Origin: a virus
IMG/VR virus record: IMGVR_UViG_3300045988_123643
DNA: 54,467 nt
Strand: one strand, 5' to 3'
Part shown: in pieces, positions 1 through 54,467 of the stretch
Layout of the letters: every line of letters begins with the position of its first letter
Position numbering within the stretch: the stretch's first letter is position 1
Program-made: the position numbers and the translations under genes
The notes under the pieces: model-generated
Told to the model about the DNA's origin: nothing
The model's database searches: none
What the model saw: the letters and a program-made list of their open reading frames with translations, nothing else

Positions 1-119
1 CTTGAATCGGTCTGAATTGATAGAAAATTGTCTTATTTTCCCTTAAATGGATGAAAATAGAGATATAATTAAAAAAACAGTTCAAAGATATTTCAAAGAA
101 TTACCCTCTTTATTTGCCC
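1..119. repeat. Terminal direct repeat, copy 1 (identical to 54349..54467)
   Basis: Base-for-base identity of CTTGAATCGGTCTGAATTGATAG...CTCTTTATTTGCCC at both ends of the window. Confidence 0.95.
81..100 (+). promoter_or_regulatory. Candidate integrase arm-type site: TTCAAAGATATTTCAAAGAA (tandem TTCAAAGA)
   Basis: 19/20 identical to 326..345 in the same orientation, on the opposite side of the tRNA-Pro fragment. Also present at 54429..54448 inside the end overlap. Confidence 0.4.
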
Positions 120-176
120 CAAAACGAGGTCTAATTACACCTATTTACACAAACGAAAAAAGCCGATACAAACTGT

Positions 177-196
177 ATCAGCTCAACACTATTCAA
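177..196 (+). promoter_or_regulatory. Copy 1 of a 20-nt intergenic motif ATCAGCTCAACACTATTCAA
   Basis: 19/20 identical to 5625..5644 and near-identical to 52995..53013. All three copies are intergenic and in the same orientation. Confidence 0.55.
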
Positions 197-219
197 TTTT
201 TCTTGACTTTGTTTTTTCG

Positions 220-266
220 TCGGGGTAGCGGGATTCGAACCCACGACCCCCTGCTCCCAAAGCAGA
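220..266 (-). other. attP core candidate: 3' 47 nt of a tRNA-Pro(UGG) gene, with no 5' half
   Basis: The reverse complement reads TCTGC-TTTGGGA-GCAGG GGGTC GTGGG-TTCGAAT-CCCGC TACCCCG A. That is an anticodon arm with UGG, a variable loop, a T arm, the 3' acceptor strand and the discriminator. Sequence at 267..300 has no D arm and no matching 5' acceptor strand. Confidence 0.7.
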
Positions 267-325
267 TTGTTTTAGAAGGATATTCAGCTACAAATCAATT
301 AATTATAATGATGTGAGCTAACCTA

Positions 326-345
326 TTCAAAGATAGTTCAAAGAA
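326..345 (+). promoter_or_regulatory. Candidate integrase arm-type site: TTCAAAGATAGTTCAAAGAA
   Basis: Second copy of the 20-bp double TTCAAAGA repeat, about 60 bp from the tRNA fragment. Confidence 0.4.
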
Positions 346-347
346 CG

Positions 348-485
348 CTATTTTGAGGGCTTTATTTTAGCCTTTTCTAACTCATAATTTAATAAAGCAA
401 TTTCTTGCTTTTGAGCACTTTTTTCCTGTAGTACTTTTCGAAGTTGTTGCCGGAGCAAAGTTATTATTTTGTCTTTTTCTTCCAT
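348..485 (-). CDS. Possible 45-aa coiled-coil ORF (MEEKDKIITLLRQQLRKVLQEK...)
   Basis: Hand-translated ATG..TAG frame, below the ORF-track size cutoff. No recognisable motif. Confidence 0.2.
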   Translation of the reverse strand: MEEKDKIITLLRQQLRKVLQEKSAQKQEIALLNYELEKAKIKPSK

Positions 486-523
486 ACCTTATATCTCTTA
501 CATTACTACTTTCAAATATGTAC

Positions 524-1012
524 TTATGGGAAAACTATAACTTGAACAGATGAATTCTCTTCGCAAAAATCATCACTCCATGTAAACCGTACATTATATT
601 GCTCTTTATAAGAATCGTTCCGATATGAAATATCTACATGTTGTGTAGGCAATAGTTTCGCATAAGGAAAGAAATCATCTTCAACAAAGAAAAAAACTTC
701 TTCATTATCAATTATTTCTATATTTATATTCCTAGCATCAGACAATCCCATATTTTTCATCCTCAATCGCCGAGCTTTTCCTTTCTCTATAGGGTCTAAA
801 ATTTCGCAAATGATGCAAGCTTTCTTTTTATTTCTTTCTTGCTCTTCATTTTCTTTGATGATATAATCATTAATTTGGGATTGTTGATCATTGATTGTTT
901 TTTGCTGCCTGTTTAGCCTTCTTGTATGATTGACATATACATATAAACTAAACAAAAAACTAAATCCCATAATGAGCCATTCAATCCAATCTTTTGTAGA
1001 AACATTATTCAT
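524..1012 (-). CDS. Hypothetical membrane-anchored protein (N-terminal TM helix, KE/Q-rich linker, C-terminal domain)
   Basis: 162-aa ORF. The hydrophobic stretch WIEWLIMGFSFLFSLYVYV lies near the N-terminus. Last gene of the attP-proximal minus-strand string. Confidence 0.5.
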   Translation of the reverse strand: MNNVSTKDWIEWLIMGFSFLFSLYVYVNHTRRLNRQQKTINDQQSQINDYIIKENEEQERNKKKACIICEILDPIEKGKARRLRMKNMGLSDARNINIEIIDNEEVFFFVEDDFFPYAKLLPTQHVDISYRNDSYKEQYNVRFTWSDDFCEENSSVQVIVFP

Positions 1013-1221
1013 TGTCTATATTTTAATAGAAAACATGGAAAATATTTATTTGGCATCTCTTATCGTCCTGATTATTGTTCTATTGTTTGCAGGCATTGCT
1101 TACGCTATAGTATATATATTGAACGAATTGTATGAGACTGCAAGTAGTCTATTGAAGAAAAGAATTATCGCCACCATATCAATTATATTGCTATTAAGTT
1201 TTTTGTATTTTTTACCTATAT

Positions 1222-1479
1222 TCATCTCTCATTTTTAAGCATTTGCTTAAACTTAGTCACCTTATCCGCATTCGTGTCATCGAAAGATAATATTTTATCA
1301 ATAATACATGAATTATCTAAATCTTCATGAGAACTTGGAAGCCATCTACATAGAAAAATATCTATGTCATTGCTAGATTGCCAATATATAACGTAGTTTC
1401 CACTAGGTAATCTTTTATAAAATAAATCACCATATTTCTGCGAAATGCCATAAGCTGCAAGATAAACTATTGGTGGCAT
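1222..1479 (-). CDS. Hypothetical 85-aa protein, tightly coupled to the upstream DUF4062-like gene
   Basis: The start lies 1 nt after the stop of 1481..2581 on the same strand. Confidence 0.5.
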   Translation of the reverse strand: MPPIVYLAAYGISQKYGDLFYKRLPSGNYVIYWQSSNDIDIFLCRWLPSSHEDLDNSCIIDKILSFDDTNADKVTKFKQMLKNER

Positions 1480-1480
1480 A

Positions 1481-2581
1481 TTAAAAAGGTAATCCAGTTA
1501 TAGCTTCTAAACTTCCGTCTAAAATAATTTTATTAAACTCTTCATTCATGGATTGGTTATCTTTAATAATAGGATAAATATTATCTAAATATTTGGAAAT
1601 TATATTTTGCATCTCGATCATATTAATCATATTAATCAATCTTTCATTGTCATTTTTCTTTGCGATTATATCATGTAGCTCATTCATTAAATCCCAATAC
1701 GGTTCAGAGTATTTATCTATGTGGGTCAATTTACTAATATAATAATCATCAAATAAAACAGAAGTAAATTTCTTGACAATATTCTCGCAATCTTCATTTC
1801 TTAAAGATTCTTGCTTTACAAAAGAAATATTATCATAAAAATAATCTTTAAAGAATTTGAAGATTATTATGTTCTGATTATAAATAACTTTTGTGTAATC
1901 ACCTGAATCTTGAAGAATATTTCTGCCTATGGCAGATAGCATTTCATTCATTCGTTGAGACACATTTTCTAATGACGAAATGGCATCAAGCATTTCATCA
2001 TCTTTTCTTTTTCTCTGTAACTGTTGAAGATATAAAAACAGCATACCTGATATTTGATTCTCCATATAATTCTCAATCTCTTCAACATGATCAAATGTCT
2101 TAATTGCAGTAGTGGGTTCTAAGATACTTATGAATTTGAAAATATTAATGTCGTCAACATGGGCAAAATTAAATACTATTTTATCCTCAAATATCTTCTT
2201 ATTCTTCTTATATGTCTGATATTCTGCATAAACATTCTTATCAATAAACACGAAGGAGGGTATTCCGGCCATAGTAGCAGTCTCATGCTCCTTTCTCGTT
2301 ATTGAAACATATTGTTCATAAAGCTCTTTTTTGTCTTGAGAGACTTGCTCTCCTGATGCAGCACTTCCATACCGCCCACCAACAATAAGCACCATCATTT
2401 GGCAAGTCTTGACTTCGTTATAACATGACAGGTCTAATGGTTTATTGAATTCGAAAGTAACATTATCATTTTCAAATAGAACAGGTTCCATTCCAAAGTT
2501 GGCTAGAAAACGTTCTATTCGCTCTCTTACATGCTTTAGGTCATAGTATGTTGAACTTAAAAAGACTCTAGGTTTTGCCAT
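1481..2581 (-). CDS. DUF4062-like protein (TIR/Rossmann-like N-terminal domain plus about 270-aa helical C-terminal region), candidate defence protein
   Basis: The N-terminus reads KPRVFLSSTYYDLKHVRERIERFL...CQMMVLIVGGRYGS...TRKEHETATMAGIPSFVFIDKNV, which follows the DUF4062 consensus as I recall it. No Walker A (GxxxxGK[ST]) anywhere in the protein. Confidence 0.6.
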   Translation of the reverse strand: MAKPRVFLSSTYYDLKHVRERIERFLANFGMEPVLFENDNVTFEFNKPLDLSCYNEVKTCQMMVLIVGGRYGSAASGEQVSQDKKELYEQYVSITRKEHETATMAGIPSFVFIDKNVYAEYQTYKKNKKIFEDKIVFNFAHVDDINIFKFISILEPTTAIKTFDHVEEIENYMENQISGMLFLYLQQLQRKRKDDEMLDAISSLENVSQRMNEMLSAIGRNILQDSGDYTKVIYNQNIIIFKFFKDYFYDNISFVKQESLRNEDCENIVKKFTSVLFDDYYISKLTHIDKYSEPYWDLMNELHDIIAKKNDNERLINMINMIEMQNIISKYLDNIYPIIKDNQSMNEEFNKIILDGSLEAITGLPF

Positions 2582-2601
2582 AATATTTGTGTTTTGAGTT
2601 T

Positions 2602-2784
2602 TTATTTATCTTCTTTCTTCACTCGCTTAGGATTATATGTCCTTTTTTCCTGTAGGTCATCTCGTTTAATCACGTATCCACCATTTTCATCCATTTCCTC
2701 AAAGGTTCCTTTATGTGGTTCCGCATTAGGATATATTCGCTCAACTTGAACACGATCACCTTTTTTTAATATTTCTTTTCCCAT
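2602..2784 (-). CDS. Hypothetical 60-aa basic protein
   Basis: The ORF ends 20 nt upstream of the DUF4062-like start on the same strand. Confidence 0.45.
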   Translation of the reverse strand: MGKEILKKGDRVQVERIYPNAEPHKGTFEEMDENGGYVIKRDDLQEKRTYNPKRVKKEDK

Positions 2785-2834
2785 ATATTATTTTTTTAGT
2801 TACACAATCAACTAACTAGACTCCTGAACTCAGC

Positions 2835-3443
2835 TTATATTTTTGATAGTGCTTCTTTTAGATATGAAGTATCTGTCAGTGAGAATTTATAATTGCTTAA
2901 CGTACTCGAACTTGAAGATTCTGCAATAAATTTAGCTTCTCCTTCTTTTTGTAAAAAAGTCATTAGCGCTTCAAAATACTCTTCTTCTACAAAGTTGCTC
3001 CCGTTTTCTGCGTTATAGGTTTTGAATTCTAAAGTTTCGCCATCAAACCTCTTGGCTTTAAATTTAAAAAATCCTTCACCTTTAATTGGGTGATTTCGAT
3101 TGTATTCATATAGTTGTATTCTCATACCTGATTTGTCGATAATAAATTGAACGCCTAATTCTGAATTTGTGGTTGCTGAGTTGCTAAATGTACCTGTACA
3201 AAAGGTACGTATATACCCTTCCTGTGTTTTCTCTCCAAAATCGTCAACATAATGAGATAATTCCCAAATTCCAAATATGTTATTTTTTTCATCTATTGTC
3301 TTCAGTTCTCCATATTTTTCTTTATATGTAGATAACTCTGCTTTCAAAGAATCTATTTCGTTTGATAGTTTTACTGTTTGCTGTTGATTTGATGTGCAAC
3401 TTGTTAATAATGCAGTCATCGTTAAAAATAAAATCTTTTTCAT
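2835..3443 (-). CDS. Lipoprotein (moron-type, function unknown)
   Basis: Signal peptide plus lipobox MKKILFLTMTALLTSC, followed by a short coiled coil. Confidence 0.7.
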   Translation of the reverse strand: MKKILFLTMTALLTSCTSNQQQTVKLSNEIDSLKAELSTYKEKYGELKTIDEKNNIFGIWELSHYVDDFGEKTQEGYIRTFCTGTFSNSATTNSELGVQFIIDKSGMRIQLYEYNRNHPIKGEGFFKFKAKRFDGETLEFKTYNAENGSNFVEEEYFEALMTFLQKEGEAKFIAESSSSSTLSNYKFSLTDTSYLKEALSKI

Positions 3444-3537
3444 GATACTAATATTTTATAAGTTGTTTTGTTTTAGTTTATTGAGGCGTTCTTGTCATTC
3501 TATAGTATCCTTTTCATATATTATAAGGAACTATATA

Positions 3538-3951
3538 TTACTTATTCATTAATACATTAATCAATCGTTCCTTTTCCTCGAGAAGTTTATCCTTGCCTTC
3601 AAGACGTTTGTCCTTCTCATTAATAATGTTCTTTAGATATTGAATTTCACGCATTGCTGCTTCTAATTCATCTTGGCATTTAGATACTTCAAGTTTATTA
3701 TGTTCTCCTGAAACGACGGAGTTGCCGTTTCCATTAACTGAAGCAGAGTTGTTTTTATTGCAAATATTAGGATAAAAGAACGATATATCTTGTCCTATGG
3801 CAGTTGCAATGTTTTCAAGTAAACCTGTTTTTATATCATCAACCTTGAGATATGCATTAAAAGTCTGAGGACTTACACCTAATTTCACAGCAATTTCACT
3901 TTGGGTAAAGCCACATCTTTTTAATTTTTCTTTTATTTCTAAACCTGTCAT
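3538..3951 (-). CDS. XRE-family HTH repressor (CI-like) with a C-terminal coiled coil and no S24 peptidase domain
   Basis: HTH motif GFTQSEIAVKLGVSPQTFNAYLK, an N/G/S-rich linker, then a leucine-rich coiled coil. Divergent from the rightward early operon. The ATG at 3951 is preferred over the TTG at 3957. Confidence 0.7.
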   Translation of the reverse strand: MTGLEIKEKLKRCGFTQSEIAVKLGVSPQTFNAYLKVDDIKTGLLENIATAIGQDISFFYPNICNKNNSASVNGNGNSVVSGEHNKLEVSKCQDELEAAMREIQYLKNIINEKDKRLEGKDKLLEEKERLINVLMNK

Positions 3952-4029
3952 AATCAAGATATTATAAATTTATAAAACAAATGGCTGAAAATAATCAGTG
4001 TTTTATTTGATAAAATAAGTATTATGCTT

Positions 4030-4037
4030 TATATTTG
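4030..4037 (+). promoter_or_regulatory. Bacteroidota-type -7 promoter box TATATTTG for the rightward early operon
   Basis: Exact TAnnTTTG match 28 nt upstream of the ATG at 4065, in the repressor-early divergent gap. Confidence 0.4.
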
Positions 4038-4064
4038 CAGCGTAATCATTAAAACATTAAAGTT

Positions 4065-4385
4065 ATGACAACACTTTTATTGACCTCTATCATCCTTGTA
4101 TTCCTCCTTATAATATTAGGAATTACATTTCGGAAACCTATTATTCGTCTAATTCACAATCACCAGGATACTAAACTACGTAAATGGTGTGTACAACAAG
4201 CAACTATTAGTAAAACCTTTGATTCTTACGATCACTATACTGAAACCTATTACGCTTCATCTAACGCAGTAGCAGCTTCAGCCGAGAGGATCTATCTATT
4301 CATCAAAGAGTATATTACTTACTTATCAGATGAAGAGAAAGAAGCCATCTTTCCGGAGAAGTACAAGAAAAAGGATGATTCTTAA
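4065..4385 (+). CDS. Hypothetical protein with an N-terminal TM helix
   Basis: 106-aa ORF. The N-terminus reads TTLLLTSIILVFLLIILGITF. Confidence 0.5.
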   Translation: MTTLLLTSIILVFLLIILGITFRKPIIRLIHNHQDTKLRKWCVQQATISKTFDSYDHYTETYYASSNAVAASAERIYLFIKEYITYLSDEEKEAIFPEKYKKKDDS

Positions 4386-4600
4386 CCTCGTCCTGTCTTA
4401 CGTGTAGACGGTTTTGTTTCAGATGGTAATTTAAGAAGCTTACGACTTAATTCTTCATAAGAGTCTTTGACGTAAATACAATCATCTTTGCTGAATCGGA
4501 TAATAGTGTAATCTTCATCTTTATATAAAGATTGGATAAAATCAATGTTGATAACCTTTTCAATATCATAGGCATCAATCACCTTGATAAAATTTTTCAT
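4382..4600 (-). CDS. Hypothetical 72-aa counter-strand protein ending in KPSTRKTGRG
   Basis: ORF on the opposite strand to its neighbours. The last 10 aa match the last 10 aa of the large terminase at 8/10 positions. Confidence 0.4.
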   Translation of the reverse strand: MKNFIKVIDAYDIEKVINIDFIQSLYKDEDYTIIRFSKDDCIYVKDSYEELSRKLLKLPSETKPSTRKTGRG

Positions 4601-4716
4601 AACAGTTTCATTTAGTAAAGAAACGGAAGCCCTGCATCCGGCCTGAGAAACTTGATTCAGAGCTCCGTGTCTTTCGATTAAACATTTTAAAACGTAATCT
4701 TTAAAACATTACAAAT

Positions 4717-5007
4717 ATGAGCAAAAAAAATGGTTCAGACAATAATATTGTCCCAAATCTCAAAAAATTACCCCTAGCAGAGTATTTTGCAGCCTTACCA
4801 AAGGCAGAACGTCGTCCAGTTATCATATCAGCTCCTAAAGAAGATGTTATTACAGCTATTGTAGAAGCGACACAACGTAATCGTCATACAGTTCGTTGCT
4901 GGATGTATGGATATACCCAACCTAACAGTATGGTTGAAAAAAAGATTGTGGCTGAGATCTTACAATCAGATGTCGCAACCTTATTTCCTGAAAGAAAGGA
5001 GGAATGA
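4717..5007 (+). CDS. Hypothetical early protein, possibly a Cro-like DNA binder
   Basis: 96-aa ORF. Its stop overlaps the next start (ATGA). The HTH-like stretch is weak. Confidence 0.45.
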   Translation: MSKKNGSDNNIVPNLKKLPLAEYFAALPKAERRPVIISAPKEDVITAIVEATQRNRHTVRCWMYGYTQPNSMVEKKIVAEILQSDVATLFPERKEE

Positions 5008-5558
5008 TTATGACTGGAATGGAATTTTATTTCACTCCTAAAGGTGAAGTTATGATTACCGATGAATGTGGTACGCGTCAATTGGAACAGTCAAATCGGG
5101 AGTTTATTTCCGAAATCATAACTCGAATGGGAATATTTTGGCCAGAAGCACTGGAGAAAGCATCATTGGAATATACAGACCGACGATATAATATCCCTTG
5201 GTTTGAATTTTCAATAGTACGTCGTTTTCTTAAATGTAATTTTGGTGAGTTCGATTCAACAATGGATATTGATCAGATGGGAAACTTTCACTTTGAGGAG
5301 GTCAAATGTCCGTTAAAGGGTGAATGCAAATATGAAGGAATAATCTGTAAACCAAAATTTAATAGTACACTGTCGGAACGTGAGTTAAGCGTTATGCGAT
5401 CATTTTATGAAGGGATGGAAGAAAATGCAATAGCAGATAAGTATTGCATTTCATTGGAAACTGTACGTACACATAAACGGAATGCCTTTAGGCGTATAGA
5501 TGTCCATTCCTTGGCAGAGTTCTTTCAGTATGCTAGGAAAAACAATCTATTTCAATAA
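5004..5558 (+). CDS. LuxR/GerE-type HTH transcriptional regulator
   Basis: C-terminal LSERELSVMRSFYEGMEENAIADKYCISLETVRTHKRNAFRRI matches the LuxR-type HTH pattern. Confidence 0.65.
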   Translation: MIMTGMEFYFTPKGEVMITDECGTRQLEQSNREFISEIITRMGIFWPEALEKASLEYTDRRYNIPWFEFSIVRRFLKCNFGEFDSTMDIDQMGNFHFEEVKCPLKGECKYEGIICKPKFNSTLSERELSVMRSFYEGMEENAIADKYCISLETVRTHKRNAFRRIDVHSLAEFFQYARKNNLFQ

Positions 5559-5624
5559 CAAGTAAACTCTAAAATCAATATTAATCAGGCAGCATAGCAT
5601 AGAGATGCAGATGTGTTTCAGTAA

Positions 5625-5644
5625 ATCAGCTCAACACCATTCAA
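5625..5644 (+). promoter_or_regulatory. Copy 2 of the 20-nt intergenic motif ATCAGCTCAACACCATTCAA
   Basis: Lies 33 nt upstream of the ATG at 5678, just after the LuxR-type gene. Confidence 0.55.
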
Positions 5645-5677
5645 AAGTTAAACAAAGAAACAGCCTATTAAGAGATT

Positions 5678-5980
5678 ATGGAAAATTGCTTCGAAATGAT
5701 GGTAGCCCGATGTATTAAAATTGGGACTGTTCAAACGCTAACGATGCTGGGCCTACTCCCCGAAGTAGTAACAATATCCCAAGCGGAAGATATATACGGA
5801 AAACGCCTGATTACAGAATGGCGCGAAAAAGCCTGGATCAAGTTTTATCCGGCAAATAATAAGGAACGAGGGAAATATTATGTGAAGCGTTCAGAACTGG
5901 AAACAGCCAGCGCAATGATGGACCTGCATAATAAAGTACCGGACAACATTATCAAACAACTAATGCAACTAGCCGTATGA
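5678..5980 (+). CDS. Hypothetical protein, possibly an excisionase-like HTH_17 DNA binder
   Basis: VTISQAEDIYGKRLITEWREKAWIKFYP...GKYYVKRSELE resembles the excisionase-family HTH pattern. Weak call. Confidence 0.4.
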   Translation: MENCFEMMVARCIKIGTVQTLTMLGLLPEVVTISQAEDIYGKRLITEWREKAWIKFYPANNKERGKYYVKRSELETASAMMDLHNKVPDNIIKQLMQLAV

Positions 5981-6192
5981 CCTACATACCGAAGTCATCA
6001 GAGATGCTAAAGGCTCTACAGGAAAGCATTGGTAAGCAGCTTGATGCAAGAGAAGAACAGAAAAGGAAATGTAGCTCTGAACCAACTTCTACAGAGGTGG
6101 CACCTTGTAAGATGGATATAACCAAACAACCTACTGCGGAAGACATACTCCTAATGGAAGAGTATAGCCGTGGAGTATACCAAGGAGATTAA
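5977..6192 (+). CDS. Hypothetical 71-aa protein
   Basis: ORF with a 4-nt start/stop overlap with the upstream gene. Confidence 0.45.
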   Translation: MTYIPKSSEMLKALQESIGKQLDAREEQKRKCSSEPTSTEVAPCKMDITKQPTAEDILLMEEYSRGVYQGD

Positions 6193-6216
6193 TAAATAAC
6201 TAATATTTAGATAATT

Positions 6217-7149
6217 ATGAGTAATAGTATTCAAATTAGAGTGGAGGAGCTAAACGCACTTCCAGCAACGAAAATTGTCGAAAACGAGAAAGTGGAACAG
6301 AAGTTCATCGGTATGTATAACGCTATTTGGGGTACAGATATGGGTGAACAGATTTATAATCGCGAGAAGTTTCATTTCAATAAATTATTGACTGAAACGC
6401 CAGCTTTACAGGAATGTACAAAACTGTCCCTCTTTGGTTGTTTCCTTGATATGGCAGTGAATGGTCTTTCTCTTGACCAATCAGGCAGACCGCAGTGCTA
6501 TTTAATTCCTCGTAGTGCTAAAGTGAAAACTGCTAATGGTGATATGTGGGAAAAACGTGCCGGGCTCACGGTTTCAGCTTATGGTGAAGTATATATGCGC
6601 CAGCGTGCCGGACAAGTTCGCTATGTAGATAATCCAGTAGTAGTATTTGAAGGTGACAAATTCCGCCCTATTATCGGAGTAAATGGTGCTAAATCTATAG
6701 AGTACGAAGGAGCTTTCCCTAGAAAGTCAAACAAGCCGGTTGCCGTGTTTATACGTATTGTACGTAATGACGGGTCAGTTGATTACTCTTGGATGATGGA
6801 ATCAGATTGGAAACGTTTATCTACTTTTTCAGCCAAGCAAAACAAAGGAACGGCAAACTCTCTGTATACCTCCAACGGTGGACATATTGATACAGGATTC
6901 CTTGAAAACAAAATGATTAAACACGCTTTCGATGCATACCCCAAAGTACGAACAGGCAATTATACATCTATGGAGACACAACAGGAAGAACCTGTTATTG
7001 ATTACGGGTTAGTAGATGAAGAAAAAATTAATGAACCTGTTCAAACGGTAGATGACATTAATGCTCCTTTCGGAGAAGAAAAGCAATTAGATGCTCCGGA
7101 ACCTGTACAAGTAACAGTGTCTGAAGATGATGCAAACGGAGGCTTCTAA
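6217..7149 (+). CDS. recT: RecT-family single-strand annealing protein
   Basis: CTKLSLFGCFLDMAVNGLSLDQSGRPQCYLIPRS follows the RecT core pattern (xAAxLGLxPxxxxxxYLIPx). Acidic C-terminal tail. An exonuclease gene lies downstream. Confidence 0.6.
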   Translation: MSNSIQIRVEELNALPATKIVENEKVEQKFIGMYNAIWGTDMGEQIYNREKFHFNKLLTETPALQECTKLSLFGCFLDMAVNGLSLDQSGRPQCYLIPRSAKVKTANGDMWEKRAGLTVSAYGEVYMRQRAGQVRYVDNPVVVFEGDKFRPIIGVNGAKSIEYEGAFPRKSNKPVAVFIRIVRNDGSVDYSWMMESDWKRLSTFSAKQNKGTANSLYTSNGGHIDTGFLENKMIKHAFDAYPKVRTGNYTSMETQQEEPVIDYGLVDEEKINEPVQTVDDINAPFGEEKQLDAPEPVQVTVSEDDANGGF

Positions 7150-7179
7150 GTATTTACTAACCAATTTAAGAAAACAATT

Positions 7180-8379
7180 ATGGCAACAGAATTAATCAAA
7201 ATAGATGAGGTAAAAAACATCCTTTCATCCTTTCCGGACATCATCGGAAGGAATACTAGCTCTGTCAAGAAATGCAATGAAGCTGGTCAAACTCTCCTTG
7301 ATACAATCGAAGGAGAAGGTATGAATGAAGCAATAGACCAAGCTGCAGCTGACTACTTGAAAAAAGTTAGTGTAACTATCAAAAACATGGATGAACGTCG
7401 TAAACCTATCACACAGATTTTTGATAGAGTGCGTTCTTTCTTCACTTCACAGGAAAAAGAGATTGATCCTAAAGATTCTACTACAATTCCCGGAAAGCTT
7501 GTAGCAAAGCGCAATGAGTATGCTAAGTTCAAATATGAAGAAGAGCAGAAGAGAAAGAAAGAAGCAGAGCAAAGAGCTAGGATTGAGACAGAGAAAGCAA
7601 ATTATCAACAGACAATAGAGAATAGCCTTCTTTCTTATTTCAACCAGTATCTTTCAAGTAAAGTTTCTGAATTGCAGGGCATCTTCTCTAATTTGACACA
7701 TGAGAACTTCGATCGCGAAGTTATAGGAATCACAGTCTTTCAGACCGATTATCCCAAATCTCATTTTGATAAGTTTAGTGCGGATTCAGCGACTTACTAT
7801 ATCAGTCAAGAAACAAAAAAGGAGATTCGCCGAAATATCTTAGAAGGTAAATATGAACAATATGCTCAACAGTATAAGGCTAAGTTATTAAACGTTAAGC
7901 AAGATCTTACCGACCGTATTCCGTCTAAACGTAAAGAACTAGCAGAGTTGGAGCTGCTTCGTCTTGCTAATGCAGAGGCAGCCGCCAAAGCGGAAGAATT
8001 ACGCAAACAGCGTGAAATTGAAGCAACTGCTAAAAGAATGGAAGAGATAAAGAGAGAGGAAGAAGCTGCAAAACAAGAGGCTGCACTAAAGGCGCAACAA
8101 AGTTCTATCGGTAGTCTTTTTGCTGGCGCTGCAGCATCTGTTGCGCCTCCACCGACAAACGCTAAAGTAAAAGAAAAGATAGTCGTAGTTAACCAACAAG
8201 GATATTTGGAGATATTTCAGATGTGGTGGCTAAATGAAGGCCAAAGTCTGCCAGTTGAAGAACTAGAGAAAATCTTTAAGAAGATGATTACCTATTGTGA
8301 GAAACAAGCAAACAGCAAAGATCAAAAGCATATTGAATCACAATTCATCCGCTATGAAGCAGATGTAAAAGCCAAATAG
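7180..8379 (+). CDS. Coiled-coil protein of unknown function between recT and the exonuclease
   Basis: 399-aa ORF with long K/E/A-rich helical segments. Confidence 0.55.
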   Translation: MATELIKIDEVKNILSSFPDIIGRNTSSVKKCNEAGQTLLDTIEGEGMNEAIDQAAADYLKKVSVTIKNMDERRKPITQIFDRVRSFFTSQEKEIDPKDSTTIPGKLVAKRNEYAKFKYEEEQKRKKEAEQRARIETEKANYQQTIENSLLSYFNQYLSSKVSELQGIFSNLTHENFDREVIGITVFQTDYPKSHFDKFSADSATYYISQETKKEIRRNILEGKYEQYAQQYKAKLLNVKQDLTDRIPSKRKELAELELLRLANAEAAAKAEELRKQREIEATAKRMEEIKREEEAAKQEAALKAQQSSIGSLFAGAAASVAPPPTNAKVKEKIVVVNQQGYLEIFQMWWLNEGQSLPVEELEKIFKKMITYCEKQANSKDQKHIESQFIRYEADVKAK

Positions 8380-8381
8380 CC

Positions 8382-9041
8382 ATGCCAAATCCTGATTCAT
8401 ATTACTCTCGTCCCGAGGTCAGTAATTCAGACCTTACAGAACTCAAAAACTATCTTTATCCCCGTGCTCAATACGGGGATAAAGAAAAGGCATTCAAATT
8501 CGGTACTCTTGTAGACGCTCTTATCACAGAGAATGACCGTGTTCGGTATGACAAGCTGATGGTAGATGATTATGTGTACACGACAGAAGAATTTGAATTA
8601 GGACTTGAGATGCGTAAGGCTCTCCGGAAGGAAGCGGAGAAAGACCAGTTTCTTGCTGTTGTATTGGCACAGTCAGACACACAAAGGTTTATGGTTAATA
8701 AGCAGCAGGAGTTCCATTATGGAAACTTTGCCTATCACCTCGATACTCGCTGTAAATGGGATTGGTGGTTATCTGCTTACGGTTTTGGTGGCGATCTGAA
8801 AACGACCTTTGCAGAGTCTCAGGCACAATTCGATGAAGCGATAGATTTCTTTGACTGGGACCGATCCCGTGCCTGGTATATGGATATTGCAGGAAGCGAA
8901 CAGGATTTCATTTATGCAATCTCGAAAAAGAACTGCAAGATATTCAAGCATTTTATCACCGACCGTAACCACCCTACGTATATCAAGGGAAAAGAAAAGT
9001 ACGAAGACCTGGCTTTCAAATGGTGGCAATTGATGGTCTGA
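8382..9041 (+). CDS. PD-(D/E)XK exonuclease (RecE/exonuclease VIII-like partner of RecT)
   Basis: N-terminal SNSDLTELK...FKFGTLVDALITE and a later GGDLKTT (D-x-K) motif are typical of PDDEXK recombination exonucleases. Confidence 0.6.
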   Translation: MPNPDSYYSRPEVSNSDLTELKNYLYPRAQYGDKEKAFKFGTLVDALITENDRVRYDKLMVDDYVYTTEEFELGLEMRKALRKEAEKDQFLAVVLAQSDTQRFMVNKQQEFHYGNFAYHLDTRCKWDWWLSAYGFGGDLKTTFAESQAQFDEAIDFFDWDRSRAWYMDIAGSEQDFIYAISKKNCKIFKHFITDRNHPTYIKGKEKYEDLAFKWWQLMV

Positions 9042-9064
9042 TTATATTTTATCATAAAAACAAT

Positions 9065-9490
9065 ATGAACTTACTTATCACACCTAAATATCAAATATTG
9101 GATGAATTAACCAATATAGATTCATTTCTCAATATAACCATGAGTGAAGACGCGACAGAAGCTGTACAACGTGGCAATGACTTGGCTGTATATGTTGCCC
9201 GTTCCGGCAAATTACTTGCAGACTCAAAATACTGGCTCAATGAGGCGATGAAATCCGAGGTCATGCAGACGCTTGTCGATACAGCTAAGAATGCGAAAGC
9301 AACAGCGACGGCCATAAATGCTCTAGTTAACTCTCTATGTAGGGAAGAACGATATTTGGTAGACTGGTGCGAACGCTGCAATCGGACGGCAACGCATCAA
9401 CTATCGTGGTGTGTAACTGTGATAAGTAAAGCAAAAGAAGAAATGAAAATGTCCGGAATGTATAATAACAATAAAAAGCAATCATCATGA
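9065..9490 (+). CDS. Hypothetical protein
   Basis: ORF track frame 9020..9490. The ATG at 9065 avoids overlap with the upstream gene. Confidence 0.5.
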   Translation: MNLLITPKYQILDELTNIDSFLNITMSEDATEAVQRGNDLAVYVARSGKLLADSKYWLNEAMKSEVMQTLVDTAKNAKATATAINALVNSLCREERYLVDWCERCNRTATHQLSWCVTVISKAKEEMKMSGMYNNNKKQSS

Positions 9491-9672
9491 AAAACTTAAA
9501 AAGAATCACAATCGGGCTAGCCGTTATCGGTCTGTTTACGGCATTATCTTTTTCTCAAAGAGAAGATGCAACGACTAGAGAAATAACTACGGCTGCCGTC
9601 ATGGGAGTTGTATCAGCATTTAGTATTATCACTTTATCAACTAAAGAAGATTATGGAACAAGTAAAAAATGA
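9487..9672 (+). CDS. Small membrane protein (2 predicted TM helices)
   Basis: 61-aa ORF with an ATGA overlap with the upstream gene. Confidence 0.4.
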   Translation: MKNLKRITIGLAVIGLFTALSFSQREDATTREITTAAVMGVVSAFSIITLSTKEDYGTSKK

Positions 9673-10255
9673 GATCAAGAAGGCGGTTATTAAAAAAGAC
9701 CGCTTGAATGTAGTGTACAATGAGCGTTTCTCGGAAGCGAACTACACGAATGTAATTAACAAGAGCTGCGATCAGATCATCCACAGTGATTTAAGAGAAG
9801 CGTTTAGCCGGCTTAAATTACATCTCGTTGTATTGTGTGAGCAGCCAGAGGCATCTAATATCAACAAAGATAGCTTTACTTCTCCGGGCTATGCAGAGAC
9901 TCTGGAAAACTATATCATTACGGGCTATGCAAATGACAGCGTCGATGGTGTTTCTGGAATTACCATCATGGGAGCTAAACTTCTCCAGTCCGGCAAAGTT
10001 GTTGACCTGAAAATCTTCGTTCCTCTCCTTGATGCAGACTACCCTTACTATGAAGAATTGAGTATTGATGCTGCAGCTTGTGATGCGGAAGTTGAAAGTT
10101 ATCTGTTTGAAGAGAAATGGGGAGTTAGACAAGAGCGGCTTGATTTCGAAACGGATGAACCGGAAGAGGCTGTCGTAATGGAAGAAGAAAAACCGAAAGG
10201 GAGGGGACGTAAGAAGCGATTAGAAACTCCTGTACCTCTTGACGCAACCGCATAA
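9653..10255 (+). CDS. Hypothetical protein with an acidic C-terminus and a KPKGRGRKKR basic patch
   Basis: Frame 9608..10255. The ATG at 9653 (MEQVKNEIKK) minimises overlap. Confidence 0.5.
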   Translation: MEQVKNEIKKAVIKKDRLNVVYNERFSEANYTNVINKSCDQIIHSDLREAFSRLKLHLVVLCEQPEASNINKDSFTSPGYAETLENYIITGYANDSVDGVSGITIMGAKLLQSGKVVDLKIFVPLLDADYPYYEELSIDAAACDAEVESYLFEEKWGVRQERLDFETDEPEEAVVMEEEKPKGRGRKKRLETPVPLDATA

Positions 10256-10301
10256 TCAATCATTACAGGGGGATAACTCCCCCTACTAAATACTCTGAAT
10301 C

Positions 10302-11972
10302 ATGAATATTGAATTAAAAGGAGATAATTTCGAATTATCATTCAAATATAAGACTTCAATAATAGATCGGGTTAGACAGATTCCCGGTAGACGTTTTGAT
10401 GGCACTAAAAAAGTTTGGATTGTCCCGACAAGGAGTAGGGTAGAGCTTGAAAGGGTGATTTATCAAATACAGCAGTTTGAGAATATAAATTGGGTAAACG
10501 GTACAGAAAAAAAGGAGGAAGATATCGCTTATGATATTCCGGAACTACCGGATCTAACCGTTCCGCACAATTTAAAGATTCAGCCTTATCCTTATCAACT
10601 TAAAGGCATTGCACGAGGATTGGAGCTAAAACGGTTTATGAATTGCGATGAACCGGGACTGGGTAAGACATTGCAGAGTATAGCAACAATAAACCTTGCT
10701 GATGCTTTTCCTTGTCTTGTCATTTGCCCGTCTTCACTCAAAATAAACTGGCTGCGTGAATGGGAGAAATTTACAGATAAGAAAGCGATGATCCTAACCG
10801 ACAAGGTACGTGATACGTGGACTTTCTTCTTCCAGACAGGAATGCATCAGGTGTTTATTGTTAACTATGAATCATTAAAGAAATACTTCGTACAACGCAT
10901 AAAGAAAGCCGAAGGCTGGACGTTGAGAGATGTAGAATTTAGAAACTCAATCAATTTATTCAAGTCAGTTATCATTGATGAAAGTCACCGTTGCAAATCT
11001 GCATCTACCCAGCAGGCTAAATTCTGTAAAGGGATATGCACCGGCAAAGAATGGGTGATAGAGCTTACTGGAACACCGGTAGTAAATCGGCCTAAAGATT
11101 TGATTCCACAGCTGGCGATTCTAAACCGTATGGAGGATTTTGGTGGCTATAAACCATTTGTTAACCGATACTGCTCCGGACAAAGAGAGGCTTCTAATTT
11201 GAAAGAACTGAATTTCAATCTTTGGCAGTATTGTATGTTTCGTCGTGAAAAGTCTCTTGTTCTTACAGACCTTCCGGATAAGATACGTCAGGTTAATACT
11301 TGCGAAATTACAAATCGCAAAGAGTATATGGATGCAGAACGCGACCTTATTATGTATCTACAGAAATACAAGGATGCTGACGATGATAAGATAGAAAAGG
11401 CTCTACGTGGCGAAGTGATGGTACGTATCAATATTCTCCGGCAAATTTCTGCTCGTGGCAAAGTACGTGATGTTATTGAATTTGTGAAAGACTTCAGGGA
11501 GAATGGGAAGAAGATTATTCTCTTTTGTTCACTTCATGAAGTTGTAGACCAGTTGAAACGTTACTTTCCCACCGCTGTATCGGTTACCGGTAGAGATTCA
11601 CAGGATGAGAAACAAAGAGCGGTTGACGCCTTTCAGAACAATCCTAAAGCGGATATTATCATTTGTTCAATAAAGGCGGCCGGAGTTGGTTTAACGCTTA
11701 CTGCATCTAGTAATGTTGCCTTTGTTGAGTTTCCTTGGACATACGCTGACTGTTGTCAATGTGAGGACCGAGCACACCGCATCGGACAAAAAGACTCTGT
11801 TACCTGTTACTATTTCCTAGGCCGGCGGACAATAGATGAAAAAGTTTATCGGATCATTCAGGAGAAGAAAAACATAGCCAATGCTGTAACAGGATCTACG
11901 GAAGATATTGAGGAAAATATTGTCGACATGGTTGCGCGTATTTTTGATACAGATTACGACGAAGAAGATTAA
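10302..11972 (+). CDS. SNF2-family helicase/translocase
   Basis: Motif I DEPGLGKTLQ, motif II IIDESHRCK, and a helicase-C region with ICSIKAAGVGLTLT and EDRAHRIGQK. Confidence 0.85.
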   Translation: MNIELKGDNFELSFKYKTSIIDRVRQIPGRRFDGTKKVWIVPTRSRVELERVIYQIQQFENINWVNGTEKKEEDIAYDIPELPDLTVPHNLKIQPYPYQLKGIARGLELKRFMNCDEPGLGKTLQSIATINLADAFPCLVICPSSLKINWLREWEKFTDKKAMILTDKVRDTWTFFFQTGMHQVFIVNYESLKKYFVQRIKKAEGWTLRDVEFRNSINLFKSVIIDESHRCKSASTQQAKFCKGICTGKEWVIELTGTPVVNRPKDLIPQLAILNRMEDFGGYKPFVNRYCSGQREASNLKELNFNLWQYCMFRREKSLVLTDLPDKIRQVNTCEITNRKEYMDAERDLIMYLQKYKDADDDKIEKALRGEVMVRINILRQISARGKVRDVIEFVKDFRENGKKIILFCSLHEVVDQLKRYFPTAVSVTGRDSQDEKQRAVDAFQNNPKADIIICSIKAAGVGLTLTASSNVAFVEFPWTYADCCQCEDRAHRIGQKDSVTCYYFLGRRTIDEKVYRIIQEKKNIANAVTGSTEDIEENIVDMVARIFDTDYDEED

Positions 11973-11983
11973 CAAATAAAGAT

Positions 11984-12232
11984 ATGAAGAAAATACAATT
12001 TAAAGCAGGGTGGATTCCAAATGTTATTCACTTTTTTCCGTATATCAGAATTAGTCGAGGTGAATATGCAGCTAATTGGAAAAGGTTTGCAATAGAAATA
12101 GGTTTTTGGTATTGGGCGATAGGATGGTTCTTTGCATTAATACTTTACTGCGATAAATGTGGAGCCTATTTAAAGTGTGATTGTAATTGTGATGATGATT
12201 GGTTTGATTTAGATGATGAATATGAAGATTAA
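11984..12232 (+). CDS. Hypothetical Cys-rich, acidic-tailed small protein
   Basis: 82-aa ORF containing CDKCGAYLKCDCNCDDD. Confidence 0.45.
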   Translation: MKKIQFKAGWIPNVIHFFPYIRISRGEYAANWKRFAIEIGFWYWAIGWFFALILYCDKCGAYLKCDCNCDDDWFDLDDEYED

Positions 12233-12261
12233 CTAATAACAAATCAAGAAAGGAACTAAAT

Positions 12262-12492
12262 ATGAAAACATTTGAAGGAACATATACTATTAAATGGGGT
12301 AAAAATACTGCTCCAGACATTAGACCTATTGTTTTTGATTGCGAGACAGAAGAAGAACTTAAAAAGGAGCAGCAACGTATTATTGCTGCCTATTCCAAGG
12401 GAGATGATAAGAGCTGCGCTTTTTATCAGGAATGGCATGATAATTTCCTACCACCGCATTCAATCATATTCAAAATGAGTGAGCGAAAATAA
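12262..12492 (+). CDS. Hypothetical 76-aa protein
   Basis: ORF in line with the early operon. Confidence 0.45.
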   Translation: MKTFEGTYTIKWGKNTAPDIRPIVFDCETEEELKKEQQRIIAAYSKGDDKSCAFYQEWHDNFLPPHSIIFKMSERK

Positions 12493-12516
12493 AATTGTAT
12501 TCAAAACAAATCAGAA

Positions 12517-12837
12517 ATGAATAAAATAACAGTTGATAATTCAGAATCTTATTGGGAACAGAACGTCAATTATCCTAATGACTATAACTTGATAAAAGTA
12601 GAGTATATAATGGGTAAAAGCATGATGTTTGATAAATGGGAAACAAGAATCTATGGATGGGTTCAAGAAGTGATAGTCGGTGAAAATAAAGGGAAAATCG
12701 AAGCAGGCTATCCCACTCCATACGATGAGGAAACAGGCTCGGATGCTGTTTCATTAGGTTATTTTGATAATATTGAGGATGCAATGAAAGCTGTTTTAGA
12801 AAGTAATCATCCTGATTGTAGTGGATATTATATTTAA
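12517..12837 (+). CDS. Hypothetical 106-aa protein
   Basis: ORF in line with the early operon. Confidence 0.5.
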   Translation: MNKITVDNSESYWEQNVNYPNDYNLIKVEYIMGKSMMFDKWETRIYGWVQEVIVGENKGKIEAGYPTPYDEETGSDAVSLGYFDNIEDAMKAVLESNHPDCSGYYI

Positions 12838-12938
12838 CGTATAACAATTAAGATTTTAAAGAATAGCAACTTAAAAAATAAGAACAATAAATGTGTATAT
12901 AGTGGGAGAGACATTATTTTTGGAGAGTATTATAAATC

Positions 12939-12967
12939 AAAAAATCCCGAGTCGTTTCTGACTCGGG
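12939..12967 (-). terminator. Intrinsic terminator (8-bp stem CCCGAGTC/GACTCGGG followed by a T-run on the minus strand)
   Basis: Hairpin at 12946..12967. The minus strand then reads ATTTTTT. Sits downstream of the counter-strand gene 13033..13242. Confidence 0.5.
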
Positions 12968-13032
12968 TAAGTTCTCCAACTAAAGTTATTCCATATCTTC
13001 AATTGGAGTGTTCTAGTATGTAATAGTTATAC

Positions 13033-13242
13033 TTATTCGATTATTTTTATCAATAATTCGATTAAACTAATTGTTGGTATGGGCTTGCTTGCAATTTGAT
13101 TATATACAGAAATGCTTATATATATTAATGTCCATATAATAGTTGAAAATATCGCTTGTTGTATCTTGGCGATTAGCATTTGTCTCATCCAGCCACTAAT
13201 TTTTTTTATTCTCTTAAGGAGAATGCTATAAAATTTGTTCAT
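13033..13242 (-). CDS. Small counter-strand membrane protein
   Basis: 69-aa ORF with a hydrophobic core IFSTIIWTLIYISISVY and its own terminator, embedded in a roughly 700-bp low-coding gap of the plus-strand arm. Confidence 0.4.
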   Translation of the reverse strand: MNKFYSILLKRIKKISGWMRQMLIAKIQQAIFSTIIWTLIYISISVYNQIASKPIPTISLIELLIKIIE

Positions 13243-13382
13243 ACTTTTTTATAAAACATATGTTTATCTGGATTTTTGTCAATAGCTATTGGCACTTTTA
13301 AAAAAAATATTTTAAAAAATCTCACTTTTATAAGAATGATGTTTAGGGCATCCCTCAAATTAAATCAGAAAGAAGCTAAAGT

Positions 13383-13535
13383 ATGCGAATGATAAAGAAA
13401 CAGGCTGCAAAGTTGGAAGAGCTTGAAGCTAGGCGAGAAAGGCTTGTTAATCGTGTTGCTAAACTCGATCTAAAAATCGAAGAGCAAAAAGAGAAAATAG
13501 TCCAGTATTATGGACAACAAGGTATTAACGTATAA
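13383..13535 (+). CDS. Possible 50-aa coiled-coil ORF
   Basis: Hand translation gives MRMIKKQAAKLEELEARRERLVNRVAKLDLKIEEQKEKIVQYYGQQGINV. Below the ORF-track cutoff. Confidence 0.25.
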   Translation: MRMIKKQAAKLEELEARRERLVNRVAKLDLKIEEQKEKIVQYYGQQGINV

Positions 13536-13544
13536 AAAGTAAAT

Positions 13545-13823
13545 ATGAGCAAATATACAGCAAAGCAAATAGCTGAATCTGACGAACTATTTGAAAAGCA
13601 AATACATAAAGTCAGAAAGTTTTATTTGAGTCGTAATCCCGATAAAATGATGATGCTTGAAGAAAGAAAAGCCGTCATTAAAGAACAAAATAAAGGTCTT
13701 TCCCCGGAATATGATAAGGAGTATTATTGTGGAACTTGTGGAGCTAAAGACGGTGCAGAACATCCTAAAAGTGGATATTGCTTTCACTGTGATACTGATA
13801 ACTGGATTTCAAAGAATAACTAA
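13545..13823 (+). CDS. Hypothetical zinc-ribbon protein
   Basis: CGTCG...CFHCD pair in a 92-aa ORF. Confidence 0.5.
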   Translation: MSKYTAKQIAESDELFEKQIHKVRKFYLSRNPDKMMMLEERKAVIKEQNKGLSPEYDKEYYCGTCGAKDGAEHPKSGYCFHCDTDNWISKNN

Positions 13824-13893
13824 TAATAAGTAGAAAGGAGAAAATTATGGGAGTAGATATATCAGCTCTAAAAATAAAAAAATATAGAATTAA

Positions 13894-14136
13894 ATGAGAC
13901 GTCCACAAAGTAATGGATTATTCGAAGTTGCGGGAGGTCAAGAGAAAGAGCATGGTTTCTGTTGCATGAAGCTGATTACTTTCCTTTCCGCTAATAATGT
14001 AATAAGTTGGGATGAATGGCATGGAGCTCATCTCTCTGCAATGTCAGGGAGATGTCCGTACGCTTCGCAATGTCCGATTTATGAGAGAACGATAACAGTA
14101 GTAGGTAGAAGGCCAATACAATTTAGCTTATTTTGA
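13894..14136 (+). CDS. Hypothetical 80-aa protein
   Basis: ORF only. Start is uncertain. Confidence 0.35.
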   Translation: MRRPQSNGLFEVAGGQEKEHGFCCMKLITFLSANNVISWDEWHGAHLSAMSGRCPYASQCPIYERTITVVGRRPIQFSLF

Positions 14137-14140
14137 ATTA

Positions 14141-14614
14141 ATGACTAAAGAAAAGTGCATTTTATGTGGAAAGGAAACGGTGTCAGTTATTAAGACCGAT
14201 ACCGGTTTTATGTGTTATAATTGCTATGCTGATCAGCGTAATCCTCCACGTTCTAAAGAAGTACATAATAATGAAGAAGCTCGTATACAAACAGAGTTTT
14301 TCAAACTTATCCCTTTATATTTCCCCAATATTCCGGACAGACTTATATTTGCCGTTCCGAACGGTGGTAGTCGTCATGTAAAGGAAGCCGCTAACCTTAA
14401 ACGGCAAGGAGTAAAGCCCGGAGTTTCCGATGTAATCGTACTCATACCGAAAAAGGGGTTTGCTTCGCTCTGTTTAGAGTTCAAGATTAAGACTGGGAAA
14501 CAATCAGATCATCAAAAAGAATTTCAAAAACAAGCGGAATTATGCCGCAATAAGTATGTAGTAGTCCGAAGTGCATCACAAGCAATTGAAGAACTAAAGA
14601 AATATCTTTTTTAA
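14141..14614 (+). CDS. VRR-NUC domain nuclease with an N-terminal zinc ribbon
   Basis: FAVPNGGSRHVKEAANLKRQGVKPGVSDVIVL...LCLEFKIKTGKQSDHQKEF matches the VRR-NUC pattern (NGG..R, G.PD, E.K, Q). Confidence 0.75.
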   Translation: MTKEKCILCGKETVSVIKTDTGFMCYNCYADQRNPPRSKEVHNNEEARIQTEFFKLIPLYFPNIPDRLIFAVPNGGSRHVKEAANLKRQGVKPGVSDVIVLIPKKGFASLCLEFKIKTGKQSDHQKEFQKQAELCRNKYVVVRSASQAIEELKKYLF

Positions 14615-14740
14615 TAGGAATGTAGTAGGTGATACAGAATTTCTTTGAAATCATACCGAAACTCCTTGCTAAAAACAGATATTGCACTGATGAAAGGAGG
14701 TAATTGTCTTTTTTATTATCTTTGTTCTAAAATTATCAGT

Positions 14741-15028
14741 ATGACATTTGAAGAAGCAGTTTCTTTGGTTGACAGAATTAAAGATCAGGTTGTCGGTGCT
14801 CCTGTAAAGGGAAGGTTTATTGAATCTTTGTTCATCGGGCCGACCTGTTGGGATGAAATGCATATCTTTATGAACATTTGTTTGCAGAAAGGGGAGGATG
14901 AAGCTATTAGTGAGTTTCTCGGAAAAAGTTTCTCCGTGTATGGCAAATCTGTTACCTATATCAAGCCGGATCTTCCCAAGTGGGATGTAACAGTATTGGA
15001 TGATTGGGAGAAGACAATATATAATTGA
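14741..15028 (+). CDS. Hypothetical protein, last gene of the rightward arm
   Basis: Frame 14645..15028 starts at a TTG. The ATG at 14741 (MTFEEAVSL) is more plausible. Confidence 0.45.
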   Translation: MTFEEAVSLVDRIKDQVVGAPVKGRFIESLFIGPTCWDEMHIFMNICLQKGEDEAISEFLGKSFSVYGKSVTYIKPDLPKWDVTVLDDWEKTIYN

Positions 15029-15056
15029 GAGGTAGCTTATTCGGCTACCTCTTTTT
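15027..15056 (+). terminator. Intrinsic terminator at the convergence of the two arms
   Basis: 9-bp stem AGAGGTAGC/GCTACCTCT, loop TTATTCG, then TTTTT. Overlaps the last codons of the convergent AbiH-like gene. Confidence 0.6.
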
Positions 15057-16356
15057 CTGTCGGAACTAAAGGAGAACAGTTTTCTCGGTTTACAACTATA
15101 TCACGCATATTAGGCTTATTATTAAAATTGCGAGATATGTTTTTTATTAAATCAATATAGTTATCTGCCCCATCTTCATACTGTCGATAAAAGACTTTAA
15201 TTGATATGCAATTATCATGTTCAAATAAAGTATTTAATAACGTCCGATCAGAATTTCCACAAGAATGCCCCATTATAAAAATCTGATATGGGCCTAATGA
15301 AATAAAATTCAGTAGTTCTCTATAGCTTCTTGTTTTATGATAACTTATTGATTTAATATTCTCTAGAAAATCATTGTTCTGCAATTTCTCTATTTTATTA
15401 TAATCATCATCTAATTCATCACCATATCCGAATATGATGGGATTATTCTTACTGTTAAGTTCTCCATGAATATTGATGATTTCATCAATATTATGATCAT
15501 TATATAACGTTTTCGCTATTTGGGTGTAATTGAAATTCAAAAGTAATGTGTATGGTAGAAGATGAAACTTTTTAAAAGACTCATTTTTGAGTTTTTTTTC
15601 AATAAATATTATTCGGGCCTCATTTTCTGTAAGGCAGTACTTATATGTTTTATTATCAACTTTTCTATCATATTCAAATTCATCAATTGTATTAGTTTGG
15701 ACCATTTCAGCAAAAATAGAATTTACATATACAGTTTGTTTACAATTAGCAATATCGTCAAATTCTACAAAACTTGAAAAAGCGTCTTGTATAGATTGAT
15801 GTTTTGCAATTTCAGTCTTTTCTATAATTTCTGTTAAATATTTTTCTAGCAATCTTTTTACATCATCAAACTCTTTATTAAGAGTACGGATACTTTCGTT
15901 TTGCTTTTGGGGATTTTCTTCCTGAAGTAACTCTTTCAATACACTATAATATTCATTTTCTATATCTACCCAATTTACAAGAGAACATTGATGAGATATA
16001 CGCTCAAAAAAATGATTTTTGAACTTTAAATGAACTGTCACATTTGAACTAGGATCATTATTATGCTCATCAATTAGTGTATGCAATTTCCATAAAGGAC
16101 TATCTTCTTTATAAGAAGATAGTCCTTTATTAACTCCGGCTTTATCATATTCTTTTTTAATTTTTATAAACTGATCTTCATAGTCATTAAGAGGGTGTTT
16201 ACCCCCTCCTCCATATTGTTGGTCTAACAACCGCCAGTATTTATCATAAATCCCTTCTTCAACAGTAGCCCAATAATCATTTATAAAATCTTTATATCCA
16301 GTCTTTAAATTGTGAGCTAAGTCAAAACCGTTGCCAATAATTATAATTCTATTCAT
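15037..16356 (-). CDS. AbiH-family abortive-infection protein
   Basis: N-terminus MNRIIIIGNGFDLAHNLKTGYKDFINDYW matches the AbiH family signature (IIGNGFDlahgl.T.Y.dF). Confidence 0.75.
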   Translation of the reverse strand: MNRIIIIGNGFDLAHNLKTGYKDFINDYWATVEEGIYDKYWRLLDQQYGGGGKHPLNDYEDQFIKIKKEYDKAGVNKGLSSYKEDSPLWKLHTLIDEHNNDPSSNVTVHLKFKNHFFERISHQCSLVNWVDIENEYYSVLKELLQEENPQKQNESIRTLNKEFDDVKRLLEKYLTEIIEKTEIAKHQSIQDAFSSFVEFDDIANCKQTVYVNSIFAEMVQTNTIDEFEYDRKVDNKTYKYCLTENEARIIFIEKKLKNESFKKFHLLPYTLLLNFNYTQIAKTLYNDHNIDEIINIHGELNSKNNPIIFGYGDELDDDYNKIEKLQNNDFLENIKSISYHKTRSYRELLNFISLGPYQIFIMGHSCGNSDRTLLNTLFEHDNCISIKVFYRQYEDGADNYIDLIKNISRNFNNKPNMRDIVVNRENCSPLVPTEKEVAE

Positions 16357-16386
16357 ACTAGAGGTTCATTAAGTTAATAAAAAATT

Positions 16387-16509
16387 TCATAACTCCTGAA
16401 CGGAATCATGACCATATTTATTTTCTTCTGCCATTACTTCTGTCATCCTATTGGAGTTTTTGGGGGGATGATTAACAATTATAGCTTTTATTGTATCATT
16501 GGTTAGCAT
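16387..16509 (-). CDS. Possible 40-aa ORF between the HNH-like and AbiH-like genes
   Basis: Hand translation gives MLTNDTIKAIIVNHPPKNSNRMTEVMAEENKYGHDSVQEL. Below the ORF-track cutoff. Confidence 0.25.
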   Translation of the reverse strand: MLTNDTIKAIIVNHPPKNSNRMTEVMAEENKYGHDSVQEL

Positions 16510-16519
16510 CGGTCAATAC

Positions 16520-17431
16520 CTATTCTCCTTTTTCTAGAAATATTTCTTTTCTTAATAATTCAACAGCACTTTCATCTTGCCAATAATCTCTATTAGTAAC
16601 TTCTTTTAACCTCATAGACTTATTCGGTCCAATGGTTGTAAGATAAGCTACTATTTCATCAAATGAAATAGTAGGGAAAGGTATCGCTACCAAAACATAA
16701 TACTCAATATTTTTTTTAATGGTGTAAGAAACTAAAAAACCATCGCAATCAGACATCAAATATACACCATCGGGAATCATTCGTTCTCTAGTTATCTTCC
16801 ATAGCTTAGGAACAACTTCTGAATCAGGTTTTTCAATCTGCTCTCTTATAGTATCATAAAGTTCATCTATCAGAAAGGTATAACCGAATTTTGCAAAAAG
16901 TATGATATATGCATTTTTCAACAACGCAACAGAAAGGCGTGTATCATCTACTTTTTTATTTTTATTCTCAATAGACAGCGCCATATCTTCCGCTAGTTGC
17001 TTCATATATTCACTTAATAAAGTAGGATTATTTTGTTTAAAGCTATTAGTCATTATCATACGCCCATCACTACAGACTTCTAATTGACCATTAAAAGTCT
17101 TATCAGCGACTTTAACTTTAACGTCCCTTTTTGTTCCTGGTATAAAAATAGAATTCTCATAGTTTTCAATTCTATTTATTAAGTAACAGTCCATAGATGA
17201 GCCACATGTATTATTACATTTTTTACATGTTAAGGCTATTCTTTTACCTCCTAATTTGTCTTGTGGTGCATCTTCTTGTGACAATTCATCCATTTGTTCA
17301 GCAGTGAACTTGTTCAAACACAAAGGACAAATGTATTCATTATTGTATGATGAAATATTAGCTAACCAACCTTTTTTATTTAATATATTAAGCTGTTTTT
17401 TAGACTTTTCAAAAAATGATTTTGTATCCAT
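16520..17431 (-). CDS. HNH-like zinc-finger protein with an unknown C-terminal domain; the first HNH histidine is replaced
   Basis: CPLC...SQEDAPQDKLGGKRIALTCKKCNNTCG parallels the HNH_5-type pattern CxxC...EHvpP..lGG...lTC..CNn.G, but reads ED where EH is expected. Confidence 0.5.
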   Translation of the reverse strand: MDTKSFFEKSKKQLNILNKKGWLANISSYNNEYICPLCLNKFTAEQMDELSQEDAPQDKLGGKRIALTCKKCNNTCGSSMDCYLINRIENYENSIFIPGTKRDVKVKVADKTFNGQLEVCSDGRMIMTNSFKQNNPTLLSEYMKQLAEDMALSIENKNKKVDDTRLSVALLKNAYIILFAKFGYTFLIDELYDTIREQIEKPDSEVVPKLWKITRERMIPDGVYLMSDCDGFLVSYTIKKNIEYYVLVAIPFPTISFDEIVAYLTTIGPNKSMRLKEVTNRDYWQDESAVELLRKEIFLEKGE

Positions 17432-17491
17432 ATCTTTTCAAATAAATATTTTTTGCAAAAATAAAAAAAACAACCTGCCAACGTTAAATAA

Positions 17492-17517
17492 GTTTCTATG
17501 TTTATAAACATAGAAAC
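17492..17517 (-). terminator. Perfect 26-bp palindrome GTTTCTATGTTTATAAACATAGAAAC separating the lysis cassette from the AbiH island
   Basis: 13+13 perfect inverted repeat in the 115-bp gap after the spanin stop. The T-tract is weak, so terminator function is inferred. Confidence 0.4.
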
Positions 17518-17546
17518 ACAAAAAAATCGCCATTTCTAAAATATAT

Positions 17547-18050
17547 TTATTTTAGGTATATATACACAAACACCCCTATAGCAATAAAAATAATGATTAC
17601 ATATATTTTATCTTTATGTAAATCCCACCAAGATAGTTCAATAACCTTCTCTCTTTGATTTAGTAAAGCATTCACCTTATTATTTATAGTATCAAGTCGA
17701 TTCGAGAACTGCTGCAAGGTAATGGATAATGTTTCATCAACTTCAGTCCTTTCCTGTTCTTGCTTAGAAACTTTAGTTATACTTTCTTTGACTACGTGCT
17801 GTTTACCGGCTGAATCCGGCGCTGAAAGATAAACAGTCGTATTCTCAATCTTAAGATCACTTAACCGATCATTTACAATCTTCGTTTGCTTACTAAGACC
17901 TATACGCAACTCTTCCATTACTTTCCGTAGATATTGAAATTCACCGGAGTAATCAGTTTGCTTATGCGTCTCAATATTGCGAGAAGACTTGCAGGACGAT
18001 AACCATATTGCTGACGCCAGCAAAATGATAATGTAGATTAATCGCTTCAT
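17547..18050 (-). CDS. Unimolecular spanin candidate (N-terminal lipoprotein signal plus C-terminal TM)
   Basis: Lipobox LLASAIWLSSC at the N-terminus, coiled-coil middle, C-terminal TM IYVIIIFIAIGVFVYIYL. ATGA overlap with the amidase gene. Confidence 0.55.
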   Translation of the reverse strand: MKRLIYIIILLASAIWLSSCKSSRNIETHKQTDYSGEFQYLRKVMEELRIGLSKQTKIVNDRLSDLKIENTTVYLSAPDSAGKQHVVKESITKVSKQEQERTEVDETLSITLQQFSNRLDTINNKVNALLNQREKVIELSWWDLHKDKIYVIIIFIAIGVFVYIYLK

Positions 18051-18541
18051 GGTCGGATAACAGTATTACGCAAGAAATTAGGGAATTCGGAGCGTACATC
18101 AAAACAGGGGCACGCCTTGATATATTCTTTCGGCTCTACCTCACCGCTGCCGTCCAGATCCGGAGAAGCATCACGGTGTCCAAGCACTTCAATTATAAGA
18201 TATTCCTTACAGAGCTTTGCTACCAGCTCACGTAAACTAGCTCTTTGAGCGGGTGTCCGTGTATCAGCAGGTTTTCCGTTCGCATCAAGTCCACCGATAT
18301 AGCAGATACCTATCGAATGCTTATTGTATGATATGCCAGAGAATCCCTTTGTGCTACAATGCGCCCCATCGATGCTTAACGACCGTCCATCCTCAACCAT
18401 TCCGTCAAGGTCAATGATGAAGTTATAACCGATCTGGCTGAATCCCCTTTGTTTGTGCATCCGGTCAATATCCTTCGCACGTAAATCTTGCTCGGCACGT
18501 GTTGCTGAGCAATGGATGATAATAGCATCAATTTTCTTCAT
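18047..18541 (-). CDS. N-acetylmuramoyl-L-alanine amidase endolysin (Amidase_2/PGRP type)
   Basis: IIIHCSATRA...GYNFIIDLDG...GAHC...NKHSIGICYIGG are classic Amidase_2 motifs. Confidence 0.85.
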   Translation of the reverse strand: MKKIDAIIIHCSATRAEQDLRAKDIDRMHKQRGFSQIGYNFIIDLDGMVEDGRSLSIDGAHCSTKGFSGISYNKHSIGICYIGGLDANGKPADTRTPAQRASLRELVAKLCKEYLIIEVLGHRDASPDLDGSGEVEPKEYIKACPCFDVRSEFPNFLRNTVIRP

Positions 18542-18672
18542 TTTTTCTCCTCCTTATTCTTTGTTATTGGGCCAATCTTTACCAAATTGACACGGAAAAT
18601 GATAGCTATCAAAATGGCTGTTCCTAGCCAATGCCAAGAATCTTGAAAAATAAACTCCAATACTTCAATCAT
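18538..18672 (-). CDS. Possible 44-aa single-TM lysis accessory protein (holin partner or antiholin)
   Basis: Hand translation gives MIEVLEFIFQDSWHWLGTAILIAIIFRVNLVKIGPITKNKEEKK. ATGA overlaps with both the holin stop and the amidase start. Confidence 0.4.
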   Translation of the reverse strand: MIEVLEFIFQDSWHWLGTAILIAIIFRVNLVKIGPITKNKEEKK

Positions 18673-19127
18673 TTTGCACCTCCTTTTTGTAAGTAGTTCG
18701 TTAGATAAGGGATATTCTTTATAAACTCGACACTTAATACATAGTGCAAGAAAGCTACCACCTTGTAACCATTGCTAGAGTTAGGGAGAATTTCTTTGAT
18801 ATTCCTCAGAATATTTACCCCGTAGAAATAGAAAACGCTATACGTAATAAATGAGACACATTGAAGTGCACCTTCCGGATTTCCTTTGTGTTCACCAATA
18901 AAATAGATACAACTAACTAAGGCAAAGAAAATAGTTGCTTCTACGATGCATCTCCAAGCCTTTTTAAAAGAAAAGCTTTCATGATTGATTAGTAGGGCAG
19001 TAAGAAGCCCACAAATGAAGTTGAGGGCAAATACTGCAATAAGGCTTTTGATCTCCCCAGAGATAGGATTGAGATAGGCAGCTATGCCGGTAATCAATCC
19101 AATAAGTAGGTTTTTGAAATAATCCAT
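18669..19127 (-). CDS. Holin candidate (multi-TM)
   Basis: 152-aa protein with four hydrophobic helices, immediately upstream of the endolysin. Confidence 0.6.
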   Translation of the reverse strand: MDYFKNLLIGLITGIAAYLNPISGEIKSLIAVFALNFICGLLTALLINHESFSFKKAWRCIVEATIFFALVSCIYFIGEHKGNPEGALQCVSFITYSVFYFYGVNILRNIKEILPNSSNGYKVVAFLHYVLSVEFIKNIPYLTNYLQKGGAK

Positions 19128-19153
19128 AATTATTTATCTAAAATATTAATACT

Positions 19154-19351
19154 TCATTTCAATACCTCGCTACAATCATCAATAGCAGTCTGGAATACCT
19201 GTTTCACTTCCTCGGGAGTCAACCCATGATCCTCATGCAGAGAAAAGCCAGTCACTCCGTTTTTCGATATATTAAAGAATCCGACAACTGTTTCATCATT
19301 AGAAATTTCAGCTGTGACATCTTTTACCGTCTCAGTGCCGCGAGTTGACAT
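19154..19351 (-). CDS. Hypothetical 65-aa protein
   Basis: ORF in line with the late operon. Confidence 0.45.
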   Translation of the reverse strand: MSTRGTETVKDVTAEISNDETVVGFFNISKNGVTGFSLHEDHGLTPEEVKQVFQTAIDDCSEVLK

Positions 19352-19414
19352 CCTGTACTTGATCTTTATCTGTAGTAACCTTTGATACTGCTGTACTGTT
19401 AGTTGCTTTAATAT

Positions 19415-19738
19415 TCATTCTTTACCTCCTTTTTCTATTAAGTCATAAATCTGTCCATAAACGCCAGCGGTGAAAAATTCCGCACAAATCTCCTTTAGGA
19501 GAGTAGCATCGTCTGTTTCAATATCAAGCATACCTCGGTTGTTGATAATTTGCTGCATCATTTTATAAGCACGTAATTTTTTAGCCATATCCATTCCTAG
19601 CTGAGCATTCATGCCGGCAGCATACAAGGCTTCTGAGATCATATCACGAAGAGGTTTCTTCCTCTCCTTACCATCGACTAATTCAACTGCTTCCTGACCT
19701 TTGTGATCAAGCAAGTTCCGGTTTAAATTTACTTTCAT
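19415..19738 (-). CDS. Hypothetical 107-aa protein
   Basis: ORF in line with the late operon. Confidence 0.5.
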   Translation of the reverse strand: MKVNLNRNLLDHKGQEAVELVDGKERKKPLRDMISEALYAAGMNAQLGMDMAKKLRAYKMMQQIINNRGMLDIETDDATLLKEICAEFFTAGVYGQIYDLIEKGGKE

Positions 19739-19754
19739 AATTATACTTTCAAAA

Positions 19755-22700
19755 TTAATATTGTGAACACTCTACAATCATTCCTTTTATAATGTGAATC
19801 TTCATGTTTTTAGAGGCAATACCATCTAATTGATTATTTTTAAGTCCATAAAGCCATGCATCGGATACGACTGAAACAGAATTTCCACTATTGTCTTGAG
19901 GAAAAAAGCCCCTGGCGGAAACATCACCTAATACAGTAACATTACCATCGAAGAAACCTGCGTAAACGTAGTTCGATGGATAAGTCGGATTTGTCTTTGA
20001 TGAACCATATATCGCTGCACTACCACCAGCATTTGCTCCGATTGCTGCTACTCCAAAGCGCCCGTCTGTAGCGGGATTGAAGATCACATTAACAACGCCC
20101 TCTTTAGATGTTCCGGACCCTAATTTTAAGCTACGTGACGTCCCACCGAAATAATCGGAACGTGTCCAAATAAGACGTCCTTTTTCAATAGTAAATCCAC
20201 CTACAAATCCAACCTCAGCATCAATTCGTCGTACTTTAATCAAGTCAGTATTAAGATAACCTCCTATGATAATAGTACTACCGAGCTGCGCAGCTTCAAC
20301 GGCATCTTTAAAAGCCAATCCGCCTAAACCGTCTCTGTCTACTTTAGAATTAATCACCGTCTGCAGATCACTATGAAGCGCAGTAATAGTAACAGCACCT
20401 TCCAAATTGATCTTAGATGAATGGATTGTTGTTGCTCCAGCTGCTTGGTTGATATAAGATATAAGCGTATTTCCATTTTCCAGTTCTTTAGAAGCATATA
20501 TCCTGTTACCGTCTGCAGTGGTAATCCATCCGGCTGTATCAATACGTTGTGTAATGCTATCTACACGTGTTACTTGTGCGGATATTCTATCGCTCAATAT
20601 ATCTAATTCTGCCTTGTTATCGTCGGCGAACTGTTTGAGCGCATCCTGTATTGATTGATTAGCTGCTTCGACGGCTGTATTGAAACTGGCTAAAGTTGAG
20701 TTAAAGAGAGCGAATTTATCATCAACGTTTTTTTTCTCTGCAGTAGTGGTCTGTCCGTCAGCAATAGCAACGTTGATTGCTGCGAGGAGATTGTCGATAG
20801 CCCCAAAGAGAGAGATTTTAGCATTGAGTAGGTTAGTCTTGGCAACACCGACCAAATAAGTATTTACATACAGCTTGTTGTATGTTGCTTCGACAGAGGC
20901 TTTCGTATTCTTGACTGTATTGATATATTTCTCAATAGCTTTAGCTTCTGCTTCTGATATAATACCGTCGGCAAACGCACCGTCTACATATTCATGTAAA
21001 TCACTAACATCACCGTTTACTTTTTCAGCGGCTTTTGTCGCATCTGCCGCATCCTGTAACGCTTCCAGTGCTTTTTTCATAGCATCATCGGCGAAAGACT
21101 TTAACTTGTCTTGTATGGACTTATTAGCTTCTTCGACAGCAGTATTAAAGTCAGCATAAGCATTGTTGAAGCTTGCAAACTGTGTATCAACAGCCTGTTT
21201 TTCGTCTGGAGTAGTAAGCTTGTCTGCAATGGCGGTATTTATTGCATTTATCAATCTTTCTATGGAGCCCATCAGCGTAACCTTTGCATTAAGCAGGTTT
21301 GTTTTTGCGACTCCGGTTAAGTATGTATTTACATACAGCTTGTTGTATGTCGCTTCTACAGCTGCTTTTGCATTGTTAACTGTGTTGATGTACTTTTCGA
21401 TAGCACTAGCTTCCGCCTCGGATATTACACCGTCAGCAAATGCACCATCTACATAATTATTTAGATTGGATACTGCATTGTTTGCTTCGCTAGCACTCTT
21501 GGCTGCCGCATTGGCTGCTTCCATAGCAGCAGTGGCCTCTCTTAGTGCTTCTTCTGAATAACCTTTCAAGGCATCGTGTATCGCTTTATTTGCTGTTTCT
21601 ACGGCAGCGGTGAAGTCGGCATACGCAGAATTAAACAGGACATACTTATCATCAACGTCTTTCTTTTCTGCTACGGTTGTCTGCCCGTCGGCAATGGCGG
21701 TATTGATAGATTTGATAAGGTTCTCAATGCTTCCCATCAGCGTAACCTTTGCATTGAGCAACCCGGTTTTGGCCGTTCCTGAGAGATAAGGATTTACATA
21801 CAGTTTATTGTATGTCGCTTCTACAGCTGCTTTCGCATTGTTTACTGTGTTGATATACTTTTCGATAGCTTTAGCTTCCGCCTCAGTGATAATGCCGTCA
21901 GCAAATGCACCGTCGATATAGTCATGCAGACCTCCCACAGCATCGTTTGCATCAGCTGCAGACTTCTGAATAGAATCGATCAGATCGCTTACTTCAAGCC
22001 ATTCTTCCAAATTCTCTAATCCGGAGGAGCCTGCTTTAATTTGGATATTTCCACCTATTTCTCCTTTAACCAGGTCGAAGTATGTCTTTCCGTCCGGTGA
22101 GATGATTCGTTCAGTTGTTACGCGGCCCGGCAGAATTTCAGTGAATCCATACAACTCAACGAAGCTGCGTTCACCTTCATACTCACTGTTTAGGATACCA
22201 GTTAGTAAGTGATAATATCCTGCTATCTGTTCTATTTTGATAGCTGTTTCACTGAGAAGGAATGTGCCGGTCTGATTCTCCTTGCTGCATACAGCATACA
22301 GATAATATTTCTTCTCTGGGGCAATGAGCGCCGGAGAATTATATTCAGCCATATCCCAAAATTTGTATTCGCTAGCTTTGTGTTCAGACGACACAGTTTT
22401 TATCCCTAGCGTCATATGTTGGATAATGCCGGCAGGCGAATGTAGAACTTTAGTACTGATATTGTAAGTAATGTTATGCGATACTTGTACCGGGACTGCT
22501 TTTGATCTGACAAAGCGGAACTGCAAACTTTCATCACCTACGAGTAACTGCATCGTCTGTATAGTGATGGGATTTATTGAACCGGAGAAGTTCAATAAAG
22601 CATCTTCAAGCATGGACATAGTTTCTTTTGCATCACGAAAACGGCGTTTGGTAAATCGCAAAGAATCTTTATACTTGATATCTACGTCTACTTCATTTGT

Positions 22701-24182
22701 CTCGATCTTATCTAATTCGCTGGTTACGGAAGTACCAACTGGATCATTTGATAATTCTATTTCCGGAGAATAAGGGTTGTTCACATAACGTTTAATTCCT
22801 ATCATGCGAATAAGTGAACCTTTTGGATGAAACTGGGTATCGGAGAAGTTTACATAACCACCCAGCACAATCTTGCCGCCTATTTCTAACCAACGCTTCT
22901 TTGCCCAGATACCGTCCAATGTCCCGGTAAATACGAATGATTTATCTTCATGCTCAAAGAGGTATTTAGCAGCTTCCTTAAACACTTCCCAGCTAGCGCC
23001 TGTCTGCTCTTCATCATTACAGATATATGAGTACGGTAGCTGGATACCAAATACTGCGTAGGTATCGCCAGTCTTAGGATGCCAGACATCAGGTTCCGGC
23101 ATAGTGATACCGTCGATTTCCTGTGGAACTATTTCAAAACGTCTACCTGCTTTCTCTATTTCTCCATCCTCTTTAAGAATGGGCTCATGGATATACTTGA
23201 CTTCAAACTCTTTGCCTGTCAGTATACCTGTTTGGAAGATAACGGTCATAGTTTCTCCGGCTATCAAACATTTCTTAAAATCAAGATCGTTAGGTATATC
23301 GCTATCTACAAAATCATAGAAGTTATTCTCCTTATTAACCTCAATAACAGAGCTAACAGTACCAACGCGAGAAGGATAGATTGCAGTGCAGTCTAGACTA
23401 TCCTCTTTACCTGTAACTAGGCTTTTATCAGCACGCATGACGCTGATTCCATCCGCATCTGTTATGTACGTCCTGCCTTCATAAACAAGAGTCTTAGCCT
23501 TTGGAAGTAATAGATATTTAGCTCCGTATGTCGAGTAATTGATATTTCGATCAGAAGTTTCTACGAGGACAATTTCGGGCGGTATATCTCCGGATTCCCG
23601 GCCAACCCCGACCTTGAAACCGTGTCCTTTACCATACGACAGTTTCAAAGGATTATTCTTGTTATATTCAACCTTACGAAGATGAACTGTTTTGTCAGTT
23701 ATCTGCCATTCAGTTTCATACGTATCTGCAAGTTGATTAAGGGCATCAAGAATATATGTGTGATTATAGTTGATGACTTTATCCGTTCCTTCGATGCAGT
23801 CACCTATTTTCCAACCAATATCGCGACGATTTAGGTTCTCAACGAGTAGTCGCAGGTGTTCATGTGCTTTAGCTGTATATGCGAATTTGATACTATTATC
23901 TGCAATATGACGAACTTTCCACATCATAGCATCCGCTTTTGCCGTTTCAAGTATAAGCGTATATTCAAAGTTGCGCTCACCTTTCTTTTTGAAGTTACTA
24001 TCTTTTTTGAGAGAATAACGTTTTCCGTAGAAGTCACACCAAGTTCCGACCTGTATTTCTAAGTATCCAGGATAGGAAAAATACAAATTAAGTGTATCCT
24101 CTGCCATGATCGCTTCGTAAGAGTAACTTTCGTCCTTTACATCGAGCTTTATTTCCTTGCTACCATTATATAGAATTATCAT
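19755..24182 (-). CDS. Tal-like tail tip/host-specificity protein with 2.8 copies of a 155-aa internal repeat
   Basis: N-terminal region typical of siphophage tail-associated (prophage tail endopeptidase-like) proteins. The repeat DGAFADG[IV]I[ST]EAEA.AIEKYINTV...KLYVN.YL occurs three times. 1475 aa. Confidence 0.7.
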   Translation of the reverse strand: MIILYNGSKEIKLDVKDESYSYEAIMAEDTLNLYFSYPGYLEIQVGTWCDFYGKRYSLKKDSNFKKKGERNFEYTLILETAKADAMMWKVRHIADNSIKFAYTAKAHEHLRLLVENLNRRDIGWKIGDCIEGTDKVINYNHTYILDALNQLADTYETEWQITDKTVHLRKVEYNKNNPLKLSYGKGHGFKVGVGRESGDIPPEIVLVETSDRNINYSTYGAKYLLLPKAKTLVYEGRTYITDADGISVMRADKSLVTGKEDSLDCTAIYPSRVGTVSSVIEVNKENNFYDFVDSDIPNDLDFKKCLIAGETMTVIFQTGILTGKEFEVKYIHEPILKEDGEIEKAGRRFEIVPQEIDGITMPEPDVWHPKTGDTYAVFGIQLPYSYICNDEEQTGASWEVFKEAAKYLFEHEDKSFVFTGTLDGIWAKKRWLEIGGKIVLGGYVNFSDTQFHPKGSLIRMIGIKRYVNNPYSPEIELSNDPVGTSVTSELDKIETNEVDVDIKYKDSLRFTKRRFRDAKETMSMLEDALLNFSGSINPITIQTMQLLVGDESLQFRFVRSKAVPVQVSHNITYNISTKVLHSPAGIIQHMTLGIKTVSSEHKASEYKFWDMAEYNSPALIAPEKKYYLYAVCSKENQTGTFLLSETAIKIEQIAGYYHLLTGILNSEYEGERSFVELYGFTEILPGRVTTERIISPDGKTYFDLVKGEIGGNIQIKAGSSGLENLEEWLEVSDLIDSIQKSAADANDAVGGLHDYIDGAFADGIITEAEAKAIEKYINTVNNAKAAVEATYNKLYVNPYLSGTAKTGLLNAKVTLMGSIENLIKSINTAIADGQTTVAEKKDVDDKYVLFNSAYADFTAAVETANKAIHDALKGYSEEALREATAAMEAANAAAKSASEANNAVSNLNNYVDGAFADGVISEAEASAIEKYINTVNNAKAAVEATYNKLYVNTYLTGVAKTNLLNAKVTLMGSIERLINAINTAIADKLTTPDEKQAVDTQFASFNNAYADFNTAVEEANKSIQDKLKSFADDAMKKALEALQDAADATKAAEKVNGDVSDLHEYVDGAFADGIISEAEAKAIEKYINTVKNTKASVEATYNKLYVNTYLVGVAKTNLLNAKISLFGAIDNLLAAINVAIADGQTTTAEKKNVDDKFALFNSTLASFNTAVEAANQSIQDALKQFADDNKAELDILSDRISAQVTRVDSITQRIDTAGWITTADGNRIYASKELENGNTLISYINQAAGATTIHSSKINLEGAVTITALHSDLQTVINSKVDRDGLGGLAFKDAVEAAQLGSTIIIGGYLNTDLIKVRRIDAEVGFVGGFTIEKGRLIWTRSDYFGGTSRSLKLGSGTSKEGVVNVIFNPATDGRFGVAAIGANAGGSAAIYGSSKTNPTYPSNYVYAGFFDGNVTVLGDVSARGFFPQDNSGNSVSVVSDAWLYGLKNNQLDGIASKNMKIHIIKGMIVECSQY

Positions 24183-24235
24183 ATTGTCTGATTAGAATTA
24201 TAATCTAAAATATAATCAGGTATGTGTTTTTAATG

Positions 24236-24763
24236 CTATTCAAATAATAGTTTTTCCGGATAACCTACTGTGTAATCATACTCTTCAATCTGCGACACGA
24301 TATACATCTTTTTTATAGCTGCAAGATGCATCTGTGTCACATTATAGCAGTCGAGGGCATATAATTCTAGAGAATTTAACATTGCTAATGCGTTAAGAAT
24401 AGGAATAGTATACTTCACACCATCGAACCACAACACTGTTTCGGTCCTTCCCATGTCTTGTTCTATTAAAATAGAGTTCTTCAAACCAACTCGAGTATCC
24501 TTATCAAGCCACATTTCTTTCCCACTCAAAGTAAACGAATTAACCGCCTTTGACTTGTCATACAGCAAGATACGATTTACCTTCATTTCTTTTGTTTCAT
24601 CAATGGAATACTCATGTTCTACCAAAATGGGAACACCATTATCACCTTCGTAAATTTCTTTTCCTTCAGACTGACCTTCTAACAAATCATTGTAATAGTC
24701 GTCCTCAATTTCTACCGAACCCTTAATTGGTTCATCGTAAAATCCTTGTTTCCAGTATTTCAT
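24236..24763 (-). CDS. Tail-fibre assembly/chaperone-like protein (DUF4376-like)
   Basis: 175-aa ORF directly downstream of the fibre locus. The pattern ...FTLSGKEMWLDKDTRVGLKNSI... resembles DUF4376 proteins as I recall them. Confidence 0.45.
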   Translation of the reverse strand: MKYWKQGFYDEPIKGSVEIEDDYYNDLLEGQSEGKEIYEGDNGVPILVEHEYSIDETKEMKVNRILLYDKSKAVNSFTLSGKEMWLDKDTRVGLKNSILIEQDMGRTETVLWFDGVKYTIPILNALAMLNSLELYALDCYNVTQMHLAAIKKMYIVSQIEEYDYTVGYPEKLLFE

Positions 24764-24798
24764 AATACATTCATTTAGTTATTTGTTTATATAAAATT

Positions 24799-24821
24799 AG
24801 TTCTCTTGGTACTACGTACGC
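24799..24821. repeat. Inverted repeat, left: AGTTCTCTTGGTACTACGTACGC
   Basis: 21/23 identical to the reverse complement of 25480..25502. Confidence 0.85.
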
Positions 24822-25149
24822 AAAATCTGACTTTTCAAATGTTGGAACTAAGTCACTTGGGCAAAACGGTTATTATAAGTTTCCTGACGGCCTGCTTATT
24901 CAATGGGGAAAAAAGACGAGTGGCACTTACTCTGGAACAATATATTTCCCCTCTTCATTCTATGACACAAATTATTCTCTGCACTTGACTTGTAATAATG
25001 GAAATACAGGTAATGATTCATCGTGGATAGCTAACTATACTTCTGTTTCAACTGGTTCTTTTGGATATAATAATAAATATCAGCAAGCTGCCAATGCAGG
25101 TTCTAATACAGCCTCTTTCTATTGGTTTGCTATTGGTCGTTGGAAATAA
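24799..25149 (+). other. Silent alternative tail-fibre C-terminal cassette (116 codons plus stop, no start codon, no Met at all)
   Basis: Open frame AGT TCT CTT GGT...TGG AAA TAA translating to SSLGTTYAKSDFSNVGTKSLGQNGYYKFPDGLLIQWGKK...ASFYWFAIGRWK*. Collinear with the last 116 aa of the fibre (SSLGTTYALKDFSNIGVKSLGQNGYRKYDDGLLIQWGYS...IAFYWFAIGRWK*). Absent from the ORF track because it has no start codon. Confidence 0.8.
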
Positions 25150-25186
25150 GGTTACTTCCAACGACCAATAGCGAACCAATAAAAAG
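25115..25186. repeat. 31-bp-arm imperfect palindrome at the tail-to-tail junction of the two fibre cassettes
   Basis: CTTTCTATTGGTTTGCTATTGGTCGTTGGAA (25115..25145) versus the reverse complement of 25156..25186 (29/31), with a 10-nt loop ATAAGGTTAC. Both arms encode FYWFAIGRWK. Confidence 0.85.
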
Positions 25187-28100
25187 CTATACTAAATCCT
25201 CCAGCATCAGTATCAACATTTTGATAAACGGAATCCATTATAAAATAAGATGCATATTTATTAAAGACATCAAAAGAATAGATGTAATTACTATGTACTT
25301 TTCTAGTTCCAGTTAATAGAATAGTGTAATTACTATCATAAAAGGTCGTATTAAGATAAACGGTTTTACCTATCCCGGAAGTACTTGAGTACCCCCATTG
25401 AATAAGCAGACCATCATCATATTTACGATAACCGTTTTGTCCAAGCGATTTGACTCCGATATTAGAGAAATCTTTCAAAGCATACGTAGTTCCAAGAGAA
25501 CTTAGTACACTCTTTTCCTCATCCGTCATAAACTTCTTATTTGTCACTTCTGTTATGTCTGAAGCAGAATGTGAATGTGACGCGGCAGCATAACTTCCCT
25601 TAGGCTGATAAGTTGAGTCATGATTATGATCCTTTTCAGCTTTACCATTCCATGTACTTTTTTCCGTATCAGAAACAAAACGGTGAGTAGCATCCGGAGT
25701 CACTTCAGTAGCAACATGGCTATGTGATGAAGGAGCATAACTGCCTTTAGGCTGATAAGCAGAGTCATGATTGTGGTTGCCGGCTGCTTTACTATTCCAA
25801 GTAGATTTTTCCGAATCAGTTACGAACCTATGTGTTGAATCAGGAGTCACATCACTAGCTGCATGATTATGTGATGAAGAAGCATAGTTGCCAGCAGGCT
25901 GATATACTCCGGAATGGTTGTGATTCCCTGCAGCCTTACTGTTCCATGTGCTTTTTTCAGAGTCAGAAACAAATCTATGTGTTGAATCAGGTGTAATATC
26001 AGCAGCATCATGAGTATGTGATGCGTCAGCATAATCACCGAGGGGTTGATAATCTGCATCGTGGTTATGATTAGAAGGAGAGGCCCCGACTTCGCTTGCG
26101 GTGTAACTCGGTTTATTGGCAGTCTTTGCCCATGCGGGCACGTCGCTTGCCGGCATTGAAGTTGGGAAGTCGCTAATATCTACTTTCTTGTGTGTATGAG
26201 CTAACGGAGTTCTTGCATTACTTAAGCGGGCATCATTACCTTCGCATACAGATCCGGCAGCCGTACCAAAATCTTTATTAAAAGCCGTTTTTTTAGTAAA
26301 TGCAGGCTCATAAGTACCCGCATGATTGTGATTTGAAGAAGAAGCGCCAACTTCGCTCGCTGTATATGAAGGTTTGCTAGATGCTTTCGCCCAATCTGGC
26401 ACATCGCTTGCCGGCATCGAAGTAGGAAAATCACTGATCTCAGATTTCTTGTGAGTATGTGCTTTCGGTGTACGAGCATCACTTAAACGAGCATCGTTAC
26501 CTTCGCATACAGTCCCGGTAGCACTACCAAAGTTCTTATTAAAGGCTGTGTTCTTAGTGAATGCGGGTTCATAAGTTCCAGTATGGTTATGATTAGTAGG
26601 AGAGGCCCCGACTTCGTTTGCGGTGTAACTCGGTTTATTGGCAGCCTTTGCCCATGCGGGCACGTCACTCGCCGGCATTGAAGTTGGGAAGTCGCTAATA
26701 TCTGCTTTCTTATGTGTATGAGATAACGGAGCTCTTGCATTACTTAAGCGGGCATCGTTACCTTCGCACACGGTTCCGGCAGCCGTACCGAAATTCTTAT
26801 TGAAGGCAGTTAGTTTAGTAATAATCTTCTCATATACTGTATCGTGATTATGTGCATCCAGAGCAGCTTTCAATGCCTTACCCTGTTCAGCAGAAAGAAC
26901 CTTACTAGTCTCCCCGGTCGTCAGATTATTAACGATATCAGTTATATTGAGCTTTTTCCCTAACTCTGTTGCCATAGTTGCTGCAAAGTTCGGATCATTA
27001 TTAAGTGCGTTCGCTAACTCAATCAATGTATCAAGAGCGTCCGGAGCACCGGCTACCAATTTGTCGATAGCTGCTTGCACTTTAGCGTCAACACCGGATA
27101 CTGCATTGTTAGCGGCCAATGCTGCTGCATTGGCATCATCCGTTGCTTTTTTCGCTAAACCAGTCTGTGTTACAGATGCATTTTTAGCTGCGTTTGCATC
27201 ATCCGTTGCTTTCTTTGCCAGAGCTGTTTGGGCTTCTGAAGCTGTTTTAGCAGCATTGGCGCCTGCCGCCGCAGTAGTAGCAGCTTCTTTTGCTGCATTG
27301 ACACTACCAGCAGCAGTATTAGCCGCATCCGTAGCTTTTTTTGCTAGCTCTGTTTGTGTTACAGACGCATTCTTTGCAGCATTCGCATCGTCAGTGGCCT
27401 TCTTTACAGTATCTAGTTGAGCAGTAGCATCTTCCGTAGCAGATGCCATTTCTTGCACAATACCGGCATACTCAGACTTACGTTGAGACTCTGCTTCTAC
27501 ACGCTCTGTTTCAGCATTCACGCGTTTTGTTTCGTTTGATCCGCGAAGAGTTTCAGCAGATTTTCGGGCCTCTTCATTCTGCTTTCTTGTATTTTCAGCA
27601 GAGGAACGAGCTGTTTCAGCAGTGGTCCGGGAAGTTTCAGCAGCCTTTCTTTTGTTTTCCTCCGACGCCCGGTCTGCTTCCGTAGACTTACGAGCGGTTT
27701 CGGCAGATACGCGTTCGGATTCTGCCGTGCCCCTGGCGGTCTCGGCTGCCACACGAGAAGTTTCATTCGTTTCCCTTGTGACTTCAGCTTCTTTCCGTTT
27801 TTCTTCTGCTGTTACACGGTCTAATTCAGCAGTAGAACGAGTCGTTTCAGCCGTTTTGCGCTTATCTTCTTCCTTCACACGTTCCGATTCAGCAGAGGAA
27901 CGCCCGCTTTCGGCTGTTTTACGAGTTTCTTCATTGCTTTTGCGTGTTTGTTCATCAGAGACACGTTTATTTTCTGTGTCCACACGACTGGTTTCAGCCG
28001 TAACACGCTTTCCTTCTGCGGTCGCGCGAGCGGTCTCAGCCGTTTTACGGGCATCCTCATTCTGTATTCTTGTATTCTCAGCAGAGGAACGAGCTGTTTC

Positions 28101-28697
28101 AGCTGAGACACGTGCTTCTTCGACTGTTACCCGTTTTCCTTCTGCGGTAACTCTAGCAGACTCGGCAGACTTACGAGCTGTTTCGGCAGATACGCGTTCG
28201 GATTCTGCCGTGCCTCTGGCAGTCTCAGCATTCTTTCTCGTTTGCTCATTAGATTCGCGTGTACCTTCGGCTGTTACTCGCTTACCTTCTGCGGTTACAC
28301 GATTACTTTCAGCAGAGGAACGTCCAGTTTCAGCCGTTTTGCGAGCATTCTCATTAGTGATACGCACTGATTCAGCAGCTTCCCGGGCCTGTTCTTCTCT
28401 TGAGCGTCCCGTTTCAGCTGTCTGCCTTGATTGCTCGGAAGCGTTACGACGAGACTCAGCAGTTTCACGAGTTGATTCATTCTCTTCAACGGCAGCTTCT
28501 AATTGCCGCATATCGGTAGTAGCGGTTTTGGCATCGCTCGTAGCTTTGAGCATATTATCTAAGGCTGTCTGCATCTTCTCTAGCCCGAATTTAAGGCTGG
28601 TCTTAACACCGCTGACAATTCGATAGCCGATGGTGTAGAAGCCTTTCATGTCGCTGGCTTCGTTCAACTCTGATATTCTTTTCTTTTTTAATGGCAT
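25152..28697 (-). CDS. Tail fibre, 1181 aa, built from four nested repeat classes plus a C-terminal receptor-binding tip
   Basis: Contains 48 uninterrupted [ST][AN]ExxRx heptads, Ala-rich AKKATDDANAAKNASVTQT repeats, three 86-aa repeats, about four 47-aa repeats carrying HxH motifs, and a C-terminal GLLIQWG...FYWFAIGRWK domain. Confidence 0.85.
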   Translation of the reverse strand: MPLKKKRISELNEASDMKGFYTIGYRIVSGVKTSLKFGLEKMQTALDNMLKATSDAKTATTDMRQLEAAVEENESTRETAESRRNASEQSRQTAETGRSREEQAREAAESVRITNENARKTAETGRSSAESNRVTAEGKRVTAEGTRESNEQTRKNAETARGTAESERVSAETARKSAESARVTAEGKRVTVEEARVSAETARSSAENTRIQNEDARKTAETARATAEGKRVTAETSRVDTENKRVSDEQTRKSNEETRKTAESGRSSAESERVKEEDKRKTAETTRSTAELDRVTAEEKRKEAEVTRETNETSRVAAETARGTAESERVSAETARKSTEADRASEENKRKAAETSRTTAETARSSAENTRKQNEEARKSAETLRGSNETKRVNAETERVEAESQRKSEYAGIVQEMASATEDATAQLDTVKKATDDANAAKNASVTQTELAKKATDAANTAAGSVNAAKEAATTAAAGANAAKTASEAQTALAKKATDDANAAKNASVTQTGLAKKATDDANAAALAANNAVSGVDAKVQAAIDKLVAGAPDALDTLIELANALNNDPNFAATMATELGKKLNITDIVNNLTTGETSKVLSAEQGKALKAALDAHNHDTVYEKIITKLTAFNKNFGTAAGTVCEGNDARLSNARAPLSHTHKKADISDFPTSMPASDVPAWAKAANKPSYTANEVGASPTNHNHTGTYEPAFTKNTAFNKNFGSATGTVCEGNDARLSDARTPKAHTHKKSEISDFPTSMPASDVPDWAKASSKPSYTASEVGASSSNHNHAGTYEPAFTKKTAFNKDFGTAAGSVCEGNDARLSNARTPLAHTHKKVDISDFPTSMPASDVPAWAKTANKPSYTASEVGASPSNHNHDADYQPLGDYADASHTHDAADITPDSTHRFVSDSEKSTWNSKAAGNHNHSGVYQPAGNYASSSHNHAASDVTPDSTHRFVTDSEKSTWNSKAAGNHNHDSAYQPKGSYAPSSHSHVATEVTPDATHRFVSDTEKSTWNGKAEKDHNHDSTYQPKGSYAAASHSHSASDITEVTNKKFMTDEEKSVLSSLGTTYALKDFSNIGVKSLGQNGYRKYDDGLLIQWGYSSTSGIGKTVYLNTTFYDSNYTILLTGTRKVHSNYIYSFDVFNKYASYFIMDSVYQNVDTDAGGFSIAFYWFAIGRWK
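25480..25502. repeat. Inverted repeat, right (inside the fibre gene): GCATACGTAGTTCCAAGAGAACT
   Basis: Reverse complement AGTTCTCTTGGAACTACGTATGC. Encodes SSLGTTYA in the fibre reading frame. Confidence 0.85.
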
Positions 28698-28702
28698 GGC
28701 TT

Positions 28703-28924
28703 CTATACTTTTTCTATTTTTACTTTTCCGCGATTGACAAACACAGACAATTTATTATCAGTAATATGCTCACAAAGAGACATATCTGATAATGTACAAG
28801 TTGCTATACAATCACAAATTTCATAAAGGGAACATTTGTGACATTTGAATCCTTCCAGGTCCCATTGTATCGCCTCATGATACTCTCCTTTAATTACGAT
28901 TCCATTTATTTCTTTTTCATTCAT
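28703..28924 (-). CDS. Hypothetical Cys-rich 73-aa protein
   Basis: Seven Cys (CHKC...CDC...C...C) in a 73-aa ORF between Dit and the fibre. Confidence 0.45.
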   Translation of the reverse strand: MNEKEINGIVIKGEYHEAIQWDLEGFKCHKCSLYEICDCIATCTLSDMSLCEHITDNKLSVFVNRGKVKIEKV

Positions 28925-28931
28925 AGTCTCT

Positions 28932-29891
28932 TCAATTTAAGTCTATATAAAATTCTCCGTCCTCTGTTATGATAAACTCACCAGCTTCGGATGCAAGTAA
29001 GAACTCCGTTTCTCCAATCCGGAAACTGGTAAATACGAGCTTCAAGGTAAATTCCCACCATACACCGTTATTCAGAGTAAAACTGTTTGTCTGACAGTTC
29101 TTATAATAGCAGGGATAGCTTTCACTCCACTCGTCACAATAAAATATACGTTCCGCATCGGAATACTCATATCCTTCATCATCTGTCTTTAAATGTAGCT
29201 TTGTCAAGTCATGAAGTAGAGCATCACGATTGCGCCAGAATGTTTCGATCGTCTTAGCTCGCATTGCGCATTTTATAGCTACATCTTTAGTTTGAAACTT
29301 TACGGCATTCCCGTCGTAGATGGCTCCGTCCTGGTACTTGAAATTTTGCAGCAGGTTCTTCTTTACCGCAGGAGTTTTCAGTATCTCTGCTGTACTGCCT
29401 TTCAATACTACTACACCATAGTCGGTCAGATCTTTACCGTCAAGCTCATAGCCCTTTGGAAATGGGAGGTCACTATCGTTAATAGGTTCTTGATACTCAT
29501 AGTTGGCTTCACGGAGAAAGTCATTTGTAAGAGTGAACTTAGAAATTTCAAGGCCCGTATTGATTACATAACTGTTTTGAGAAGACAAACGTAGGGTATA
29601 TGTTCTGTCAATGAGTGGAAAACGAAATTCATGATAGCTCAGGTCCGAGAGCTTATCAATTAGTCCGCCAATACCCATACTGCCCATATATGCAAATTCA
29701 ATGCTTATATCACTTGTGTTTAGGGCAATATTAGAAAGGTCAAATTCTTGCCCATCTTCTTCCGGCCAGTCGTTTTTTTCCGGTTCTTTGATAGCAGGGA
29801 AGGCTACAAGATTATTGTAGCTTCCCTTTGTAACGCATATCCCTAAACTGGTATATGCATCTATTCCGTCTAAGTAAAATTGTCCTGTCAT
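28932..29891 (-). CDS. Distal tail protein (Dit-like)
   Basis: 319-aa ORF immediately downstream of, and overlapping, the tape-measure stop. Called by position. Confidence 0.55.
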   Translation of the reverse strand: MTGQFYLDGIDAYTSLGICVTKGSYNNLVAFPAIKEPEKNDWPEEDGQEFDLSNIALNTSDISIEFAYMGSMGIGGLIDKLSDLSYHEFRFPLIDRTYTLRLSSQNSYVINTGLEISKFTLTNDFLREANYEYQEPINDSDLPFPKGYELDGKDLTDYGVVVLKGSTAEILKTPAVKKNLLQNFKYQDGAIYDGNAVKFQTKDVAIKCAMRAKTIETFWRNRDALLHDLTKLHLKTDDEGYEYSDAERIFYCDEWSESYPCYYKNCQTNSFTLNNGVWWEFTLKLVFTSFRIGETEFLLASEAGEFIITEDGEFYIDLN

Positions 29892-32800
29892 CGCTTCAGT
29901 GTTATGCCTTTAGTGTTCAATGTGTCAATCCCCATTCTGATAGATTCTATAGCCTTTTCAATAGCTTCAAGGCGTGCCGTATGACTACTTATGTCTGACA
30001 GGTAAGTAATGACAAGATCGCTATGTTTCATCATTTCACCTATATTTTTGTCCATGCTGGATAAGTATACAAGCTTCTCTATGATCTTATCTGTACTCAA
30101 TTGTATTTGCTTGACTCCTTCGTTTATTGAGTATGTGTGAGAAGTCATAACAGCGAAACTACCATCCAGTTTATCAGCAGAGTCTTGTGACATGGAAGCA
30201 AAACCTTTCTTTGAAGCTTCACGTTCATCGTCTTTGTTCCATCCATACATTTCTGCCAACGCATCCCGTTTGGCTTTCATGTCATCGGAAATCTGTTGGC
30301 CTTCAGCTTTTAAAGCATTATATTCTTCTTCGGTTACTCCATCATCCATAGCTTTGTAAAACTTCTCTCTCCAAGCTGTTAGTCGGCTCATATAGTCCTC
30401 TTTGAGCATTGAGTTTAGAATAGCATTTCTCATGTATTCTTCAAAGTTATCTGCGAAATCAGCACTATCGGCATCCATATCTGTAAGCAGATCCTGAAAG
30501 TCTGAACGAAGTCCGTCTATATCAATGAGAGTAGCATCGGTGATCTTCTGCTCGACAACCTCTGCAACCTGGGTAACACCATCCACTATCTGATCCGCGA
30601 ATTTTTGAGTGTCAGAGTCAAGTTGTGACCAGAAGATCCCAGCATTTTCTTGAAGTTTTGCAAGTTGTTCATCTGTCAAATCAAACAGACCGGCCATGCG
30701 TCCGCCCATTTTGTCTTTAAATTCATCGACGCTCATACCTAGCGTATCTGCCGCTTGCTTCCACCCCTCCATGGACATATCTTCCACTTCAGTATATCCC
30801 TTTGAATGTGATTTGCCGGATGCACCAGAGTTCAAGTATTGTTTACCTAAAACACGTGCATTCTCATTCTGTAGCCTTATCATTTCAAGGGCCTTATCAT
30901 AAGCAGCATTCGCATTATCTCCTGTAAGAGTTTCAGCCAATTCCAGTTGCTTTTCTATCACTCTATCAAGAATGTTGATATAAGATTCATAAGCTTCTTT
31001 GGCTTTCTCATACTTTTCTGTTGTGTCGTCTTTGCCGAACAGGTCGAAGATTTTCATTGCTATCTGCATAGCTGCACCGATGATGGCGAGAATGACAGAT
31101 GCTTTTTCAACCGCTTTGATTGCAGTTGATGCCGTTGTTGATGCCGTTTCTACGCCATTCATCGCTGTCATGGCGAAGGTGCCGATATTGCCAATGATAC
31201 TTATAATTTCACCGGCTTGTCCGCCGATAGCTGAACCTAGATCTTTTAAAGCGTCACCGAGTTCTCCGATAACGCTTGCCACTTTCCTTTCAGCAGCTTG
31301 TACCTTTGCACTGGCTTTCGTCGTTTTGTCTTTTGCTTCATTGTAGTTATCCGTTTTCTCCTTCACCTTATCCAACGCCTGCGCCTCGGTTAGATAAGCT
31401 TTAGTTGAATCGATCTTTCCGGTCTTGGGATTATACTTAGAAGACTTGACACCGTTCTCAATCATAGCACCGCCTTTCACTGCTTCCGCCTGGGTCCGGG
31501 CATTCTCTAACTCAATTTGCGCTTTAGCTAGTTCTTCCTCCGCTTCTGCCAGTTCCTTCTTCTTGTCAGATAATGATTGAAACGGATTACGTGAATCCAG
31601 TTCATCCATGATTGATTGAATAGTGCTAGTATATTCACGAAGTTGGTCCGGAGATAATACCTTAGCTGCTGTCCCTTTTGCATTCTCTAGTTGAGAAAGA
31701 AGAGAATTAAGAGTTTCAGAAGATGTTTCTTTCAAATTCTCAAAGGCACGAACGTATTCCGGAGATTCTTTCAGCTTATTATAGTCCATATTCATAAGTT
31801 CCATACCCTTATCTTTTGTAGCTTGGGTGATGGAACGATCAATCTGTTCTACTTGATCTGTATCTCCATTCTTTACTGCTTGTTTTCGTTGTTCCTGCAA
31901 GATGGCAATATCTTCATTGAATTTTCGTTCAATCGCAAGACGTTGGTCTGTATAATCCTGATACTGATTCAACAGGTCAGATAAATCGTCTCCGCGATCA
32001 AACTTTGTATTGGTAGCGATTGTAGCTTCTTTTGCTATATTATCGAATGAAGCAAACAGTTTTTTCGTAGATTCTGAATTGATGAAAACATCTGCATTAA
32101 AAACCTTCTTTTTATTTTGAGGATTGATTTCAAAAGCAGCTTGTGCATCTTCTATTACTTTCCGTTTCTTATCCTCGATTTCGCGCTTAATAGCCTGTAA
32201 TTCTAGCCGATGATTGAGTGCTCTTTGCCTTAGAACCTTTTCACTGCTTTCTTTAAGTTTATTGATTTCAATCTGCTCAAGTTCATTTGCTGAATCTTCT
32301 TTTATTCGTTCCTGTTCAAACTTTTGTTTCTCTAACAGGAGTTTATATTTTTCTTGTTCTTCACGTAATTTTTGTGCCTTATCATCCTGTTTGGAAAATG
32401 AATCATAAACTTTTAATTCTTTCTCTGCTTCTTTTAGTTTTTTGATATTTTCTTTGTAAGCAGTAATGACAGTAGCATCAATCCCTTTGAAATTTCCAGC
32501 ATCCATCAATTTCTTTTGAGCCGAAGCTATTGAATCTAGTGCTTTCGTTGCATCATCTTTTTGCTTGGTCCAAAAGGCTTTATTTTGAATCTCCGCCTTT
32601 TTATTTTCTTTTTTATCTTCTTCTTTCGCTTGTTTTTGAATCTTTGCAATATTATCTACAACCTTTTGAGCTGCATCAACTTCTATTTTAGCCCTGCCAA
32701 GTTGTATGTCATATTGTCCGGAATAAGTTCCACGTTTTGAATCTTCAGCAATTAAAGACTGAATTGAGTCATAATTACGTTGAGCCATAATCAATTTGGT

Positions 32801-34516
32801 TTGTGCTCCAATTCGTGCACGTCTCTGAACTTCTTCTGCGATCATCTTATTTAAAGAAAGGATATCCATCAATTTAAGTTTTTCAATATCCATATTCTTA
32901 AAAATATTTGGCATAATGCTTTGAAGCTTATTATATGCTATAACTTTCTCATAATTTGCAGAAGTCTCATCGCGTATCGTTGAAAGTAAATCTGTAGCAC
33001 TTTTTTTCAAATTATCAGCTTGTTCGGTATATGCTTTGCATGCTTCATTATATTTTCTCTGTACTTTTTCAGCTTCTGTCTCAACCGTTACCACATGGTA
33101 TATTGCGTAACCGAGCGTTGCAAATGCAGCGGCAGCCAGCACATAAGGGTTGGTTAGCATCGCTGCTGCATTTTTTAATTGTGCAATCGTTTGGGCCTTG
33201 AGAGCTTTTGTCAATAAAACACGTGCAGATGTGTTTTTGGCAATCATTGCAGCTTCAACGGCATACGTGCCTTTAGTCAATACCAAGTTAGCCGCTTCAA
33301 TAGTCCGCTGCTTGTTAACAATAGCTGTAACTGTTGCATGTACTTGTTTAGCGGTACTTACAGCCAAAATACTTCCTTTGTATCCTGCAAGGGCAGTCGT
33401 AACGACGACTATTAAGGCACCTATATCTTTCAATGCCTCTTGAACACTGCCATCTTTAAAGGCTTCGTTCATAGATTGTGCTGCGGCAGATATTTCTTTT
33501 AAGATTTCCTGTCCTAACGGGCGAAGGGCGGCCGTTATGTTATTCCCCAGTAGCTTCATTTGATTATCAGCAGAAGAAGCCATTTCTTTAAAAGCTGTTT
33601 CTGCTGCGCCTGTGGCATTTTGCATTTCTTCCAAATGTCCGGCAGCCTCTTTGACGTTAATTCCTGTCAATCCAAGAACTGCATTGACCGCCTCGATTTC
33701 TGGAACTAATCTACGAAGTTCTGCTTCCGAGCCTCCTGCCTGTCTAGCAACTTCTGCTAGCGCCTCTTGATAGGTCCTGTTATCAAATGCGCCATCACCG
33801 AGCACCTTGGATACTGCAATAATGGAAGCACGTATTTGAGTCATTGCTTGCGCTGTAGGCGTACCTTGTTTGGTTAGGGTAGCAACAGCGGCTAAGACCT
33901 GATCTACTTCCACACCATAGGCGGCAGCAACAGGCGCAACTTGCGCAATACTCTTGCCTAACTCTCCAAATGAGGTCTTACCAAGCCGGACGGTAGTAAA
34001 TAGTTGATCTGATATTTTCTCAGCTTCTGAAACATCAAGCTTATAGGCATTCAATAGGGTAGTGATACCGTCTGCCGCCGTTGCTGTATCGGTAACTCCA
34101 CCGATGGCAGCTTTAGCGGATACTTCTAAAATTTTCATACCATCAGCGCCGTCATGGCCGGCAGATACAATTTGATACAATGCTTTAGCCGCATCATTCG
34201 CAAGTACCGGCACCTCTCGGGTCAGTTCTACGACTTGATTCATATAATCGGTTAGACTGCCCTTTATTCCGCTTGAAAGGGTAGCAACTTCTTTCATACT
34301 TTGTTGGAACTGCTTTTCAAAGTCGTATGCACCTTTGGCGGCCTGGGCAAATGCAATGCCCGCACTTATACCAATCCCACCGAATACATCAAAAGAAGTG
34401 ATCTCACCGGCCATCGCCTTGATAATTCCTATTGCTTCTCGGCGCCCGGAATATAACCCCGAGTTGTCTATTCCTGTCGCAAAATATAACGCTCCGTCTT
34501 TATTTTGAATACCCAT
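29888..34516 (-). CDS. Tape measure protein
   Basis: About 1540 aa, helical and Ala/Lys/Glu-rich with hydrophobic segments, downstream of the tail chaperones. The ATG at 34516 (MGIQNKDG) is preferred over the TTG at 34600. Confidence 0.85.
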   Translation of the reverse strand: MGIQNKDGALYFATGIDNSGLYSGRREAIGIIKAMAGEITSFDVFGGIGISAGIAFAQAAKGAYDFEKQFQQSMKEVATLSSGIKGSLTDYMNQVVELTREVPVLANDAAKALYQIVSAGHDGADGMKILEVSAKAAIGGVTDTATAADGITTLLNAYKLDVSEAEKISDQLFTTVRLGKTSFGELGKSIAQVAPVAAAYGVEVDQVLAAVATLTKQGTPTAQAMTQIRASIIAVSKVLGDGAFDNRTYQEALAEVARQAGGSEAELRRLVPEIEAVNAVLGLTGINVKEAAGHLEEMQNATGAAETAFKEMASSADNQMKLLGNNITAALRPLGQEILKEISAAAQSMNEAFKDGSVQEALKDIGALIVVVTTALAGYKGSILAVSTAKQVHATVTAIVNKQRTIEAANLVLTKGTYAVEAAMIAKNTSARVLLTKALKAQTIAQLKNAAAMLTNPYVLAAAAFATLGYAIYHVVTVETEAEKVQRKYNEACKAYTEQADNLKKSATDLLSTIRDETSANYEKVIAYNKLQSIMPNIFKNMDIEKLKLMDILSLNKMIAEEVQRRARIGAQTKLIMAQRNYDSIQSLIAEDSKRGTYSGQYDIQLGRAKIEVDAAQKVVDNIAKIQKQAKEEDKKENKKAEIQNKAFWTKQKDDATKALDSIASAQKKLMDAGNFKGIDATVITAYKENIKKLKEAEKELKVYDSFSKQDDKAQKLREEQEKYKLLLEKQKFEQERIKEDSANELEQIEINKLKESSEKVLRQRALNHRLELQAIKREIEDKKRKVIEDAQAAFEINPQNKKKVFNADVFINSESTKKLFASFDNIAKEATIATNTKFDRGDDLSDLLNQYQDYTDQRLAIERKFNEDIAILQEQRKQAVKNGDTDQVEQIDRSITQATKDKGMELMNMDYNKLKESPEYVRAFENLKETSSETLNSLLSQLENAKGTAAKVLSPDQLREYTSTIQSIMDELDSRNPFQSLSDKKKELAEAEEELAKAQIELENARTQAEAVKGGAMIENGVKSSKYNPKTGKIDSTKAYLTEAQALDKVKEKTDNYNEAKDKTTKASAKVQAAERKVASVIGELGDALKDLGSAIGGQAGEIISIIGNIGTFAMTAMNGVETASTTASTAIKAVEKASVILAIIGAAMQIAMKIFDLFGKDDTTEKYEKAKEAYESYINILDRVIEKQLELAETLTGDNANAAYDKALEMIRLQNENARVLGKQYLNSGASGKSHSKGYTEVEDMSMEGWKQAADTLGMSVDEFKDKMGGRMAGLFDLTDEQLAKLQENAGIFWSQLDSDTQKFADQIVDGVTQVAEVVEQKITDATLIDIDGLRSDFQDLLTDMDADSADFADNFEEYMRNAILNSMLKEDYMSRLTAWREKFYKAMDDGVTEEEYNALKAEGQQISDDMKAKRDALAEMYGWNKDDEREASKKGFASMSQDSADKLDGSFAVMTSHTYSINEGVKQIQLSTDKIIEKLVYLSSMDKNIGEMMKHSDLVITYLSDISSHTARLEAIEKAIESIRMGIDTLNTKGITLKR

Positions 34517-34594
34517 AGCATTTATTCTTAAAATATAAAGAGAAGCTAAAATTTGGCTATTTCGAGAAGAATAAGCATCTTTGCAGTGTTCTAA

Positions 34595-34718
34595 GACCAA
34601 GGAACAATTTTTTGATTTACTCTAGGGGAGTTGACAAGCCTACTATATCACAATATAGGCTATCAATTCCCTTTGCTACATAATCCCTAGTGTAAATGAA
34701 AGATTATGTTCCTTGGTC
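34595..34718. repeat. 124-nt element of three nested inverted repeats (outer stem a perfect 12 bp)
   Basis: GACCAAGGAACA (34595..34606) pairs with TGTTCCTTGGTC (34707..34718). CTAGGG (34622..34627) pairs with CCCTAG (34685..34690). GCCTA-TAT (34638..34646) pairs with ATATAGGC (34653..34660) with one bulge. Confidence 0.7.
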
Positions 34719-34780
34719 GGAAAGAATAGGGAAAAGATAGCCTTTTCTTATAATATATAAACCAAACATTCATTAGCACC

Positions 34781-35002
34781 ATGACCAAGGAAAATGAACG
34801 AAAAAACGGAGTGAATAGCGTTCTCCGGAAGAAAGAACTACAGGAAGCTTTTCAAAGAGGCCTAAGCCTCGGACTCAAAAAAGGAAGAATTGAAGGGATG
34901 ATCACTTACCAATCCCGTATTATCCAAAATTTGGAAAGGGATAATGTCGAAATAACAAAGATGATGGATAGCGTAGATGCTGAGATAAAAAGGGGATATT
35001 AA
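34781..35002 (+). CDS. Counter-strand 73-aa coiled-coil protein in the chaperone/tape-measure gap
   Basis: ORF on the opposite strand inside a 588-bp non-coding interruption of the tail operon. Confidence 0.4.
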   Translation: MTKENERKNGVNSVLRKKELQEAFQRGLSLGLKKGRIEGMITYQSRIIQNLERDNVEITKMMDSVDAEIKRGY

Positions 35003-35104
35003 AAAATCCCCTATATCTTCACAGATACAAGGGACCACAATACTCTAAACCAATTTAATAAAAAAAACAGTTAACCTAATATATAAACACAACAGCAAAT
35101 TACC

Positions 35105-35874
35105 TTAACCCTTGACCTTACCGGCTATATCGTTATACTTCTTTATCCTGATCGTCTTACTAGGATCATCAAAAGAGGGTAGTTCTACCCATTCATAATC
35201 TCTACCTTCAACTTTACCGTCTTCATCAGTAATCTTATTACGCTCTCTCATTACAAATGAGTACTCCTGCAGTAATGTCTCTATCAATCCATAGCTACTA
35301 TCCAACGTCTGGTTAAACGTTAATCCTAGAGCTTCTTTTACAATCACTAGGAATCTGCTTTGGTTGCATCCTTCCAACTTTGCAAATTCTTCTGAGCGGC
35401 TATTATCTCCGTCTCTCGTAGCGGGCTCACGTTCCGAAGCATCGTGATAGAGGTGCAAAAAGGGTGATACCCTATGCGATATATAATTGCATTAAACAGG
35501 ATCCGTATATCCTCCCATGTCGTATTGTCTGCGAGAGCGTTCTTGAACCATTCCGGAGGATCACTAGGCTTATTGTGAATCCCGAGGCAGACGATGTCAA
35601 AAAGCAATCCTCCGTATTTATTCATCAGTTCCGGAAAGTCTGCATTGAGTTCTCCGTCCTTCACAATCATCTTATCAAGATCTTCTTTCTCGACTTCAAG
35701 AAGGAAAGGGCGTATCCGAAACCATGTCCGAACGGTGACAGGCTTTATAACTATGCAATTGCCGGGGTCCTTTCCTTTAGGAATAGAATCCCGGTTAGTA
35801 AATTCGAATGGAATTTTGACAGCCTGATCCGTAACGGATTCAGACTCTTGCTGAAATAAATTCTTTATACTCAT
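35105..35874 (-). CDS. Tail assembly chaperone GT-like fusion produced by a -1 programmed frameshift
   Basis: The -1 frame is open from the slippery site to 35105. After slippage the frame reads L-H-L-Y-H-D-A..., exactly the 117-aa ORF-track product. Confidence 0.6.
35347..35874 (-). CDS. Tail assembly chaperone (G-like, zero-frame product)
   Basis: Lies between the major tail and tape-measure genes. Overlaps a -1 frame ORF in the canonical G/GT arrangement. Confidence 0.7.
   Translation of the reverse strand: MSIKNLFQQESESVTDQAVKIPFEFTNRDSIPKGKDPGNCIVIKPVTVRTWFRIRPFLLEVEKEDLDKMIVKDGELNADFPELMNKYGGLLFDIVCLGIHNKPSDPPEWFKNALADNTTWEDIRILFNAIIYRIGYHPFCTSITMLRNVSPLRETEIIAAQKNLQSWKDATKADS
35458..35464 (-). 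promoter_or_regulatory. Slippery heptamer C CCU UUU (X XXY YYZ) for -1 frameshifting
   Basis: The minus strand reads caC CCU UUU UGC in the G frame (H-P-F-C). The -1 frame is open from the UUG at 35458. Confidence 0.6.
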
Positions 35875-35973
35875 AATTTCATCAAGGAGCCTAGCCCGTT
35901 GTACTTCCGGGCAATACTTCCGGTTATTTGCAACTAACCTTCAATACTTTCAGCTCCATCCTTCAATAGTTTG

Positions 35974-36047
35974 TTCCTGTAGGCGGAATCGAACCGCCGG
36001 TCTCTACATAATCAATGTAGCGCTTTAACCAACTGAGCTATACAGAA
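35974..36047 (-). tRNA. Phage-encoded tRNA, 74 nt, anticodon GAU by standard numbering (Ile), with atypical U1:A72 and U37
   Basis: Cloverleaf by hand: acceptor TTCTGTA/TACAGGA, D arm GCTC-AGTTGGTTA-AAGC, anticodon arm CTACA-TTGATTA-TGTAG, variable AGACC, T arm GGCGG-TTCGATT-CCGCC, discriminator A. No encoded CCA. Confidence 0.8.
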
Positions 36048-36054
36048 CCGTTAT

Positions 36055-36669
36055 TTATTTTTTCGCACCACTTGGAGCAGCTTCTCCGCCTTCGACATTC
36101 GCAGCATTCGCTGGGGCTTCTCCGCCTCCGGCAATAGTAACTACTTCGCGCATGAAAGCAGTCTGTCTCTTACCGTCTGCAGTAACAGCAGCTTGCATAT
36201 ATACACGAACAAGCAACAACTCTGCTTGCTCTGATCCGGGAGCCTGTGAAATCTTTGAGGCGATCTTGCCATTTACGATGGTATAAACGACCTTCTTACC
36301 GTCTTTAGGTAATGTTTCACACTGGAACGTTTTAGAGATAGAAGGAGTACTAAGAGGCTTTTTCCAGATATTTTTTCCTCCTGTTGTATCCACTTCACCG
36401 CCTGCCAGTTCTTTAAGAACCTCATTTGATGGAGTAGGGATGGAGAACTCGACATAATCTGTCGTATCTTTCACCAGTTCAACATAAAAAGGTTCTTCAC
36501 TACCCTCTACTTCAATCTTAACTTCTTTGGGATCTGCAAAGTTAAATGCAACACTTCCTTTGGTTGGAAGGGGATAATCTTTGAGATCTGCACCGGGAAC
36601 ACCGTCACCGACTGTTCCAAATTTAATTCCACCTACGCCCATAGCAATAGGTCTAACTTCTCCTGACAT
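36055..36669 (-). CDS. Major tail protein
   Basis: Position after the neck genes. The ATG at 36669 (MSGEVRPIAMG) abuts the upstream stop. Ala/Gly-rich C-terminal tail. Confidence 0.65.
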   Translation of the reverse strand: MSGEVRPIAMGVGGIKFGTVGDGVPGADLKDYPLPTKGSVAFNFADPKEVKIEVEGSEEPFYVELVKDTTDYVEFSIPTPSNEVLKELAGGEVDTTGGKNIWKKPLSTPSISKTFQCETLPKDGKKVVYTIVNGKIASKISQAPGSEQAELLLVRVYMQAAVTADGKRQTAFMREVVTIAGGGEAPANAANVEGGEAAPSGAKK

Positions 36670-36671
36670 AA

Positions 36672-37058
36672 TTATTGATCTATTAAAATTTCTAATCTGA
36701 TATTTGTACAAGCGAATTTCTCTTTCAGGTCCGGCATTGGAACACTCCAGAGAACTGTCACTTCTTTACATACACCGTCACTACTATTGATTGAATCAAG
36801 CGATTTTCGTACCTTACGCTTTAGCTCTTTCATTCGTTGACGTTGGTTCATTCCATTATCATTCAAGGGAACGAAGATATTGATATTGACAGGCACTTTA
36901 TTAATAAAGTCAAGTTCATTCAGTTGCAGGTGATTAATAACAATATGCTCACTAGTAACACCTGCTTCCGATTTGTCCTTATAAATCACAACATCGGTGC
37001 CCGCAGCGGCCACAGCATTATAAACTATATCTACAGCGTCAAATTCATCCATAATCAA
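36672..37058 (-). CDS. Tail completion/terminator-like neck protein
   Basis: 128-aa ORF in the head-tail joining block. Called by position. Confidence 0.45.
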   Translation of the reverse strand: MIMDEFDAVDIVYNAVAAAGTDVVIYKDKSEAGVTSEHIVINHLQLNELDFINKVPVNINIFVPLNDNGMNQRQRMKELKRKVRKSLDSINSSDGVCKEVTVLWSVPMPDLKEKFACTNIRLEILIDQ

Positions 37059-37546
37059 ATCTTGCTAAAAACTGATTTCAATGTATCCCTTAGATATTTC
37101 TCACATTGCGCATTAGCACCTGAAATAACTTCATATCCTTTTGCTTCAACGGCTGTCGCATACTCCATACCTGCGACACCAACCAATATATAACCACCGG
37201 CATGAGACAGAGATACTTCTTCTGCAAGCCTACGCCCTTTATACTTACCGGTTGTCTTATCAGTCCCTTTATCACTTTCTACGAAGTTCTCTTTGACAAC
37301 CTCGCCGTCTTTGGCTATTACATAACCAACTGAAGAACGAAGATTGCCTGTTTGGTCTTTGTATGAACCACTTTGGCGGGCCACCTGTATAAACTTCTCC
37401 CCACCCGCTTGCAGGAAAACAAGCATCTTATCTTCCGCTTTACTTTGAAAGTGTTCAAGCCAGCGTTCCATTTCATCAAAAGTGAATAGGGGAGTCATGC
37501 CATTTCTCATACGTTGATAATTGAATGTGATTGATAAGGTTCCCAA
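37055..37546 (-). CDS. HK97 gp10-like neck/tail component
   Basis: 163-aa ORF. Called by position and size. Confidence 0.5.
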   Translation of the reverse strand: MGTLSITFNYQRMRNGMTPLFTFDEMERWLEHFQSKAEDKMLVFLQAGGEKFIQVARQSGSYKDQTGNLRSSVGYVIAKDGEVVKENFVESDKGTDKTTGKYKGRRLAEEVSLSHAGGYILVGVAGMEYATAVEAKGYEVISGANAQCEKYLRDTLKSVFSKI

Positions 37547-37818
37547 CAGATAACCGGTATATCAATACCCTTTGATGCTACTTTCAAACGCAAAAACTTA
37601 CTGTCTGCCGGCGGTTGCATTTTGGAGTAGAAATAGCCATGTACTTGCGCTTCATCACCAGCCGAATTATGTTTGAGAATGATTCTTCCATCGCTTACCG
37701 GGTCGTAGCGTCCGGGGACAGATATTTCAACCAGTTTCCCAGAAACCCATTCACCATCAACTAAGCGCCCGTTAGCCTCAATAGTAACTATTGCCGTATG
37801 TGGATACCGTTTTACCAT
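37507..37818 (-). CDS. Head closure protein candidate
   Basis: 103-aa ORF. Called by position. Confidence 0.45.
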   Translation of the reverse strand: MVKRYPHTAIVTIEANGRLVDGEWVSGKLVEISVPGRYDPVSDGRIILKHNSAGDEAQVHGYFYSKMQPPADSKFLRLKVASKGIDIPVICWEPYQSHSIINV

Positions 37819-38144
37819 CTGTTACCAGCTCTTCCTTTGATAATGATTCGTTTCCCAAGTTTAGCAGCTTTCTCCGGTTCCCCGTTTTCTATATACAGCT
37901 GCTTTGCAGTCTGAATATAGAAAGAACGGGGATGAGTGATAGAAAGCTTATTTTCACTGAAATCCGGTGAGTTTACCATCATGGCATACATATCAGCGAC
38001 ACAAAGACCGACCTGCTTCATGCTTTCAGTAGTACATTCTGCTTCAGGGTTGATACCCCGCTTAATGAAGACTACCTTATCCAAGAAGCCTTCCATATCC
38101 TCAATAGATGGATATTCTAGTATTGTTTCTCTGATTGTTGCCAT
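37812..38144 (-). CDS. Head-tail adaptor candidate
   Basis: 110-aa ORF directly after the capsid gene. Confidence 0.45.
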   Translation of the reverse strand: MATIRETILEYPSIEDMEGFLDKVVFIKRGINPEAECTTESMKQVGLCVADMYAMMVNSPDFSENKLSITHPRSFYIQTAKQLYIENGEPEKAAKLGKRIIIKGRAGNRW

Positions 38145-38150
38145 AACTAT

Positions 38151-39326
38151 TTACTCTTCGTCTTCTGCTTCTAAGTTTTCTTTCTCAACTTCCTGACCCA
38201 AGAATTTAGCAGGGATATTGTCTGTTCCTTCTGTAGCTTCATCGGCAGCCCATGCTTTACCGTCTGCTTTCAGAATGTATATCGCTTCCGGATCATTAAC
38301 TACCGGCCATGCGTTTGCTTCTCCCTTGGTCCATTCTTTAAATGGTTCTTCGGTTGACCATTTGGTAATCAGAACAAAATCTTTCTTTACCATCAAGGCT
38401 TTCTTTCTCAGACTCTCAGAATCTTCTGCTGCAATTGGTCCGTGTTGGATATCACCTACACGCAAATCCTCTAAGAAACAAATACGTTTGCGAACCCACG
38501 GACAGATAGTAGTACGTTTGTGGTTCTTATCTTCGATACGGAGCGCCGGATTGATTGTGATAATCTGACATGGGTTTTCTTGTTCTGCAAGATATTCATT
38601 AATCACTTTTTTTGTGATAACGACCTTGGACGTTTGATTGATCCAGCCTTTAATCTTATCAATAGTTGCTTTCTGCTTTTTCAGCAAAGAGAACTCAGTA
38701 GTAAGCATAATAATATAGCGAAGAGACACACCTTCCTTGACTGCATCGGCCAGTACATTTTCAATATCTTGAAGACCATCAGCAGTAGAAGCGGTAGCCC
38801 AATCTACGGAAGATACTTTTTTGTTGGCAGCAGGTATACCCACGCCGACAAATTCCGTAGTTACGATGCCGTTGTTGTTAGAGGATGTCAAGTTGGTTCC
38901 GCCACGTGACATGTATTGCATACTAGCCCATTCCATACGTCCACGGACACCATTATGCACAAAATCGGTATCTTTGAAACCAAGATTTAATAGTTCCAAT
39001 TGATCAGAATCGCCCTGGGCATCGCGTTGTAACTGCTTGTATTCTTGATATTCACTTTCAGTCATTGAGCGCTTAATAGCGGTCTTAGGAATATCACCAG
39101 ACATTTTACCGATCACTTCACGCGTTTTCTCCGGTGCGGATGCATCGAAAGAAATAACGTCAGCAATAACCGGAGCGCCTTTTTCACCAACCAATGTTTC
39201 CCACTTCAATGAAGTAACTCTCTTCACACCAAAGAAATTCGGGTAATACATCGGTTTTACATGACGGGAGTTGAGACGTGCCGCCATGTTTTTCTTGTTA
39301 ATTTGCTTGATTAAGCTTCTTTCCAT
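38151..39326 (-). CDS. Major capsid protein (lambda gpE-like/HK97-fold family)
   Basis: 391 aa. The N-terminal pattern ...MYYPNFFGVKRVTSLKWETL...ADVISFDASAPEKTRE is typical of major capsid protein E-type sequences. Follows the scaffold gene. Confidence 0.75.
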   Translation of the reverse strand: MERSLIKQINKKNMAARLNSRHVKPMYYPNFFGVKRVTSLKWETLVGEKGAPVIADVISFDASAPEKTREVIGKMSGDIPKTAIKRSMTESEYQEYKQLQRDAQGDSDQLELLNLGFKDTDFVHNGVRGRMEWASMQYMSRGGTNLTSSNNNGIVTTEFVGVGIPAANKKVSSVDWATASTADGLQDIENVLADAVKEGVSLRYIIMLTTEFSLLKKQKATIDKIKGWINQTSKVVITKKVINEYLAEQENPCQIITINPALRIEDKNHKRTTICPWVRKRICFLEDLRVGDIQHGPIAAEDSESLRKKALMVKKDFVLITKWSTEEPFKEWTKGEANAWPVVNDPEAIYILKADGKAWAADEATEGTDNIPAKFLGQEVEKENLEAEDEE

Positions 39327-39347
39327 AATGATTTATGAATTAATAGA

Positions 39348-39956
39348 TTATACAAAACGAATGAGAGGCATAAGCTTCTTCAAATCAGCATCGAGAGGGA
39401 ATGGCATATTTCGTTCCTCAATAGTACCTCTTACCATCAATCCACAAGATTGATTAGCAACAGTCAGATCAACTTTAGCCATCGTAATCGCCACCTCAGA
39501 TGTTTCTACTGTTGCCTCGGCAGAACCGGCATCAGTTTTTGCTTTTACAGTAACCAATACCATATCTTTGGCTATTGCACCAATGGCAGCCGCCAGCGTA
39601 ATAGAGTCATAAGCAGCATTACTCTTGTCGATAATAGTAATTTTATCGGATGCTCCATCAAATTTTCCACCGGCAGTCACAAAATCACCTACTGCGAACA
39701 GATGATTTTTAGCTACCTTGATGACTTTTCCAGCTGCTTCTACAGCTTCCGTCACTTTAGCTGTCTTGATGACATGCCAACCACCGTTTTCATCACGTCC
39801 TGCGATACAGTAAGGCGGCAATTCATCTAATGGTTGTCCATCAAACAGGGCCTTTCTCAAATCAGCACGGGCAATAGTGCCACCGCCGACAACATCCTCC
39901 AACATCTTAATGATGGCGGGATGGTACTGAAATTCTTTTTCTTTTTTTAAATACAT
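39348..39956 (-). CDS. Structural protein between scaffold and capsid (possible decoration protein)
   Basis: 202-aa ORF. Called by position only. Confidence 0.4.
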   Translation of the reverse strand: MYLKKEKEFQYHPAIIKMLEDVVGGGTIARADLRKALFDGQPLDELPPYCIAGRDENGGWHVIKTAKVTEAVEAAGKVIKVAKNHLFAVGDFVTAGGKFDGASDKITIIDKSNAAYDSITLAAAIGAIAKDMVLVTVKAKTDAGSAEATVETSEVAITMAKVDLTVANQSCGLMVRGTIEERNMPFPLDADLKKLMPLIRFV

Positions 39957-39976
39957 GATACAATAAAATTTAGTTA

Positions 39977-40678
39977 TTACTCAATACCAAGACTAGCGAC
40001 ACCGCTGGATTCACCAGTTCCTTCTTCTTTATTCATGATATCCAGCCACTCTTTTTCACTACGGTCTTTTACCTGTGATTGTGGGGTGTAGTTACCATTT
40101 TCGATTTCATCTGTCACAGCGGATTGGCGAATTTCAGCATACTCTTCTGCCAATTCCTTAATCTGATCTTCGACAGATATCTCAGAATTTACATCGATAC
40201 GCTTGAACCACTTTTCTGGTAATTTTGCGTTATCAAAGAGAACCTTAGCTGAAGCCTGTTTGCTGGATGTTGTAATATTCCCTGTTAAGGTGGTAACGCT
40301 ATTGGTTAACTCTGATATTTGCTTTTGTTGAGCCTTGAATAGTTTCATCAAAGAGGCGGGAACCCCTTCGAGATCTTCTTCTTCATTTTCTTCATTCTCT
40401 TCTGATTCTGTTGTTTTCTTGGTCTTTTTAGCTGGTTTGATTGGCTTACCGTCTTTCAGACCATTATTTTTCTCATATTCAGCGATAGCATCCTTTTTCG
40501 CTTTTTCTACTGCGGATGTATCTTCAAGATCAGGAAGAATATTGTCTTTGAATAAGGCTACATAAGTAGCAATATCTTCTTCTTTTTCGATTTTGAAAAG
40601 TTTCTGAACCTTAGAGGCGTACTTTTCGTTTACACTAGCGGCTTTCAAGCCTTTCTTAATAGCATCAATGATTATCAT
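39977..40678 (-). CDS. Scaffolding protein
   Basis: 233 aa, acidic, helical, with an E/K-rich central stretch (TESEENEENEEEDLE). Upstream of the capsid gene. Confidence 0.65.
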   Translation of the reverse strand: MIIIDAIKKGLKAASVNEKYASKVQKLFKIEKEEDIATYVALFKDNILPDLEDTSAVEKAKKDAIAEYEKNNGLKDGKPIKPAKKTKKTTESEENEENEEEDLEGVPASLMKLFKAQQKQISELTNSVTTLTGNITTSSKQASAKVLFDNAKLPEKWFKRIDVNSEISVEDQIKELAEEYAEIRQSAVTDEIENGNYTPQSQVKDRSEKEWLDIMNKEEGTGESSGVASLGIE

Positions 40679-40749
40679 AACGATTTTCTATTAAAATATA
40701 AGGGGAGTAATTTTTTCCTTCCGATATATTTTATTCCAAAATCAATGAG

Positions 40750-40757
40750 TATATTTG
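40750..40757 (+). promoter_or_regulatory. -7 box TATATTTG 5 nt upstream of the ATG at 40762 (would give a near-leaderless mRNA)
   Basis: Exact TAnnTTTG match. The region is AT-rich, so a chance match is possible. Confidence 0.3.
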
Positions 40758-40761
40758 CAAT

Positions 40762-41022
40762 ATGGATAAGAAGAAAGAATATAAGGAGAAAGCTAAGATC
40801 CTCGCTCTACAGAATGGATTCGATCAGGTTTCCTATTATGGAGAGTGGAAAGGCTATTTGGCATATACAGCATCCCGGAAAGAAGACAAGGAATGCTGCA
40901 TTGGATATCCTCAATTTATCCTTGTAAAAGATGATACTGGACATTTAGCACCATATACACAATCGGCAGATATTATGGGGATTACTTCTATGCCAAAAGG
41001 CTATACAGAGACACTACTATAA
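40762..41022 (+). CDS. Counter-strand 86-aa protein, convergent with and overlapping the MuF-toxin gene stop (immunity candidate)
   Basis: ORF on the opposite strand within the head module, overlapping 41017..41022. Confidence 0.45.
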   Translation: MDKKKEYKEKAKILALQNGFDQVSYYGEWKGYLAYTASRKEDKECCIGYPQFILVKDDTGHLAPYTQSADIMGITSMPKGYTETLL

Positions 41023-42771
41023 TTTCTTCACTACTCCGTTGATAATATCAGTATTTACTAGAAGATTATCCACGCGAAGTACATTAACGCCATTTTGTAG
41101 TTTAATTCTCTTCGATAAATTAGCCCAGTTTACAATTTCTCCATTTTGAGGGTCATAAATAACAATTTTCCCATCAGTCTTTTTCTCCAAAGTTATTATG
41201 TGTCCCGAATTACCACTTTTCCAAGAAAAATCAATATGATATCTTCCAGGTTCTTTTACCAATTCAATAATATCTTTAGTAAGGGCACTTATGTTTTTAC
41301 TTTTTAAAGCACCGGTTCTGGTTATATCGTATACACCTCCTGCTTTCTTTTTGACAGGTGTTGTCATTGTCTTTGGGTCAATCCAAGCCCAATTTGTTTT
41401 ACCAGATAGTTCATAAGGAATATTCCCGGCTTTCTTTAGGTTCGGTAATGCTGTCACATCATATCCACGCCTTCTCAATTCATTGGAAACAACGCATGAT
41501 TGACAGTTTACACCATATTCATATCCTTTGCCGAAGTTTATATTTCCCCGTAGTTCATTAGCTTCTTCGAAAGTCATTTCTTTACCTCTCTTGATGCCAA
41601 TTTTTTGCTCAATCTTGGTTTGATTGAAGTTTCTCACAAATCGTTCATCCCATCTTTTTTGAATATCATTTTTCTCAGCATCGGTCTTGATGCGCTTTGT
41701 TCTTGATACTTTAATGACTTCGGGTGTAGTAGGCTGGGGAGTTCTCTCTCTTTGCAAATCTCCTTCTTCGCTAAAGTTGTCCTTATACCAAAAAGCAGAT
41801 TGCACCCTGTTTTTATTTTCGTCAACAAAATCCTTTGCTGTTTTGGGAATATCTGTTATAACCTGTTCTTGCGCAACTGTATCGTTTAGCAGGAAATCAG
41901 CAAAGCTGTCCGGTTCCATCGTGATCGGAGTAGCAAAACAGATACAGAAAGGATGAAAACCTGTAAACTTGAACGTTTTCGGATATTTACCTACCATTGC
42001 ATCACATATCTTGCATGGTCCGCGATTATTTGCTGAGCGGTGTATCTCGATGCCTAATATAAAATCCTGTTCGCTCCAACGTTCATAGTCCGCGGTACGA
42101 TAAGACATATTGGTCGATGTAGCTGTAAGACGTAATGCGTTCATCTTTGAACTACGATATATACCTTGCCCTGGGTGATAGTTCTTCATTGGTTGGGACA
42201 TAACAAGTTTCCCATCTTTATCCTTTACCCGGCGAAACCGTTTGTCCGGTTTATTTAGGATTTGTCTAAGATCTTGACCTATCTGTGAGGAACTTCTACC
42301 AACAGATAGACCTGTCTGCAGATAATACTCGAGTTGTGTTTTTGTCTGATCTGCAAGATTCCATACCATTGGAGACAGATTATTGCCACGTGCATCAAGC
42401 CCTTTCCTAAGCTGAGAGAGTGCGTCTTTGTTTGTAGCAAACATTCCTTGTTTCCTTACAGAATCAATGGCCATACCCTTGATGTATTCTGTTATAAAAT
42501 CTTCATTCTTCATTTCAGAGCGCTTCCATGCGTCTATATTGAAGACTGTAAGATTTGTGAGAAGAAGAGACTGCAACTTATCCAACTCCCGGTCCACACA
42601 TTTTTCGACAACTTGATTACGTAGCCATACATTATCACTGCTACGATCTGCCCATTGTTTGAGAAATGGGGTAATAGACAGAATAAATCGATTAAAGATA
42701 TTGGCTACTTCGCTTTGCTGAGCCAATACCTTTTGTATATGCTGCTTGTCGTAGAATGTTAGCCCTTTCAT
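41017..42771 (-). CDS. MuF/SPP1 gp7-family head morphogenesis protein fused to a C-terminal papain-like (Cys-His-Asp) domain
   Basis: The MuF region ends with CKICDAMVGKYPKTFKFTGFHPFCICFATP. The C-terminal roughly 250 aa contains GVNCQSCVV (Cys codon 41503..41505), NSGHIITL (His 41200..41202) and IYDPQNG (Asp 41152..41154). Confidence 0.75.
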   Translation of the reverse strand: MKGLTFYDKQHIQKVLAQQSEVANIFNRFILSITPFLKQWADRSSDNVWLRNQVVEKCVDRELDKLQSLLLTNLTVFNIDAWKRSEMKNEDFITEYIKGMAIDSVRKQGMFATNKDALSQLRKGLDARGNNLSPMVWNLADQTKTQLEYYLQTGLSVGRSSSQIGQDLRQILNKPDKRFRRVKDKDGKLVMSQPMKNYHPGQGIYRSSKMNALRLTATSTNMSYRTADYERWSEQDFILGIEIHRSANNRGPCKICDAMVGKYPKTFKFTGFHPFCICFATPITMEPDSFADFLLNDTVAQEQVITDIPKTAKDFVDENKNRVQSAFWYKDNFSEEGDLQRERTPQPTTPEVIKVSRTKRIKTDAEKNDIQKRWDERFVRNFNQTKIEQKIGIKRGKEMTFEEANELRGNINFGKGYEYGVNCQSCVVSNELRRRGYDVTALPNLKKAGNIPYELSGKTNWAWIDPKTMTTPVKKKAGGVYDITRTGALKSKNISALTKDIIELVKEPGRYHIDFSWKSGNSGHIITLEKKTDGKIVIYDPQNGEIVNWANLSKRIKLQNGVNVLRVDNLLVNTDIINGVVKKL

Positions 42772-44285
42772 TGATATATCTGTCCTAACGGATTGTTATT
42801 GACTGAAGCCGCTTGTTCTTCCTGTTTCATTTTCTCAATTTCCTCTTTTACATTCTGAGTATAAGGAGAACGTGCGGTAAGTGTTTCCTGGCTGTTGATT
42901 GGTTTCCCACCTCCGGCTGTTGATAGATTCTGTAAGTCTTCTACTAAATTCTTCGGGAGAATAGAGCCGAAAGACACCTCAAAATAATTATTCATTATAG
43001 CATTGGAATTTTTAATATGTGATATATTCGCCATGCCTGCTTGTACAATAGCCACACATCGTTGTACTACCGGTCCGAAGATTTCCATTTGTTCCGTAGC
43101 CTTAATTTTTGCATCAATGGTCATAAACTCACGGGAGACGCCTGATAGGTCACCTATGCCAATAAGATTGTCAAACGACAAATCAGGACATGATGCACCA
43201 GAGAATATTTCGTGGCGTTCATTACTAATCTCTTCCTTTTGTGAATCTATGGACTGTTGCCATGATAGGTATTCAGCATCACCATGATACGCAGTGCCGG
43301 TATCAGGGTCAACTTCCATAGAAAAGTTTAATTCTTTCCCTACTGTATCTTTTGATGGGAGATTCGACAAACCGAAAGATTTTAGCATTGGGTCTCCGAA
43401 GTAGTCGTTAGTGTCTGACATTCTAGAGATCCGCATTTCATAATGGTCCATGAGTAAAGCGACATCTTCCCAGTCCGGTTGATCTACCTCTGCATATACT
43501 ACAGGGATTTTGCCGAATAGGTTCTTATCTGACTTGATTTCCCACTGGCCCCCCTTATTTATAGCTGTGATAACATTGTCTGAGGTGTATATTTTGACAC
43601 ACTCGTAGGTAGAGTAGCCAATCTTGGTTGTGAACTTATGAATGAAAGCATCCATATCATCATCATCGTCAAAATGTGGATAGAACTCATAAGTAACGTT
43701 ATCATCCTTTGGCAAAGAGAGTATCTTGGCTTTCAGTTCTGGGACTTTTTTCCCATTTACAACTTTGTTTACAGGGTAAAATACGATAGCGGCTTTTGTT
43801 TCTGACAACACCTTACGGGCAAAGCTCATAAGTACTGACTTCATTTTGAGTTTGCGGACAAATATCTTTTTGAAATCCTCCAAGCTTGCATCATCTGTAT
43901 TATCTGCTGTGATGGTCATATCTCCGCCAAATAAAAAAGCTGCTGCTGTGCGGACAATCTTCTTTGGGATATTGGTCACTATTTTGGCTACAGGAACAGT
44001 TTTATCCTCTAATCGTTTAGGCTCCATTTTACCCGTTTGGGTATTCAATTCTTCTTCTGTTTCAGAATAGACAGCTACTGTCTTAGGTTCACGGAAACCA
44101 ACGGATGTAGTGCGACGGTTACGCTTACCATTATACTCTTCTAAATATTCCCGTGGCTCACGATTTTCTATGGTGTCCACGCAAAGATCACTAACAACCC
44201 TTCCAAAGTCGTCTTGAACTAAAATCTCACTAATTGATGGCATATACTTTTCTCTTAAAATATATGGCAAACAATATTTATCCAC
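42768..44285 (-). CDS. Portal protein
   Basis: 505 aa, immediately after terL and before MuF. SPP1 gp6-like size and position. Confidence 0.75.
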   Translation of the reverse strand: MDKYCLPYILREKYMPSISEILVQDDFGRVVSDLCVDTIENREPREYLEEYNGKRNRRTTSVGFREPKTVAVYSETEEELNTQTGKMEPKRLEDKTVPVAKIVTNIPKKIVRTAAAFLFGGDMTITADNTDDASLEDFKKIFVRKLKMKSVLMSFARKVLSETKAAIVFYPVNKVVNGKKVPELKAKILSLPKDDNVTYEFYPHFDDDDDMDAFIHKFTTKIGYSTYECVKIYTSDNVITAINKGGQWEIKSDKNLFGKIPVVYAEVDQPDWEDVALLMDHYEMRISRMSDTNDYFGDPMLKSFGLSNLPSKDTVGKELNFSMEVDPDTGTAYHGDAEYLSWQQSIDSQKEEISNERHEIFSGASCPDLSFDNLIGIGDLSGVSREFMTIDAKIKATEQMEIFGPVVQRCVAIVQAGMANISHIKNSNAIMNNYFEVSFGSILPKNLVEDLQNLSTAGGGKPINSQETLTARSPYTQNVKEEIEKMKQEEQAASVNNNPLGQIYQ

Positions 44286-45750
44286 GACCCACTTTACGAG
44301 TCGATGTTTTTAATTTCAGACCAAGTGATTCGGCAAACTCAGCGAGAATTGTCATACCATCCGGTGCATCGTCATGAGCATTATCACCTTCGCGTTTATA
44401 GCTGGTAAGTGCTTTCATGAAACGACCGTAGTCTGATCCTTTGGTGTACTCCGATTCATCGAGAAAAGCGCAATACTTTTTAATCCAGCCAGCTTTCATG
44501 ATAATACGTGTTTCTTTATGCTGAGTAGTAGGACGAGCCTGTATTGCACATATCTTCTTTTCAGCTGCTACCATCCTGCGTACATGAATTGCAAATATAC
44601 GTCCTCCATTGTTTGACTCTATACGCATTTGATCGCACTCTGTATCAATAACCATTTGTGCTAGGCGTGGTTCAGTAACTTCTACAGGGTCTTTGGTAAA
44701 TAGAACGTCCGTAATAAAGTACTTCGGTCCGAATACCTTTGCGAATGGTGCGCAAAAATCATCATCTCCCTTGTCTGCTGTATCGCAAGCACCAAGTACA
44801 CCATCAGGTTTCTTTCCTGCAATATCAACACTATTGAAGCGCATAAGAGAGGATTTTGGGAATAACAATCCTTTGGCTTCGAACGGCTCTTGCATATATT
44901 CGGCCATCCAGATACTTTCATCAGTTTCAGAACGAAGTTCCCTGTAATACTCTGTTGTATGTACATCAGCGCAGAAAGTTTCTTCGTTTTCATCAAGAGC
45001 GGCAATTCGGATGATTTCATTGTACTTACCGGCTTCTTCTAAACGTCCGAGGACGTCACTAGAGGACCAGCGAGTACCAATATCAATAAGGCAACAACTT
45101 CCTTCAATACGGGAGTCGTGCGTACCTTGCTTCCATGACCATACCTTCTCATTGTTATTGTCAGATAGTGCATCCTCCAGACTCTTGTACAAGTCGTCTG
45201 TCATGGCGAGCATAGATGCACCGAATCCGATCACAGTACCGCCGACACCGCCACCGAAGTAGCTAACCTGCCGAGCGCCTTCTACATTCCAGCCTTTGAC
45301 ATTCTGTTTATCTCCTTTTAGGTGAATCTCAGTAAATATCTCACGATAACGTTTTGATTTGACAATATCGCGGGTATCATAAGAGAGCTTGTTGTATAAC
45401 GTGTCAGAACAACAGTTACGCATTACAGATTCTTCGGGAAAGTGTCCATACATCCAAGCGATGAAAAGAGAAGATATATATGACTTTCCGGCACGTGGTG
45501 GCATACTGACAGCAAGACGGTAGATTATACCCGCAGAATACGAACTGTACACGCGCATGAACGCTTTAGCGACCTTTTTTAGGAACAGACGTTTAGAGAA
45601 AAACTTCGGATCATAGTACAAACAGAATGCCCAAAAGTCTTTCTTTGCTATTCGTTTGCGGAGTATGGTAGCAGCTTTCGCCTTACGAATCAATATTTCT
45701 CTTTTACTTTTCTTCTTTACCATCAATAATAGCCTGTAACTGTTCGTCAC
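44278..45750 (-). CDS. terL: Terminase large subunit
   Basis: Walker A-like MPPRAGKSY, Walker B-like LAMTDDLY, and a C-terminal nuclease-like region. Follows terS. Confidence 0.85.
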   Translation of the reverse strand: MTNSYRLLLMVKKKSKREILIRKAKAATILRKRIAKKDFWAFCLYYDPKFFSKRLFLKKVAKAFMRVYSSYSAGIIYRLAVSMPPRAGKSYISSLFIAWMYGHFPEESVMRNCCSDTLYNKLSYDTRDIVKSKRYREIFTEIHLKGDKQNVKGWNVEGARQVSYFGGGVGGTVIGFGASMLAMTDDLYKSLEDALSDNNNEKVWSWKQGTHDSRIEGSCCLIDIGTRWSSSDVLGRLEEAGKYNEIIRIAALDENEETFCADVHTTEYYRELRSETDESIWMAEYMQEPFEAKGLLFPKSSLMRFNSVDIAGKKPDGVLGACDTADKGDDDFCAPFAKVFGPKYFITDVLFTKDPVEVTEPRLAQMVIDTECDQMRIESNNGGRIFAIHVRRMVAAEKKICAIQARPTTQHKETRIIMKAGWIKKYCAFLDESEYTKGSDYGRFMKALTSYKREGDNAHDDAPDGMTILAEFAESLGLKLKTSTRKVGRG

Positions 45751-46198
45751 TCAATCCTTCCAGTTCATCACCAAGATTCACATTTGCGTCAACTTCTTTC
45801 TTGTCACGCCATTTTTCCGGCTGCCGGTTCTTTAGCCAAAATATTGCAGCCGTTGTATCAGGAGGATAGTGTTCAATGTATTCTTTCGAATCGGTAATCT
45901 TTCCCTCTGTCGCAGCAAACTTCGTTGCTTTACAATTATAGCCAATCGCACGGTTATAGAGACGGTACGCCACATTGGCATCCGCAATATTTTTCCCTTT
46001 TTTTAGGGACTCAAGAAATTCGGGATAGTCTTTTTTCCATTTGTTTAAAGTCTGTACAGAAACAGAGAAGAACTCGGCGAGTTCTTTATCTATTGCACCC
46101 AATAAACAAAGCTTAAGAGCTTGATCGGCATACTCTTTTTGGTACTCCGATTTACGCCCTCTTTTTTTCTTCTCGTCCGGATTCTTCTTCTCTGTCAT
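45704..46198 (-). CDS. terS: Terminase small subunit
   Basis: N-terminal HTH (KELAEFFSVSVQTLNKWKKDYPEF) and FWLKNRQPEKWRDK, typical of terS families. Confidence 0.75.
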   Translation of the reverse strand: MTEKKNPDEKKKRGRKSEYQKEYADQALKLCLLGAIDKELAEFFSVSVQTLNKWKKDYPEFLESLKKGKNIADANVAYRLYNRAIGYNCKATKFAATEGKITDSKEYIEHYPPDTTAAIFWLKNRQPEKWRDKKEVDANVNLGDELEGLSDEQLQAIIDGKEEK

Positions 46199-46274
46199 AA
46201 CTAACTATAACTAACAAATTGTGATTACTCTTGCCTTAACTTGGATAAACTTCAAATTAAAATATAAATAAGGA

Positions 46275-47126
46275 CTACTTTTTACAGCTCACAGGAATTA
46301 CTTTAGGAACGGCGTTATTCCAACTTATGCTATGATGTAAACGTCTATATACAGTTCCCATAAGACGTATCTTTGTACAAGAAGGAGCGTACATAACCGT
46401 ATAAAAAGATTTTACGTAAGTCCCACTATCCAAATATATATCAGTCATTCCGCCTTCTGATTGTTGGGTTGTTACCTGATTCAGTGAGACATGAGGTATC
46501 TGAAAAAATAATTTTCCTCTGCTACCCAGTAAGGTATAAGTGTTCACATCTTCATTAATTTTTCCAAAGAACTTAAAAGGCATATCCGTATCACAGATAA
46601 ATGAATTCATTGCCTTTCGTTTGAGTAATTCACCGCGGACTATATTATTATGTCTACCTCCGACAAAATCCCCTCTCTGAGCCAAAGCAACTGCCAAAGC
46701 ACCTGTTTTATTCTTAAAGTCAATTAGGATATCAAACACTTTGTCAAGATTGAAAATACTTCTTTGTTCCATTTCACCGCATTGGTTATAGGTATATGAG
46801 AATTCTGTATAGTCATCATCCAGCTCAATAAAATACCTATATCCTTTCTCCTTCGCTATTTCAAATGATGCATTTCTAGCGTAGATAATAGCTCGGCGGT
46901 CATTGAAATTATCACCTTCATCTATTCTTGATGCTATTTCTTTCTTGTCAAATACATATGTGTTTTGGTAAATCTCACGATATTTATTTATTGTCTTATC
47001 TTCATTGTCTAATACTATGATAACATCTCCTGTATAGCCGCATTTTCTTAATGTTTTCACAGTTCGTACATTGTTAGGACGACCATGCGTAAGTATCAAT
47101 GCAACAAAGTTACTATTTCTCATCAT
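46275..47126 (-). CDS. GT-A-like glycosyltransferase-fold protein (tentative)
   Basis: N-terminal beta-strand/Rossmann-like ALILTHGRP...VIIVLDNED and a DxD-like FIELDDDY. No closer family assignment is possible by eye. Confidence 0.35.
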   Translation of the reverse strand: MMRNSNFVALILTHGRPNNVRTVKTLRKCGYTGDVIIVLDNEDKTINKYREIYQNTYVFDKKEIASRIDEGDNFNDRRAIIYARNASFEIAKEKGYRYFIELDDDYTEFSYTYNQCGEMEQRSIFNLDKVFDILIDFKNKTGALAVALAQRGDFVGGRHNNIVRGELLKRKAMNSFICDTDMPFKFFGKINEDVNTYTLLGSRGKLFFQIPHVSLNQVTTQQSEGGMTDIYLDSGTYVKSFYTVMYAPSCTKIRLMGTVYRRLHHSISWNNAVPKVIPVSCKK

Positions 47127-47904
47127 CGTTATAATCCTCCAAATAAGAGTCTGACAATTCCTTTTTCAAACAAACGTATCCTAGTTCAATAGCTTTGTTG
47201 AAATCTATAATGACTAGGGCGGATTCTTCCATTAAAGTCTGAATATCAGCGTTTGATTGGGAATAAAATTCTGCAATTTTACCATAATCGAAAACGATAT
47301 GTCTCGAAGCTGCAATTTGAAGAAACTCTTTGGCTTGCTCATCCAAATCATATCCCTTTATCTGCTTCATTAGATGTTGGTATCTCCCTAGATTATAAAG
47401 GTCTGAAATTGCAGGCTTACAACCGGTTGGTGTGTAAATAGGAGATACTATTTTCTTTGTATAAAGATTACTATTCTCTTCACTATCTGCATTGAACGTA
47501 TCGGCCGAAAATTCAATATCGTCTACGGAAAACTCCCAATCGTTTAATATATCAGCTGAGAAGTTTTCTATCACCAAATCCAAATCAAATTCAGAAGTAT
47601 CAGAAGTATGGTTATCCGCTAGAGCCAGCAATTTCCTCTTCTCATCTTCCGTAGATAAGTCGGTACGCTTTATTACAACTAGCTCTTTGCCGTCAGACTC
47701 GATAATTCGTACTTTGAGCCCTAGCTTTTGAGCTTCTTCATAGACGCCGTTTCCAGCTATTAACACATTGTTCCGGTCAGTTAATACAGACCGACCGGCT
47801 CCACACTCAATAAGGCTTTTGTGGATAAGCCGTTTGTTCTCGTCCCCATGGATACGATAGTTCCGGGGATCAATTGTAATTTCTTCTTTTTCTTCCATGA
47901 CCAA
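47113..47904 (-). CDS. ParB N-terminal (nuclease-like) domain protein
   Basis: IDPRNYRIHGDENKRLIHKSLIECGAGRSVLTDRNNVLIAGNGVYEEAQKLGL follows the ParBc pattern. Confidence 0.65.
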   Translation of the reverse strand: MVMEEKEEITIDPRNYRIHGDENKRLIHKSLIECGAGRSVLTDRNNVLIAGNGVYEEAQKLGLKVRIIESDGKELVVIKRTDLSTEDEKRKLLALADNHTSDTSEFDLDLVIENFSADILNDWEFSVDDIEFSADTFNADSEENSNLYTKKIVSPIYTPTGCKPAISDLYNLGRYQHLMKQIKGYDLDEQAKEFLQIAASRHIVFDYGKIAEFYSQSNADIQTLMEESALVIIDFNKAIELGYVCLKKELSDSYLEDYNDDEK

Positions 47905-47914
47905 GGAATTTCAA

Positions 47915-48484
47915 CTAAAATATAGACTCCCCGGCAATTTTCTTTCTGATAAGTTCTTGTACTCCGTTATATATCTCATATAGCTGTTTCAATGTCTCCG
48001 GGCCTTTCCATTCCGAGAAGTTTCCGTCTTGAAAGAAATGGAACTCAAAGACACGGGCTGCCACCGTACCAAGGTCCAGGCTTTCAAATGTCTCTCTTAC
48101 TAAATGCAGCTTCTCTAATATTTCAGCATTCCGATCTTCTGAATCATCTGAAATATCCTCGATGTCCAGCCTGGAATAATCTACATTATCATCCACTGGT
48201 AAAGGTTTGTATCTACTCCGGTACTGTGAAGTAGGAGAGGATGCGTTCAACTTTATCATCTTCAAAACAAAGAAATCAAGCTCTGTATAGCCATTTTTCT
48301 TTGTGTCGAGTAATTTATCAAGTAGCTTGCTTTGCTTCTGAAGGAGCGAACATATGACCTCATTTAGGACATCTGTCGCTTCGTCTGAAATACCAGCAAG
48401 CCCACAATGATACAAAGAGTAATCAAGCCATCGCTCGTAGCGCTTAGTTATGTAATTATTTACTGCTTCACTTGCCATATGCAT
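47915..48484 (-). CDS. Hypothetical protein, possibly a divergent ECF/sigma-70-like late regulator
   Basis: Weak region-2-like (DEATDVLNEVICSLLQK...LDFFVLKMIKLN...YRSRY) and region-4-like (LDLGTVAARVFEFHFF...) resemblance only. Confidence 0.35.
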   Translation of the reverse strand: MHMASEAVNNYITKRYERWLDYSLYHCGLAGISDEATDVLNEVICSLLQKQSKLLDKLLDTKKNGYTELDFFVLKMIKLNASSPTSQYRSRYKPLPVDDNVDYSRLDIEDISDDSEDRNAEILEKLHLVRETFESLDLGTVAARVFEFHFFQDGNFSEWKGPETLKQLYEIYNGVQELIRKKIAGESIF

Positions 48485-48541
48485 AAAGATTTTATATATT
48501 TGCTGTTCCTAATAGCAATACAAAGCTTTATGCTTATGAAA

Positions 48542-48577
48542 GCGGTCGGTGGTGGTACGCCGGCCGCATTTATTTTT
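48542..48577. terminator. GC-rich hairpin (GCGGTCGG/CCGGCCGC) with a T-tail on the plus strand, abutting the stop of 48570..49433
   Basis: 8-bp stem at 48542..48549 and 48560..48567. The plus strand continues ATTTATTTTT; the minus strand continues TTTCAT. Confidence 0.45.
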
Positions 48578-49433
48578 CCAACTCTTTACCCTTGGCAATG
48601 TTGTAATTACACAAATACATTCCTATATCCATTTCGGCCACATCTTTAGCAGGAATCTTCTCGCCGTAGATTTTATGCAGAGCTTCATTGTCGCCTCCCC
48701 ATGCTCTCCATAGAACTTTAGCATCGTACTTCTTCGGTAGATGTGGGAAGAACTTTAGAAAGGCCTCAAAACTTTGCATTGCTTCTTCTCGAGCGTTTTT
48801 AATACCTTTTGTACCTAGAACGATGTCTTTAGACAATGTCTCTGATCGGGAATATCCGTTTTCCGTGTCTTGACGTATCCTTATGTTTTCCTTATGCTCA
48901 ATCTCTCTACGTCTGTCTTTGCAAAAATCGGCAAGTGCCACCATGATAGCTTGATTGTTGATTTTCGTTCCCCATACAAATTGTCCTCGGCTGCCATTCT
49001 TTAGTTGGGAGAAGAAAATGCATAACTCGGCTAAGTTCAGGTACCAGTAACTAGATAAAATTGATAAGGCTGTTTCCGCCAGTTGAGCATCGGTTAGTTC
49101 AACACCGGCATATCTTAATACTGACTTCAAATGTTCAGTAATAATCTCTACTGATGTCGAATTGCTAAAGCTTCTGTTTACGTCAGCTAGAGTAGGGATA
49201 TTCTCTGCATTAGCCACATCAAACAATGAGACATTACAGTTCAATTGTGCGATTGTTCCACTCCATTCAGCGACCAATTGAGAGGCTGTCAATCCAGCCT
49301 GTAAGGCCTTCTGTATTGGAGTTAACTCCCTTCGGATTACTGCTGTCACCTGGACTATCTGCGACGGGCTTAGTACTGTCTGCATCCCTGTTTTTATTAA
49401 TTCTCCGTTCATCTTTCTTGTTTTTAAGTTCAA
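48570..49433 (-). CDS. Hypothetical protein (start uncertain; frame overlaps the upstream gene by up to 167 nt)
   Basis: 287-aa ORF. All candidate ATGs lie inside the 3' end of 49267..50067. Confidence 0.5.
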   Translation of the reverse strand: MNLKTRKMNGELIKTGMQTVLSPSQIVQVTAVIRRELTPIQKALQAGLTASQLVAEWSGTIAQLNCNVSLFDVANAENIPTLADVNRSFSNSTSVEIITEHLKSVLRYAGVELTDAQLAETALSILSSYWYLNLAELCIFFSQLKNGSRGQFVWGTKINNQAIMVALADFCKDRRREIEHKENIRIRQDTENGYSRSETLSKDIVLGTKGIKNAREEAMQSFEAFLKFFPHLPKKYDAKVLWRAWGGDNEALHKIYGEKIPAKDVAEMDIGMYLCNYNIAKGKELEK

Positions 49434-50067
49434 ATGTCAGCCATCGGGCAAAGTGAGACATCGCATCCTTAGGCGACTTCGCCGTTTCTCCTTCATTCTG
49501 CAATTTCATAAAGAACTTCTCCAGAAACCCGTAAAAGGCTTCTAGCGTGAAATCAGGGTTTCCAGAAGAACGAGTATTCATCGTTACTGTTTCCGCCCAT
49601 GATCGATTCGATTTAAGTTCAGTATAACAGTCGTCCAAAGACTTGTCGAAAAAACTATCAGCCGGAAACAGCTCTCCCACGCGTAAGGGAGATATTGTCT
49701 TATTGTCTTTAGTCTTATCTTTAATGTTAACCGTTTTACTTACCCTTTTACTTACCGTTTTACTTACCTCTTTACTTACCGTTTTACTTTCGTCAAGTAA
49801 GTAATAAACTGGCGATTTTGCATTCTTTTTACCCGATTCGAAAGTTATTAAACCTTTTTGCTGCAATCTGTTCCTAACTTCAATGACGGTCTTCTCTGAT
49901 ATACCGGTTGCGAGGACGATAGTCTTGTTGGGATGTTCAAACGGATTCTGCCAACCCCGAATATTGCACTCATTCAAGAGATAGAAGTACAAAAAGACTT
50001 CGTTCGGGCTGAATTCTACACTTCGATTCATCTTCCAAAATTGGTTTATATAATCTATATAGGTCAT
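49267..50067 (-). CDS. Winged-helix replication-initiator/organiser-like protein containing an internal iteron array
   Basis: The N-terminal FSPNEVFLYFYLLNECNIRGWQNPF...ATGISEKTVIEVRNRLQQKGLI is HTH-like. The central SKTVSKEVSKTVSKRVSKTV is encoded by 12-bp tandem repeats. Confidence 0.45.
   Translation of the reverse strand: MTYIDYINQFWKMNRSVEFSPNEVFLYFYLLNECNIRGWQNPFEHPNKTIVLATGISEKTVIEVRNRLQQKGLITFESGKKNAKSPVYYLLDESKTVSKEVSKTVSKRVSKTVNIKDKTKDNKTISPLRVGELFPADSFFDKSLDDCYTELKSNRSWAETVTMNTRSSGNPDFTLEAFYGFLEKFFMKLQNEGETAKSPKDAMSHFARWLTFELKNKKDERRINKNRDADSTKPVADSPGDSSNPKGVNSNTEGLTGWIDSLSIGR
49732..49804. repeat. Five tandem 12-bp repeats (CGTTTTACTTAC consensus) plus one inverted half-copy GTAAGTAA: candidate origin iterons
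   Basis: Units at 49732, 49744, 49756, 49768 and 49780. Inverted TTACTTAC at 49797..49804. Confidence 0.7.
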
Positions 50068-50073
50068 TGTATG

Positions 50074-51372
50074 CTATGCCGTCAGTTTCTGACGTATTAA
50101 GTTCATATTCTTTTTTACGAGTCCAATAATGCGTTCATGATACTCAGTATTATTATTACAAACACCCCGTGACTGGACAATACTCAATGTTTTCAGATTT
50201 ACTTCAACCGTTTCGATGCGCTTATTACCAATACGAGCTGTTAGAATCAAAGACTCTGACTTTCTGTAGTATTTATTAGTAAACACGCAATGGTGCATTT
50301 CTTTTCCTTCTTCTAAGAAGTCCATAACGCTTTGTAGAACGCCAATCTGGATAAGATTGTCACCGAATGCTATACCGAAGAAACGACCTTTCTGTTTTAG
50401 ATATTCTTTCTCATCTTTTATTGCTTGTTTCCTCTTTTTCTCAAAGTCAATCTTAGCATCTATTTTCTGTTTTATTTTCATCACTTCATCGTGAGCTTGC
50501 TTTAGATTCTTTGGACAGACGTATTTAGGAGAACGAATATCTCTTCCGATGGTATTGGACATTTCCAAGTAATCAAAATACATTCTCAGATCGGTATGTT
50601 TCGTAATCTTAAAGCCGTGACGTCTGGCTATTTTTATTGCTGGCCAGAACTTTCCAACTTGGGTTATATTATCTTCCATATATTCCAATAATTCTTTATC
50701 ATCTTGCTTTATCAATGTCTCAACAAACGGATAACGCAATAACATCCTGAATAGGATATCGGGAGTGATACCATTAAAATTCTCATCGATTCCAGCATAC
50801 TTCAGTTTTGGGAGTAGTCTTATGGTTTTGATATGACTTGCCCAAATGTGGTATTTGTCTTTTATACCATAATCAGAACGTATTTCCATGTCTGAACTCC
50901 AACACCAATGATCATAAGCTCCATAGCAATAGCTGGATGATTTGGACATTATTACCTCAATACCTTTGGGTGATATCCAATTCTGAACAGCTTCGTTGAT
51001 CTTCATGTCGGCGGGTTGGCCTACGCGGCAGGACTTGGAAATAACAAAATGCCTTAAAACTTGGAATCCTCCGATCGTGGTTATAAGCGTGAAGTACATT
51101 GATTGAGGTGAATATACCCTTTTACGACTTCTTTGTACTTTAAGGTGCTTTCCACAACAAGGACAATTCGCACCCAATAAAGAGTATGACAAATCAGATT
51201 CTTTAGCCTCAAAGACTTCTCCGCACTCAGTACACCAAATCTTTTTAGCCCTATGGAATCCTTCCACCTTAAAGCAATTTTTTATTGCCCAGGCGGTCTG
51301 ATTTTCAGTAATAGCAGGAAGCTTAGCACTCAGCTTTACAACCTGTCTCTGTAACGCTGTTTTTGGTTTCAT
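50074..51372 (-). CDS. PcfJ-like protein
   Basis: 432 aa with N-terminal Cys pairs (CTECG...CPCCG) and a C-terminal EGKEMHHCV motif characteristic of PcfJ-like proteins. Confidence 0.65.
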   Translation of the reverse strand: MKPKTALQRQVVKLSAKLPAITENQTAWAIKNCFKVEGFHRAKKIWCTECGEVFEAKESDLSYSLLGANCPCCGKHLKVQRSRKRVYSPQSMYFTLITTIGGFQVLRHFVISKSCRVGQPADMKINEAVQNWISPKGIEVIMSKSSSYCYGAYDHWCWSSDMEIRSDYGIKDKYHIWASHIKTIRLLPKLKYAGIDENFNGITPDILFRMLLRYPFVETLIKQDDKELLEYMEDNITQVGKFWPAIKIARRHGFKITKHTDLRMYFDYLEMSNTIGRDIRSPKYVCPKNLKQAHDEVMKIKQKIDAKIDFEKKRKQAIKDEKEYLKQKGRFFGIAFGDNLIQIGVLQSVMDFLEEGKEMHHCVFTNKYYRKSESLILTARIGNKRIETVEVNLKTLSIVQSRGVCNNNTEYHERIIGLVKKNMNLIRQKLTA

Positions 51373-51770
51373 AGATCCTCAAATAATAAAAATTGTCCTG
51401 ATGGTATTTCTTTTTTCTTCCCTTTACGTTTGTTAGGAGCAACCTGTTCCGGTTTAGGCTTCTCAACTGTTAACGTTAGTTCCTTTTGCTTTTCAGGTTG
51501 CTTAGGAACTACTACTTTCGATTTTGATTGTTTATTTACCTTGATATTGTCTTCATCGTAGTAATGGACCGCTAACCCGAATACTTCATCATCAGACATA
51601 CATACAGCATTACCACCGCGTTTTCTAGCTTCGCCTATAATGTAATTACAACATTCATCTATATTCTTGTTTGGCTTCGCAAAAGAGGCAACAAAGAGAG
51701 AGTCTTTCTTTGCTCGTTCTTCTAGGTATGATTGAATAACCTGTTTAAATGATTGATTCTCTTTTCCCAT
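51369..51770 (-). CDS. PcfK-like protein (family I recall as including the Cas9 inhibitor AcrIIA9)
   Basis: FKQVIQSYLEERAKKDSLF...CCNYIIGEARKRGGNAVCMSDDEVFGLAVHYYDED resembles the PcfK-like pattern. Sits directly upstream of the PcfJ-like gene with an ATGA overlap. Confidence 0.55.
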   Translation of the reverse strand: MGKENQSFKQVIQSYLEERAKKDSLFVASFAKPNKNIDECCNYIIGEARKRGGNAVCMSDDEVFGLAVHYYDEDNIKVNKQSKSKVVVPKQPEKQKELTLTVEKPKPEQVAPNKRKGKKKEIPSGQFLLFEDL

Positions 51771-51774
51771 AGCA

Positions 51775-52890
51775 TTAATAATTAATTGATAAAGGCATTA
51801 ATAGATAAGTAAGGCTACGAACTTCTTCATCGCAGCGGGTAAAGATTGAGGCTTTCGACGGATCGCTCATGGTGATGGCAATATCTTCCGAAGGAATATT
51901 ATTCACCATTTCAATTATGAAACTGCTTCTAAAGCCGATTTCAATATTACAGCCTGACTGCAGAGGAATCGTTTCTTCTGCAGACTTAGAAAAATCTAAA
52001 TCATGAGCTGCTATTTTAAGAGAGTCGGAATCGAACTTGAGTACTACTAAAGACGAACTTTCATCACAGAAGACAGATACACGTTTTAGAGCAGAGACTA
52101 TATCGGCTTTCTTTAATACTGCACGATTGGGCTGTTTTTGAGGGATAACGACACGATAGTTAGGGTACCGGCCTTCGATCATACGGCAGATTAACCGGTA
52201 TGAATCAAACTCAAATAAAATATTAGTCTGATTTACTGATATCTCTACTTCCATCCAATCCTCCGGAACAATATTAGAAAGGATTTTAGCAAACTTGCTC
52301 GGCAGGATAAAGGCGGCCCGTTCCTTGCGCGTATAAGCGGATGGATTCTCAATCATTGCTAGACGGGTACCATCTGTTGCGACAAATGACATTGAATCTA
52401 AACCGATATCAAAATAGACACCATTCAGTACCGGACGGAGTTCATCATTGGCACTACAGATCAAGACTTGTCTTATTCCGTATAATAAGTCATTACCAGA
52501 AACAAGAAATGGGCTGGCAGTATCATCCGTGTTCATGGATGGGTATTGATCGCCTTTTTCAAGTGGTATTGAAAACCTGCCATTAGCGTACTTGACAATC
52601 AATTCCTTTTCAAGGATGGATATGGTCAATGGCTGTTCGGGAATCTCTTTTAATCCGTCGAGTAATGTCTTGGCATTAGCCATGAAAGAATAATTGATGA
52701 AGTCTGCATTACCATCTACGTTTGTAGAGATGCGTCCGCCTTCTTCTCCTGCTGTTACTAGAATAAGACCATCTTCATCAACGACAAACAAAAAGTTGTC
52801 ATAAGCTGGTATTGTGTTTTTAGGCTGTATAATTCGCCCGATTGATTTCAGCTTATCTAATAAAGCTGTTTTTGAAACTATAATTTCCAT
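51775..52890 (-). CDS. dnaN: DNA polymerase III beta sliding clamp homologue
   Basis: 371 aa. The N-terminal ...LLDKLKSIGRIIQPKNTIPAYDNFLF...LILVTAGEEGG and the C-terminal YLLMPLSINY parallel bacterial DnaN. Confidence 0.7.
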   Translation of the reverse strand: MEIIVSKTALLDKLKSIGRIIQPKNTIPAYDNFLFVVDEDGLILVTAGEEGGRISTNVDGNADFINYSFMANAKTLLDGLKEIPEQPLTISILEKELIVKYANGRFSIPLEKGDQYPSMNTDDTASPFLVSGNDLLYGIRQVLICSANDELRPVLNGVYFDIGLDSMSFVATDGTRLAMIENPSAYTRKERAAFILPSKFAKILSNIVPEDWMEVEISVNQTNILFEFDSYRLICRMIEGRYPNYRVVIPQKQPNRAVLKKADIVSALKRVSVFCDESSSLVVLKFDSDSLKIAAHDLDFSKSAEETIPLQSGCNIEIGFRSSFIIEMVNNIPSEDIAITMSDPSKASIFTRCDEEVRSLTYLLMPLSINY

Positions 52891-52994
52891 GCGTCATTGT
52901 TTTGCGGCGCATAGCGTAAAGAAGAGATGAGTTTCAGTAATAAGAGCTATTGAAGCATATATATGCAATAAAAGCCGGATAAAACTATTGTTTC

Positions 52995-53013
52995 ATCCAG
53001 CTCAACACCATTC
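52995..53013 (+). promoter_or_regulatory. Copy 3 of the intergenic motif (ATCCAGCTCAACACCATTC)
   Basis: Lies in the int/dnaN gap, directly downstream (in the minus sense) of a minus-strand TATATTTG box. Confidence 0.55.
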
Positions 53014-53019
53014 TGTCTG

Positions 53020-53027
53020 CAAATATA
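53020..53027 (-). promoter_or_regulatory. -7 box TATATTTG (minus strand), candidate promoter of the 38-kb leftward arm
   Basis: Plus strand CAAATATA at 53020..53027, an exact TAnnTTTG match on the minus strand. Confidence 0.35.
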
Positions 53028-53054
53028 TATAGAGTTTTTGTATTTGCAAACGTT

Positions 53055-54305
53055 TCAGTCTTTTTTTTCTTCTTTTTTCTGTAATAAATCCAATACAGTG
53101 CGATTTGCTTTATCACAAATGCTATAATCTATATCAATGTAGATGTCAGCCATCTTATAATCATTATTCACATGACCGAGACAGAAGTCAATGTCTGCCT
53201 TCGGTACTCCGGCTTTATTTCTTGCCAAGCTGGCCCAGCTGTGGCGGGCCCAGTTCGTGGTGATTTTGAAGTCGAGTTCTAGATTCAGACAAATATCTTT
53301 CAGCCCATTATTGATTGCTCGCATGAAATTATTCAGGCTACAATAATTAGTATGAAAGTAGGAGAGGAAATACCCCTCTGTGTATTTATCGAGCAGGACG
53401 CGAAGCTCTGGCTCAATCTTGACGGAAAGCGGTACCTGTTCGTGATTCTTCTCTGTATTCGTTTTAGAACGCGTATATTCCAGTCTTCCGCGGCGTTCAC
53501 ACGAAATGCTATATAGGTCATTGATGTTGACTCCCATCATGTAGAACATCATCATAAAGACATCACGTGCCATATTAGTGCGTTTTTTATCAGATTGGAA
53601 ATCCCTGATCTTTAGCAAGGTAATGATATCTATATTCTTTCGTTTTCTCCGGTACTCCGGTATCTCAGCCTTTTTGAACGGATCGCCTGGGATTCTTATA
53701 ATATCAAAGTCCTCATTGTTGTAATAGAGCTTGGCTTTGTTATACAATGCTCTCAGTCCTCTAAGGTAATGGCTTATTGTGCCCGGTTCTAAGGGAATGC
53801 CGGCAGGACCGGAGTGATATAAGTCTTTGATCATCTTATTTAGCAGAAATGAGGTGATTAGCTTAATATCTATCTTCTTTCTTTTTGTGTACCAACATAG
53901 TGTATCAATAGAAGAGCTATACCATTCAGCTGTCTTTTTCTTTTTCGTCTGAATTACTATGTTTTGAGCGAACTCTACGAAGTCTATAAACTCGGCGTCA
54001 GGAGCTAGGGATTTCTCTATTTCTTCTTTTAAATCCTTGCATGACATAAACTGAGTTCTTTCTTGTCCTAGCTTTAAATACTCTCTCCGGATCTTTTGGA
54101 TATATGCATTGATCTCATACTCTATCATTTCTCCATTTGCCACATTAGGCAAGATCCGGCCGACTCCATCCATTCCTTCAGGTTGAATGAAATAACAAGT
54201 GGCTATATACTGTGACTCTCTATTGTGATAGATTCTAATTTTAATATTTGATGTTCCATCTTGTTTTAGATGTCCCTTAAATACAATTGCTTTAAATGTT
54301 GCCAT
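53055..54305 (-). CDS. int: Tyrosine recombinase/integrase (Bacteroidota phage type with an N-terminal arm-binding-like domain)
   Basis: C-terminal catalytic pattern ...ARHSWASLARN...LGHVNNDYKMADIYIDIDY (R, HxxR, H, Y). The N-terminal MATFKAIVFKGHLKQDGTSNIKIRIYH is typical of this integrase class. Confidence 0.9.
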   Translation of the reverse strand: MATFKAIVFKGHLKQDGTSNIKIRIYHNRESQYIATCYFIQPEGMDGVGRILPNVANGEMIEYEINAYIQKIRREYLKLGQERTQFMSCKDLKEEIEKSLAPDAEFIDFVEFAQNIVIQTKKKKTAEWYSSSIDTLCWYTKRKKIDIKLITSFLLNKMIKDLYHSGPAGIPLEPGTISHYLRGLRALYNKAKLYYNNEDFDIIRIPGDPFKKAEIPEYRRKRKNIDIITLLKIRDFQSDKKRTNMARDVFMMMFYMMGVNINDLYSISCERRGRLEYTRSKTNTEKNHEQVPLSVKIEPELRVLLDKYTEGYFLSYFHTNYCSLNNFMRAINNGLKDICLNLELDFKITTNWARHSWASLARNKAGVPKADIDFCLGHVNNDYKMADIYIDIDYSICDKANRTVLDLLQKKEEKKD

Positions 54306-54348
54306 ACTGTTTTAATGTTTTTTAAAGGTTTAAAATCGCATTAAACAG

Positions 54349-54467
54349 CTTGAATCGGTCTGAATTGATAGAAAATTGTCTTATTTTCCCTTAAATGGAT
54401 GAAAATAGAGATATAATTAAAAAAACAGTTCAAAGATATTTCAAAGAATTACCCTCTTTATTTGCCC
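54349..54467. repeat. Terminal direct repeat, copy 2 (identical to 1..119)
   Basis: Base-for-base identity with the first 119 nt. Confidence 0.95.

Follow-up and report, generated by a model that had tools for sequence, protein, structure and literature searches.

A prophage-borne DUF4062 gene of a gut Bacteroides phage as a probable single-gene abortive-infection defense

Single-gene antiphage systems that couple a DUF4062 domain to an auxiliary (AUX) domain have been described under two names. Swarozyc is represented by KpSwz from Klebsiella pneumoniae, for which structures are available (PDB 10wc, 11cq, and 11cv) (Osinski et al. 2026, bioRxiv 10.64898/2026.05.01.722283), and Evangelion, a DUF4062 core with an AUX domain, includes Eva01 (WP_000072390.1), encoded by the S. 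aureus plasmid pMW2 (Ibarra-Chavez et al. 2026, bioRxiv 10.64898/2026.06.25.731849). KpSwz and Eva01 both act by abortive infection, lower NAD+, and require the catalytic glutamate and the AUX domain; the TIR-like domain hydrolyzes NAD+ after AUX senses a phage component (10.64898/2026.05.01.722283; 10.64898/2026.06.25.731849). Eva02 gave no protection, and the definition of the Evangelion family explicitly takes in prophage-borne lineages (10.64898/2026.06.25.731849). The catalytic glutamate of DUF4062 proteins is E97 in KpSwz, E87 in Eva01, and E1008 in TEP1, and the characterized enzymes yield ADP-ribose (ADPR) and nicotinamide (NAM), with no signaling nucleotide or isomer.

The window analyzed here, a stretch of 54,467 nucleotides, derives from a temperate phage of gut Bacteroides, and its DUF4062 gene adjoins the integration site. 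The original prediction described four same-strand genes at this place, encoding proteins of 60, 366, 85, and 162 aa, as a candidate undescribed four-gene defense system with a plausible membrane effector. All four open reading frames (ORFs) were recovered on the - strand at the predicted coordinates; 17 nt separate the 60-aa and 366-aa genes, and the 85-aa start follows the 366-aa stop by 1 nt, as had been noted. The peptides quoted from the 366-aa protein were likewise found in its translation. Novelty did not hold, since the DUF4062 plus AUX architecture had already been characterized (10.64898/2026.05.01.722283; 10.64898/2026.06.25.731849). We consider it likely that the 366-aa gene alone constitutes a prophage-borne, single-gene abortive-infection defense of the DUF4062 (Swarozyc/Evangelion) kind. 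The features of the locus are as follows.

213..265, - strand: attP core, the 3′ part of a tRNA-Pro(UGG) gene (match to tRNA-Pro genes)
348..485, - strand: 45-aa coiled-coil-like ORF adjoining attP (kept at the prophage end)
524..1012, - strand: gene for the 162-aa protein, phrog_6723 (ORF and PHROG)
1035..1238, + strand: antisense 67-aa ORF with two putative transmembrane segments, in the "209-nt gap" (integrity in sister phage L116)
1100..1225, - strand: 41-aa ORF overlapping the 85-aa stop (ATGA), the alternative reading of the gap
1222..1479, - strand: 85-aa ORFan (ORF list)
1481..2581, - strand: gene for the 366-aa DUF4062-AUX protein (ORF and Pfam)
2602..2784, - strand: gene for the 60-aa basic protein (ORF list)
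2835..3443, - strand: lipoprotein, co-oriented with the DUF4062 locus
3538..3957, - strand: helix-turn-helix (HTH) repressor, co-oriented with the DUF4062 locus
53055..54305: integrase

Domain architecture of the 366-aa protein

The DUF4062 assignment of the N terminus was confirmed far beyond chance: PF13271 (DUF4062) matched residues 5 to 88 with 68.1 bits (E = 8e-19; gathering cutoff, 24.7 bits), and more than 659 homologs, full-length or partial, were found; hits of this lineage in GTDB numbered 239. In the AF2 model, this part of the protein has a β-α-β core of parallel strands (residues 5-10, 32-34, 62-67, 109-114, and 160-163) flanked by helices, a predicted TIR-like fold. The best Foldseek matches were the TIR domains of RPP1, SARM1, TIR-STING, and RPS4 (probability 1.00; E = 7.5e-4 to 5e-3), and DNPH1 was among the weaker ones. 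A PDB search with the N-terminal half as a single sequence returned no match; a diverse profile was needed. The full-length model is of moderate confidence (pLDDT of 75). Three parts, and the codon of the predicted catalytic residue, were delimited.

2087..2581, - strand: TIR-like catalytic domain, residues 1 to 165 (AF2 model, Foldseek)
2288..2290, - strand: codon of E98, the predicted catalytic glutamate (alignment)
1832..2086, - strand: helical stalk, residues 166 to 250 (predicted secondary structure, conservation)
1484..1831, - strand: hypervariable AUX, a putative sensor, residues 251 to 366 (model, identity gradient)

The key residues of the TIR-like domain, F7, S9-S10-T11, D14, G68-G69-R70-Y71-G72, S93-I-T95, and E98, are invariant in both of our alignments (A1 and A2). 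E98, conserved without exception in 50 and 36 aligned homologs, aligns with the E97A position of KpSwz structure 10wc, and 117 of 120 homologs carry the motif S-x-T-x-x-E-[YFH]. Alignment with Eva01 paired F7 with F11, S93-I94-T95 with S82-Y83-T84, and E98-H99 with E87-Y88. The Q-W-E motif of Eva01 (Q50-W51-E52) and KpSwz is absent, and L49-D50-L51 stands at the aligned positions. D50 is invariant within the window lineage, and an Enterococcus relative reads P-I-D there; the triplet is a lineage-level variant of Q-W-E. The protein has no Walker A motif, and neither Pfam nor NCBIfam assigned it to an NTPase family, in agreement with the original prediction, nor does a P-loop NTPase (NACHT) domain follow DUF4062 as it does in STAND/NACHT (TEP1-like and NWD-like) proteins.

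The all-helical region had been put at about 270 aa; it spans about 200 aa, because the TIR-like domain reaches approximately residue 165, and it consists of the stalk and AUX. The stalk comprises three long helices in the AF2 model (166-194, 199-222, and 227-250), carries a conserved MNEMxxAVGK motif, and is shared with an Enterococcus plasmid homolog up to about residue 249. The stalk weakly resembles influenza HA2 (E of ~0.07 to 0.1), which was set aside as an effect of coiled-coil composition. AUX ends in a conserved I-x-G-L-P-F-COOH tail, with LPF found in 92 of 120 homologs. Modeled separately (residues 226 to 366), this part gave a pLDDT of 90.3 and a pTM of 0.85. The model had no fold match in the PDB (Foldseek library to April 2026; best E = 1.2; KpSwz not returned), and an AUX profile matched no PDB sequence, KpSwz included. 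Among 1.84 billion proteins, AUX formed 41 representative clusters and was always C-terminal to DUF4062.

Divergence rises along the protein. Identity across TIR-like domain, stalk, and AUX is 98, 88, and 56% for homolog P0002 and 90, 67, and 22% for P0007; the stalk is intermediate (88% to 46%), and AUX changes much more quickly than the catalytic domain. What distinguishes this case is the lineage-restricted helical AUX, which ends in the LPF tail.

Position and distribution of the DUF4062 gene

The original prediction placed the accessory genes between the repressor/lipoprotein pair and attP, and both their co-orientation with that pair and the tRNA-Pro fragment agree with this placement. 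The genes point toward the tRNA-Pro(UGG) 3′ fragment (approximately 213 to 265). In two integrated copies (L111 and L112), homology to the window ends at position 213/212, and the Bacteroides genes Methyltransf_3, Lon, and TGT lie beyond. When the integrated loci were scanned for tRNAs, none was complete at the junction; a partial tRNA copy lies on that side, and the contig end cuts the other junction. The sole Rfam match was a phage tRNA-Ile. Neither a sigma-70 promoter scan (23 sites versus 24.6 expected) nor a scan for the Bacteroides −7 motif TAnnTTTG (54 versus 58) gave an excess over chance, so transcription units could not be assigned, and no credible terminator was found 3′ of the 85-aa gene. 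Expression of the DUF4062 gene in the lysogen is putative, read from gene orientation.

Across 110 to 120 related loci, the DUF4062 gene was the only shared gene, and no conserved neighbor family was found across 110 loci. Full-architecture homologs at 41 to 56% identity occur in chromosomes and on one viral contig (L012), where the gene directly follows a cI-like repressor on the same strand. Those at ≤56% identity, viral (L012) or chromosomal (e.g., L005 and L008), are without the small flanking genes of the window. In L112, the DUF4062 gene is 59% identical to that of the window and its neighbors are 82 to 95% identical. The DUF4062 gene is therefore a single-gene module that evolves independently of its neighbors.

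PADLOC-DB 2023 gave no match for any of five proteins of the locus, an uninformative outcome because the database is older than the DUF4062 papers. A defense scan of 119 neighbors in 13 chromosomal or viral loci returned mostly housekeeping genes, plus one SoFic, one UG29 reverse transcriptase, and one PemK toxin-antitoxin (TA) pair; matches named "RTasDnaG-like" and "BrxHI" probably reflect DnaG and Lon in their housekeeping form. The case for defense islands around the chromosomal members is weak. We counted this against a single-gene defense, together with the nonprotective Eva02, LDL in place of QWE, the lack of an assignable promoter, the pLDDT of 75 for the full-length model, and the lack of a matching model in PADLOC 2023.

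The gene is carried by a phage, and the protein could instead serve phage benefit as a counterdefense or host-takeover enzyme, with its TIR-like/NDT-like domain degrading NAD+ or a host immune signal (such as a nucleotide of Thoeris or CBASS). A gut siphovirus homolog in BFVD has the same AUX (TM of 0.57), and the DUF4062 fold lies near nucleoside 2-deoxyribosyltransferases and DNPH1. We regard this reading as very unlikely. The gene sits in the repressor-side lysogeny module and not among early lytic genes, and the homologs with full architecture are mostly chromosomal and outside prophages (Flavobacterium, Hanstruepera, Leeuwenhoekiella, and Paenibacillus among other genera). It also persists in a decayed prophage remnant, albeit with a stop codon, and the characterized bacterial DUF4062 plus AUX proteins are all defensive. 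In a phage GenBank collection, the only matches to the DUF4062 protein were a pair of prophage-like records from Acinetobacter (27% identity).

Genes flanking the DUF4062 gene

A multigene, Thoeris-like system would have the DUF4062 protein sense or signal, with the two small proteins and the 162-aa membrane protein as partners or effector. Such a system is favored by how closely the 60-, 366-, and 85-aa genes are packed, by the co-occurrence of the 60-aa and DUF4062 genes in several sister prophages, by their joint absence from L116, and by an in-frame fusion of the two (P0004/L120). Against it, the fusion was seen on one contig only, which has a 33-nt deletion. The 60-aa protein is 85 to 88% identical in sister prophages L001 to L004, L010, L111, and L120, where the DUF4062 gene is 64 to 98% identical, and its gene is missing from L012, L119, L116, and every chromosomal locus. 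It matched nothing in Pfam, PADLOC, PHROG, or NCBIfam, and neither it nor the 162-aa protein matched PDB sequences. The 60-aa protein is a lineage-specific neighbor outside the conserved system, possibly an accessory or regulator.

The 85-aa ORFan is also a neighbor and not part of the system. Its 38 homologs are all at least 67% identical and come from gut metagenomes or Bacteroides faecis, so the gene is confined to close relatives of the window phage; unrelated genes fill its position in L001, L119, L120, and L012, among them a 77-aa gene in a sister prophage. The original prediction had named a lack of synteny between the 366-aa and 85-aa genes outside this phage as grounds for rejection, and the pair is indeed not syntenic outside the lineage of the window phage.

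The 209-nt gap before the 162-aa gene is not empty and holds the 41-aa and antisense 67-aa ORFs. Codon-position counts did not discriminate between these frames because their third positions coincide. The 67-aa frame, which encodes two strongly hydrophobic segments, is preferred because it is intact in the divergent sister phage L116, at equal length and 60% identity. It is probably a genuine gene, which would break up the supposed operon and set the 162-aa gene apart. The 41-aa frame, called as a gene in L111 to L113 and L118, is 46% identical in L116 with a premature stop and is the less likely content of the gap. An antisense 67-aa gene of L001 was rejected as a counterpart, as it is not homologous.

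The 162-aa protein belongs to phrog_6723, of unknown function (PHROG E = 1.3e-16). Its 14 homologs share at least 74% identity and are limited to near relatives, and in L001, L012, L119, and L120 unrelated genes take its place; it had no match in the phage GenBank collection. Its hydrophobic N-terminal helix, described in the original prediction as a transmembrane helix, is marginal: no 19-residue window reaches the Kyte-Doolittle threshold of 1.6. L116 and L117 carry the 162-aa and antisense 67-aa genes and are devoid of any DUF4062 gene, and the 162-aa gene is frameshifted in L112. It is an independent accessory gene. The 45-aa ORF at the prophage end is a phage-backbone gene, conserved at 55 to 100% in L001 to L003, L111 to L113, and L116 to L120 irrespective of upstream content. 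The 60-, 85-, 67/41-, 162-, and 45-aa genes are separate cargo of a variable lysogeny-side region. The multigene model is largely refuted by synteny, and we hold it to be highly improbable; the lack of a signaling nucleotide among the products of characterized DUF4062 enzymes also speaks against it. A four-gene system with a membrane effector therefore does not stand. The nucleotide-processing role that had been proposed alongside a membrane partner is retained, as NAD+ processing in defense, as the best-supported reading by homology with characterized relatives; the membrane partner is not.

Proposed function and comparison with characterized systems

By homology to KpSwz and Eva01, the 366-aa protein is predicted to be an NADase with an abortive outcome and a sensory AUX. 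The lysogen would produce it as part of the transcription unit on the repressor side, and it would rest, autoinhibited, in an oligomer that its TIR-like domains and helical stalks hold together. A superinfecting phage would supply a cue for the hypervariable C-terminal AUX, upon which the TIR-like domains would rearrange; the resulting collapse of NAD+ would halt phage replication and sacrifice the infected cell. An enzyme of the nucleoside 2-deoxyribosyltransferase type, engaged in base exchange or nucleotide salvage with nucleotides or DNA as its substrate, would fit the distant similarity of DUF4062 to NDT domains, the automatic name "deoxyribosyltransferase" on the BFVD viral homolog, and DNPH1 among the weaker fold matches, but this is the least credible reading, given that TIR domains are the best fold matches, that the nearest biochemically assayed relatives, KpSwz and TEP1, are NAD(P)+ hydrolases, and that a long stalk with a hypervariable AUX is typical of sensor-effector immune proteins and not of metabolic enzymes.

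More speculatively, AUX may be a new sensor fold, fast evolving or recombining, that responds to a class of cue different from the portal (KpSwz) or recombination intermediates (Eva01). The LPF tail may then act as an autoinhibitory latch or oligomerization peg, and the 60-aa protein of the gut phages may be a dedicated modulator through which the prophage avoids triggering its own NADase upon induction. Taken jointly, these proposals are doubtful.

A single-gene defense at this locus would widen the range of the recently described DUF4062 NADase family to include temperate phages from Bacteroides of the human gut, a setting in which few defense systems have been tested and in which prophage-borne immunity shapes the phage-host dynamics of the microbiome. 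The near-fixed catalytic domain and the almost unalignable sensor of close relatives form a natural set of specificity variants with which sensor recognition could be mapped. The locus also carries a negative lesson: closely packed genes in the accessory region of a prophage were no sign of a multigene system here.

With Thoeris ThsB, canonical TIR defense proteins, and SARM1-type NADases, the window protein shares a TIR-like flavodoxin fold, the catalytic glutamate, and the prospect of NAD+-based defense. It differs in that DUF4062 is a separate Pfam family, that the locus is without a conserved ThsA-like partner effector, and that characterized DUF4062 products are ADPR and NAM rather than signaling isomers. 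The closest plasmid relative found is a protein of an Enterococcus antibiotic resistance gene (ARG) plasmid (WP_228081223.1, pXD5), which is flanked by Fic and Doc/MazE-type TA genes. The two proteins share the TIR-like domain and stalk (hhalign, 99.2%, residues 2 to 249), whereas the Enterococcus protein, of 392 aa, has another C-terminal AUX.

Similarity to Swarozyc was detected by profile (E = 2.3e-4 against the KpSwz structure; E = 0.015 against TEP1-TIR), at only ~24 bits and within the first ~110 residues. The window AUX is a lineage-specific helical bundle, unlike in sequence the HTH/winged, portal-binding AUX of KpSwz; LDL replaces QWE; and the gene is prophage-borne in Bacteroidota, whereas KpSwz lies in an enterobacterial defense island. 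In both, one polypeptide joins an N-terminal DUF4062 TIR-like domain, a short β strand, a helical stalk, and a C-terminal AUX, with FxSST and GGRYG motifs in common and the catalytic glutamate at the aligned position (E97/E98). Eva01 (BLASTP E = 7e-6; hhalign, 97%) is 26% identical, over 110 residues only; the whole protein has 324 aa, with a shorter, unrelated AUX, and no equivalent of its W162 could be aligned in the window protein. It is carried by a plasmid in Firmicutes, with escape mutants that map to recombination proteins. Like the window gene, Eva01 is a single gene on a mobile element that combines a conserved DUF4062 core, with F11/F7, S-Y-T/S-I-T, and E87/E98 in register, and a diversified AUX.

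Attachment site and gene order

The window assembles as a circle, with bases 1-119 recurring at 54349-54467, and represents the genome of a temperate phage. Homology of two integrated metagenome copies to this genome stops exactly at 212/213, beyond which Bacteroides genes (Methyltransf_3, Lon, and TGT) follow in both copies. A Bacteroides faecis assembly holds the attP-proximal end at 100% identity. Features are listed with the integrase and attachment site first, then from the HTH repressor toward attP along the − strand, and last the antisense frame.

53055..54305 (−): integrase
~213-265: 3′ fragment of tRNA-Pro(UGG)
3538..3957 (−): HTH repressor
2835..3443 (−): lipoprotein gene
2602..2784 (−): 60-aa gene
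1481..2581 (−): 366-aa gene (DUF4062)
1222..1479 (−): 85-aa gene
524..1012 (−): 162-aa gene
348..485 (−): 45-aa gene, a coiled-coil-like open reading frame (ORF) directly inside attP
1035..1238 (+): antisense 67-aa ORF with two hydrophobic helices (a small two-transmembrane protein)

Promoter scans (sigma-70 and the Bacteroides −7 motif) yielded no assignable promoter. The coordinates, spacings, and peptides of the original prediction were correct, including a 209-nt gap ahead of the 162-aa gene, but that gap is not empty: it contains the antisense 67-aa ORF, which shares 17 nt with the 3′ end of the 85-aa gene. The divergent sister phage L116 has an intact copy of unchanged length (4766..4969; 60% identity); in L116, an overlapping 41-aa same-strand frame is truncated. 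Its region is 97 to 98% identical at the nucleotide level in the integrated copies L111 and L112, in which the adjacent 85-aa gene is just 67 to 83% identical at the protein level. Since an antisense ORF occupies the gap, the 162-aa gene is probably a separate transcription unit. Possible identities for the 67-aa product are small membrane toxin, holin-like protein, and exclusion protein.

Several further features of the genome were noted. The 45-aa ORF is the most persistently conserved gene at this end of the phage group (55 to 100% identity in L001, L111-113, and L116-120). In the B. faecis assembly (GCA_040923505.1; L113:1351-1788), the 100% match to window 1392..1 is followed beyond attP by an 86%-identical integrase N-terminal remnant (65-aa ORF) and then by a UbiE-type methyltransferase; this arrangement points to debris of tandem or older prophages at that tRNA-Pro site. 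A tRNA-Ile(GAU) gene of the phage itself lies at 35973..36047 (−), amid structural genes (ARAGORN; Rfam, 59.6 bits).

Neighbors of the DUF4062 gene

The original prediction grouped the 60-, 366-, 85-, and 162-aa genes into one candidate defense system with a putative membrane effector. We collected 120 loci and clustered all ORFs near the DUF4062 gene, without bias, in the first 110. That gene alone was common to the loci, and the remaining large clusters were shadow ORFs within it. The 85-aa protein has 38 homologs, all from gut samples and each at least 67% identical, and its position is taken by unrelated genes in L001, L012, L119, and L120. The 162-aa protein (phrog_6723; 14 homologs, each at least 74% identical) is encoded in the sister phage L116/L117, which lacks the DUF4062 gene. 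Homologs of the 366-aa protein at ≤56% identity, encoded on a single viral contig (L012) and on chromosomes of, for example, Flavobacterium, Hanstruepera, Leeuwenhoekiella, and Paenibacillus, keep the full 360- to 380-aa architecture and are missing the small flanking genes. L112 shows 59% identity in the DUF4062 gene and 82 to 95% in the adjacent small genes, indicating divergence or exchange of the former that is independent of the latter.

Only the 60-aa gene shows some linkage. It is 85 to 88% identical in sister prophages, alongside the DUF4062 gene; L116 lacks both, and no 60-aa gene occurs in L012, in L119, or in any chromosomal locus. In one metagenome contig only (L120:2467-3738, homolog P0004), a ~33-nt deletion that took out the basic tail and stop codon fused the first ~47 residues of the 60-aa protein in frame to the DUF4062 protein. 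The 60-aa gene is at most a lineage-specific accessory. The four-gene reading, membrane effector included, does not hold, and a multigene system is less well supported than a single-gene one.

Accessory genes decay in prophage remnants. L111, a decayed ~6-kb remnant in which early genes abut an integrase stub, has an 82%-identical DUF4062 gene split by an in-frame stop into 292 and 68 aa (L111:3609-4709), and the 162-aa gene is frameshifted in L112. In a sister prophage whose DUF4062 gene is 64% identical (L001:4207-4946 and L002:1371-2110), an NTase_sub_bind and NTP_transf_2 pair, a HEPN/MNT-like toxin-antitoxin or defense module, lies with a DUF6864 gene just upstream of the 59-aa and DUF4062 genes. 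The region between repressor and att acts as a hotspot for defense-type cargo. Among the 119 neighbors in 13 loci, housekeeping genes predominated, and a SoFic gene, a UG29 reverse transcriptase, and a PemK pair each occurred once; defense-island context is sparse.

Fold and domain divergence of the 366-aa protein

PF13271 (DUF4062) matches the 366-aa protein solidly (E = 8e-19), and no Walker A motif was found in it, both as originally predicted. An AlphaFold model built with 50 homologs (pLDDT 75) has three parts: an alpha/beta domain up to ~residue 165, a stalk composed of a short strand and then three long helices (residues 166-250), and a C-terminal helical bundle, the auxiliary (AUX) domain. 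The top Foldseek matches of the model are the TIR domains of RPP1, SARM1, TIR-STING, and RPS4. An Enterococcus ARG plasmid encodes a DUF4062 protein between Fic and Doc/MazE genes; hhalign matches it to the 366-aa protein over the TIR-like domain and the stalk (99.2% probability). Part of the stalk (~residues 193-250; window 1832..2002) shows a weak profile likeness to the long coiled coil of influenza HA2 (E of ~0.07 to 0.1, including an MN…AVGK string), which is probably compositional.

Divergence along the protein is steeply modular.

Identity to the window protein, by domain, of two homologs
Homolog; TIR-like domain (1-165); stalk (166-250); AUX (251-366)
P0002; 98%; 88%; 56%
P0007; 90%; 67%; 22%

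Modeled on its own, AUX is predicted with confidence (pLDDT 90.3, pTM 0.85); this model had no significant match among PDB folds (best E = 1.2). Its sole credible viral match (TM 0.57) is a 358-aa gut siphovirus "deoxyribosyltransferase." That annotation would suggest an NDT-type transferase, a less well supported reading, and the siphovirus protein is apparently another member of the family. An exhaustive search of 1.84 billion representatives with an AUX HMM returned only 41 clusters, in which AUX is invariably C-terminal to DUF4062; short hits begin at an internal Met within the stalk motif and are therefore truncated gene calls. Despite AUX variability, the C-terminal tail [L/I/M/F]-P-F-COOH recurs in 92 of the 120 closest homologs. 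In the 366-aa protein, the conserved end is I-x-G-L-P-F-COOH (window 1484..1501), preceded by ~115 almost unalignable residues; this end may serve in docking or as a latch.

Relation to characterized DUF4062 systems

DUF4062 has been described as a TIR-like NADase, and KpSwz ("Swarozyc") as a single-gene abortive-infection system in which binding of AUX to the phage portal is followed by E97-dependent hydrolysis of NAD+ to ADPR and nicotinamide (Osinski et al., 10.64898/2026.05.01.722283). "Evangelion" is a single-gene DUF4062 core with a diversified AUX, found on plasmids, prophages, and satellites; Eva01 needs F11, E87, W162, and AUX, and Eva02 gave no protection in published tests (Ibarra-Chavez et al., 10.64898/2026.06.25.731849).

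A profile built from the N-terminal regions of 36 diverse homologs matched the solved KpSwz chain (10wc; E = 2.3e-4) and TEP1-TIR (E = 0.015). The invariant E98 (…SITRK-E-HETA) aligns with the mutated catalytic position of 10wc (…SFTEK-A-FDYA) and so shares the position of E97. Eva01, with its sequence taken from pMW2, matched the window protein by BLASTP (E = 7e-6) and hhalign (97%).

In the best-supported reading, a prophage-borne single-gene DUF4062 NADase would protect the lysogen through abortive infection, with AUX acting as the putative sensor. This reading draws on the fold, catalytic residues, single-gene modularity, and genomic position observed here; NADase chemistry and an abortive outcome would carry over from KpSwz and Eva01. 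A phage counter-defense enzyme is less well supported. The general functional guess of the original prediction was a good one, but the system is not undescribed: both the architecture and the function of such systems appear in the two preprints (May and June 2026), whose definitions explicitly take in prophage lineages and diversified AUX regions, and the locus is therefore a new candidate member of the described DUF4062-plus-AUX kind. The Eva01 residues F11, S-Y-T, and E87 have counterparts in F7, S-I-T, and E98. The literal Q-W-E motif is absent from the window protein, which has L49-D50-L51, with D50 invariant, at the aligned positions. The AUX of this locus is lineage specific and structurally unmatched, and its profile matched no PDB sequence, that of KpSwz included.

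Follow-up and report, generated by a model that had tools for sequence, protein, structure and literature searches.

The stretch of viral DNA analysed here (the window; 54,467 nucleotides, IMG/VR record IMGVR_UViG_3300045988_123643) probably carries an accessory hotspot of a Bacteroides-type temperate phage, which lies between the lysis cassette and a convergent terminator and holds two functionally independent single-gene modules. An AbiH-family gene and a gene for a 303-aa finger protein (Table 1) are neighbours in this recombination hotspot and probably form no two-part defence system. A temperate phage with an accessory island 3′ of its lysis cassette had been proposed in a first-pass annotation made from the letters alone, and the gene content of the window bears this out, with an integrase, an HTH repressor, RecT, a terminase and a capsid gene. 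The minus-strand ORFs of 439, 303 and 167 aa that it described are all in place. The 167-aa ORF is the last gene of the lysis cassette, with a holin, a 44-aa ORF and an Amidase_2 endolysin upstream of it, and its product matches PHROG 35356, a family of unassigned function in PHROG, and has an LSSC lipobox and a C-terminal transmembrane segment, and is therefore considered to be spanin-like. This gene forms the left flank of the hotspot.

Table 1. Positions of the island's features in the window.
Feature	Position	Strand	Basis or remark
AbiH-family protein, 439 aa	15037..16356	minus	ORF and Pfam
303-aa HNH_5-type finger protein	16520..17431	minus	ORF and AF2 model
Spanin-like lipoprotein, 167 aa	17547..18050	minus	LSSC lipobox and C-terminal TM segment
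Swappable cargo cassette (palindrome, promoter and 303-aa gene)	~16440..17590	minus	limits approximate
Perfect palindrome, 26 bp, GTTTCTATGTTTATAAACATAGAAAC	17492..17517	no strand	
Predicted Bacteroides-type -7 promoter box TATTTTTG	17456..17463	minus	
Rejected 40-aa mini-ORF	16387..16509	minus	
Conserved AbiH leader, ~80 nt	16357..16436	minus	starts ATGGCAGAAGAAA
uORF in AbiH leader, 15 codons, MAEENKYGHDSVQEL	16434..16387	minus	
GC-rich hairpin shared with convergent early arm	15027..15053	no strand	

The first-pass annotation had paired AbiH with the 303-aa protein as an HNH-like sensor in a two-component variant, a reading that it would have given up if the 303-aa gene were not linked with AbiH homologues elsewhere. 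Loci were sampled by peptide-pattern scans, which are not exhaustive, and no AbiH neighbour was found in 15 genome loci of the 303-aa family, in 7 divergent viral loci, or in 75 metagenome loci outside the allele of at least 97% identity; the contigs of four homologues (P0003, P0004, P0008 and P0018) had no AbiH either. Nor was there a conserved partner of any kind, as the roughly 100 loci of the 303-aa family had no neighbour family in common, and one apparent neighbour cluster of 14 loci was discarded as antisense shadow ORFs within the 303-family gene. Searching from the AbiH side, we found the 303-aa gene to be absent from 61 of 68 viral AbiH loci. Viral loci with the pair numbered 7 of 68 and metagenome loci 5 of 80; all have a single cassette allele (at least 97% identity) and belong to one phage group, in which AbiH alleles of two kinds (96% and 79% identical) adjoin the cassette. 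In other prophages, this post-lysis slot is taken by the closest homologues of the 303-aa protein (72% and 60% identity), with no AbiH, and other relatives adjoin tandem integrases, conjugative-transposon tra genes, and a type IIG RM system or a PD-T4-6-like kinase. The family to which the 303-aa protein belongs is large, solitary and borne on mobile elements. Searches of GenBank phage records with the region (megablast) and with both proteins (tblastn) gave no match, and the literature searched gave nothing relevant on AbiH in Bacteroides prophages.

Comparison with sibling phages delimited the slot. They align with the window to ~17584/17592 and resume at 16436/16439, with other cargo or none between, and at least six states of the slot between spanin and AbiH leader were seen among related phages. 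Its alternative contents were nothing at all, a 330-aa protein of unknown function, a 305-aa AbiH paralogue, SocA_Panacea together with a 630-aa protein, or three small ORFs, and one locus (L031) had a 360-aa gene on the opposite strand. All cargo breakpoints lie just 5′ of the AbiH leader. When PADLOC was run on these alternative cargos, the result was mostly empty, and DUF6602 alone resembled PD-DExK/NucC. Identity is mosaic: two loci that share the cassette with the window (L047 and L053) match it at 95-100% there and at 61-87% in the lysis genes. Over AbiH the identity is 49-96%. AbiH behaves as a single gene, standing directly after the spanin in L030, L032, L034, L036, L067-71 and L100. 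Because the 303-aa family occurs without AbiH, AbiH occurs alone or with other cargo, and the pair is limited to one allele, we regard the interval of about 16440-17590 as a swappable cassette.

The island had been described as three genes, the third being a possible 40-aa ORF between the 303-aa and AbiH genes. This mini-ORF straddles the junction of cassette and leader; in L047 and L053 indels of 1 nt and 13 nt disrupt the first 25 codons, and the last 15 codons, which are part of the AbiH leader, are alone conserved. Since frameshifting indels break it in cassettes of 97-99% identity, it is not a gene, and since it fails conservation the island has two genes. The uORF of the leader is intact in 6 of 8 distinct leaders. 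We considered a hairpin at 16411..16387 as an intergenic terminator or a conserved attenuator and dismissed it, since it falls within the AbiH leader and, on inspection of the alignment, other leader alleles do not keep the pairing; as it is not conserved between leaders, we do not propose it as an attenuator.

Bacteroides promoters carry a -7 box with the consensus TAnnTTTG. A perfect box of this type lies 24 nt upstream of the 303-aa ATG, and an equivalent box, TAATTTTG, was found 20 nt upstream of the ATG in L016, so that, judging by these motifs, the island probably has its own promoter. TAnnTTTG does not occur between the 303-aa stop codon and the AbiH ATG, and in the cargo-less locus L034 TACTTTTG stands upstream of the AbiH leader. 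The AbiH gene of the window has lost the promoter box of its cargo-less relatives and is therefore probably read through from the cassette promoter. The 303-aa and AbiH genes are adjacent, co-oriented and 163 nt apart, and are probably co-transcribed because no clear terminator or AbiH promoter lies between them; they would thus share a transcript and have separate mechanisms.

The 26-bp perfect palindrome reported upstream of the island is present and unique within the window; the number expected from shuffles is 0. Folded as an RNA hairpin it gives -11.9 kcal/mol (z = -4.5). In another phage (L016-21), the cassette of a 72%-identical homologue contains the 12-bp core of the palindrome, TGTTTATAAACA, 73-77 nt upstream of the ATG, yet the L016 counterpart has -3.1 kcal/mol and forms no stable hairpin. 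We therefore rejected the palindrome as solely a conserved RNA terminator, and see two candidate roles for it, one as a weak, AT-rich terminator acting on late read-through and the other as a protein-binding site in the cassette promoter region. The hairpin said to close the island was also found, overlapping the AbiH stop codon, and as a terminator it is good on the plus strand only, where a U-tract follows it and it folds at -16.7 kcal/mol; the minus strand gives -14.1 kcal/mol and no U-tract.

Assignment of the 439-aa protein to the AbiH family was confirmed by Pfam AbiH (PF14253; residues 4-386, E=2.4e-24, 87.3 bits vs a cut-off of 30.9), and the protein has more than 7282 homologues; homologues carry precomputed PF14253 and the NCBI name 'AbiH family protein'. 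Its N-terminus, IIIIGNGFDLAHN (residues 4-16), contains a beta-strand and then a GNGFD loop (8-12), in which N9, G10, F11 and D12 are invariant among 42 sequences; NFNYT (274-278) and IHG (296-298) are invariant in the aligned homologues. By reading, without alignment, we take the latter two to be the counterparts of the SIR2 TQN and HG motifs. The top 17 Foldseek matches in PDB of the AF2 model (pLDDT 80) were all SIR2 of SIR2-HerA (Nezha), and these matches are weak (E 4.5e-3 to 0.15, TM 0.26-0.31, probability up to 0.90); a PDB sequence search with the AbiH profile gave no match. AbiH has been classed as sirtuin-like/SIRim (PMC13064643; bioRxiv 10.1101/2024.09.18.613514). We infer that the 439-aa AbiH is SIR2-like and that NAD+ depletion is its most likely mechanism. 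Its dN/dS of 0.23-0.29 indicates purifying selection.

The claim of an HNH_5-like finger in the 303-aa protein held in part. The quoted motif, the Asp at position 54 and the orphan C-terminal domain are all there, but the protein's own HNH_5 score (PF14279) of 16 bits is below the cut-off of 27.5. HNH_5 homology of the family is nevertheless supported, since 116 of 119 representatives of the wider family match HNH_5 (E<=0.01; best 1.7e-10). The AF2 model (pLDDT 91) shows a beta-beta-alpha finger with strands 50-55 and 63-69 and helix 70-94, and the four cysteines of the CxxC...CxxC zinc knuckle (C35, C38, C69 and C72) are kept in 117-118 of 119 family sequences. A C2H2/RING zinc-finger identity offered by the PDB profile search was spurious, as its matches were confined to the CPxC stretch. 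For comparing the active site we used the His-Me geometry of an acidic residue before the catalytic position, an Asn at the helix start and a polar residue at +8 (PMC5714182). The metal ligands are well preserved in the family, with E53 in 117 of 119 sequences, N73 in all 119 and D81 in 111, the other 8 having Glu. The position of the catalytic general-base His, at the end of beta-1, is Asp54 in our protein, and across the family it is Asp in 74 sequences and His in 45 (62% Asp; n=119). Tyr83 stands where His is often conserved. The Asp54 and His54 classes conserve E53, N73, D81 and the four Cys equally, and the earlier description of the finger as probably inactive is not supported.

The C-terminal ~200 aa of the 303-aa protein are family-specific and highly conserved across 3138 clusters, and had no match in Pfam, PHROG, NCBIfam, PADLOC, PDB or BFVD. 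For the whole protein, PADLOC, NCBIfam and PHROGs returned nothing meaningful, and Foldseek of the model found nothing at E<=0.001 in PDB or BFVD. The gene is under purifying selection (dN/dS 0.10-0.24, and 0.10-0.14 at 60-72% identity). This family is the only novel lead of the locus. Tentatively, it could be a new family (~3,100 clusters at 50% identity) of stand-alone effectors against phages or mobile elements, in which a His-Me finger that uses or tolerates Asp for the near-invariant catalytic His is joined to a C-terminal domain without detectable structural relative, and whose genes, in cassettes with their own promoter, would move between integrative elements, conjugative transposons and the post-lysis slots of prophages. 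With its Asp/His-polymorphic catalytic position and a confident model that matches nothing in PDB or BFVD, the family is a concrete candidate.

We weighed three other explanations of the locus. A two-component variant, with the 303-aa protein as a catalytically dead sensor and partner of AbiH, would draw on the adjacency of two same-strand genes probably on one transcript, on the replacement of two His residues, the general base by Asp and a frequently conserved one by Tyr83, and on the recurrence of the pair with two AbiH alleles. Such a variant would, if true, have been a new defence architecture. It is nonetheless very unlikely and falls by the linkage condition that the first-pass annotation had set for it, given the ~100 loci of the 303-aa family without AbiH, the loci where AbiH follows the spanin alone, the unrelated genes that fill the slot in sibling phages, and an otherwise undecayed site whose position 54 varies between Asp and His family-wide. 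As the evidence counts against it, a misdirected experiment is saved. It is even harder to credit that the slot gene, of whatever family, tunes or gates the resident AbiH as an alternative trigger sensor or as an immunity factor that shields the phage's own lytic cycle from AbiH, in a modular arrangement of AbiH and variable adaptor. All cargos do enter at one point just 5′ of the AbiH leader, which places them upstream in AbiH's transcription unit, and the 305-aa AbiH paralogue is a frequent alternative cargo; AbiH without cargo is however common, the cargos are mutually unrelated and found elsewhere without AbiH, and some cargo lies on the opposite strand, as in L031.

A third possibility is that the 303-aa gene encodes a free-standing HNH endonuclease of the homing type, selfish or already in decay, which entered the junction of spanin and AbiH by cleavage and recombinational repair with no benefit to the lysogen. 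Free-standing HNH homing enzymes have an N-terminal His-Me finger followed by a C-terminal domain, an architecture that the 303-aa protein resembles. The presence/absence polymorphism between close phages, the sharp identity step from cassette (95-100%) to flanks (61-87%), what looks like co-conversion reaching into the 5′ third of AbiH (91-96%) and the loss of zinc ligands in some relatives (P0006-P0009) fit this origin as well. We still hold it to be unlikely, because the general-base His is Asp in our protein and most of its family, the low dN/dS between homologues and the highly conserved C-terminal domain are atypical of a decaying selfish gene, and the relatives are found as cargo beside integrases, tra genes and RM or kinase defence genes rather than as insertions in conserved phage genes. 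Unrelated cargos, moreover, share the slot and its right-hand breakpoint, which flank recombination would explain without any endonuclease.

The reading that we prefer, two independent modules in one hotspot, would work as follows. The resident module would consist of the ~80-nt leader and the 439-aa AbiH, whose Gly-rich, Asn and His motifs are intact, and in the lysogen AbiH would act against superinfecting phages as a phage-triggered, NAD+-consuming abortive-infection effector. The cassette would have been swapped in through recombination in its conserved flanks, the spanin 3′ end on one side and, on the other side, the AbiH leader with the 5′ third of the gene, bringing its own Bacteroides promoter and upstream palindrome. 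The 303-aa protein would act alone on DNA, as a restriction-like or exclusion nuclease or as a DNA binder, with specificity supplied by its C-terminal domain. Locally, a cassette gene may still interact functionally with AbiH.

Like lactococcal AbiH (PF14253), the Bacteroides AbiH is a single gene without conserved partner on a mobile element. It differs in its fixed post-lysis position in the prophage with a conserved leader and uORF, and the 439-aa protein carries a long helical insertion (residues ~20-265) and matches the PADLOC AbiH model over its first 31 residues only. NADase activity and mechanism of lactococcal AbiH are not yet established (PMC13064643). A Bacteroides AbiH subfamily with intact SIR2-type motifs could help to settle the AbiH mechanism. 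With the NADase effectors SIR2 of SIR2-HerA (Nezha), ThsA and DSR2 it would share a Rossmann-type SIR2-like core, its best structural match, whereas it lacks HerA as a partner, as well as a SLOG domain and a large sensor domain.

The 303-aa protein shares the beta-beta-alpha-metal finger and zinc knuckle with HNH_5/His-Me finger nucleases, including McrA (stand-alone type IV restriction) and free-standing HNH homing endonucleases, as well as E53, N73 at the helix start and D81 at +8, and its family is likewise a solitary gene with an extra domain. The differences are the general-base His, near-invariant in those nucleases and Asp in our protein and 62% of its family, and a C-terminal domain that matches no known DNA-binding or modification-reading domain.

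Prophages and their satellites are known to carry cargo hotspots, such as those of P2 and P4 and the post-lysis morons of lambdoid phages, for example bor. The Bacteroides slot likewise has a fixed position, conserved phage flanks and interchangeable cargo between close relatives, and it resembles these hotspots in holding defence-type genes (AbiH, DUF6602/NucC-like and Panacea-type TA). It differs from them in its setting, Bacteroides temperate phages, in having one near-fixed occupant (AbiH), with the variable slot placed between its leader and the spanin, and in its cargos, most of which have no known function. We believe that this well-delimited hotspot of Bacteroides temperate phages can be used for mining defence and exclusion genes borne by gut phages.

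The accessory island that the first-pass annotation placed after the lysis cassette is real, with its ORFs, palindrome and hairpin all present in the window (see table). Its expression is probably independent of the late operon. The window, with an integrase, an HTH repressor, RecT, an SNF2 helicase, terminase and a capsid E gene, is that of a temperate phage. The palindrome occurs once in the window, where chance would predict none; the longest inverted repeat of the region (18-nt perfect, 3-nt spacer, 16092-16130) lies within the AbiH coding sequence. The opposite end of the early region has, near the HTH repressor, a gene for a 366-aa protein (1481-2581, minus strand) with an N-terminal DUF4062 domain (E=8e-19), which could be a further accessory or defence-type function carried by the phage. 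Towards the far end of the window, 50074-51372 and 53055-54305 encode a PcfJ-like protein and a tyrosine integrase (Arm-DNA-bind_5 + Phage_int_SAM_5); they mark the integration module and perhaps also an adjoining mobile element.

Features of the lysis cassette and of the island behind it (window coordinates)
Feature	Position	Strand	Remark
Holin-like gene, 152 aa		minus	first of lysis cassette
44-aa ORF		minus	lysis cassette, after holin-like gene
Amidase_2 endolysin	18047..18541	minus	lysis cassette
Spanin-like lipoprotein, 167 aa	17547..18050	minus	lysis cassette
Perfect palindrome, 26 bp	17492..17517
303-aa ORF	16520..17431	minus
40-aa ORF	16387..16509	minus
439-aa ORF	15037..16356	minus
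GC-rich hairpin	15027..15053		shared with convergent early arm

The 439-aa AbiH and the 303-aa protein had been proposed to form a two-component system, and we tested whether the 303-aa family is linked with AbiH homologues elsewhere, absence of such linkage having been set beforehand as the refuting condition. No AbiH lay within 6 kb of the 303-family gene at any of 15 loci from species-representative genomes, nor was it present at the seven divergent IMG/VR loci, five of which adjoin tandem tyrosine integrases, or at 75 of 80 metagenome loci. The other five all carry the same cassette (at least 97%), and AbiH neighbours are limited to such loci in the sample surveyed. Elsewhere, a 72% identical homologue (P0003, 24 contigs read) directly follows the Amidase_3/spanin cassette of another prophage and precedes a 180-aa unknown protein and DUF6965, and a 60% identical one (P0004) follows a Peptidase_M15 lysis cassette and precedes a pentapeptide protein and a DUF6602 (NucC-like) protein; P0008 is located mid-prophage and P0018 in a capsule locus. 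The P0018 gene (36% identical; L041-L044) and four or five unannotated small genes look like a module inserted within this capsular-polysaccharide biosynthesis locus. All-vs-all clustering of neighbours gave no conserved partner of the 303-aa gene, and the sole large cluster was discarded as antisense shadow ORFs. Among the genes around family members are conjugative-transposon tra genes, ArdA, resolvases, type IIG RM/SspH-like proteins, a PD-T4-6-like kinase, GajA and a helicase, which by inspection lends these loci something of the character of mobile elements or defence islands.

Almost without exception, AbiH relatives of 59-97% identity sit in Bacteroides prophages as the final gene behind the lysis cassette, the endolysin of which varies in type (Amidase_2, Amidase_3, GH108). 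Between spanin and AbiH, the slot may be empty or hold an unknown protein of 330 aa, a 305-aa AbiH paralogue, SocA_Panacea with a 630-aa protein, three small ORFs, or a 360-aa gene on the opposite strand; it holds the 303-aa gene at 7 of 68 viral loci. AbiH alleles beside the 303-aa cassette are 96% and 79% identical to that of the window. The two genes do meet at the shared cassette. With 303-aa loci elsewhere lacking AbiH and slot contents varying across AbiH loci, the proposed pair is not supported and we hold it to be improbable. A slot gene serving as a variable adaptor for AbiH could accommodate the changing contents; with empty slots and 303-family loci without AbiH also on record, this seems the least probable account. 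In many sibling prophages (L023-L026, 4002-4919; L078-L081, L083, L088, L089, L093) the 305-aa paralogue sits upstream of a ~436-aa AbiH, and the tandem could be a heteromeric SIR2 pair. One further locus (L030, 3341-4000) has a ~660-bp non-coding spanin-AbiH gap with several TTAATTG[GT]ACCTTG[CT]GGAATTG-like repeat copies, which could be a cargo remnant or a recombination site.

Identity between the window and L053, which carries the same cassette, is mosaic: 61-87% in the lysis genes, 95-100% in the cassette (~17650 to 16550), 91-96% in the 5′ third of AbiH and 49-84% in the remainder, the pattern expected from recombination in conserved flanks. Homology to phages with other cargo ends near 17584-17592 and restarts at 16436-16439, exactly where the AbiH leader has its 5′ edge. 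The 303-aa ATG is preceded at 24 nt by a -7 box, TATTTTTG (17463..17456), that fits the Bacteroides consensus TAnnTTTG perfectly; in another phage, the cassette of the 72%-identical homologue (L016) has TAATTTTG 20 nt upstream of the ATG. Both cassettes retain the 12-bp palindrome core TGTTTATAAACA 73-77 nt upstream of the ATG, and only that of the window folds stably (-11.9 versus -3.1 kcal/mol); the palindrome is therefore a candidate weak terminator, a candidate protein-binding site, or both. In relatives without cargo, a strong GC-rich terminator follows the spanin, and a TACTTTTG box precedes the AbiH leader by ~20 nt. The window lacks both elements in the interval from the 303-aa stop to the AbiH ATG, and transcription of its AbiH gene probably relies on read-through from the cassette promoter.

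The possible 40-aa gene between the two was rejected. At L047 and L053, 1- and 13-nt indels disrupt its first 25 codons within a cassette 95-100% identical to that of the window, and the only conserved part, the last 15 codons (MAEENKYGHDSVQEL, 16434..16387), belongs to a ~80-nt leader preceding AbiH in all relatives examined; the ORF is therefore a chance extension. The leader (16387-16436, minus strand; also L029, L034, L035, L047, L053) opens with ATGGCAGAAGAAA and contains a 15-codon uORF, MAEE[NK]KY[GDSA]H[DE][SF]VQ[EGR]L. Of eight distinct leaders, six have this uORF intact, and it is disrupted in L023 by an ATA start and in L028 by a 1-nt deletion. All cargo breakpoints fall immediately 5′ of it, and it is a candidate leader peptide, RNA element or recombination site.

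The 303-aa protein alone matches HNH_5 weakly (16 bits), and a word-indexed search gave 38 relatives; an exhaustive profile search (E<=1e-3) gave 3,138 cluster representatives, most ~300-330 aa with full-length matches, and HNH_5 was matched in 116 of 119 diverse representatives. Its confident AF2 model (pLDDT 91, pTM 0.88) has a beta-beta-alpha finger, made up of strands 50-55 and 63-69 and helix 70-94, with an alpha/beta domain behind it. The degenerate finger noted at first pass, with Asp for the catalytic His, is confirmed, and its description as probably inactive is not. At the general-base position (Asp54), 74 family sequences have Asp and 45 have His, and E53, N73, D81 and four Cys, which correspond to usual metal-ligand positions under the His-Me finger classification (PMC5714182), are equally conserved in both classes, which argues that Asp54 is a family-wide polymorphism of a maintained site and no sign of decay. 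Purifying selection acts on the gene (dN/dS 0.10-0.24). Three of the four zinc-ligand Cys are gone (CPGT..., TSKYWNN) in the P0006-P0009 subclade (e.g. Parabacteroides goldsteinii, L038), which retains E53, D54, N73, D81 and the C-terminal domain; as far as the alignment goes, this suggests a conserved function independent of the zinc knuckle. No match was found in PDB or BFVD, by whole model or profile, nor in PADLOC, NCBIfam or PHROGs. This uncharacterised family is the sole lead with real discovery potential.

We favour, with reasonable confidence, a recombination hotspot that holds two modules independent of each other: a SIR2-like AbiH gene as the resident, likely an NADase-type abortive-infection effector, and an exchangeable cassette whose 303-aa product would be a solitary DNA-targeting protein. 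That the 303-aa gene is instead a selfish homing-type endonuclease seems unlikely to us; its finger and the sharp identity step at the cassette would suit such an element, and relatives lying as cargo beside integrases and tra genes speak against it.

For the resident module, the AbiH call was upheld by Pfam (87.3 bits, cut-off 30.9). Homologues of the protein number more than 7,282, many of them Bacteroides proteins named 'AbiH family protein', and GNGFD (8-12), NFNYT (274-278) and IHG (296-298) are invariant in 42 relatives. Two alleles from short contigs, P0062 (468 aa) and P0100 (434 aa), carry a protein-kinase fragment ending HLDIKPDNIII (fusion point IDEHNND) in place of their N-terminal ~95 residues, GNGFD loop included; this could reflect either true recombination or an artefact of assembly or gene calling. 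NAD+ depletion is our inference; the literature (PMC13064643) gives the mechanism of AbiH itself as unknown. The top 17 PDB matches of the AF2 model (pLDDT 80) are SIR2 of the SIR2-HerA/Nezha defence system, weak as they are (E 4.5e-3 to 0.15, probability at most 0.90, TM ~0.3), and are consistent with the published placement of AbiH among sirtuin-like immune proteins (PMC13064643; bioRxiv 10.1101/2024.09.18.613514); this AbiH is a new member of an already known kind of protein, of low novelty.

Follow-up and report, generated by a model that had tools for sequence, protein, structure and literature searches.

A two-tip invertible tail-fibre segment in a Bacteroides temperate phage family and its possible inversion by a host Tsr0667-type recombinase

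The 704-bp segment at positions 24799–25502 of the analysed DNA was interpreted as a conservative site-specific inversion switch that would exchange the receptor-binding tip of the tail fibre, and a recombinase of the host Tsr0667 family was proposed to flip it in trans. The DNA, hereafter the window, is the whole 54,467-nucleotide stretch of IMG/VR record IMGVR_UViG_3300045988_123643. The complete explanation, switch and enzyme together, was given roughly even odds (about 0.5). The lineage very probably carries, or recently carried, an active inversion switch, and the same is likely, with less assurance, for this particular genome. The identity of the flipping enzyme was inferred and fell just short of an even chance; dependence on the enzyme is untested and the host of the window is not directly known. 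An effect of the tip swap on host range is likewise inferred only. The window contains a single segment with two states. With its two tips, it is the smallest member type of a shufflon-like family that is widespread among temperate siphophages of Bacteroides.

Fibre gene, tip cassettes and inverted repeats

The region was composed of the following features.

24236–24763, minus strand: tail-fibre-assembly-like gene, 175 aa, outside the segment (phrog_188 'tail fiber assembly protein', E 1.1e-7, N-terminal part only)
24799–25502, no strand: putative invertible segment, 704 bp (inverted match to positions 45–748 of contig L001)
24799–24821, plus strand: left inverted repeat (IR); core recombination site AGTTCTCTTGGTACT at 24799–24813, matching AGTYYYN4GDACT
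24799–25149, plus strand: tip B cassette, silent and start-less, 116 codons and a stop (Pfam Gp53-like_C, E 4.8e-15)
25115–25186, no strand: tail-to-tail palindrome made by the conserved 3' ends of both tips (FYWFAIGRWK-stop), with 35-nt arms of 91% identity
25152–25502, minus strand: tip A cassette, expressed, 116 codons and a stop; a predicted neck helix ahead of a beta-sandwich domain for receptor binding
25480–25502, minus strand: right IR; core site AGTTCTCTTGGAACT at 25488–25502, dyad AGTTC-TCTTG-GAACT
25152–28697, minus strand: tail-fibre gene, 1181 aa, an open reading frame of constant shaft and currently expressed tip A (Pfam Phage_fiber_rpt and Gp53-like_C; PHROG tail and tail-fibre families)
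25503–28697, minus strand: constant part (shaft) of the fibre, with the last residues ...KKFMTDEEKSVL directly ahead of the crossover site; this flank was kept in relatives with any tip

The first-pass annotation had described a start-less plus-strand tip without Met that was collinear with the C-terminal 116 residues of the fibre on the minus strand. Translation of 24799–25149 indeed gave 116 codons, a stop, and zero Met, and the product aligned end to end with the fibre C-terminus with 48% identity (E 5e-33). The statement that neither ATG nor any alternative start was present held for Met only; a TTG lies in frame at 24985 and opens a 54-aa ORF, although in a mechanical sense only. The frame of the silent tip was open from 24766, 11 codons further upstream. 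In B. faecis, the same cassette was annotated by NCBI as a free-standing 126-aa 'gp53-like domain-containing protein' (P0001), and its first residue corresponded to an ATT codon in the window sequence.

The two cassettes were arranged tail-to-tail and both matched Pfam PF21882 Gp53-like_C. Between the tips, ~38 N-terminal residues and the terminal FYWFAIGRWK were conserved, and the middle was divergent. In an AF2 model of the last 150 aa of the fibre, residues 51–150 had block-mean pLDDT values of 82–96, and the top Foldseek matches of the tip model were the AP22 gp53 fibre (4mtm) and R-pyocin fibre C-terminal structures. The predicted fold of the tip is that of a distal receptor-binding fibre domain. 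The palindrome was predicted to form a very stable hairpin at the end of the fibre transcript, whichever way the segment lies, with a calculated RNA folding energy of −64.2 kcal/mol (z −13.4), and no T-tract terminator was called there. The assembly-like gene adjoined the segment in relatives as well; since it is located outside the segment, this single gene would serve both states.

The claim of 21/23 identical inverted repeats that begin in one codon phase (AGT TCT CTT GG.) was confirmed, and in dinucleotide shuffles of 24000–26500 (n = 40) the best inverted 23-mer match reached only 17–20. An additional inverted repeat of 80 nt (76%) was found just internal to the 23-mers. Over 82 distinct site contexts, the invariant AGTTCTCTYGGDAC was the sole conserved DNA, and the conserved core spanned ~14–17 bp with the dyad AGTTC-N5-GAACT. 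The Ser codons of the site were AGT in 82/82 and TCT in 81/82 contexts, and core position 11 (0-based) was A, G, or T, never C. Selection on the core site acts at the DNA level, and its synonymous positions are frozen. This pattern of variable and invariant bases agreed with AGTYYYN4GDACT, including D = A/G/T, and the motif was matched in the window only by the two IRs, versus 0.68 matches expected. The base at IR position 12 (position 11, 0-based) moved with the tip, which places strand exchange within bp 1–11. The identity of partner sites in distant relatives was only ~17–21 bp.

In the proposed mechanism, each tip cassette opens with the site AGTTCTCTTGG(A/T)ACT, which encodes S-S-L-G-T in the predicted neck helix. 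Exchange within bp 1–11 of the paired inverted sites would flip the 704-bp segment. The other tip would thereby continue the shaft (..EEKSVL) in frame, and the previous tip would be left without promoter or start. A population of lysogens would then release virions carrying either tip.

Orientation isomers in related phages

The earlier claim that inversion puts an in-frame silent tip onto the constant shaft was borne out by natural isomers. The window flipped in silico was collinear with metagenome contig L001 over 2552 bp, whereas the unflipped window needed a 704-bp inversion, and the breakpoints were exactly at 24799 and 25502. When L001 (tip B expressed) was compared with L028/L068 (tip A expressed), mismatches were 0/44 in the shaft, 0/704 in the segment after the flip, and 0/1500 downstream. 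The corresponding values for L036 were 0/600, 0/704, and 0/654 against L004, and 0/600, 0/704, and 0/123 against L022. The shaft continued in frame into tip B in L001, L036, and L204, and tip A was silent in these three and in L027, L082, and L190. The A/C tip pair was likewise found in both states. The orientation counts were 18 A-expressed/B-silent versus 3 B-expressed/A-silent, 3 C-expressed/A-silent versus 2 A-expressed/C-silent, and 3 A-expressed/D-silent versus 0 D-expressed. No flipped copy was found in the sublineage of the window itself (IR variants ..ACGTATGC / GGT..), in which all of ~7 contigs had tip A expressed; 0/7 was not significantly different from 3/14 elsewhere. The evidence for flipping is composed of comparisons between assemblies only, without reads or experiments on one clone.

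The comparison of relatives, proposed earlier as a check, gave both orientations and further cassette variants. More distant Bacteroides prophages contained 2–6 tips as several isomers of one multi-inversion system, and at least 30 tip types were found in the family as a whole. In L122–L125, among them L122/L123/L124, and in L303/L305/L359, three isomers of one cassette set each were seen. The flanks of L303 and L305 were 99.96–99.98% identical, and their 1759-bp segment was 100% identical and inverted. The multi-cassette relatives had two opposed fibre-assembly genes inside the segment, and among direct and inverted sites, only inversions were seen. Prophages of the window lineage were located in B. 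faecis genomes.

Candidate recombinases and alternative explanations

The window ends, 1–118 and 54350–54467, were identical, so the genome is circular and complete. Two features outside the fibre region were relevant to the source of the recombinase.

12004–14139, plus strand: early-region module that replaces the rec293 module of relatives, with no recombinase inside (synteny breaks at L218 8686–10772 versus window 12004–14139; non-homologous)
53055–54305, minus strand: tyrosine integrase, the sole recombinase gene in the genome (Arm-DNA-bind_5, Phage_int_SAM_5, and Phage_integrase)

The initial reading that the genome has no invertase gene, with the tyrosine integrase as its sole recombinase, was upheld. 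Among 35 of the larger window ORFs, Pfam, PHROG, and NCBIfam searches gave no recombinase besides the integrase, and no Resolvase-type domain was found in these ORFs by Pfam. Six-frame tblastn with a Gin-like serine invertase query matched neither the window nor any of the shufflon loci; detection of serine recombinases in L238 and L242 served as the positive control. Searches of the window by tblastn with a BT2267-type recombinase and with rec293 gave no match. In the relatives examined, called genes and tblastn with five recombinase queries gave no recombinase within ~10 kb of the cassettes, apart from rec293 in loci of the window type and genes resembling integrases in L198 and L343. About one quarter of the multi-cassette phage genomes lay outside inspection, and a distant phage-encoded recombinase there is not excluded.

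Because the genome contains no dedicated invertase and the site fits the Tsr0667/BT2267 motif, a host enzyme of that family was proposed, which would act in trans while the phage is inside the cell, mostly as a prophage. For Tsr0667, the master tyrosine invertase of Bacteroides, the motif AGTYYYN4GDACT was reportedly defined by Nakayama-Imaohji et al. in 2009. The motif was cross-checked only indirectly, on a B. thetaiotaomicron IR that its authors assigned to the Tsr0667 motif (10.1101/2025.06.24.661302) and that fitted AGTYYYN4GDACT on its other strand. Tsr0667 acts on many distant loci (PMC4747536), and BT2267 is its B. thetaiotaomicron homologue. BT2267-type genes (70–93% to the L172 protein) were present among representative genomes, including those of B. 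faecis, B. thetaiotaomicron, B. xylanisolvens, and B. salyersiae, and phage BS-TP2 has a 51%-identical homologue beside a tail-protein switch with AGTTCTTCCAGTACT sites. Two further observations were counted for a host enzyme. Shufflon phages with very different integrases had the site in common, as in L343, whose integrase-like match (cut by the locus end) was 24% identical to that of the window, and rec293 was missing from its syntenic position in 12 shufflon loci that cover the VRR-NUC..SNF2 interval. NCBIfam gave no Tsr0667-specific match even for the BT2267-type protein, and the family assignment therefore rests on literature and context.

The main rival, less likely than the host enzyme but still a serious one, is that phage-encoded rec293 is the dedicated invertase and that the window lost it by the 2.1-kb module replacement. 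In that case, the window would be locked in the tip A state, unless a co-resident related prophage supplied rec293 and so allowed flipping. This protein is an arm-less tyrosine recombinase of 254–293 aa with a SAM-like and a catalytic domain, encoded in the early region beside the VRR-NUC gene in close relatives, and it resembles simple invertases and resolvases in having no arm-binding domain. In IMG/VR, 235 stretches contained it, among them the L009, L022, L027, L036, and L082 contigs. The flipped two-tip isomers of known recombinase status (the L036 contig, and the L001 lineage, represented by the L009 contig) were all in rec293-bearing lineages, so that rec293 could be the invertase there, and the window sublineage, with its non-homologous module at the syntenic place, was seen in one orientation only. 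However, common descent confounds the link between rec293 and the two-tip form because the phages are ~94% identical, and, as noted, 0/7 against 3/14 was not significant. The core site was identical in all lineages, no site-like motif was found near the rec293 gene, and the exact inversion isomers L303 and L305 were among the 12 loci from which rec293 was missing.

Inversion by the integrase of the window itself is improbable. This integrase, encoded 28 kb from the segment, is the sole recombinase in the complete genome. It falls into one broad class of Bacteroidota tyrosine recombinases together with the BT2267-type invertases, with which it has 22% identity and all three domains in common, but relatives with the same inversion site had unrelated or very divergent integrases (24–25% in L343). 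No window-like integrase was found in the portal-centred loci of close relatives. Moreover, the putative attP, a tRNA 3' fragment near 214–262, had no similarity to AGTTCTCTTGGAACT. Arm-type integrases normally need arm sites, and none were evident at the inversion site.

The absence of any programmed switch was considered very improbable. In that case, the silent tip would be a relic left by inverted duplication or by mosaicism of the fibre gene, and rare orientation changes would be caused by general homologous recombination (RecA, or phage RecT at 6217–7149) between the homologous tip ends, for which the 80-nt, 76% common stretch could serve. Decay of the silent cassette in relatives, named beforehand as a result that would refute a switch, was suggested by L196, in which both tips were truncated, and by L199, with an altered stop; silent cassettes were intact in nearly all of ~170 copies. 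The exchange was always in the same 11 bp, the short partner-site identity of distant relatives and the frozen synonymous positions also opposed homologous recombination, and identical isomer pairs recurred in several independent lineages.

Least credible was the tentative first-pass link to the host global serine invertase Mpi through an ACGTACG core: IR positions 16–22 matched 7/10 positions of the Mpi motif ARACGTWCGT, but the second arm (ACGTATG) matched only 6/10, the stretch corresponds to the codons T-T-Y-A of window-type tips and was absent from most related sites, where tips start TN.., TK.. or TT.., and the position-12 polymorphism that travels with the tips puts the crossover upstream of it, at bp 1–11, so that the IR did not qualify as an Mpi site.

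Relation to known inversion systems and biological meaning

The Mu G, P1 C, e14 P, and p15B systems have a serine invertase encoded beside the segment, with its own crossover sites and an enhancer; for Mu G, P1 C, and p15B, these are 26-bp sites of the gix/hix type and an enhancer to which Fis binds. As in Mu G/Gin, P1 C/Cin, e14 P/Pin, and p15B Min, inversion of the window segment would swap fibre C-termini onto a constant N-terminal part, and, as in the Mu G/P1 C type, the silent copy has no start of its own. The two opposed fibre-assembly genes of the multi-cassette relatives resemble U/U' of Mu, and the several isomers of these relatives resemble p15B. Unlike Mu G, P1 C, and p15B, the window genome has no serine recombinase and its site is a 15-bp dyad of the tyrosine-recombinase type; unlike the Mu G type, the segment contains two tips only, with the assembly gene outside.

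The R64-type shufflon (Rci, sfx; PilV C-termini) shares with the relatives the exchange of C-terminal segments of one adhesin by multiple inversion, and shares with the present sites a conserved core, a conserved cassette-side arm, and a variable other arm. However, the gene for Rci is next to the R64 shufflon, in contrast to most relatives examined, in which no recombinase adjoins the cassettes, and to the window, whose integrase is distant; the R64 target is the tip of a conjugative pilus rather than a phage fibre. The sfx site sequence is not known to be related to the present inversion site.

The invertible regions of Tsr0667 (BF0667)/BT2267, which include SusC/SusD shufflons, are found in the same host genus, have IRs that fit AGTYYYN4GDACT, and recombine coding sequence by inversion, as in the window. 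The enzyme acts on distant loci without a recombinase of their own (PMC4747536; 10.1101/2025.06.24.661302). Its known targets are chromosomal surface-protein loci, in contrast to a phage fibre, and no phage target was reported in the literature searched. The Mpi-controlled invertible promoters of B. fragilis resemble the proposed host-enzyme reading in that a host master invertase acts in trans on many loci; however, Mpi belongs to the serine recombinases, and the conserved part of the window site is not the Mpi motif.

In a BV01-like phage of Phocaeicola vulgatus, cassettes that overlap the distal end of the fibre are shuffled by inversion, and all configurations were observed in reads (preprint PMC13596623, Sept 2026). 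Both phages are Bacteroidaceae temperate phages with inversion at the fibre distal end. In the BV01-like shufflon, a recombinase gene is flanking, and the cassettes were described as non-homologous with different stop positions (PMC13596623), whereas the window segment has no flanking recombinase. The 10-bp core TGGGAGAACT and the reverse complement of the window site, CCAAGAGAACT, have only the 7 bp GAGAACT in common. No tip match was found among BV01-type or other Bacteroides phage records, and the BV01-like phage is a different phage with a different tip family.

In textbook fibre inversions since Mu and P1, the invertase has always been encoded alongside; here, a tyrosine-type site is found with no dedicated enzyme in a complete phage genome, which makes the window a testable case of a phage that may depend on a phase-variation enzyme of its host. 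If rec293 were the invertase, the window would be a natural recombinase-less, locked variant and a useful control.

Hundreds of 'gp53-like domain-containing protein' mini-ORFs are present in public Bacteroides genomes and gut metagenomes, and the many inspected were silent fibre tips. The switch explains this class of mis-annotated ORFs as well as recurrent assembly breaks. Host prediction for such gut prophages should weigh every cassette, beyond the expressed tip.

That this temperate phage family has handed host-range switching to the global tyrosine invertase of its host (Tsr0667/BT2267), the enzyme that shuffles SusC/SusD, remains a tentative proposal, somewhat more doubtful than the assignment of the enzyme itself. 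If the host-invertase reading is true, the phage needs only a 15-bp site within its S-S-L-G-T codons. Variation of phage tropism and phase variation of the host surface would then be under one recombinase and could be mechanistically coupled.

Organization of the segment and its genome

The 704-bp segment was composed of two fibre tips, one silent and one expressed, placed tail to tail with 2 nt between them and bracketed by inverted repeats (IR). The features discussed here are as follows.

Features of the window (coordinates, strand, description)
24799–25149, plus: silent tip
25152–28697, minus: tail-fibre gene, 1181 aa (ORF); its last 116 codons form the expressed tip
53055–54305, minus: integrase with arm-binding, SAM-like and catalytic domains (domain scan)
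18669–19127, minus, late genes: unassigned 152-codon ORF, counterpart of the holin-like gene of relatives
18047–18541, minus, late genes: 164-codon ORF, counterpart of the Amidase_2 gene of relatives

As the first-pass annotation had described, translation of the silent tip gave 116 residues and a stop without any Met, and in a full-length alignment the tip was collinear with the C-terminal 116 residues of the fibre (48% identity, E 5e-33). The claim that the frame also lacked an alternative start held for Met but not entirely, because an in-frame TTG at 24985 gave a mechanical 54-aa ORF. The frame was already open from 24766, and the Bacteroides faecis version of the cassette was annotated as a free-standing protein of 126 aa (database match P0001). 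Pfam Gp53-like_C matched both tips, the silent copy being the better match. The repeats (24799–24821 and 25480–25502) were complementary at 21 of 23 positions with identical codon phase, as had been noted, while the best match in the shuffled 2.5-kb region was at most 20/23.

The last 10 codons and the stops of both tips formed a near-perfect 35-bp palindrome (25115–25186). In the fibre mRNA it was predicted to fold into a hairpin of −64 kcal/mol (z −13.4) at the stop codon, without a T tract and identical in either orientation of the segment. An effect of this palindrome on the stability of the mRNA, or on read-through to the assembly gene (24236–24763), is possible.

The window ends (1–118 and 54350–54467) were identical over 118 nt, and the window is therefore the complete genome of a phage, closed into a circle of ~54.35 kb (~54,349 bp). 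It belongs to a temperate siphophage of Bacteroides type. Between the integrase and the first gene (~214–262), the minus strand carried a fragment similar to the 3' part of a tRNA gene, running from the anticodon stem to the acceptor end. This fragment is likely the core of attP, with a tRNA gene as the target of integration; ARAGORN made no tRNA call there, as expected for a partial gene. The early region encoded RecT, a SNF2 helicase and a VRR-NUC nuclease. The late genes were ordered on the minus strand as tape measure, tail protein, a 73-codon ORF (28703–28924) and fibre; next came a protein of 175 aa, whose N-terminal part matched tail-fibre-assembly proteins, a 1475-aa tail protein, and finally the 152-codon and 164-codon ORFs. 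The 1475-aa protein (19755–24182) contained three tandem units of ~130 aa (..DGAFADGIITEAEAKAIEKYINTVNN..). In the fibre shaft (25503–28697), heptad-like repeats of the AETAR/SAE type were numerous and several modules were His-rich (NHNH..), and fibre length ranged from 989 to 1181 aa among relatives, which suggests gain or loss of repeat units.

A tRNA-Ile gene (anticodon GAT; 35973–36047, minus strand) was positioned between late genes. An AbiH-family abortive-infection protein (E 2.4e-24) and a DUF4062 protein were encoded at 15037–16356 and 1481–2581; these are likely defence or moron genes, and AbiH copy number differed between relatives. A TET-associated glycosyltransferase (TAGT, E 1e-31), a PcfJ-like protein and a DNA polymerase III beta clamp were encoded at 46275–47126, 50074–51372 and 51775–52890, and the glycosyltransferase may hint at DNA base hypermodification.

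Both orientations among related phages

A search of 5.8 billion proteins with the silent tip gave 294 matches. Nearly all were 107–202 aa long, with similarity beginning exactly at SSLGT behind unrelated N-termini, a start that was checked in the sixteen short matches whose sequences were read. Judged from these sequences, the short proteins labelled 'gp53-like domain-containing' or hypothetical (P0001–P0120), which number in the hundreds in gut metagenomes and in genomes of Bacteroides, are silent tip cassettes with spurious starts. The calling of silent fibre tips as genes is thus a systematic annotation artefact.

In two matches, P0002 and P0006, the silent-tip type was joined to a shaft. 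When the P0002 contig (L001, ~94% identical to the window) was compared with the window, the 704-bp piece matched in reverse only; once 24799–25502 was flipped in silico, the two were collinear over 2552 bp, in keeping with the proposed inversion. Pattern scans of IMG/VR and metagenomes gave ~40 more copies of the two-tip locus, with four tip types (A–D).

Tip arrangements at the two-tip locus
A expressed, B silent: 18 contigs
B expressed, A silent: 3 contigs
C expressed, A silent: 3 contigs
A expressed, C silent: 2 contigs
A expressed, D silent: 3 contigs

Both orientations, as the proposal had implied, were present among related phages: after inversion, L001 matched contigs L028/L068 with 0 mismatches in 44 + 704 + 1500 nt. 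Contig L036 was likewise an isomer of L004 (0 mismatches in 600 + 704 + 654 nt) and of L022 (0 mismatches in 600 + 704 + 123 nt). On the evidence of these sequence comparisons, the segment inverts in nature. Five contigs (L001, L048, L192, L195, and L200) ended inside or within ~30 nt of a repeat; these breaks fit mixed orientations in the assemblies but are not proof of them.

Some copies were irregular. In L196 (VOFK01001866.1, 5821–6520), frameshifts shortened both tips (31 and 33 aa) and the segment was 700 bp rather than 704 bp; in L199 (3568), the silent tip had a displaced stop (123 aa); and L197, a 1.7-kb low-coverage contig, had an identical flank on either side of the segment. These anomalies represent either lineage decay or assembly errors at an invertible repeat. 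In the sublineage of L197, L198, L199 and L211, a membrane protein and an integrase-like gene of 455 aa (L198, 5524–6891) stood after the segment and assembly gene, where the 1475-aa tail protein is usual; this arrangement may be a truncated prophage or another inserted element.

More distant prophages, found in B. ovatus, B. thetaiotaomicron and B. finegoldii records, contained two to six tips each, with two opposed fibre-assembly genes within the invertible region. Three arrangements of one cassette set were observed in loci L122/L123/L124, and likewise in L303/L305/L359. Between L303 and L305, the flanks were 99.96–99.98% identical and a 1759-bp segment was 100% identical and inverted. In total, 63 distinct tip proteins of ~30 types were counted.

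Recombination site and candidate invertases

Over 82 distinct site contexts, the sole conserved DNA was (C)WA followed by AGTTCTCTYGGDAC. Against six-fold degeneracy, the Ser codons were AGT in 82/82 and TCT in 81/82 contexts, and the third base of the Gly codon was A, G or T but never C. The remainder of the 23-mer in the window (ACGTACGC) encoded T-Y-A in these tips and was not conserved. The variable base at IR position 12 (11 in 0-based count) moved with the tip in isomer pairs of the two-tip and multi-tip lineages, which places the exchange inside AGTTCTCTYGG. In the core dyad, AGTTC-TCTTG-GAACT, the side facing the cassette was conserved and the opposite side varied; core sites of tyrosine recombinases, enzymes that need identical overlap regions, are laid out in this way. 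This layout recalls the sfx sites of the R64 shufflon, with which no sequence comparison was made. The stretch ACGTACG, through which the first-pass annotation had tentatively pointed to the host serine invertase Mpi, was not conserved in related sites and the crossover lay elsewhere; Mpi was rejected on both grounds.

The stated lack of an invertase gene was confirmed, since Pfam, PHROGs and NCBIfam scans of 35 of the larger ORFs found no recombinase except the integrase. Six-frame tblastn of the window with a Gin-like serine invertase, a BT2267-type tyrosine invertase and rec293, a small recombinase of close relatives, found none of them, and these scans together gave no sign of a hidden serine invertase. 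Nor was an IR-like att site of the integrase found: the putative attP is the tRNA fragment and only two good copies of the site were found in the window.

A host enzyme of the Tsr0667 family was ranked first as the invertase, tentatively and with a probability of about 0.45. AGTYYYN4GDACT is reportedly the motif of the loci controlled by Tsr0667, a master tyrosine invertase of B. fragilis. The IR core fits this motif, including position 'D', which acted as D in phage sites, and the fit is regarded as a lead. In the window, the motif occurred only at the two IRs, against 0.68 occurrences expected; a literature text search for the string gave no match. A B. thetaiotaomicron IR, AGTTCTGCAAAGACTTTGCAGA, has been assigned in a 2025 preprint to the Tsr0667 motif and to BT2267, which is ~80% identical to Tsr0667 (10.1101/2025.06.24.661302). 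It matched AGTYYYN4GDACT on the other strand, and 81 copies were found in many Bacteroides species. Tsr0667 is reported to act on nine regions besides three SusC/SusD clusters (PMC4747536). Genes of the BT2267 type were found in B. faecis MAJ27, B. thetaiotaomicron, B. xylanisolvens and others; NCBIfam had no model naming the Tsr0667 family for such a protein, with only generic Xer and integron matches below cut-off.

A 51%-identical homologue of the BT2267/Tsr0667 type was encoded directly after the tail genes of phage BS-TP2 (PQ571275.1; L188/L189, with gp85 at 56724–57194 and gp3 at 1708–3000). Adjoining this recombinase, inverted sites ATCAGTTCTTCCAGTACT and ATCAGTTCTTCCAGAAGT (56763–56777 and 575–589; ..GAAGT), ~1.36 kb apart, bracketed alternative bodies of a small tail-module protein (gp85). 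Either of two homologous bodies of ~135 aa could be joined to the N-terminal 20 aa of gp85 (..ASVLEEL), and the locus appears to be another, so far undescribed, inversion switch in a phage.

That rec293 is the invertase was ranked second and is considered doubtful. This arm-less tyrosine recombinase (254–293 aa; L218, 9884–10765) was encoded beside the VRR-NUC gene in close relatives and found in 235 IMG/VR stretches; its carriers included the contigs of L009, L022, L027, L036 and L082. All flipped two-tip isomers of known status belonged to rec293-bearing lineages, and the sublineage of the window (~7 contigs) uniformly expressed tip A. The place of rec293 was occupied in the window by a non-homologous 2.1-kb module (12004–14139) with unrelated small ORFs (compared with L218, 8686–10772, and L027, 13625–14389), which is a mosaic module swap. 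Against rec293 as the general invertase, 12 multi-cassette loci spanned the same interval without it, exact inversion isomers (L303/L305) were among such loci, and the inversion site was identical across all lineages; the host enzyme was therefore ranked higher. Loci centred on rec293 mostly ended just short of the cassettes, and from those centred on the amidase, 'shufflon present, rec293 absent' was the one combination that could be tabulated usably. The apparent class 'rec293 present, shufflon absent' was discarded, as it consisted of phages with a different gene order.

The phage integrase was ranked third. Although it is the one recombinase in the window, it was only 22% identical to the BT2267 type, its putative attP looks unrelated to the inversion site, and relatives sharing this site had very different integrases. 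Portal-centred loci gave 0 recombinase matches, and the reach on the integrases of relatives was hence limited. General recombination as the cause of the inversion was ranked last.

Relation to known switches and function of the tip

The system is similar to Mu G/P1 C and to shufflons in how it works, but without the adjacent dedicated invertase that marks both. Programmed inversions of fibre genes in general have been reported (PMC9881135), and the BV01-like fibre shufflon of a 2026 preprint, which has a flanking recombinase, shares GAGAACT in its core with the window site (PMC13596623). Within the literature searched, which included these two papers, neither the present system of gp53-like tips nor a phage shufflon lacking a recombinase was described. 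The region had no DNA match in the 'phages' collection (BV01 itself was not compared), and tblastn of the tip against known phages found distant proteobacterial fibres only.

The AlphaFold model of the last 150 fibre residues had a mean pLDDT of 79.5, with block means of 82–96 for residues 51–150, and consisted of a helical neck containing S-S-L-G-T followed by a beta-sandwich. In Foldseek, the best PDB matches were 4mtm (E 1.4e-5), which is the tail fibre gp53 from phage AP22 of Acinetobacter, and structures of the C-termini of R1/R2 pyocin fibres, all of them distal parts that bind receptors. Searched by sequence against the PDB, the C-terminal 315 aa of the fibre gave no match; only the fold search was informative. 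The conserved ends of the cassettes corresponded to the neck and the last strand, and the variable middle was located within the beta-sandwich domain. Since this middle falls in a domain of receptor-binding type, it is inferred from the model, without functional data, that inversion would likely alter the receptor specificity of the phage and hence its host range.
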